In this document: in pieces, positions 1-16,694 of the stretch
How the letters are laid out: the number at the start of each line of letters is the position of its first letter
Numbering within the stretch: the first letter of the stretch is position 1
Virus record (IMG/VR): IMGVR_UViG_3300045988_130311
DNA: 16,694 bases
Reading direction: 5' to 3' (one strand)
Source of the DNA: a virus
Notes under the pieces: model-generated
The model's database searches: none
Seen by the model: only the letters and a program-made list of their open reading frames with translations
What the model was told of the DNA's origin: nothing
Made by a program: the position numbers and the translations under genes

Positions 1-119
1 CACCCTGGACGAGGCTTTTAGCCTGACCGAAGAGGCCGGCTATATGATCTTGGACGGCTTGGGGCCGACCATGAACACCCGCTTAAGGTTCACCGGCGTG
101 CAACCTCAAATGTGGATTA
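1..119. repeat. Terminal overlap, copy 1 (identical to 16576-16694); circular-assembly junction
   Basis: Base-by-base comparison shows 119/119 identity between window start and end. Confidence 0.95.
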
Positions 120-979
120 CCTCGACCGAAGGCACGGCCGCTTCGACGTTCTTCAACACTCTGTTGGACGGCTTGCGCGCCGGCGACGTGCCCGAACGCA
201 CGGCGTGGTTCGACTTCGGCTTGCCCGACGACGAAGACCCCGAAGACCTCAAGGCCGTGGCACGATGGCACCCGGCCGCCGGCCTGTTGTGGGACTTGCG
301 CCAGTTGGCCGACTTCCGCCAGCAGTTCGGGGACAACAAGGCCGGTTGGGCGCGAGCCTTCGCCAACCGGCGCGACGTGGGCATAGCCGAGCGCATCATA
401 TCGGCCGACCTGTGGAACGCCACCACATGCTGGCCGATAGCGCCCGGCGACTTGGCCGGCCGCCCCGTGGTGTTCGGTGCCGCCGTGGACGTTGACGCCA
501 CCCACACGGCGATTAGCGCCGGAATATTGGAACACGACGGCACCGTTAACGTGCAGTTGCTCAAGGTGCTGGACGGCACCGGCGCGGCACCCAATGAGAT
601 AACCAGGCTGTGCGCCACCTACGACGCGCCCCTGTGCATGGACTCGCGCGGACCGAACGGCGACTTGTGCGACCGGCTGAAGGCGTTGGCCGACATCAAC
701 GGCGACCCGGTTGTGCGTTTCGTGGACATGCAAGCCGGCGATTTTCTCAGCGTGGGCCAGGCGTTCGTGAGCGGCCTTGAGAACGGCACCGTGCGGCACG
801 CGGCCGACACCGAGCTGGACGCCAGCGCGGCGAACAGCGCGCGCGCATGGAGCGGCGACGCTTGGCGCATATCACGGCGCGGCAGCACCGGCAAGACATC
901 ACCGCTCGAAAGCGCCATGCTTGCCGCGTGGGGCGTATCCCACCGGCCCGAACCCGAAGGGCCGTTGCAAATATTCTGA
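1..979 (+). CDS. terL: Terminase large subunit, C-terminal nuclease part (5-prime end lies at 16097 across the junction)
   Basis: Open frame from base 2 to the stop at 977-979. It has the acidic motif GAAVDVDATHTAIS typical of RNase H-like terminase nuclease domains. It lies directly upstream of the portal gene. Confidence 0.9.
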   Translation, partial: TLDEAFSLTEEAGYMILDGLGPTMNTRLRFTGVQPQMWITSTEGTAASTFFNTLLDGLRAGDVPERTAWFDFGLPDDEDPEDLKAVARWHPAAGLLWDLRQLADFRQQFGDNKAGWARAFANRRDVGIAERIISADLWNATTCWPIAPGDLAGRPVVFGAAVDVDATHTAISAGILEHDGTVNVQLLKVLDGTGAAPNEITRLCATYDAPLCMDSRGPNGDLCDRLKALADINGDPVVRFVDMQAGDFLSVGQAFVSGLENGTVRHAADTELDASAANSARAWSGDAWRISRRGSTGKTSPLESAMLAAWGVSHRPEPEGPLQIF

Positions 980-1050
980 CCATGTACGGCTGTGGCGGAC
1001 TGTGGCAGGCAATGGCGCGCGCCACTCGCCACGGCCATGCGTGAGCGCGC

Positions 1051-2211
1051 ATGATGTGTCGCATGAACGACTTCGGTTTTTTTCAGCGGCTACGCTTCGC
1101 CGGCAAGATCATCACGCGCGGCGTGGCCGCCGTGGACGACATGCCGGCCGAGATAATGCCGCCAAGCCGCACGGCCGCGTATGACCCGCTGCAACTGTCC
1201 ACCGTGTTCCGTGGCGTCCAGGTGCTCCAGACCGCAATCGCCGGCTTGCCGTTGCACGAAATGCGCGGCGGCGTGAAACTCAACACGCTTACGTCCATCA
1301 TCGACCGCCCGGACGCCAACCGAAGCCGCCGCGACTTCATAAGCGACATCGTGGCGTCGCTGTGCTTGGACGGCAACGCGTTCGTTCGCAAACTGCGCTA
1401 TGACGGCGAAGTGGTGTCGTGCCAAGTCTTGCCGCCGTCTCTGGTGACCGTGCGCGACGATGGCCGCGACCCCGCCGCGCCGGTGCTTCGCTATTCGTAT
1501 CTTGGCCGCGAGTACACGCCGGATGAAATCACACACCTGAAGTTCCTGAACGTTCCCGGCCGGTTGCGTGGCCTTGGCCCCATTTCGGCGGCGCGCGAAG
1601 AGGTGGAGGGCGCGAAGATGGCCCGCGACTACAAGGCCCGGTTCTACACCGATAGCAGCAACGTTAAGGGCTATCTGAAGAGCGACCAGAAGATCACGCC
1701 CGACAGCGCGAAACAGGCGAAGGACGATTGGGGCAAGGCCGGCAAGGCCGGAGACATCAAGGTGGTTGGCAGCAACCTAACCTATGTGCCCTTGGACATG
1801 AAGCCGGCCGACCTTCAGTTTTTGGAAACACAGAAGTTCGACACCACCCAGATCGCCCGCCTGTTGGGCATCCCGGCCAGTATCATGCTTGCCGCCGTGG
1901 ACGGCAGCAACCTCACCTATTCCAACATCGAGCAATCGTGGATTGAGTTTGCGGACTACACGCTGGCCGCCTACACGGGCGAGATCGAGGAACTTCTAAG
2001 TTCTTTGCTACCGCGTGGCCGCGTTGTGCGCTTCGACTGGGATAGTTCGCGCCGCGCCGATATGGCCGACCGTTACAACGCCTACAAGACCGCCATCGGC
2101 TCCGGGTGGCTCACCGTGGACGACGTGCGCGACCGCGAGGGCTTGCCGCCGTTGACGCCCGAACAGGCGGCCCAGATTCAACAGATCGGAGGAACCACCA
2201 ATGAGCAATGA
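1051..2211 (+). CDS. Portal protein, HK97 family
   Basis: 386-aa ORF immediately after the terminase, with portal-like sequence throughout and high GC3. The start is ambiguous between ATGs at 1051, 1054 and 1063. Confidence 0.88.
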   Translation: MMCRMNDFGFFQRLRFAGKIITRGVAAVDDMPAEIMPPSRTAAYDPLQLSTVFRGVQVLQTAIAGLPLHEMRGGVKLNTLTSIIDRPDANRSRRDFISDIVASLCLDGNAFVRKLRYDGEVVSCQVLPPSLVTVRDDGRDPAAPVLRYSYLGREYTPDEITHLKFLNVPGRLRGLGPISAAREEVEGAKMARDYKARFYTDSSNVKGYLKSDQKITPDSAKQAKDDWGKAGKAGDIKVVGSNLTYVPLDMKPADLQFLETQKFDTTQIARLLGIPASIMLAAVDGSNLTYSNIEQSWIEFADYTLAAYTGEIEELLSSLLPRGRVVRFDWDSSRRADMADRYNAYKTAIGSGWLTVDDVRDREGLPPLTPEQAAQIQQIGGTTNEQ

Positions 2212-3853
2212 GCACGACGAAAGGCTTATGGAGGCGCGCACGCTCAACGTCACCGGCCTACGCTTGCGTGACACCGGCGACACCGGCGACGGCATGACCT
2301 TGGAGGGCGTGGCCGTGCCCTTCAATCAGCGATATGCGCTGTTCAGTGATTACGCCGAGGTGATAGACCCCGATTGCGACTTCGGCACCCGCAAGACCGT
2401 GAAAGTGAGCCGCGAGCATGGCGACCTTATCGGCAAGCTGACCGACATGCGCCGCGAAGCGGACGGCTTGCACGTCGTGGCGAAGCTGGCCGACACCGAA
2501 AGCGGGCGCGAGGCCGCCGAACTGGTGCGTGAAGGCGTCTACGACGGCTTCAGCATCGGCTTCAGGCCGGTGGAAAACAGGGTTATCGACTCGGACGACG
2601 GCGTTACCGAAGTCCACCGTAGGGCAATCGACCTGTTCGAGGTGGCCGTTACCGGCATCCCCGCGTATCCGGCCGCCGAAATCACCGGCCAGCGTTCCCA
2701 GACCATCACAACCAACAACAACGACGAAGGAATGGAGGCACCCGTTATGGGCGACAACACCAACAACGAACAGCGCGATAACGCCATGAACGAACGCTTG
2801 GAGGCGTTCAGTGAGGAACTGCGCGGCATCAAGGCCACCGTGGCCGCCGGCATCCAGACCACCCCGCCGGCCGAGCTGGGCGGCGAGTTCCGCACCGCCG
2901 GCGACTATCTCAAGGCGCTGAGCGACGAACGCGACGCCAACCACGCGGCCGCCATCGACCTTATGCGCCAGACCCGCGACGCCATCGTTACCGGCAACAC
3001 CGGCAACACCGTGGCATGGATTGCCGATGACTTGCGCCTGATCGAACAGCGCCGCAAGGTGACGAACATCCTCACCCGCGACACGCTGCCGGCCACCGGT
3101 ATGAGCATGGAATACAACGTGGTTTCCGAGGACACCACGGCCGTGGACAAGCAGACCGCCGAGGGCGCGGCCCTGACCTTCGGCAAGGTGAAGTTCGGCA
3201 CCAAGACCGCCGACATCAACACTTATGGCGGCTACACCACGCTTTCGCGCCAGACCATCGAGCGCAGCACCACCCCCATGCTCAACACGGCGCTGAAGGC
3301 CCTGAACAACGCCTACGCGAAGTCCACCGAAAACGCCGTGCGCACCTACCTGTACGACCTCATCAAGTCCCAGCGCGACGCGACCGACAACCCGAACAAC
3401 ATCACGGCTCCGGCCGCTTTGAACGACATGACGACAGACCAGTGGGCCGGCCTTATCCTTGACGCCGCCGAGGTGATGGACGATAGGAACGCGGCCATGA
3501 CCCGTCTGGGCGTTTCCAAGGACGTGGCGCTGGCCCTTATCAAGCTCAAGGACTCGGGCAACCGGTTCATGGACATTTCCGGCAAGGGGTCGGATACCAT
3601 CGGCGCTTTCGACGTCACTGGCGTGGTGGGCGACCTCATGCGCGTGCCGGTGTACTTGCTGCCGAAGGCCCCGACCGGCACCGCCGCGTTCATCGACCCG
3701 ACCGCCGTCACCGTGTGGGAGAGCGGCGGCCCCACCCAGCTTTCCAACACCGACCCAGTGAACATCGTGGACAACTATTCGGTGTACGGGTACATGGCCG
3801 TGGCCGCGACCTTCACCGACGGCTTGTTGCCTGTCAAGTTCGCTGCCGCATGA
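2201..3853 (+). CDS. Prohead protease (HK97/S78-type) fused to HK97-fold major capsid protein
   Basis: GGAGGA lies 8 nt upstream of the ATG. The N-terminal ~170 aa look like a prohead protease (GVAVPFN..., REHG, GFSIGF, EVAVTGIPAYP). A low-complexity N/T-rich linker follows, then a coiled-coil delta-like segment and an MCP-like C-terminal part. No stop separates the two parts. Confidence 0.85.
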   Translation: MSNEHDERLMEARTLNVTGLRLRDTGDTGDGMTLEGVAVPFNQRYALFSDYAEVIDPDCDFGTRKTVKVSREHGDLIGKLTDMRREADGLHVVAKLADTESGREAAELVREGVYDGFSIGFRPVENRVIDSDDGVTEVHRRAIDLFEVAVTGIPAYPAAEITGQRSQTITTNNNDEGMEAPVMGDNTNNEQRDNAMNERLEAFSEELRGIKATVAAGIQTTPPAELGGEFRTAGDYLKALSDERDANHAAAIDLMRQTRDAIVTGNTGNTVAWIADDLRLIEQRRKVTNILTRDTLPATGMSMEYNVVSEDTTAVDKQTAEGAALTFGKVKFGTKTADINTYGGYTTLSRQTIERSTTPMLNTALKALNNAYAKSTENAVRTYLYDLIKSQRDATDNPNNITAPAALNDMTTDQWAGLILDAAEVMDDRNAAMTRLGVSKDVALALIKLKDSGNRFMDISGKGSDTIGAFDVTGVVGDLMRVPVYLLPKAPTGTAAFIDPTAVTVWESGGPTQLSNTDPVNIVDNYSVYGYMAVAATFTDGLLPVKFAAA

Positions 3854-4188
3854 TGTGCCGCATGAACGACGAACAGTTGTTGGCCCAGCTTCGCGACGAA
3901 GTGGGCGTGCCAAGCGGTGACGATGAACGACTAACCGCGAAGCTGGCCGCCGCCAAGGCGTATGTGGCAAGCGCCGTGGGCGCGGCATCCATCAAGGACG
4001 AAGTGCTGGCCGATTGCATTGTGTCGTGCGCGGCGGATCTGTACAACAGCCGCGACGCCCGGCTGGGCGTCATGGACGTGGGCGATTCGACTGTGGAACC
4101 GTTCAGGATCTCCACCGACCCGCTCCGCTCGGTCTGGCCGAAACTCAAGGCGGCGGGCGTGAACACCGGCGGGCTGGTGATCGCATGA
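3850..4188 (+). CDS. Head-tail adaptor / connector (gp6-like)
   Basis: The ATG overlaps the MCP stop (ATGA). The 112-aa product sits in the canonical position after the MCP. Sequence such as EQLLAQLRDEVGVPSGDDERL...AKAYV is typical of head-tail connector proteins. An alternative start is at 3862. Confidence 0.7.
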   Translation: MMCRMNDEQLLAQLRDEVGVPSGDDERLTAKLAAAKAYVASAVGAASIKDEVLADCIVSCAADLYNSRDARLGVMDVGDSTVEPFRISTDPLRSVWPKLKAAGVNTGGLVIA

Positions 4189-4553
4189 ACATCCAGGAAC
4201 AACGCGCCGCCCTCATGGACACGCTCGTCGACATGCTCGACGGGCTCGTGAGCAGTATCAGCATCGACGCCCAGCTGGTGCGCCCGGCCGCCGGCAAGGT
4301 GGCCGTGTTCATCGAACCGCCGGCCGTGGAATGGCCATCATGGGGCCCGCCAGAACCGGTCTGGACGTTGGACGTCATCGCCGGCACGCCGGCCACACAG
4401 CCATCCGCAGTCGATGACATCCTCACAGCGCTCGACCGGCTCGCCGAACGTGGCCTGAACCTGCAAAAGGCCACGCCCGCAACATGGAACCTCGCAGGAG
4501 CCGGCACGCTGGCGGCCTACCAGGTCACATTGAACGCTTTGGAAACCGAATAA
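4185..4553 (+). CDS. Head-tail joining protein (family not recognised)
   Basis: ATGA overlap with the upstream gene, 122 aa, high GC3, located between the adaptor and the major tail protein. Confidence 0.7.
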   Translation: MNIQEQRAALMDTLVDMLDGLVSSISIDAQLVRPAAGKVAVFIEPPAVEWPSWGPPEPVWTLDVIAGTPATQPSAVDDILTALDRLAERGLNLQKATPATWNLAGAGTLAAYQVTLNALETE

Positions 4554-4573
4554 GACAAGGAAAGGAAAAAATC

Positions 4574-4987
4574 ATGGCTGGAAAGATCCGCACGCTCGGA
4601 CCAGGCATCTTCAAAATCACCGACACCGAAAACGGCAGGGACTTCAGCGCCGACCTGACCAAAGCGCAGCTGAACCCGTCGAACAGCAGCGACGACCCGA
4701 CCACCTACCTCGACGGATCAGAGGAGACGAACACCACGACCACATGGACGTTCGAGGGCACCGTCGGCGACGACTTCAGCGAGGACGGTCTGGCCGTCTG
4801 GCTCTTCGACCACAAGGGCGAGACGCTGCCGGCCCAGTTCGTTCCGAACAATACCGGCAAGATCCAGTGGACCTTCAACGTCACCATCGCGCCAATCGCC
4901 ATCGGCGGCGACGTCAAATCGAAGAACACGAACGATCTGAGCTTCGCCGTCACGAACGTCGCCCACGCACCGTACACGGGCAAGTGA
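4574..4987 (+). CDS. Major tail (tube) protein
   Basis: Strong RBS (AAGGAAAGGAAAAAATC ATG) after a short intergenic gap. The 137-aa product has LGPGIFKI...DFSA...IGGDVKSKNT motifs like small actinophage tail tube proteins. Confidence 0.7.
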   Translation: MAGKIRTLGPGIFKITDTENGRDFSADLTKAQLNPSNSSDDPTTYLDGSEETNTTTTWTFEGTVGDDFSEDGLAVWLFDHKGETLPAQFVPNNTGKIQWTFNVTIAPIAIGGDVKSKNTNDLSFAVTNVAHAPYTGK

Positions 4988-5370
4988 TGGCCGGCAAGGC
5001 ATTGATGGTCGTCGGCCAGAAACGCTTCGTTCAGACGATGCGCGCGGTCGGCGCGGACATGGACGACCTGAAGGAAGTGAACCGCGAGGCGGCAGAGATA
5101 GCGCTGCCAGCGGTCCGCAACCTCGCGCCGCGCGGCAAGACCGGCAGGTTGGCCGGCAGCCTGCGTGTCGGAGCGACGAAACGCGCCGGCGTCATCCGCG
5201 CCGGCCGCAAGGCCGTGCCATACGCGGGCCCAATCAATTACGGCTGGCCGAAACGGCACATCCGGCCACGGCTCTTCGTCAACAACGGTGTCGCTTCCAC
5301 CGAGAGCCAATGGCAAAAGGTCTACAAGGACTTCATCGACAAGACACTGAAGCAAGTGAAAGGAAAATAA
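4987..5370 (+). CDS. HK97 gp10-family head-tail/tail-completion protein
   Basis: ATG overlaps the upstream stop. The motif APRGKTGRLAGSLRV...VPYAGPINYG resembles the HK97 gp10 family signature (P..TG.L..S...YA..vefG). Confidence 0.65.
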   Translation: MAGKALMVVGQKRFVQTMRAVGADMDDLKEVNREAAEIALPAVRNLAPRGKTGRLAGSLRVGATKRAGVIRAGRKAVPYAGPINYGWPKRHIRPRLFVNNGVASTESQWQKVYKDFIDKTLKQVKGK

Positions 5371-5642
5371 TGGCAACCACGAGAATCACCTACACGGACG
5401 GTACCAGCGAACTCGTGCCGATCACGATGCGCGCGACCTGCAAGGCCGAGGCGCACGCCATCGACGCGGGCTGGGGGCCAATCACCCAGTCACCCGTCCG
5501 TTCCGGCGCTTACGCGGCCTACGCGGCCCTGCGCATGGCCGGCCGCAGCATGCCTGATTTCGAGCATTGGCTGGACACCGTGGCGTCCTTCGACCTTGCG
5601 GCAGCGACGGAGGAACCGGAAGAGGGAAACCCTACGGACTAG
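5370..5642 (+). CDS. Tail assembly chaperone (G-like, zero-frame product)
   Basis: 90-aa ORF directly upstream of the tape measure gene. It ends just after a GGGAAAC slippery heptamer. Confidence 0.8.
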   Translation: MATTRITYTDGTSELVPITMRATCKAEAHAIDAGWGPITQSPVRSGAYAAYAALRMAGRSMPDFEHWLDTVASFDLAAATEEPEEGNPTD

Positions 5643-5800
5643 CCGCGTGGCCCCAAGACTCGCTCGGCCGTCTCTCGTTCCTCCTGGCAAGCCGTTTCGG
5701 CGGCACGCCATGGCAGTGGAGGAACGAGGCCGACGAATTGGATTGGGGCACCGGACTGGCCGAACTGCTCAAGGAAGCGGAAGAAACACGGAAGGAGTGA
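5370..5800 (+). CDS. Tail assembly chaperone, -1 frameshift fusion (G-T-like)
   Basis: The -1 frame is open from the slip site (5624-5630) to 5800 and ends 4 nt before the tape measure start. This matches the conserved G/GT architecture. Confidence 0.7.
5624..5630 (+). other. Programmed -1 ribosomal frameshift slippery heptamer G_GGA_AAC
   Basis: The X_XXY_YYZ pattern lies in the zero frame of the chaperone gene, 4 codons before its stop. Confidence 0.7.
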
Positions 5801-5803
5801 GCC

Positions 5804-7669
5804 ATGGCGCACAGCGCGATCATGAGCGTGCGCATCACCGGCAACGCCGATGATGCCGTCAAGGCGTTCGAGAAGACCACCACGAAGGCGGCCGCTTTCG
5901 GCAGCGCCATCGGCGGATTGGCCGTCAAGGGCGTGACCGCGCTGTGGGACACCATCAAGGGCTTCGCCGGCGACGTGGTGAACATGTCGGACAGCACCGA
6001 CAAGTTCATGAACACCATGAGCTTCGCCGGCATCGACACCAAAGCCGTGCAGGCAGCCACGAAGGAAACCCGCAAATACGCCGACGCCACCGTGTACGGC
6101 CTCGATGACATCCAGAACACCACCGCGCAGCTGGCGGCAAACGGCATCGGCAACTACATGGAACTGACCGAGGCGGCCGGCAACCTCAACGCGGTGGCCG
6201 GAGGCAACGCCGACAGTTTCAAAAGCGTGGCCATGGTCCTCACCCAGACCGCCGGCGCCGGAAAACTCACCACGGAGAACTGGAACCAGCTTGCCGACGC
6301 CATCCCTGGCGCGTCCGGCAAACTCCAGGAGGCGCTGCTGAAGAACGGCGCGTACACGGGCAACTTCCGCGACGCCATGGCCAAGGGCGAGATCACGGCC
6401 GACGAGTTCAACCAGGCGCTGCTGGACCTCGGCATGACCGACGTGGCGAAACAGGCCGCGACATCGACCAGCACCATCGAGGGAGCCATGGGAAACCTCG
6501 AAGCCGCCGTGGTCGGTGGTCTGACCGACGCGTTCAACCTGTTCAAACCTGCCGTGACCGGCGGCATCAACGCGGCATCAACTGCCGTGACCAGTCTGGC
6601 CACCACCGGCGTGCAGGGATTGCAGACGTTCTTCGGCCAGGTCAAGGACACCGGAGCGTTCACCGCCTTGCAGTCGGCCGCGCAGTCGGTCGGCGGCGGC
6701 CTGCAATCATTGTGGAACGGCATCATGGCGGTCGTGAATGCGATGACCGGAGGACAGCCGGCGGGAACCGCGTTCGGCAACGTGCTCAACACCGTCGCCA
6801 CGGCCGCGCAGACGGTCGGCGGCTGGCTGAAGACCGCCGGCGACTGGATCAGTCGAAACACGGATCTCGTGACCCCCCTCGTGGCCGCGATCGGCGGAGC
6901 CGTGGCGGCCGTCACCGCCGTCACCACCGCCATGCGGATTGCCGCCGTCGCTCAAGCGCTGCTCAACGCGGTCATGGCCGCGAACCCGATCATGCTGGTC
7001 ATCACGCTCATCGCAGCGCTCGTGGCCGGACTCACCTACTTCTTCACCTGCACCAACACCGGCAAGGCCGTCTGGTCGAGCTTCACCGGCTTCCTTGGCT
7101 CCTGCGTGCAGGGCATCATCGGCTTCTTCTCCGGTCTCGGCTCCACCATCGTCAACATCTTCAACTCGGCAGCGAACGGGGCAAGGAACGCATGGAACGG
7201 CGTAGTCGGCTGGTTCCGCGGACTGCCAAGCTCCATAGCCGGGTTCTTCGGCAACGCCGGCAGCATCCTGTACAACGCCGGCGCAAGCATCATCAGCGGT
7301 TTCCTCAACGGCCTCAAATCGATGTGGAGCAACGTGACCGGCTGGATCAGCGGCATCGGCGACTGGATCAAGGCCCACAAGGGCCCGATCAGCTACGACC
7401 GTCGCCTGCTCATCCCCGCCGGCCAGGCCATCATGACCGGTTTCGCACAGGGCCTCAACACCGGGTTCGACAGCAACGTCGAGACCGCTATCAGCCGCGC
7501 CAACCGCAGACTAGCGGCCATGCCCCTCAACCTCTCCGCCCAGGGCAACACGGCCACGCCAGTGGTCAACACCTGGAACGTGGAGATCAACGGCGAGGTC
7601 ATCGACAAGGACGGCACCGCCAAGGCCATCAAACGGCTTCTGGCCGACTACGACGCAAGGAGGTCGTGA
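5804..7669 (+). CDS. Tape measure protein
   Basis: 621 aa with RBS GGAAGGAG. The N-terminus resembles the TP901-type tape measure domain (ADATVYGLDDIQNTTAQLAANG, NWNQLADAIPGASGKL). The central part is a hydrophobic Gly/Ala-rich segment. Confidence 0.9.
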   Translation: MAHSAIMSVRITGNADDAVKAFEKTTTKAAAFGSAIGGLAVKGVTALWDTIKGFAGDVVNMSDSTDKFMNTMSFAGIDTKAVQAATKETRKYADATVYGLDDIQNTTAQLAANGIGNYMELTEAAGNLNAVAGGNADSFKSVAMVLTQTAGAGKLTTENWNQLADAIPGASGKLQEALLKNGAYTGNFRDAMAKGEITADEFNQALLDLGMTDVAKQAATSTSTIEGAMGNLEAAVVGGLTDAFNLFKPAVTGGINAASTAVTSLATTGVQGLQTFFGQVKDTGAFTALQSAAQSVGGGLQSLWNGIMAVVNAMTGGQPAGTAFGNVLNTVATAAQTVGGWLKTAGDWISRNTDLVTPLVAAIGGAVAAVTAVTTAMRIAAVAQALLNAVMAANPIMLVITLIAALVAGLTYFFTCTNTGKAVWSSFTGFLGSCVQGIIGFFSGLGSTIVNIFNSAANGARNAWNGVVGWFRGLPSSIAGFFGNAGSILYNAGASIISGFLNGLKSMWSNVTGWISGIGDWIKAHKGPISYDRRLLIPAGQAIMTGFAQGLNTGFDSNVETAISRANRRLAAMPLNLSAQGNTATPVVNTWNVEINGEVIDKDGTAKAIKRLLADYDARRS

Positions 7670-9183
7670 TGCAGCAATGCTTCATGTTCATCGACACCGG
7701 CAGCGGCTGGACGCCGGTGAACGATTCCGCCAAGGACATCGCGGCCCTAGACTCGTTCACCATCGATTGGGGCAGCGACAGCATCGACGAACAACCGGAA
7801 CCCATCGTGATGTCGTTCACCCTGCGCGACCGGACCGGACGGCTGGCCGGCCAGGCATTGACATTGGCCGGCATGAAAGTGGTCGTGCAGTTCTCCAACC
7901 AGCCGCGATGGATGGACCTGACGCCAGCGATGGGCAGCTGGCAAGATCTGCGCATCCCCATCGACTCGCTACACAGGGCGTATTCCCCAGTCTCTCCGGA
8001 CTCGCCGGACTCGCCGGCCATGACGATGTTCGCCGGCACCGTCTCCACCGGCGGCAGCGTCGAACCGGCCAGCGGCGGCGGGTGGCTGCTCAAACTCTCC
8101 GCCACATCGAGGATGGCCGTGTGGAAGCGCCTGCAATCCCAAGGACCGACAGACACGGCCGCGAAATGGAACGGCGCGCACTGGATAGGCACGCCGGCCG
8201 CACGCCTCGCGGAGATGAACCGCCGGGCATCGGCGCAGGGAGCTCCGGAAGCACAACTGGACGGCCTCGCCCTGCCATCAAGCGTCACGCCATACACGCC
8301 ATCCGACCATCCATCGCAGCTCGACCTGCTGCACCGGCTCACCGCCGGCCCACGACTCCCGCAATGGCATGAGGTCTACGACGGCGCTACATCAAGCCTC
8401 CGGCCATTGTTCCTCGCCGACCCGATCGCCGTGCACCTGTCGTCGGACGGCCGTCTCAGCATCCTCACCGGCGGAGAGACACGTCACGCGCTCTCGGCGT
8501 CCGACATCGAGGCATCGACCGATCTGAGCATCCCCGAACCATTGACTCAGGTCGTCATCAACGCGAAACGCGTCAAATCGGACAACGGCAAGCTCTCGTT
8601 CGATGACGTCGAGATCACGATGGGAGACCAGAACCGTCTGCCCTCCCAATTGACCGCCACGCAGAAGAGCCTCACCCTCGATTCCGACATGCTCGCAATC
8701 GATGACTCAGGCGGCGTGTGGAACAGCGGGGCCACGTCGAACGTCAGCGACACCGACCGCGCGAACGTCGCGCAATGGCTCGAATCGCACGACCTGCGAA
8801 TGGTCCCGGAGACAGTGACGTTCAACAGCACGCGAATCGACCCGGCGCGCCTGCCATGGCTGTACAAGGCGAGCCCGTCCGGCCCGTTCATCATCGTCAA
8901 GGCCAAGGCGTCGGCACTGACCGGCTCAGATGGCCGGCCTGCTTTCACCGGCCCCATCACGACCATCGGCGGGACGCTCTCATACCGGTGGCGCAACGGC
9001 AAGCCGACGCTCACCCAGGAAGCGACGCTGGCCGCGCTCCGGCCGCTGCTGACGAAACGGATCACATGGACCGACCTGCCCACCCTCAGCTGGCAGCAGC
9101 TCGACCTGCACATCTGCGACCTCTCGATGATCCAGATCATCGACACTTCTTCGCCCACCGCCGAAAAGGAAGGAACACAATGA
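7669..9183 (+). CDS. Minor tail protein (tail tip / distal tail candidate)
   Basis: AAGGAGG lies upstream and the ATG overlaps the tape measure stop. 504 aa, located directly after the tape measure gene. The part of track ORF 6712..9183 upstream of 7669 is Arg-rich out-of-frame junk overlapping the tape measure gene. Confidence 0.8.
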   Translation: MQQCFMFIDTGSGWTPVNDSAKDIAALDSFTIDWGSDSIDEQPEPIVMSFTLRDRTGRLAGQALTLAGMKVVVQFSNQPRWMDLTPAMGSWQDLRIPIDSLHRAYSPVSPDSPDSPAMTMFAGTVSTGGSVEPASGGGWLLKLSATSRMAVWKRLQSQGPTDTAAKWNGAHWIGTPAARLAEMNRRASAQGAPEAQLDGLALPSSVTPYTPSDHPSQLDLLHRLTAGPRLPQWHEVYDGATSSLRPLFLADPIAVHLSSDGRLSILTGGETRHALSASDIEASTDLSIPEPLTQVVINAKRVKSDNGKLSFDDVEITMGDQNRLPSQLTATQKSLTLDSDMLAIDDSGGVWNSGATSNVSDTDRANVAQWLESHDLRMVPETVTFNSTRIDPARLPWLYKASPSGPFIIVKAKASALTGSDGRPAFTGPITTIGGTLSYRWRNGKPTLTQEATLAALRPLLTKRITWTDLPTLSWQQLDLHICDLSMIQIIDTSSPTAEKEGTQ

Positions 9184-9803
9184 CAGCAACAACACCAATC
9201 TACGGCCTCTCGTATCCCGAAGGCTCCGACCTCGTATCAACCGCGCCGGACTCGTTCAAGAGCATGGCCGACACGTTCGAGAAGGCGCTTGACCAAGTGG
9301 ACCGGAGGACCACGCCGGAAGGCGTCAAACCGGCCGTCGCGACCACCCTCGAAGCCCTTCGGCAGATCACCGGCGTCATCGGCCAAACAGGTTTCGTCAC
9401 CGGCGGCAACGACGACAACGGCCCATATGTGTGGGACGGCGCGCAATGGGTCAAGACCAGAACCGCCGACATGCCATGGAACGGCACTTGGAGACTCAAC
9501 TCGCGGATTTACACCGGACGCAAATGGGTGGACGGCCGCCGCATCTGCATGCAGGTCCGAGAATACAAGAACCTGACCAACAACTCGCGCACCCCACCGG
9601 GCTTCAGCATCTACAGCCTACTGGACTACCGCGTCATCACCCAAGGAAAAGGCGGCTCGCCCCAACCGTACCTCGCCACCGACACCTACTGGCATTCAGA
9701 AGTCACGGTCACACCATCCGAGATCATCGTACGCAAAGGCGCATCGAACACGAGCGCGCTCAACGTCTGGATCGTCTACATCTACACGGAGCCCGACGCG
9801 TGA
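9180..9803 (+). CDS. Minor tail protein (receptor-binding candidate)
   Basis: ATGA overlap with the upstream gene, 207 aa. It is the last structural gene before the lysis cassette. The N-terminus PIYGLSYPEGSDL resembles actinophage minor tail proteins. Confidence 0.75.
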   Translation: MTATTPIYGLSYPEGSDLVSTAPDSFKSMADTFEKALDQVDRRTTPEGVKPAVATTLEALRQITGVIGQTGFVTGGNDDNGPYVWDGAQWVKTRTADMPWNGTWRLNSRIYTGRKWVDGRRICMQVREYKNLTNNSRTPPGFSIYSLLDYRVITQGKGGSPQPYLATDTYWHSEVTVTPSEIIVRKGASNTSALNVWIVYIYTEPDA

Positions 9804-10027
9804 CGGATCTCATCATCGCCATCGTCGGCGCAGTCGGCGCGGTCGTCGGCGCACTGGTCTCCACCCTCTCGGCCGCCGCGAAGAACAAGATGGAAGCCTA
9901 CCGGCTCGCGCAGAAGATGCAGGCCGACAACCAACGCCTCTGGCAATGGAACCGGCAACTCATCGACCACATCTACAGGCGCACCCCACCACCGCCGCCG
10001 GAGCCGCCGGAAGACCTGTTCGACTAA
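9800..10027 (+). CDS. Small membrane protein (one N-terminal TM helix, coiled region, Pro-rich tail); lysis-associated candidate
   Basis: GTG start overlaps the upstream stop (GTGA). The hydrophobic LIIAIVGAVGAVVGALVSTL segment is followed by an amphipathic region and PPPPPEPPE. Confidence 0.6.
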   Translation: MTDLIIAIVGAVGAVVGALVSTLSAAAKNKMEAYRLAQKMQADNQRLWQWNRQLIDHIYRRTPPPPPEPPEDLFD

Positions 10028-10045
10028 AGGAAGGAAAGGAACCAC

Positions 10046-10843
10046 ATGAGCGGCATCATCTGGAAAGGAAGCCCGAACCATTACGTTGGCCGCAACGGCT
10101 ACGGCGTCACGCACATCACGCTGCACATCATGGTTGGATACCTCGCCGGCACCGATTCCACGTTCGCCAACCAGTCGAGCCGAGCATCGGCCCACTACGG
10201 CGTCGGCGCGACCGGAGAGATCCACCAATACGTGTCGGAACTCGACGGCAGCTATTCGGACGCGAACTACGCATCGAATAATTCGACCATCAGCATCGAG
10301 CACGAGGGCGGCATGGCCGACGGCGCGGTATGCACCCAGGAGTGCATCGACGCAAGCGCCAGACTGTGCGCCGACATCGCGAGAAGGTACGGATGGAAAA
10401 AACTGTGGCACGACGGCCTGAAAGGCAATGTGTGGCTGCACAGGGAGATTCCAGGCACCGACCACCTCGCCTGCCCCGATCTCGCGCCCAACGGACTGCC
10501 ATACAAGCAGATCATCGACCAAGCAAACCGAATCCTTGAAGGAGGAACCATGTCCAACGCAGGCGACGAAGTATGGAACTGGGCATACAAGCCCAACGGA
10601 AAGAACGCCACACCGGGCGGCAACATGTACAATCTGCTCACCTACGAGCTGCCGCAGCGCATCCGCGACAGCATCATGCAATACAGCTACAAGGGCTCGG
10701 CACCGGGCGGCAACATCTACAACACCATCTGCTTCGAGATCCCCGGAATGCTGAAACAGCTCACCAAGACCCTTGAAGCGCAGCAGAAGCAGATCAGCGA
10801 ATTGTCCGAAAAAATCAGCAAGCTGGAAGGGACCGCGAAATGA
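10046..10843 (+). CDS. Endolysin, N-acetylmuramoyl-L-alanine amidase (amidase_2/PGRP-like) with C-terminal repeats
   Basis: RBS AAGGAAGGAAAGGAAC. The N-terminus (SPNHY.GRNGYGVTHITLHIMVG..., SAHYGV, ISIEHEG, HREIPGTDHLACP) is typical of zinc amidase endolysins. Two PGGN(M/I)YN repeats and a coiled coil lie at the C-terminus. Confidence 0.85.
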   Translation: MSGIIWKGSPNHYVGRNGYGVTHITLHIMVGYLAGTDSTFANQSSRASAHYGVGATGEIHQYVSELDGSYSDANYASNNSTISIEHEGGMADGAVCTQECIDASARLCADIARRYGWKKLWHDGLKGNVWLHREIPGTDHLACPDLAPNGLPYKQIIDQANRILEGGTMSNAGDEVWNWAYKPNGKNATPGGNMYNLLTYELPQRIRDSIMQYSYKGSAPGGNIYNTICFEIPGMLKQLTKTLEAQQKQISELSEKISKLEGTAK

Positions 10844-11190
10844 CCGACACGACGGAAAACCGACTCCCGACGGCCAACACAACGGAGGATGACGCAATGC
10901 CCGTCTCGGCGCAGATCATGGCCGCCGCCGATGGCAACGCCGAGGCAACGACGCCGAGAATCGACAGCGGCACAATATCCAGATTCCTCGTGCTGCTCCT
11001 TGCGCTTGTCAACCAGGGACTGACCATGTTCGGCCATCCGGTGCTCAACATCGATGACACGACCATCACGCAGCTCGTGAGCCTCGCATGGACAGCCGGC
11101 AGCGCCATCTGGTGCTACTGGAAGGACAACGACGTGACCGCGAAAGCCCGCGTCAAAAAGGCGAGGCTGTCGGCACGTCACGCGGCCTAG
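10840..11190 (+). CDS. Holin (two TM helices, basic C-terminus)
   Basis: ATGA overlap with the endolysin stop. The TM segments are ISRFLVLLLALVNQGL and ITQLVSLAWTAGSAIWCYW. The charged tail is KDNDVTAKARVKKARL. Confidence 0.7.
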   Translation: MTDTTENRLPTANTTEDDAMPVSAQIMAAADGNAEATTPRIDSGTISRFLVLLLALVNQGLTMFGHPVLNIDDTTITQLVSLAWTAGSAIWCYWKDNDVTAKARVKKARLSARHAA

Positions 11191-12014
11191 ATAAGCCGGA
11201 CGGCCGCCGTGGCTTCTCTCAGACGGCCGTCCGGCATCGCAACGTAATGCTCCGTGGTCTCAACCGATTCATGGCCGAGCAGTTCGGCGACCACGAACAG
11301 GTCGTGTGTGGCGGCGTAGGCCGTGGTGGCGAACCGGTGGCGCAGCGTGTGCGCGGCGTATCCGTCCGGCAGCAGATGACTGATGTGGTCACCGATATAG
11401 GACTCCTCCACATGGCCGACGAACCGGCCAGGGAACAGGTAGCCACGCGCGTCCATGATGATGTCGGCCAAATCATCCGGCAACGGCACTATGCGCTGCT
11501 TGTCGCCTTTGCCGCGCACGATCAATGACCGGCCGGCGCTGTCGGCCACGACGTCATCGCTGTGGACCCGCGCGATCTCGCCACGCCGCAGTCCGCACTC
11601 CGCACCGAGCCGGATCATGAGTTTTTCCGACGACGTGGCCTTCTCCATCGCCGCAGCGATGTAACGGTCCGGGCATGGTCTGGGATGCGCGTGCGGCTTC
11701 TTCACGCGTGGCACGTCCAGGCTCGGGTCGTCGCTTCTCCGGCCGCTTTTGTGCAACCATCGGAAGAACGACGATATGGTGTTCCTGTACGCTTTGCGCG
11801 TCTCGGGTTTCCATTGCTGCCGTGCGAACGTCTGCACGATCTGCTCCGTGGTCACGTCTTTGGGGCCTGATGGCATGAGCAGCGCCGCGAGATGGACCAT
11901 CTTGTATCGTCGGCTTTTGATTGTCTGTGCTGATAGGCCGGCCGCCTTGAGGGTGTCAGTCCACCCTTCGATGCTTTTGCGCCATGGGACCGGTGCGCTG
12001 ATCTTGTTTCTCAT
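11187..12014 (-). CDS. int: Tyrosine recombinase / phage integrase (XerC/D-like, 275 aa)
   Basis: The catalytic signature is visible: GLRRGEI (Arg), KGDKQR (Lys), HTLRHRF (His-x-x-Arg), LLGHES (His), TTEHY (Tyr). Its stop overlaps the holin stop (CTAG). Confidence 0.92.
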   Translation of the reverse strand: MRNKISAPVPWRKSIEGWTDTLKAAGLSAQTIKSRRYKMVHLAALLMPSGPKDVTTEQIVQTFARQQWKPETRKAYRNTISSFFRWLHKSGRRSDDPSLDVPRVKKPHAHPRPCPDRYIAAAMEKATSSEKLMIRLGAECGLRRGEIARVHSDDVVADSAGRSLIVRGKGDKQRIVPLPDDLADIIMDARGYLFPGRFVGHVEESYIGDHISHLLPDGYAAHTLRHRFATTAYAATHDLFVVAELLGHESVETTEHYVAMPDGRLREATAAVRLI

Positions 12015-12018
12015 GATC

Positions 12019-12042
12019 CATCATGCACCCCATCATGCACCC
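12019..12042. repeat. Tandem 12-bp direct repeat CATCATGCACCC x2, 4 nt upstream of the int start (reads GGGTGCATGATG x2 on the int strand)
   Basis: Two exact adjacent copies read directly from the sequence. Confidence 0.9.
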
Positions 12043-12101
12043 CTGGCTTTAAGCGGTTAAAATGAGCTCGGATAAGCTCAGAAGCCCCATGGATTTGAAC
12101 C

Positions 12102-12635
12102 TTGGACCTCTGGTATCTAGAGGTCTATGACCCCGGCGTGGCCCACACGTTGCTGCTCGCCGGCAAGCAGGGGCTGACCAACATTCGCGTGGCCCAGGTC
12201 AATGCGCCCGAGCTGTTCAAGGTGACCGCGGCCGGCACCGTGGCCGAGGTATGGACCTTCTTCCCCGACCCTTGGCCCAAGAAGAAGCACCACAAGCGCC
12301 GCATCGTGCAGAAGGCCATGGCCGGCGACATTCATCGCGCGCTGGTCACAGACGGCGTCTGGCGTATCGCCACCGACATCGAGGACTATGCCCTGCACGT
12401 GCACGAGGTGATGGACGGCCTCGATGGCTGGAAGAACCTGGGCAGCATAACCGTCAGCCTCCCGCTGGAGCACGTGGGCAAGGGCAACGCCGATCTGGCC
12501 GCCGACATGCCGCACGCCGACTTCACCGAATCCGAGCGGTTCGAGGGCCGCGTGCTCACCAACTTCGAAAAGAAGGGCCTGGCCGCCGGCCGCGTGATTC
12601 ACGACTTTACCTATCAGGCCGTTACCTTGAACTAA
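12102..12635 (+). CDS. trmB: tRNA (guanine46-N7)-methyltransferase TrmB, 3-prime fragment lacking the N-terminal SAM-binding motif
   Basis: YLEVYDPGV...GLTNIRV...[17 protein letters not shown]...RIATD...FEKKG aligns with the E. coli TrmB motifs GIEVHSPGV, LSNLRV, FFPDPWHKARHNKRRIV, ATD and FEQRG. The GxGxG region is absent. An in-frame stop at about 12075 limits any upstream extension. The frame is intact with high GC3. Confidence 0.85.
12105..12125. other. Candidate attP core: perfect inverted repeat GACCTCT-GGTATCT-AGAGGTC (7-7-7)
   Basis: Perfect 7-bp inverted arms around a 7-bp spacer, about 90 bp upstream of int. It lies exactly where the trmB-homologous coding sequence begins. This geometry matches tyrosine-recombinase core sites. 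Confidence 0.45.
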
Positions 12636-12661
12636 TCACGACACGCCGAAATGCCGTCGAT

Positions 12662-12916
12662 TTGCATAACCGAACAACCTCCCGTAAAGTAATTCAAGAA
12701 CAGCGTACGATCGCCAAGCAGGTTCGCGGCAAGTTGCGTGCAAATCACGTCACGCAACGAGAGCTAGCGGACTCTGTGGGAATGAGCGAACAAGCGTTGT
12801 CGAACAAGCTTCGCGGCCTGAAGAACTTCACACTGCGTGATGTGTCGCGTATAGCCGACTTCTTCGACGTTTCCACCGATTTCGTGCTTGGCCGAGAGCC
12901 ATTGGAGGTGAAGTGA
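12662..12916 (+). CDS. XRE-family helix-turn-helix transcriptional regulator (Cro/CI-like)
   Basis: HTH signature IAKQVRGKLRANHVTQRELADSVGMSEQALSNKLRG. No in-frame ATG lies upstream of the HTH outside trmB, so a TTG at 12662 is proposed as the start. No clear SD, so the start is uncertain. Confidence 0.65.
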   Translation: MHNRTTSRKVIQEQRTIAKQVRGKLRANHVTQRELADSVGMSEQALSNKLRGLKNFTLRDVSRIADFFDVSTDFVLGREPLEVK

Positions 12917-13098
12917 TGCTGATTCATGACGCTTCGGGTGCTGTTGCCGTCGTATCGGCTGAATCGGTGAGGATTGTCGGCGAGGGTTGCATTGTCCTTA
13001 ATGCGCGCGCCGTGTACATCCATAATCAGGCGCTGACGTCAGAGCAGGCCGCGATTGTCAAGCGTGGTGTCATGGCCACGCTCGACGATCCAGCGGCG

Positions 13099-13341
13099 TT
13101 AGAAGATCTGCATGGGAAGCACGACGTCGCCAGCGTCGATCTGCCACCACGGGACGGCCTTGGGGTTGATGGTGATGGCGTGGATGCTCATGTCGGGAAA
13201 CCTGACGGTCTGGATGAAGCTGTCACCGGACTTCAGACGTTCGGAGAGTTCACTGACCGTGGAGGCCGTCGCGCCGGTGATGGTAAGCGGCGTGGTCGTT
13301 CCCAGGTAAAGGGCGAAGTCGAATGTGGTTTCGTCGCTCAT
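13099..13341 (-). CDS. Hypothetical 80-aa protein; besides int, the only gene on the minus strand
   Basis: Strong RBS on the minus strand (GAAGGAAGGAAGAACA ATG). GC3 is high in this frame and low (T-rich) in the overlapping plus-strand ORF. Confidence 0.7.
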   Translation of the reverse strand: MSDETTFDFALYLGTTTPLTITGATASTVSELSERLKSGDSFIQTVRFPDMSIHAITINPKAVPWWQIDAGDVVLPMQIF

Positions 13342-13448
13342 TGTTCTTCCTTCCTTCGTTGTTTGAAAGGTTTGGTTTGTGCGATTACAAGCCTATCGCT
13401 GCGGAGGAAGGAGCCTAACCGTCCATCCATGAATCAAGGAGCAGTGAA

Positions 13449-13685
13449 ATGAGCGTTTTCAATCCGGAATGCACCAGCAATTACTTCCAGGTGCTGGACA
13501 TCGACCCGTCGGAATGCACCGGCGGCAATCCCTACCGCTTCGCCTGCCGCATCAAGGTGGGCGGACGATCGTTCGGGTTCGATGGTTTGGACATGGGCGA
13601 CCTTCAGACGATGAAGGGCGCGATCAACAAGGCGATGACGCACGCGCGTCGAGCTCGCCGTGAATGGGAAGGAACCCAGGAATGA
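13449..13685 (+). CDS. Hypothetical 78-aa protein
   Basis: RBS AAGGAGCAGTGAA ATG. The downstream gene is translationally coupled to it. Confidence 0.65.
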   Translation: MSVFNPECTSNYFQVLDIDPSECTGGNPYRFACRIKVGGRSFGFDGLDMGDLQTMKGAINKAMTHARRARREWEGTQE

Positions 13686-13840
13686 GCGTCACAGTCAAAC
13701 GTGTGGACAGGAAAAGCAGGCAACGTTTTTACGAGCTGATCGTTGAGACGGAAGAAGGCATCACCGTGCGCGTCCCGTTCAACGGTTACGAGCTTGACGA
13801 TCTTGAGAAACAGATCGACCGATGCTTCAACGAGGATTGA
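13682..13840 (+). CDS. Hypothetical 52-aa protein
   Basis: ATGA overlap with the upstream stop. Translation is MSVTVKRVDRKSRQRFYELIVETEEGITVRVPFNGYELDDLEKQIDRCFNED. It is below the ORF-track size cut-off. Confidence 0.5.
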   Translation: MSVTVKRVDRKSRQRFYELIVETEEGITVRVPFNGYELDDLEKQIDRCFNED

Positions 13841-13841
13841 C

Positions 13842-13955
13842 GTGAAACGTTTCATCAAGACCGTTCTTCTGATTCTGCTCAGCCCGTTCGTGTTCCTCAT
13901 GTTCGGGCTTGTCCTCGCCATTGTCCGGTTTGGTGATTTCCTCACCGACGACTGA
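13842..13955 (+). CDS. Hypothetical 37-aa single-pass membrane peptide
   Basis: GTG start 1 nt after the upstream stop. The hydrophobic core is TVLLILLSPFVFLMFGLVLAIV. Confidence 0.4.
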   Translation: MKRFIKTVLLILLSPFVFLMFGLVLAIVRFGDFLTDD

Positions 13956-14344
13956 CGGCATCCGATAACTTCATAGCCCTTGACCCAGCCGAAGGTCGGT
14001 TGCCGGGTAGGCGTGATAAAGCACCCGGCCGCGCCTTGCCCAGCGCGTTACAAACACGCCCGGAATGCCGGGCGGTTACCACGGCCCCAGCGGGGGAGCT
14101 ATGCGGGTGTACACAGATCGCTTCACGGCGTCTTGTTCGGGCGCAACTGGGGACCATCGCCGGCATACGTGCCGGGCTGTGCGGCGAGACCTTGCGCGCG
14201 GCTTCGGCCGCTGACCTATGCGACGGCGCGGCTCCGTTACGAAGCAACCTTGCATGGCGAACCCTAATCCGGAAAACACTTGAGCAATCTTGTGTTTTCC
14301 GGGCTGGGTTCCCCGCTCTAACGCCCCACCACCCGAAGGGCACA

Positions 14345-14387
14345 TCATCCACAATTCTTATCCACTTATCCACAGTTCTTATCCACA
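14345..14387 (+). promoter_or_regulatory. Array of four same-orientation DnaA-box-like repeats (TCATCCACA, TTATCCACT, TTATCCACA, TTATCCACA); candidate origin iterons or operator
   Basis: Read directly at 14345-14353, 14358-14366, 14366-14374 and 14379-14387. Two copies match the E. coli DnaA box consensus TTATCCACA exactly. The longer unit TTCTTATCCAC occurs twice. The array ends 22 nt before the ATG at 14409. Confidence 0.6.
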
Positions 14388-14408
14388 ATATGAAACGAGG
14401 TTCGAGAC

Positions 14409-14750
14409 ATGGGTTATTCGGTTGATTACAAGCCAACACGCCGACGTGCCAAGAGGACGGTGCCGAAGAACAAGGCCCAACGCACGAAGGACATCAAGAA
14501 CGCCATTCGATGGAATATCAGGCAATTGGAGCATGACACTGTTGGAGCGGACACCATTGCGCGTTCCCTTGCCATCAGTATGCTTCGACTGAACAAGATC
14601 GCGCCGACGGCCGACCCTAGCGGCGACCATGTGATGCAGCAGCTTATCAGCGACGGTATCTTGGGCAAGACCGAGAGGCGCGGAAGTGTGCAGGTGTTCG
14701 ACCGTGCCGAGTTGTTGACATCGCTCAAGGCTTGGGTTGGTGTGCTGTGA
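14409..14750 (+). CDS. Hypothetical DNA-binding protein (basic N-terminus plus HTH/winged-helix-like region)
   Basis: GAGG lies 8 nt upstream of the ATG. The N-terminus RRRAKRTVPKNKAQRTK is basic. The segments ADTIARSLAISMLRLNKI and QQLISDGILGKTERRGSVQVF look like HTH/wing elements. This is the first gene after the repeat array. Confidence 0.7.
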   Translation: MGYSVDYKPTRRRAKRTVPKNKAQRTKDIKNAIRWNIRQLEHDTVGADTIARSLAISMLRLNKIAPTADPSGDHVMQQLISDGILGKTERRGSVQVFDRAELLTSLKAWVGVL

Positions 14751-14956
14751 ACCCGCGCGCGAAGCTCACGGCCAAACAGGCGGCCCTATATCTGGGCGTG
14801 AGCGAAAGCCTGTTGCGCAAGTGGCGCGGCGAACATTACGGCCCGGTGTTCTACCGGCCCACGGACGCGCCCAACTGCCCCGTGCTGTACGAGTTGTCGG
14901 ACTTGGACATGTTCGTAGCGCAGCGCAAACGCAAGGCGGCCCAGAGTGCCGCGTAG
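14747..14956 (+). CDS. Excisionase/AlpA/MerR-type HTH DNA-binding protein
   Basis: GTGA overlap with the upstream gene. LTAKQAALYLGVSESLLRKWR...GP.F......VLYELSDLDMF matches the excisionase-family HTH pattern. Confidence 0.7.
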   Translation: MNPRAKLTAKQAALYLGVSESLLRKWRGEHYGPVFYRPTDAPNCPVLYELSDLDMFVAQRKRKAAQSAA

Positions 14957-15668
14957 ACAAGTAGTCGCCCCGTCAATCCGTTCGGCCGAGATAGCGGCGT
15001 GGGGCAACGACTGTTGGTTGGAATTGCCCGGCTGTACGAAGGTGGGCACCGAAGACGATCACATAGTGCCACACGCGCACGGCGGCAAGGACACCGTGCC
15101 GAACCTACGCCGCGCGTGCAAGCACTGCAACGCCTCGCGGCAAGACCGCGTGCTGTATGGCTATGGCTGCCGCTTGCACATGATCGTATGCCCGCCCGGC
15201 TCATGCGACCGGGAGGCCGTGGACTACATAGCCCAGCACGCGAAGCCAAGCGACCCGGTTGTGTCGTATGCTTCGCTGGCCGCCGCCATGCGCGTGGATG
15301 AAGCGGACATGGAGCAGCGGCGGGCCGCGGCTATGGCATGGTCTGCCGCCTACCGCCAGTTCGCCAAGAGCCGCGCGCCGTTGGACGTGTGGCTGGTGCG
15401 CACCATACCAGCCAGCCGCAAGCACCCGCAGATGCTGGCCGAGTGGATAGCGCTGGACTACGACATACAGGTGCTGGACCCAGGCTATGCCGAGAGCATG
15501 GCACGGGCACGTAACGACATGCACCGGCAGCTGGTGCGCCAGTGGTACGCCCTCCACCTGTCACAAGAGACGATAGACGCGAGGCAAGCGGCCCGCCGCC
15601 ATCGACTCGCGGCCCTTGGCTTGCGTTCCATGCCATCTTCGGTGCCTTCATCGCGCCCGGAATGGTGA
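14946..15668 (+). CDS. HNH endonuclease fused to a ~170-aa C-terminal domain of unknown function
   Basis: HNH motif DHIVPHAHGGKDTVPNLRRACKHCNASR in the first ~70 aa. GTG start overlaps the upstream gene. It is located just before the small terminase gene, as in HNH-dependent cos phages. Confidence 0.8.
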   Translation: MPRRQVVAPSIRSAEIAAWGNDCWLELPGCTKVGTEDDHIVPHAHGGKDTVPNLRRACKHCNASRQDRVLYGYGCRLHMIVCPPGSCDREAVDYIAQHAKPSDPVVSYASLAAAMRVDEADMEQRRAAAMAWSAAYRQFAKSRAPLDVWLVRTIPASRKHPQMLAEWIALDYDIQVLDPGYAESMARARNDMHRQLVRQWYALHLSQETIDARQAARRHRLAALGLRSMPSSVPSSRPEW

Positions 15669-15682
15669 TTTTTTAAACTCAC

Positions 15683-15714
15683 GGCGCCGGGAAAGACCCC
15701 GCGCCCAGTTTTTT
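15683..15714 (+). terminator. Rho-independent terminator after the HNH gene
   Basis: GC-rich stem GGCGCCGGG / CCCCGCGCC (one C-C mismatch), loop AAAGA, followed by CAG and six T (15709-15714). Confidence 0.65.
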
Positions 15715-15739
15715 CTCCCCCCAACACGGGAGAAAAAAC
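15708..15739. repeat. Perfect 12-bp inverted repeat GTTTTTTCTCCC (8-nt loop) GGGAGAAAAAAC
   Basis: Read directly. It shares the T-run with the terminator and lies in the HNH-terS intergenic region, where cos sites of HNH phages usually map. Confidence 0.8.
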
Positions 15740-15785
15740 GGCACGAAAACGTTGGAACATCAAGGAAAAGAAAGGATACGGATAA

Positions 15786-16100
15786 ATGAGCCAAAACACG
15801 TTCGACATTTTCGACGATACCGCCGGCCGGCACGTCGGGCAACAGGAAAAGGCCACCCGTCGGCTGATCGAGAGCCTTACCGAGCGTTCGGGCGGCGACC
15901 TTGACCCGTTCGCCACCACGCTATGCGCCAGCCTGTTGTCCTTGGCCCAGAACATCGACACACAGCGCAACGCCGGCAAGGAGATCAGCCGCAACATGAA
16001 CACGTACCTGGACAACGTGCAGCGCCTTCAGGACATGTACCCGCCGGAACCGAAGGTGGACGAAGACGTGGCCGCCTACTTGGCCGAGGCGAAGGCATGA
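15786..16100 (+). CDS. terS: Terminase small subunit (assigned by position)
   Basis: 104-aa ORF whose stop overlaps the terL ATG (ATGA). RBS-like GAAAGGA lies upstream. No diagnostic motif was recognised. Confidence 0.55.
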   Translation: MSQNTFDIFDDTAGRHVGQQEKATRRLIESLTERSGGDLDPFATTLCASLLSLAQNIDTQRNAGKEISRNMNTYLDNVQRLQDMYPPEPKVDEDVAAYLAEAKA

Positions 16101-16694
16101 CCAGGGAACCGCCGCTTATGCGAGCCGGAACGCGCCGCGACCCATCGCGCCGCACAGACGGCAACGTGGTGGCGCGCACTGCCGAACTGTTGGGCAAACC
16201 GTTGTTGCCTTGGCAACGGTACGTCGCGGACGTGGCCGGCGAACTGGACGACGCCACAGGCGCGTACCGGTATGACACCATCGTGCTTACCACGCCCCGC
16301 CAGTGCGGCAAAAGCACGTTGATAGACACCGAGGACACGCGCAACGCCCAGCTTGGACGCGATAGGAAGATCTATTACCTTGCCCAGACCGGCAAGGACG
16401 CCGAACAGCATTTCAAGGAATACGTGAAGCAACTGAGGGACAGCCGGCTGGCACCGCTGGCCCTGAAGCCACGACTGAGCAACGGCGGCATGGAACAGCG
16501 GTTCGCCAACGGCAGCTTCATACGCCCTTTGGCCGTCACGAAGGTGGCCGGCCACGGCGTGCAGATGGACAAATTCACCCTGGACGAGGCTTTTAGCCTG
16601 ACCGAAGAGGCCGGCTATATGATCTTGGACGGCTTGGGGCCGACCATGAACACCCGCTTAAGGTTCACCGGCGTGCAACCTCAAATGTGGATTA
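16097..16694 (+). CDS. terL: Terminase large subunit, N-terminal ATPase part (continues through the circle junction into 120..979)
   Basis: ATG at 16097 overlaps the upstream stop (ATGA). Translation contains Walker A-like TTPRQCGKST and Walker B-like KFTLDEA. There is no stop before the window end, and the frame matches ORF 44..979 once 16576 is mapped to 1. The joined length is 1458 nt (485 aa). Confidence 0.9.
   Translation, partial: MTREPPLMRAGTRRDPSRRTDGNVVARTAELLGKPLLPWQRYVADVAGELDDATGAYRYDTIVLTTPRQCGKSTLIDTEDTRNAQLGRDRKIYYLAQTGKDAEQHFKEYVKQLRDSRLAPLALKPRLSNGGMEQRFANGSFIRPLAVTKVAGHGVQMDKFTLDEAFSLTEEAGYMILDGLGPTMNTRLRFTGVQPQMWI
16576..16694. repeat. Terminal overlap, copy 2 (identical to 1-119)
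   Basis: Same 119-nt string as the window start. The reading frame of the ORF from 16097 continues into ORF 44..979. Confidence 0.95.

What the first reader, a model, noticed from the sequence alone, without database searches (positions are those of the whole stretch)
12636..15785. Complete temperate siphovirus in 16.6 kb with no identifiable DNA replication genes
The morphogenesis, lysis and integration modules all look complete. Everything else fits in about 3.1 kb: an XRE regulator, one 80-aa minus-strand ORF, three peptides of 37-78 aa, a 113-aa HTH-like protein, an excisionase-like HTH protein and an HNH fusion. No motif for a polymerase, primase, helicase, Rep/initiator, SSB or recombinase was seen. 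Known actinophages of about 14-17 kb with protease-MCP fusions are, as far as I recall, lytic. A temperate one this small would be close to a minimal temperate tailed-phage gene set. Its replication is presumably carried out entirely by host machinery.
Basis: inference. Interest (0 to 1): 0.62.

Follow-up and report, generated by a model that had tools for sequence, protein, structure and literature searches.

The report
Known small Bifidobacterium phage, rearranged copy
The window is the 16.6-kb circular genome of an already described family of very small Bifidobacterium phages that carry no replication genes, but this copy has exchanged its attachment site, repressor and early promoter for 579 bp of host DNA, so it is not a complete temperate phage.

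Summary
The gene inventory is right. Nothing between 12636 and 15785, or elsewhere in the window, resembles a polymerase, primase, helicase, Rep, SSB or recombinase (Pfam, PHROGs, PDB profiles, two AlphaFold models). The same holds for 80 related loci, whose early region is only 1.2-3.3 kb.

This is not new. The phage belongs to the tRNA-Met-integrating bifidoprophages Bl-1, 689b-1 and Bb423phi2 (Mavrich 2018). Cultured temperate siphoviruses of the same size and layout exist, such as Gordonia phage Emperor (16,604 bp) and Cluster CW.

"Complete temperate" is wrong for this copy. Positions 12117-12695 are host chromosome: the trmB 3' end plus 53-60 nt including the likely tRNA-Glu promoter. 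This patch replaces the attP core, the immunity repressor, the operator/promoter region and the first three codons of the cro-like gene. Both junctions are illegitimate joins. Two relatives (L082, L024) carry independent rearrangements at the same point.

The only candidates for recruiting the host replisome are cis elements:
- a ~380-nt structured element with strong covariation (13963-14345);
- four host-type DnaA boxes (14345-14387);
- the adjacent 113-aa winged-helix protein.

Their role in replication is inferred, not shown. Earlier notes of this scan describe the same family and fold on other DNA.

The parts
11187..12014 (-). Tyrosine integrase, 275 aa, short form without a recognisable arm-binding domain
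   Evidence: Pfam Phage_integrase 1.9e-18; PHROG 1 integrase 5.9e-36; 98% nt identity to the integrase region of the prophage in G001
12088..12113 (.). Left arm of the attP palindrome, a phage-borne inverted copy of the tRNA-Met T-arm. In wild-type relatives it faces the tRNA-derived core across a 5-nt spacer. Here the right arm (the core) is missing.
   Evidence: wild type reads GGACCTCTGG-TATCC-CCAGAGGTCC...CTACCA; the window reads GGACCTCTGG-TATC-TAGAGGTCTATGACC
12117..12695 (+). Host chromosomal patch: the last 172 codons of trmB (tRNA m7G46 methyltransferase, stop at 12633-12635) plus 53-60 nt of the trmB/tRNA-Glu spacer with the probable tRNA-Glu promoter (TTGCAT-17 nt-TAAAGT, 12662-12690)
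   Evidence: Pfam Methyltransf_4 2.4e-26; GC3 0.88; 97% identity over window 12116-12698 to chromosomal trmB loci of G051 and G122; tRNA-Glu begins 65 nt after the trmB region in the host. The promoter assignment is inference.
12688..12695 (.). Right junction: 8-bp microhomology AGTAATTC shared by the host spacer and codons 3-5 of the phage cro-like gene
   Evidence: three-way comparison of host L088/L090, window and wild-type phage L013. The same junction occurs in an independent gut-metagenome contig, L126, at 99.8% identity.
12662..12916 (+). Cro-like XRE regulator, 5'-truncated: the native GTG-AGT-TTA start and the upstream operator/promoter region are replaced by host sequence
   Evidence: Pfam HTH_3 1.1e-8; homology to 75 relatives starts only at 12688
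13099..13341 (-). 80-aa minus-strand ORF in the variable cargo slot; relatives carry unrelated minus-strand genes of 200-274 aa here
   Evidence: GC3 0.73; present in 16 loci; no family hit; cargo of relatives has no replication domains
13449..13840 (+). Two paralogous small proteins, 78 aa (13449-13685) and 58 aa (13664-13840), function unknown
   Evidence: Conserved in 57 and 37 loci; they align with each other; no Pfam, PHROG or PDB hit
13842..13955 (+). Membrane peptide of about 37 aa
   Evidence: Hydrophobic core conserved in 39 loci; relatives start at MTVKRFIK
13963..14345 (+). Conserved structured non-coding element of about 380 nt, folded on the + strand, with an invariant 25-mer GCGCCTTGCCCAGCGCGTTACAAACAC. 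It matches no Rfam family.
   Evidence: 70-75% nt identity across relatives whose flanking protein is about 52% identical. RNAalifold: 64 pairs, 30 with compensatory changes. 94.4% of cells paired against 34-49% in slid controls, 23 pairs with double changes, conserved U-G pairs. Rfam search: nothing. Model R1 finds it once per prophage in 6 of 151 Bifidobacterium genomes and finds a short form in all family types tested.
14345..14387 (+). Four same-orientation DnaA boxes: TCATCCACA, TTATCCACT, TTATCCACA, TTATCCACA
   Evidence: 6 matches in the window against 1.13 expected. The host dnaA-dnaN spacer uses TT[A/T/G]TCCACA, including three perfect TTATCCACA. Copy number is 0-5 in relatives, and where present the boxes lie just upstream of the 113-aa gene.
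14409..14750 (+). 113-aa protein: basic disordered tail (1-21), long helix, winged-helix domain
   Evidence: AF2 pLDDT 82.7. Best PDB fold matches are ArsR/MarR/ROQ/ORC-type winged helices, none below E 0.08. 239 homologues, all unnamed Bifidobacterium phage proteins.
14732..14956 (+). 74-aa excisionase/MerR-like HTH protein
   Evidence: Pfam HTH_17 8e-5; PHROG 66 excisionase 7.8e-5
14946..15668 (+). HNH endonuclease fused to a P-loop kinase-like domain. The Walker A motif is degenerate here (CPPGSCDRE) and intact (GPPCAGKS/T) in some relatives. It sits next to terS, so it probably belongs to the packaging module.
   Evidence: Pfam HNH 6e-8; AAA_33 5e-7 in L052/L081/L025; AF2 pTM 0.80 with fold hits to adenylate and polynucleotide kinases, probability 0.98-1.00
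15786..16100 (+). Terminase small subunit; start of the packaging and morphogenesis operon, which runs across the window ends to 11190
   Evidence: Synteny with TerL (PHROG 9, 4.4e-34), portal, protease-MCP fusion and the rest

Best explanation
The window is the circular form of a small cos-type siphovirus of human-gut Bifidobacterium. It belongs to the published family of tRNA-Met-integrating prophages of about 16-18 kb (Bl-1, 689b-1, Bb423phi2) that use integration-dependent immunity.

The family encodes no replisome component and no recognisable initiator. [quoted passage not shown] Replication must therefore be carried out by the host replisome.

Inferred: the host replisome is recruited through cis elements in the only non-coding block. 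These are a conserved structured element of about 380 nt on the + strand, followed in this clade by host-type DnaA boxes. The adjacent 113-aa winged-helix protein may take part. This would resemble Rep-less origins such as ColE1 RNA II with its DnaA box, or ori-pLS20.

This particular genome is a rearranged derivative. A 579-bp piece of host chromosome, the trmB 3' end plus the spacer carrying the likely tRNA-Glu promoter, has replaced four things: the tRNA-derived attP core, the repressor gene, the operator/promoter region and the first three codons of the cro-like gene. Both joins are illegitimate. The left one has 1-2 nt of microhomology at the centre of the 57-bp attP palindrome. The right one has 8 bp of microhomology.

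The derivative can neither integrate at tRNA-Met nor establish immunity. It is best read as a repressor-less variant of the lambda gal/bio or vir type, whose early operon may now be driven by a captured host promoter (inference).
For: Family membership:
- 94-99% nt identity to the prophage in G001 (a B. angulatum MAG) and to IMG/VR record G002.
- 75 related IMG/VR loci, many on contigs of 16.2-18.5 kb.
- Organism titles are Bifidobacterium.
- The G001 prophage is flanked by tRNA-Met(CAT) and a 38-nt repeat of its 3' end.
- This matches the att sites, sizes and ssrA-tag logic in PMC6109161.
- The excised-form repressor of L019 ends in ...SKLILAA, whereas the prophage form in G001 stops inside the tRNA.

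No replication genes. The interval from XRE to HNH is 1.2-3.3 kb in 80 loci.

Precedent: Gordonia phage Emperor is 16,604 bp, with a Y-integrase, an immunity repressor, a capsid-protease fusion and HNH, and no replication gene annotated. Cluster CW phages of 17.1-17.7 kb are temperate, and >80% of the coding capacity of these small-genome phages goes to virion genes.

Rearrangement:
- Homology to every relative stops at 12117-12129 and resumes at 12688.
- The interval is 97% identical to chromosomal trmB plus its downstream spacer.
- Junction sequences are shown.
- The right junction was also found in a separate gut-metagenome assembly with 5 mismatches in 2550 nt.
- Independent events occur at the same breakpoint. 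L082 carries 376 bp that are 99% identical to another host locus. L024 has a simple deletion of the core and repressor.

Cis elements.
Against: - Replication, copy number and particle formation are therefore untested.
- Mavrich et al. saw no excision or copy increase of Bb423phi2 after mitomycin C.
- DnaA boxes are absent from several family members: L026, L080, L081 and L100-L103. They cannot be a universal origin.
- The structured element lies directly upstream of the 113-aa gene and the late operon. It could equally be a regulatory leader RNA.
- A winged-helix protein of 113 aa could itself be a minimal initiator that no library recognises.
- The circular contig could come from a chromosomal tandem duplication with the same novel joint rather than from a free circle.
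- The tRNA-Glu promoter assignment rests on position and a weak consensus (7 of 12). The promoter scan reported no site in 11900-15900.
Confidence: 0.8

Rival explanations
1. The trmB fragment is a designed part of the phage. On this reading the phage integrates into host trmB and carries a replacement 3' end so the gene stays intact, and it is a complete temperate phage with a new target site.
For: - The fragment is in frame through its stop codon and lies next to int.
- The junction forms a 7-7-7 palindrome, GACCTCT-GGTATCT-AGAGGTC.
- The trmB site resembles the right half-site of attP in 8 of 10 positions.
- The same right junction occurs in a second assembly.
Against: - No immunity repressor is left, and the cro-like gene is truncated at codon 3 with loss of its promoter and operators.
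- The patch continues 53-60 nt beyond trmB into the tRNA-Glu spacer and ends at an 8-bp microhomology, which a replacement copy does not need.
- The integrase region is 98% identical in nucleotide sequence (window 11382-12125) to that of a tRNA-Met-integrated relative.
- The left joint is out of register with attP by 2 nt, so it is not a conservative exchange.
- Neither joint occurs in IMG/VR. The left joint is also absent from 241 million metagenome records.
- Relatives L082 and L024 show other accidents at the same breakpoint.
Confidence: 0.07
2. The phage does encode a replication initiator. The 113-aa winged-helix protein, or its 102-111-aa counterparts in other module types, binds the adjacent non-coding block and recruits the host helicase. 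On this reading 'no replication gene' reflects only the limits of homology detection.
For: - Winged-helix domains are the DNA-binding modules of lambda O and of plasmid RepA/pi initiators (general knowledge).
- The gene is always next to the structured block and, where present, the DnaA boxes. The set behaves as an exchangeable cassette.
- Weak fold matches include ORC and Cdt1 winged helices.
Against: - Fold matches are generic, with best E 0.088 and TM about 0.3-0.45.
- There is a single winged-helix domain and no oligomerisation or helicase-interaction region.
- No iterons other than the DnaA boxes are present, and those are missing in many relatives.
- The C-terminus resembles Xis/MerR-type HTH_17 proteins, and a second such protein follows it. 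A role as a transcription or excision factor fits equally well.
Confidence: 0.2
3. The family does not replicate autonomously. Its members are cryptic or helper-dependent elements inherited with the chromosome, and the small size reflects decay.
For: Bl-1 and 689b-1 were first classed as cryptic. Bb423phi2 showed no excision or copy increase after mitomycin C.
Against: - All virion, lysis and packaging genes are intact in the window and its relatives.
- The family is mosaic and spread over many Bifidobacterium species.
- Excised-order contigs with an intact attP exist (L019, L053).
- Phages with integration-dependent immunity are typically insensitive to mitomycin C.
- Cultured phages with the same architecture and size form plaques.
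Confidence: 0.1
4. The circle is not a free phage genome. It is the repeat unit of a chromosomal tandem duplication, or an assembly path, of a prophage lying next to trmB.
For: A tandem duplication with the same novel joint gives the same cycle in an assembly graph. L126 breaks exactly at the trmB boundary, as expected if the chromosome carries an identical trmB.
Against: - An 8-bp microhomology is far too short to cause a false assembler join.
- The unit length of 16,575 bp is within the family's packaged size range.
- L082 shows the same kind of substitution from another host locus in excised order.
Confidence: 0.15

Closest known systems
tRNA-Met-integrated bifidoprophages Bb423phi2 (18,221 bp), 689b-1 (18,260 bp) and Bl-1 of B. 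longum NCC2705 (Mavrich et al. 2018, Sci Rep 8:12772, PMC6109161; Ventura et al. 2005)
   Same: Same genus, and close relatives use the same att core (tRNA-Met 3' end). Same small size and gene order, with most genes structural. Relatives have the integrase next to att, and a repressor gene that crosses attP and gains an ssrA-like tail in the viral form.
   Different: This copy lacks the att core and the repressor and carries host trmB DNA instead. The paper passages I read (term searches) mention neither the structured element nor the DnaA boxes, and they give no replication mechanism for this group.
Small temperate Gordonia phages: Emperor (16,604 bp, MH271296) and Cluster CW (17.1-17.7 kb; Pope et al. 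2017, PMC5559632)
   Same: Plaque-forming siphoviruses with a capsid-protease fusion and HNH next to terS. Emperor has an annotated Y-integrase and immunity repressor, and Cluster CW uses integration-dependent immunity. They have a right arm of 2-3 kb made of small HTH and unknown genes, with no annotated replication gene. TerL is 32-34% identical.
   Different: Different host order. They integrate at tRNA-Lys. No sequence or covariance-model match to the structured element.
Lytic mini-siphoviruses: Rhodococcus RRH1 (14.3 kb), Arthrobacter Cluster AN (15.5 kb), Gordonia Schiebs (14.6 kb)
   Same: Same structural gene set and protease-MCP fusion. No annotated replication genes where I read the annotation (Schiebs); for RRH1 and Cluster AN the texts I saw do not discuss replication. 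TerL is about 32% identical.
   Different: No integrase annotated in Schiebs; RRH1 and Maggie are described as seemingly lytic.
Lambda gal/bio specialised transducing phages and lambda vir / clear-plaque deletion mutants (textbook knowledge)
   Same: Phage DNA next to att is replaced by neighbouring or other host DNA through illegitimate recombination, with loss of immunity functions while unit length is kept.
   Different: The host piece here is not from the normal integration site. The left break is at the centre of the attP palindrome. Promoter capture is inferred, not shown.
Rep-less origins: ColE1/pBR322 RNA II pre-primer with downstream DnaA box, and ori-pLS20 of Bacillus subtilis (Meijer et al. 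1995), both recalled from memory
   Same: A long structured transcript or region with no initiator ORF, and a DnaA box or boxes just downstream.
   Different: No sequence or fold relationship was tested. The RNA here is C-rich at its 3' end, which does not favour a stable R-loop. The function is untested.

Membership tests
tRNA-Met bifidoprophage family (Bl-1 / 689b-1 / Bb423phi2 type) | Nucleotide or protein similarity over the whole genome to members integrated at tRNA-Met in Bifidobacterium | tested here: met
   94% identity over window 2997-12125 to the G001 prophage flanked by tRNA-Met. 96-99% identity to IMG/VR record G002, a 14.5-kb linear fragment with no att flanks. Bifidobacterium titles.
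tRNA-Met bifidoprophage family (Bl-1 / 689b-1 / Bb423phi2 type) | attP core of about 39 bp identical to the tRNA-Met 3' end | tested here: not met
   No tRNA-like sequence is present in forward orientation. The core is replaced by trmB from 12117. It is present in relatives L019, L053 and G001. This is a loss in this copy, not evidence of different ancestry.
Integration-dependent immunity (Broussard et al. 2013 type) | Repressor gene crossing attP, so that the viral form carries a C-terminal ssrA-like degradation tag | tested here: not met
   The window has no repressor. Relative L019 encodes a 142-aa viral form ending in LILAA, and G001 a 109-aa prophage form ending inside the tRNA. This agrees with PMC6109161.
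Functional temperate phage | Integrase, attachment site and immunity repressor with operators | tested here: not met
   The integrase is intact. The attachment core, the repressor and the operator region are absent.
Phage replication module (any type) | DNA polymerase, primase, helicase, helicase loader, Rep/initiator, SSB or recombinase domain | tested here: not met
   Pfam and PHROGs on all ORFs of the window, and on early and cargo ORFs of relatives. PDB profiles. Fold searches of the two largest unknowns.
DnaA-dependent origin | Cluster of host-type DnaA boxes | tested here: met
   Four boxes lie in 43 bp, two of them perfect. The same box type occurs in the dnaA-dnaN spacer of close host relatives.
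DnaA-dependent origin | Conservation of the boxes in all members that must replicate, and an adjacent AT-rich unwinding element | tested here: not met
   There are 0-5 boxes. They are absent in L026, L080, L081 and L100-L103. The neighbourhood is only moderately AT-richer, 45-50% GC, with no clear unwinding element.
ColE1-type RNA-primed or Rep-less structured origin | Long structured transcript ending at the initiation site; dependence on RNase H and Pol I | not testable with these tools
   The structure and the strand are supported by covariation and by conserved U-G pairs. Transcription, processing and priming cannot be tested here.

The most novel reading that the evidence does not exclude
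The conserved structured element of about 380 nt (13963-14345), with its 97-nt core present in every module type of the family, is a protein-free (Rep-less) replication origin or pre-primer. In the human-gut clade it is assisted by host DnaA bound to the adjacent boxes. A tailed phage would then replicate without any phage-encoded replication protein by a ColE1- or pLS20-like route. Separately, the family repeatedly generates repressor-less variants in which host DNA carrying a promoter replaces the immunity region (window, L082). These would be virulent escape mutants able to grow on homoimmune lysogens.
Probability: 0.25. Interest if true: 0.7.

Novelty: new member of a known kind. Interest (0 to 1): 0.33.

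Why it matters
As stated, the finding is ordinary. Very small siphoviruses without replication genes, temperate ones included, are published and cultured, and this family was described in 2018.

Two points keep some value. First, how such phages start replication is still unexplained. This family offers a concrete, testable candidate: a conserved structured element, host-type DnaA boxes and a small winged-helix protein, all within 0.8 kb.

Second, this genome and two relatives show that the palindromic attP of the family is a hot spot. There the immunity region is lost or exchanged for host DNA. This bears on how virulent variants of gut prophages arise, and on how "complete circular" metagenomic phage genomes should be read.

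Tried and rejected
- Megablast and blastn against 50,697 phage records found nothing for the whole genome or for the non-coding block.
- An Rfam search at E<=1 gave only a chance-level asX2 hit.
- PDB profile searches for the 113-aa family and the 78/58-aa family found nothing. For the HNH fusion they found only the HNH domain.
- The fold search of the 113-aa model gave only generic winged-helix matches.
- The sigma-70 promoter scan found no site in 11900-15900.
- Covariance model R1 did not find the structured element in Gordonia phages Emperor or Schiebs.
- I first read the left trmB junction as a conservative Int crossover at the shared AGAGGTC. I rejected this because the joint is 2 nt out of register with attP, and because the normal crossover must lie inside the 39-bp tRNA identity, which is entirely missing here.
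- I considered that the 12-nt match CGACACGCCGAA to the G001 operator region marked the right junction. I rejected this once the host sequence was seen to run to 12695.
I could not reproduce this. The alternative modules encode proteins of 102-133 aa with no replication hit, and they keep a short form of the element.

Full report
WHAT THE WINDOW IS

The first 119 nt equal the last 119 nt, and terL reads across the join. The window is therefore a closed unit of 16,575 bp.

PHROGs and Pfam assign the genes from 15786 across the ends to 11190 as follows: TerS, TerL, portal, a protease-major-capsid fusion, head-tail connector, major tail protein, Neck1-type tail completion protein, tape measure, minor tail proteins, endolysin and holin. 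A 275-aa tyrosine integrase lies on the minus strand at 11187-12014.

WHICH PHAGE IT IS

- The nearest held genome, G001, carries a prophage 94% identical over window 2997-12125. An IMG/VR record, G002, is 96-99% identical over most of the rest.
- The HNH protein retrieves prophages in B. vansinderenii, B. reuteri, B. biavatii, B. callitrichidarum, B. moukalabense and B. angulatum. G001 is the B. angulatum MAG.
- In G001 the prophage lies between an intact tRNA-Met(CAT) and a 38-nt repeat of its 3' end.
- The XRE protein alone retrieves 75 IMG/VR loci, many on contigs of 16.2-18.5 kb.

This is the family described by Mavrich et al. 2018 (PMC6109161). That paper reports prophages Bb423phi2 (18,221 bp) and 689b-1 (18,260 bp), similar to Bl-1 of B. 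longum NCC2705. They are integrated at tRNA-Met with a 39-bp att site and were once called cryptic because of their size. The paper proposes integration-dependent immunity for them.

I reproduced the immunity logic. In the excised-order relative L019 the minus-strand repressor is 142 aa and ends in ...SKLILAA. In the integrated G001 copy it is 109 aa and stops inside the tRNA.

THE OBSERVATION ON REPLICATION GENES

Pfam and PHROGs give only three kinds of hit:
- XRE/HTH_3 for 12662-12916;
- HTH_17/excisionase for 14732-14956;
- HNH for 14946-15668.

The 113-aa protein has 239 homologues, all unnamed and all from this phage family. Its AlphaFold model (pLDDT 82.7) has a basic disordered tail, a long helix and a winged-helix domain. 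The best PDB matches are generic winged helices at E of 0.09 or worse.

The C-terminal 170 aa of the HNH fusion match Pfam AAA_33 in relatives that keep an intact GPPCAGKS/T Walker A motif. They fold like adenylate or polynucleotide kinases, with probability 0.98-1.00. In the window the P-loop is degenerate (CPPGSCDRE). By position next to terS, this protein belongs to packaging.

The 78- and 58-aa proteins are paralogues of each other and hit nothing.

Across 80 related loci the interval from the XRE gene to the HNH gene is only 1.2-3.3 kb. The variable minus-strand cargo genes and the alternative small-protein modules found there have no replication domain.

The absence of a recognisable replication protein is therefore real and family-wide. 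The caveat is that three small proteins (78, 58 and 80 aa) were not folded.

WHY THIS IS NOT NEW

TerL finds its nearest cultured relatives (31-34% identity) among mini-siphoviruses: Gordonia phages Emperor, SallySpecial, EricDab and Schiebs, Rhodococcus RRH1 and Arthrobacter Cluster AN.

Emperor is 16,604 bp and plaque-forming. It is annotated with a Y-integrase, an immunity repressor, a capsid-protease fusion, one HTH protein, a few hypothetical proteins and HNH, and with no replication gene.

Pope et al. 2017 describe Cluster CW (17.1-17.7 kb) as temperate with integration-dependent immunity. They note that more than 80% of the coding capacity of the small-genome phages is devoted to virion genes.

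"Replication by host machinery" is the standing, untested assumption for the whole group.

THIS COPY IS NOT A COMPLETE TEMPERATE PHAGE

Between int and the XRE gene lies an ORF with GC3 0.88 that matches Pfam Methyltransf_4, the TrmB family. Homology of the window to all relatives stops at 12117-12129 and resumes only at 12688. Window 12116-12698 is 97% identical to the chromosomal trmB locus of two Bifidobacterium genomes, including the spacer downstream of the stop codon.

Wild-type relatives (L019, L053, L012, L013, G001) have these features in the same place:
- the tRNA-derived att core;
- a terminator;
- the minus-strand repressor gene;
- an operator/promoter region;
- the GTG start of the cro-like gene.

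Left joint. Wild type reads GGACCTCTGG-TATCC-CCAGAGGTCC, the centre of a perfect palindrome with 26-bp arms. The window reads GGACCTCTGG-TATC-TAGAGGTCTATGACC, and the host reads GC(C/T)C-TAGAGGTCTATGACC. The joint has 1-2 nt of microhomology and is 2 nt out of register with attP. It is therefore an illegitimate join, not a conservative exchange.

Right joint. The host reads ...CCCGTAAAGTAATTCgag and the phage reads ...GTGAGTTTAGTAATTCAAG. They share the 8-bp AGTAATTC, which removes the first three codons of the cro-like gene.

Neither joint occurs in IMG/VR. The left joint is also absent from 241 million metagenome records. The right joint occurs once more, in a 2,550-bp human-gut contig that matches window 12641-15190 with 5 mismatches. 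The variant is therefore real and has been seen in a second assembly.

Two relatives carry independent accidents at the same point:
- L082 replaces the same region with 376 bp that are 99% identical to another host locus. By my reading of its ORFs, not a family search, this is the divergent promoter region and gene starts of a fructosamine-kinase-like gene and uppP. Its left joint lies in a 6-nt CCCCAG microhomology.
- L024 has a clean deletion of the core and the repressor.

The centre of the attP palindrome thus behaves as a breakage hot spot. Whether the breaks come from integrase cleavage, from hairpin processing or from template switching cannot be decided here.

CONSEQUENCES FOR THE VARIANT (INFERENCE)

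It cannot integrate at tRNA-Met and has no immunity.

In the host, the captured spacer lies immediately upstream of tRNA-Glu(TTC). It contains TTGCAT, a 17-nt spacer and TAAAGT, ending 14 nt before the mature tRNA. In the window this putative promoter points into the truncated cro-like gene and the early operon. L082 likewise brings a host promoter region reading rightward.

I read both as repressor-less variants of the lambda vir or gal/bio type, possibly selected because they escape the immunity of the many lysogens. The promoter is a weak consensus match, and the simple promoter scan reported nothing in 11900-15900.

WHAT COULD START REPLICATION

The only long non-coding stretch (13956-14408) is not empty.

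The structured element:
- It is conserved at 70-75% nt identity in relatives whose neighbouring 113-aa protein is only about 52% identical.
- RNAalifold finds 64 pairs, 30 with compensatory changes.
- On a 12-sequence core alignment, 94.4% of cells pair, against 34-49% when partners are slid. 23 pairs change on both sides, against 5-11 in the controls.
- Several U-G pairs are conserved, which places the fold on the + strand.
- It matches no Rfam family.
- A covariance model finds it once per prophage in 6 of 151 Bifidobacterium species genomes, always between the early genes and the 113-aa gene.
- The model also finds a 97-nt core in the module types that lack the 113-aa gene.

The DnaA boxes:
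- Directly after the element come four same-orientation boxes at 14345-14387. The window has 6 matches against 1.13 expected.
- They are of the type used in the dnaA-dnaN spacer of close host relatives.
- Their number varies from 0 to 5, and they are absent from several members. They cannot be the universal origin.

My working model is that the structured element is the cis-acting start site, in the manner of ColE1 RNA II or ori-pLS20. DnaA boxes would be an accessory helicase-loading aid in the human-gut clade, and the winged-helix protein a possible specificity factor. I put this at roughly 0.25-0.4. The main alternative is that the element is a leader RNA controlling the 113-aa gene and the late operon, with DnaA acting as a transcription factor.

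LIMITS

Junction support, the phage-to-host depth ratio and transcription could not be examined.

Mavrich et al. saw no induction of Bb423phi2 with mitomycin C. They note that phages with integration-dependent immunity are typically insensitive to it.

VERDICT

The observation that no replication gene is present is confirmed. The phage belongs to a known family of a known kind, and this copy is a rearranged, repressor-less derivative rather than a minimal complete temperate phage.

Earlier notes of this scan on other genomes (e1-3489528, e1-3545428) reached the same family assignment and noted the same folded element.

Noticed in passing
window 13963-14345; L013 3092-3188; L009 9417-9513; L019 2562-2675: The structured element comes in a long form of about 380 nt (with the 113-aa gene) and a short form of about 97 nt (model positions 96-194) in module types that lack that gene. 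The 3' half is therefore the universal core of the family.
   Followed up: partly
L082 4798-5173 (IMGVR_UViG_3300045988_099190): A second, independent host-DNA substitution at the same attP breakpoint. It is 376 bp, 99% identical to chromosomal DNA of G069/G123. By my reading of its ORFs this is the divergent promoter region with the starts of a fructosamine-kinase-like gene and uppP. The UppP N-terminus is fused in frame to the C-terminal half of the XRE protein.
   Followed up: partly
L024 2030-2050 (IMGVR_UViG_3300029341_000149): A deletion variant: the att core and the repressor gene are removed between CCCCA and the operator region (CCA microhomology), but the operator/promoter and the cro start are kept. 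This is a clear-plaque-type mutant.
   Followed up: no
L010 709-763 (G001 attR); L019 371-425: Wild-type attP is a perfect 57-bp palindrome: 26-bp arms made of the tRNA T-arm region and a phage-borne inverted copy, around a 5-nt spacer. This is unusual for a tRNA-targeting tyrosine integrase site. All three rearrangements break within 5 nt of its centre.
   Followed up: partly
L126 (ENA OWZO01002984, human gut metagenome), 1-2550: An independent low-coverage contig carries the window's right host-phage joint with 5 mismatches in 2550 nt. It ends exactly at the trmB boundary, as expected if the chromosome of that sample has an identical trmB.
   Followed up: partly
window 14946-15668 versus L052 4523-5293, L081 1728-2480, L025 2182-2952: The kinase-like domain fused to HNH keeps an intact Walker A motif in some clades and has lost it in the window's clade. 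The fusion of HNH with a polynucleotide-kinase-like fold next to terS seems undescribed.
   Followed up: partly
window 13449-13840: The 78-aa and 58-aa early proteins are tandem paralogues with a shared (F/L)(D/N)G..(M/L).DL...I motif.
   Followed up: no
window 14303-14345 and all p113-type relatives: An almost invariant GGTTCCCCGCTCTAAC-N4-CACCA(C/T)CCGAA follows the terminator-like hairpin. Its GGTTCC pairs with GCGAACC upstream of the hairpin (covariation CG/UA), so the hairpin is enclosed in the larger fold rather than being a free terminator.
   Followed up: no
L125 13224-13734 (Gordonia phage Schiebs); L124 15961-16287 (Emperor): The cultured mini-siphoviruses also have one unannotated gap of 0.3-0.5 kb in their short right arm. 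These gaps might hold analogous cis elements. Model R1 does not match them.
   Followed up: partly
L099, L106, L108 (genome contigs titles): Short contigs of this Bifidobacterium phage are binned into MAGs labelled Eggerthellaceae, Senegalimassilia and Dysosmobacter. These are probably binning errors.
   Followed up: no
window 15708-15739: A perfect 12-bp inverted repeat, GTTTTTTCTCCC/GGGAGAAAAAAC, lies between the HNH gene and terS. It is a candidate cos-region or terminator element.
   Followed up: no

What the first reader, a model, noticed from the sequence alone, without database searches (positions are those of the whole stretch)
14345..14387. Four tandem DnaA-box-like repeats in front of the early operon of a replication-gene-less phage
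Within 43 bp there are four same-orientation copies of TTATCCAC-type 9-mers. Two are exact matches to the DnaA box consensus TTATCCACA, and an 11-bp unit TTCTTATCCAC occurs twice. The array sits 22 nt upstream of a small basic HTH-like gene (14409) and follows a relatively AT-richer hairpin segment (about 14262-14302). The genome encodes no recognisable initiator, primase, helicase or polymerase. The array could therefore be an origin that recruits host DnaA. It could also be a DnaA-titrating or DnaA-regulated promoter, since it overlaps weak -35/-10-like hexamers TTATCC and TATGAA. A third option is an iteron/operator set for the adjacent 113-aa protein. None of these is standard annotation for a phage of this type.
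Basis: partly seen in the sequence, partly recalled or inferred. Interest (0 to 1): 0.72.

Follow-up and report, generated by a model that had tools for sequence, protein, structure and literature searches.

The report
Host DnaA boxes in phage leader
Four same-strand copies of the host's DnaA-binding motif sit just before the first late gene of a tiny Bifidobacterium phage, behind a large, previously undescribed structured RNA; related phages keep the motif there only in some lineages, so it looks like an optional host-DnaA control point rather than the phage's replication origin.

Summary
Four + strand 9-mers (TCATCCACA, TTATCCACT, TTATCCACA, TTATCCACA; 14345-14387) are the only DnaA-box matches in a 16,575-bp circular Bifidobacterium temperate siphovirus that has no recognisable replication genes.

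Across 149 related loci, the same motif recurs in 1-6 copies in at least four divergent clades. It is always on the + strand and always between a conserved non-coding block and the ribosome-binding site of the 113-aa gene. In four lineages the last box ends exactly 21 nt before the ATG. Flanks and inter-box spacers drift while the boxes are kept. The variants match the box types predicted in the B. longum oriC. So the boxes are under selection.

About half of the distinct spacers, covering many clades, have no boxes, and those clades also lack replication genes. Box presence tracks no phage protein (gp113, Xis-like HTH, XRE, small early ORFs). I found no unwinding element.

The feature that is conserved in every relative is a roughly 380-nt structured + strand RNA (13963-14342) with strong covariation, a terminator-like hairpin and no Rfam match.

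Best reading: an accessory host-DnaA binding module in the transcribed leader of the late operon. It is not the origin, and it is not an operator for the 113-aa protein.

The parts
14345..14353 (+). Box 1, TCATCCACA (8/9 to the DnaA-box consensus)
   Evidence: The same first box is found in clade X1 (L158) with a different N4 spacer.
14358..14366 (+). Box 2, TTATCCACT. It overlaps box 3 by one base (8-bp pitch).
   Evidence: The doublet TTATCCACTTATCCACA also occurs in about 20 unrelated phage lineages.
14366..14374 (+). Box 3, TTATCCACA (exact; B. longum oriC type A)
   Evidence: PMC2430713.
14379..14387 (+). Box 4, TTATCCACA (exact). It ends 21 nt before the ATG.
   Evidence: The 21-nt distance recurs in four lineages whose 21-mers are unrelated.
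14388..14408 (+). 21-nt segment carrying the ribosome-binding site (ACGAGGT, 14395-14401)
   Evidence: The GAAWCGAGGT module is conserved upstream of the ATG in most relatives.
13963..14342 (+). Conserved structured non-coding RNA element of about 380 nt, the putative leader of the late operon
   Evidence: Present in all relatives, down to 24% gp113 identity. Non-coding: no 3-periodicity, 185 of 197 indels out of frame, stops in all frames. No Rfam match.
13976..14012 (+). RNA 5' domain: two-tier stem-loop P1/P1a
   Evidence: Each lineage folded independently gives the same architecture from different sequences, e.g. UCGGG/CCCG against UCGAG/CUCG, and GCCC/GGGC against GUGC/GCAC.
14058..14073 (+). 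RNA hairpin S2 (GCCCGG-AAUG-CCGGGC)
   Evidence: 18 distinct sequences; 98.1% of cells paired against 64% in shuffles; 5 of 6 pairs change on both sides; covariation score 0.92 against 0.27; the G.U pairs are valid only on the + strand.
14198..14211 (+). RNA hairpin S6 (GCGGC-UUCG-GCCGC)
   Evidence: Compensatory variants GCGGGC/GCCCGC, GCAGGC/GCCUGC and GCCGC/GCGGC.
14269..14302 (+). Terminator-like hairpin inside the RNA
   Evidence: Perfect 11-bp arms. The homologous hairpin is called as a + strand intrinsic terminator in L069, L073 and L136, but not in the window itself.
14307..14339 (+). Invariant C-rich 3' block GGTTCCCCGCTCTAAC..CACCACCCGAAGG
   Evidence: The most conserved stretch of the whole locus. 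RNAalifold pairs it with the central GGGCG / GGG / GACC blocks, but those pairs never vary, so the pairing is unproven.
14409..14750 (+). gp113, first gene of the late/packaging operon: winged helix with a basic disordered N-terminal tail
   Evidence: 132 homologues, no Pfam or PHROG family. AlphaFold2 pLDDT 79. Foldseek PDB matches are weak winged-helix hits with E of 0.1 or more.
14747..14956 (+). Xis/AlpA-like HTH gene (HTH_17)
   Evidence: Its variants do not track box presence.

Best explanation
The four 9-mers are genuine DnaA boxes of the Bifidobacterium host, kept by selection as an accessory module in the leader of the phage's late (packaging, structural, lysis) operon. Inferred transcript layout: transcription starts upstream, near 13960. 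It runs through a conserved structured RNA of about 380 nt that contains a terminator-like hairpin and a C-rich 3' block. It then crosses a short A-rich, G-poor linker before the ribosome-binding site of gp113. In this lineage the linker carries four same-strand boxes. Host DnaA bound there would modulate how much transcription reaches the late genes. This could work as an orientation-dependent block to RNA polymerase, or as a DnaA-RNA polymerase contact of the kind reported for lambda pR. Either way, late-gene expression would be tied to the state of the host replication initiator. Shown: the motif, its match to the host's annotated box types, its recurrence, its fixed strand and position, its independence from phage proteins, and the structured RNA. 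Inferred: that DnaA is the binder, that the linker is transcribed, and the direction of the effect. It is not the replication origin of the family.
For: Motif and chance. Host box types A-D in the B. longum oriC equal the array variants (PMC2430713). In both the host oriC and the phage arrays the variable positions include 3, 4, 5 and 9. Recurrence: among 149 loci found through gp113 or through the RNA core, independently of the boxes, 26 of 47 distinct spacers carry 1-5 boxes within one mismatch. All 71 boxes are on the + strand and none on the - strand. Box+ lineages fall in at least four separate clades of the gp113 tree. A shared box-N4-box module has a free N4 (ATTC, AGAC, ATAG, ATCG) and unalignable flanks, which is the footprint of a binding site. 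The last box ends 21 nt before the ATG in four lineages. No phage protein co-varies with the boxes: gp113, Xis-like HTH, XRE and early ORFs. Leader context: structured RNA with covariation; terminator-like hairpin; spacers as short as 28-31 nt and no sigma-70-like promoter. Precedents: DnaA stimulates lambda pR-driven transcription (PMC8203912); a conserved set of 8 DnaA boxes lies in a non-replicative control region of T5-like phages (bioRxiv 10.1101/866236); DnaA boxes lie in the hisL leader (PMC10989985). From my own knowledge: DnaA-dnaA box complexes block transcribing RNA polymerase in one orientation (Schaefer and Messer, 1988-89).
Against: There is no binding or transcript data. 21 of 47 distinct spacers lack boxes, so the module is dispensable and its benefit is unknown. 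Copy number varies from 2 to 6 within one clade, as expected for slippage-prone repeats. A fixed 21-nt distance to a start codon is not an obvious requirement for a DNA roadblock, and it hints at an RNA-level or ribosome-linked role. The 8-bp pitch of the overlapping doublet may not allow two DnaA domains to bind at once. The host's box types come from an annotation, not from footprinting.
Confidence: 0.45

Rival explanations
1. DnaA-dependent replication origin. Host DnaA bound to the array opens nearby DNA and loads the host helicase, which would explain how a phage without replication genes replicates.
For: Exact host-type boxes in tandem. No replication genes anywhere in the genome or in relatives. 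This is the largest non-coding region of the genome. Transcription through the leader could activate an origin as at ori-lambda. From my own knowledge: ColE1/pMB1 origins combine a structured pre-primer RNA with a DnaA box.
Against: 21 of 47 distinct spacers, spanning many clades that equally lack replication genes, have no DnaA-like site. Sites within one mismatch number 0, and sites within two mismatches are not enriched (P = 0.16). So the family's replication cannot depend on the boxes. There is no AT-rich unwinding element; the lowest GC in an 80-bp window is 40%, and that window is the array itself. The last box lies 21 nt from a start codon inside a probable 5' UTR. The RNA's 3' block is C-rich, which disfavours a stable R-loop (inference).
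Confidence: 0.12
2. RNA-level or near-neutral element. The linker only has to be an unstructured, G-poor stretch upstream of the Shine-Dalgarno sequence (a ribosome standby or Rho-loading region). UUAUCCAC units expanded by slippage, and the DnaA-box likeness is incidental or secondary.
For: All lineages, with or without boxes, have A-rich, G-poor spacers: pooled G is 0.18 against 0.30 genome-wide, and GC skew is strongly negative at 14300-14380. Copy number is polymorphic. Other lineages carry other short repeats there, such as ATCAATC, CAGACCRACTC and ACATCAAY. Strand specificity and a fixed distance to the AUG are natural for an RNA element.
Against: The same 9-mer, identical to the host's perfect DnaA box, recurs in at least four divergent clades with otherwise unalignable spacers. 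Its variants follow the host oriC box spectrum. A composition-only constraint would not hold TCCAC fixed. A perfect consensus box on double-stranded DNA should bind DnaA whatever else it does (established knowledge).
Confidence: 0.15
3. DnaA sponge. After the phage genome is amplified, the arrays titrate host DnaA (datA-like) to arrest host initiation or to sense copy number, with no direct effect on the adjacent operon.
For: High-affinity consensus boxes in tandem. Clusters that include the same overlapping doublet occur in many unrelated phages in large intergenic regions.
Against: Titration needs no fixed strand, no fixed place and no 21-nt spacing to a start codon. Lineages with a single box would titrate little.
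Confidence: 0.08
4. Operator or iteron set for a phage-encoded DNA-binding protein: the 113-aa winged-helix protein, the Xis/Cox-like HTH or the XRE regulator.
For: Tandem direct repeats next to genes for DNA-binding proteins. Cox/Xis-type proteins bind such arrays (own knowledge). gp113 models as a winged helix.
Against: Box presence does not follow any of these proteins. gp113 at 73-77% identity (L101-105) has no boxes, while gp113 at 39% (L134) has them. Identical Xis variants occur with and without boxes. The XRE of box-less L069 is closely similar to the window's, including the HTH region. The 58-aa and 78-aa early ORFs are absent from, or not specific to, box+ lineages.
Confidence: 0.05

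Closest known systems
DnaA boxes acting on transcription: DnaA-stimulated lambda pR / ori-lambda activation, and DnaA-dnaA box transcription blocks in E. coli
   Same: Consensus DnaA boxes placed inside or just downstream of a transcription unit, in one orientation. They tie phage or operon expression to the host initiator (PMC8203912; the block literature is from my own knowledge).
   Different: Here the boxes sit in a tandem array 21 nt upstream of the first late gene's start codon, after a 380-nt structured leader, in an actinobacterial phage. No binding or effect has been shown.
DnaA-box set in the injection-stop (iss) region of T5-like phages
   Same: A conserved, precisely arranged set of DnaA boxes in a non-coding phage control region, argued not to be an origin (bioRxiv 10.1101/866236).
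   Different: The T5 boxes are paired with 3-bp gaps inside inverted repeats in a terminal repeat. Here they are direct repeats at 13- and 8-bp pitch in an operon leader, and they are optional across the family.
oriC-type and plasmid origins with tandem DnaA boxes (oriC, P1 oriR, pSC101, the ColE1/pMB1 DnaA site)
   Same: The same 9-mer, clustered and same-strand. The ColE1 analogy adds a long structured RNA upstream.
   Different: No unwinding element, no iterons or Rep protein, not conserved across the family, and located in a 5' UTR.
Phage late-operon leaders with a terminator (lambda pR'-6S-tR'/Q; HK022 put RNA)
   Same: A structured or terminated leader transcript immediately upstream of the late operon of a temperate siphovirus. 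A cis-acting RNA would suit a genome with almost no regulatory genes.
   Different: The RNA here is far larger (about 380 nt), has no sequence or Rfam relationship to put or 6S, and its function is untested.
Small actinobacteriophages without recognisable replication genes (e.g. Microbacterium cluster EE, Arthrobacter cluster AN; own knowledge)
   Same: 15-17-kb siphoviruses, a protease-capsid fusion, an HNH next to the terminase, and no replication module.
   Different: This family is temperate (integrase, XRE regulators, trmB or tRNA att sites) and infects Bifidobacterium. No DNA similarity to any GenBank phage record.

Membership tests
DnaA box (host DnaA recognition site) | 9-mer matching TTATCCACA / TTWTNCACA | tested here: met
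   Two exact sites and two one-mismatch sites.
DnaA box (host DnaA recognition site) | Matches the box types used in the host's own oriC | tested here: met
   B. longum oriC types A-G (PMC2430713). Family arrays use A, and B/C/D-like variants.
DnaA box (host DnaA recognition site) | Conserved against a diverging background (evidence of selection) | tested here: met
   Recurs in at least 4 clades with free N4 spacers and flanks; strand ratio 71:0.
DnaA box (host DnaA recognition site) | Bound by DnaA | not testable with these tools
   Needs EMSA, footprinting or ChIP.
DnaA-dependent replication origin | Cluster of DnaA boxes | tested here: met
   Four boxes in 43 bp.
DnaA-dependent replication origin | Adjacent AT-rich DNA-unwinding element | tested here: not met
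   Minimum GC is 40% in 80-bp windows, and that window is the array itself. The flanks are 49-56% GC.
DnaA-dependent replication origin | Conserved in relatives that share the same replication strategy | tested here: not met
   21 of 47 distinct spacers have no box, and box-less spacers show no enrichment of degenerate boxes.
DnaA-dependent replication origin | Supports autonomous replication | not testable with these tools
   Needs cloning in a suicide vector, or marker-frequency analysis.
Iteron or operator array of a phage-encoded protein | Repeat sequence co-varies with the cognate binding protein | tested here: not met
   No co-variation with gp113, Xis-like HTH, XRE or early ORFs.
Sigma-70-type promoter overlapped by the boxes | -35 and -10 hexamers at 16-18 bp spacing | tested here: not met
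   No site in 12600-14800 or in relatives. Spacers can be as short as 28-31 nt.
Structured cis-regulatory leader RNA / ncRNA | Conserved helices supported by compensatory changes | tested here: met
   S2: 98% paired, covariation score 0.92 against 0.27 in shuffles. P1/P1a and S6.
Structured cis-regulatory leader RNA / ncRNA | Not protein-coding | tested here: met
   No periodicity, out-of-frame indels, stops in all frames.
Structured cis-regulatory leader RNA / ncRNA | Transcribed, with defined ends | not testable with these tools
   Needs RNA-seq, 5'-RACE or Term-seq. The strand is inferred from G.U pairs. The alifold energy only slightly favours the + strand.
Any Rfam 15 family | Covariance-model match | tested here: not met
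   No hit with E of 1 or less in the window or in six divergent loci, apart from tRNAs at prophage ends.
ColE1-type RNA-primed origin | Long structured pre-primer RNA ending at the origin, with a DnaA or primosome site downstream | tested here: inconclusive
   The layout is superficially similar. No antisense RNA or RNase H site can be assessed, and the C-rich RNA 3' block is unfavourable for an R-loop (inference).

The most novel reading that the evidence does not exclude
The structured leader RNA and the DnaA boxes together form a fully host-dependent replication and late-switch module. Transcription of the roughly 380-nt RNA would activate or prime DNA synthesis, as in ColE1 or ori-lambda. 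In some lineages, DnaA bound to the downstream boxes would load the host helicase. This would let a 16.6-kb temperate phage dispense with all replication genes.
Probability: 0.08. Interest if true: 0.85.

Novelty: new variant of a known kind. Interest (0 to 1): 0.55.

Why it matters
These 16-17-kb elements recur in the metagenome-derived viral contigs and protein clusters searched here, and they are prophages of Bifidobacterium, a key genus of the infant gut. If host DnaA gates their late operon, prophage induction or virion production would be wired directly to the host's replication status. That regulatory logic is barely explored outside lambda. Separately, the roughly 380-nt structured RNA is a large candidate RNA family with no Rfam match. 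It sits at the head of the late operon in a family with almost no regulatory proteins and no replication genes. It is therefore the obvious place to look for how these minimal phages switch on late genes, and perhaps how they replicate.

Tried and rejected
1. DNA similarity to GenBank phages, both near and distant: no match.
2. Single-sequence folding of 13946-14408 on either strand: weak z-scores (-1.8 and -0.7), uninformative.
3. Whole-element RNAalifold on MAFFT alignments: only partial structures, and the strand difference is small (-162.8 against -156.8 kcal/mol). Q-INS-i was unavailable. I relied instead on anchored per-hairpin analyses.
4. The first census, based on loci found through gp113 only, suggested that the boxes were confined to one clade plus one outlier. 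The scan with the RNA core overturned this.
5. Degenerate DnaA boxes in box-less spacers: not enriched.
6. Flanking genes of DnaA-box clusters in unrelated phages: all of unknown function, so no general rule emerged.
7. Inverse relation between boxes and terminator U-tracts: my hairpin picker merged the U-tract into an extended stem, so the significant P value is an artefact. By eye, box+ clades X1, X2 and L217 do have U-tracts. Inconclusive.
8. Promoter overlapping the boxes, a leaderless promoter, a LexA box in GAAACGAGGTTCGAG, pairing of AUCCA with the 16S 3' end or with the AUGGGU start region, and a DnaA-trio-type unwinding module: checked by eye and none fits.
9. gp113 fold search: only weak winged-helix matches.
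10. Literature: no description of this family or its leader in the held library.

Full report
**What the window is**

- The first 119 bases repeat at the end, so the window is a circular genome of 16,575 bp.
- The gene map is that of a minimal temperate siphovirus:
  - terL, running across the junction (16097..979)
  - portal, and a protease-major capsid fusion
  - connector, major tail protein, tape measure
  - two tail ORFs with no family match
  - endolysin and holin-like genes
  - a tyrosine integrase on the - strand (11187-12014)
  - a 3' fragment of trmB (12102-12635)
  - an XRE regulator (about 12700-12916), then a few small ORFs with no family match
  - 463 bp without a gene (13946-14408)
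  - gp113 (14409-14750), an Xis/AlpA-like HTH, a 240-aa HNH protein and terS
- Nothing resembles an initiator, helicase, primase or polymerase.
- The host is Bifidobacterium. gp113 homologues are annotated in B. longum and B. reuteri. Prophage copies occur in six further Bifidobacterium species.
- Many homologues sit on contigs of 16-17 kb, so this is a recurrent small element.
- No GenBank phage record is similar at the DNA level.
- A B. reuteri prophage of the family has the same minimal early region, again without replication genes.

**The observation**

- The array is exactly as described: TCATCCACA, TTATCCACT, TTATCCACA and TTATCCACA at 14345, 14358, 14366 and 14379, all on the + strand. 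It is built from a 21-bp duplication.
- These are the only exact TTATCCACA sites in the genome. Simulated genomes carry 0.03 on average and never a cluster of four.
- The B. longum oriC is annotated with box types TTATCCACA, TTGTCCACA, TTTTCCACA, TTACCCACA, TTATCCACC, TTATTCACA and TTATGCACA (PMC2430713). So the motif is the host's own.

**What lies around it**

Aligning the region upstream of gp113 in relatives found through the protein shows that about 380 nt, from CGATAACT (13963) to CACCACCCGAAGG (14339), is conserved in every relative. That holds down to 24% gp113 identity.

The block is not coding:
- Substitutions show no 3-periodicity.
- 185 of 197 indels are out of frame.
- Most relatives have stops in all frames.

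It is a structured RNA on the + strand:
- The hairpin after GUUACAAACAC occurs as 18 different sequences that all keep a 6-7-bp stem. 98.1% of cells are paired, against 64% in shuffles and 32-59% when the partners are slid. Five of the six pairs change on both sides. The covariation score is 0.92 against 0.27.
- Its G.U pairs would be A.C mismatches on the other strand.
- The 5' domain folds into the same two-tier stem-loop in every lineage from different sequences, for example UCGGG/CCCG against UCGAG/CUCG.
- A UUCG-capped hairpin also covaries.

Towards the 3' end there is a hairpin (14269-14302). In relatives the standard scan calls it a + strand intrinsic terminator. An invariant C-rich block follows (14307-14339). 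Rfam 15 has no match for any version.

The box array lies in the short linker between this block and the Shine-Dalgarno sequence of gp113:
- The linker is 28-86 nt long.
- It cannot be aligned between lineages.
- It is A-rich and G-poor everywhere.
- No sigma-70-like promoter is detectable, and in some lineages the whole linker is only about 30 nt.

So gp113 and the late operon are most likely transcribed through the RNA element. This step is an inference.

**Are the boxes conserved?**

A first census of loci found through gp113 suggested that the boxes were limited to the window's clade, with 2-6 copies, plus one outlier. Scanning the viral collection with the RNA's conserved core, which is independent of both gp113 and the boxes, added further lineages and changed that picture.

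Over 149 loci and 47 distinct linkers:
- 26 linkers carry 1-5 boxes within one mismatch of TTATCCACA, and 21 carry none.
- All 71 boxes are on the + strand.

On a gp113 tree the box-bearing lineages form at least four separate groups. They share a box-N4-box module:

| Lineage | Box 1 | N4 | Box 2 |
|---|---|---|---|
| Window | TCATCCACA | ATTC | TTATCCACT |
| L158 group | TCATCCACA | AGAC | TTATCCACT |
| L134 | TTTTCCACA | ATAG | TTGTCCACT |
| L217 | TCGTCCACA | ATCG | TTGTCCACT |

- The N4 and the flanks are free to vary. That is the signature of a binding site under purifying selection.
- The variable positions (2, 3, 4, 5 and 9) largely coincide with those that vary among the host's oriC box types (3, 4, 5 and 9).
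- In four lineages with unrelated downstream sequence, the last box ends exactly 21 nt before the ATG. I cannot explain this.
- The box-less linkers contain no degenerate DnaA boxes beyond chance. They often carry ACATCAAY instead.

**Who binds?**

Box presence does not follow any phage protein:
- gp113: variants at 73-77% identity lack boxes, while a variant at 39% has them.
- Xis-like HTH: identical variants occur with and without boxes, and box-bearing loci carry at least five variants.
- XRE regulator.
- Small early ORFs.

gp113 models as a winged helix with a disordered basic tail, and it has no close structural relative. A host factor is therefore the parsimonious binder, and DnaA is the one host protein known to recognise this sequence.

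**What it does**

The origin reading fails on three counts:
- Comparative: many clades of the same replication-gene-less family have no boxes.
- Anatomical: there is no AT-rich unwinding element.
- Positional: the last box lies 21 nt from a start codon in a probable 5' UTR.

The best-supported reading is an accessory DnaA-binding module in the transcribed leader of the late operon. It would modulate read-through into the late genes. Precedents:
- DnaA stimulation of lambda pR transcription (PMC8203912).
- A conserved non-replicative DnaA-box set in T5-like phages.
- DnaA boxes in the hisL leader.
- From my own knowledge, orientation-dependent blocks of RNA polymerase by DnaA-dnaA box complexes.

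I put this at about 0.45.

An RNA-level or near-neutral role remains possible (0.15). Linker composition, copy-number polymorphism and the fixed distance to the AUG all fit it. The overlapping doublet TTATCCACTTATCCACA also occurs in about 20 unrelated phage lineages, often with more boxes nearby. So DnaA-box clusters in phage genomes are not rare, although their flanking genes gave no functional clue.

**Verdict**

- The DnaA-box identity is supported and strengthened by comparative evidence.
- The origin and gp113-operator interpretations are not supported.
DnaA boxes are an optional, precisely placed add-on to it.

Noticed in passing
window 13963-14342 (+): A conserved structured RNA element of about 380 nt with strong covariation, a terminator-like hairpin and an invariant C-rich 3' block. 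No Rfam 15 match. Present upstream of gp113 in all 149 related loci.
   Followed up: yes
window 14388-14408; L032, L177, L190, L217: In four lineages whose downstream 21-mers are unrelated, the last DnaA box ends exactly 21 nt before the gp113 ATG. All 71 boxes in the family are on the + strand.
   Followed up: partly
window 12102-12635 (+), next to integrase 11187-12014 (-): The phage carries the C-terminal ~177 codons of trmB (tRNA guanine-N7 methyltransferase, PF02390). This suggests that attP lies in the 3' end of the host trmB and that integration rebuilds the gene. Other lineages of the family abut tRNA genes instead (L101, L113, L158).
   Followed up: partly
window 12018-12041: A perfect tandem 12-mer, CCATCATGCACC twice, lies between the integrase start and the trmB fragment. 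It may be an arm-type or regulatory site.
   Followed up: no
window 1-119 and 16576-16694: A 119-bp terminal overlap shows a circular 16,575-bp genome. terL runs across the junction (16097..979).
   Followed up: yes
window 2201-3853 (+): A single 550-aa ORF fuses a head maturation protease to the major capsid protein, as in some very small actinobacteriophages.
   Followed up: partly
window 14946-15668 (+): The HNH protein is unusually long (240 aa). Its C-terminal part matches a PHROG annotated as terminase small subunit. The 117-bp gap before terS (15669-15785) is the likely cos region.
   Followed up: no
window 13976-14012; relatives: The internal loop between P1 and P1a (YGUGA on one strand, UA on the other) is conserved in most lineages and looks K-turn-like.
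   Followed up: no
spacers of L069, L072, L074, L110, L113, L135, L141, L144 and others: Box-less lineages share an ACATCAAY / ATCAATC motif in the linker, sometimes in several copies. The window's first box is embedded in ACATCATCCACA, which suggests a common ancestral motif.
   Followed up: partly
L001, L022, L033, L043, L055, L059, L062, L066 and others: The overlapping doublet TTATCCACTTATCCACA occurs in about 20 unrelated IMG/VR phage lineages (GC 26-71%). It is usually in a large intergenic region, often with 2-6 more DnaA boxes nearby. The flanking genes are of unknown function.
   Followed up: partly
window 12913-13945: The early region is mosaic. The 58-aa ORF (13664-13840) and its neighbours occur in the window clade and a few recombinants but not in other clades, while the 78-aa ORF (13449-13685) is widespread. 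None has a family match.
   Followed up: partly
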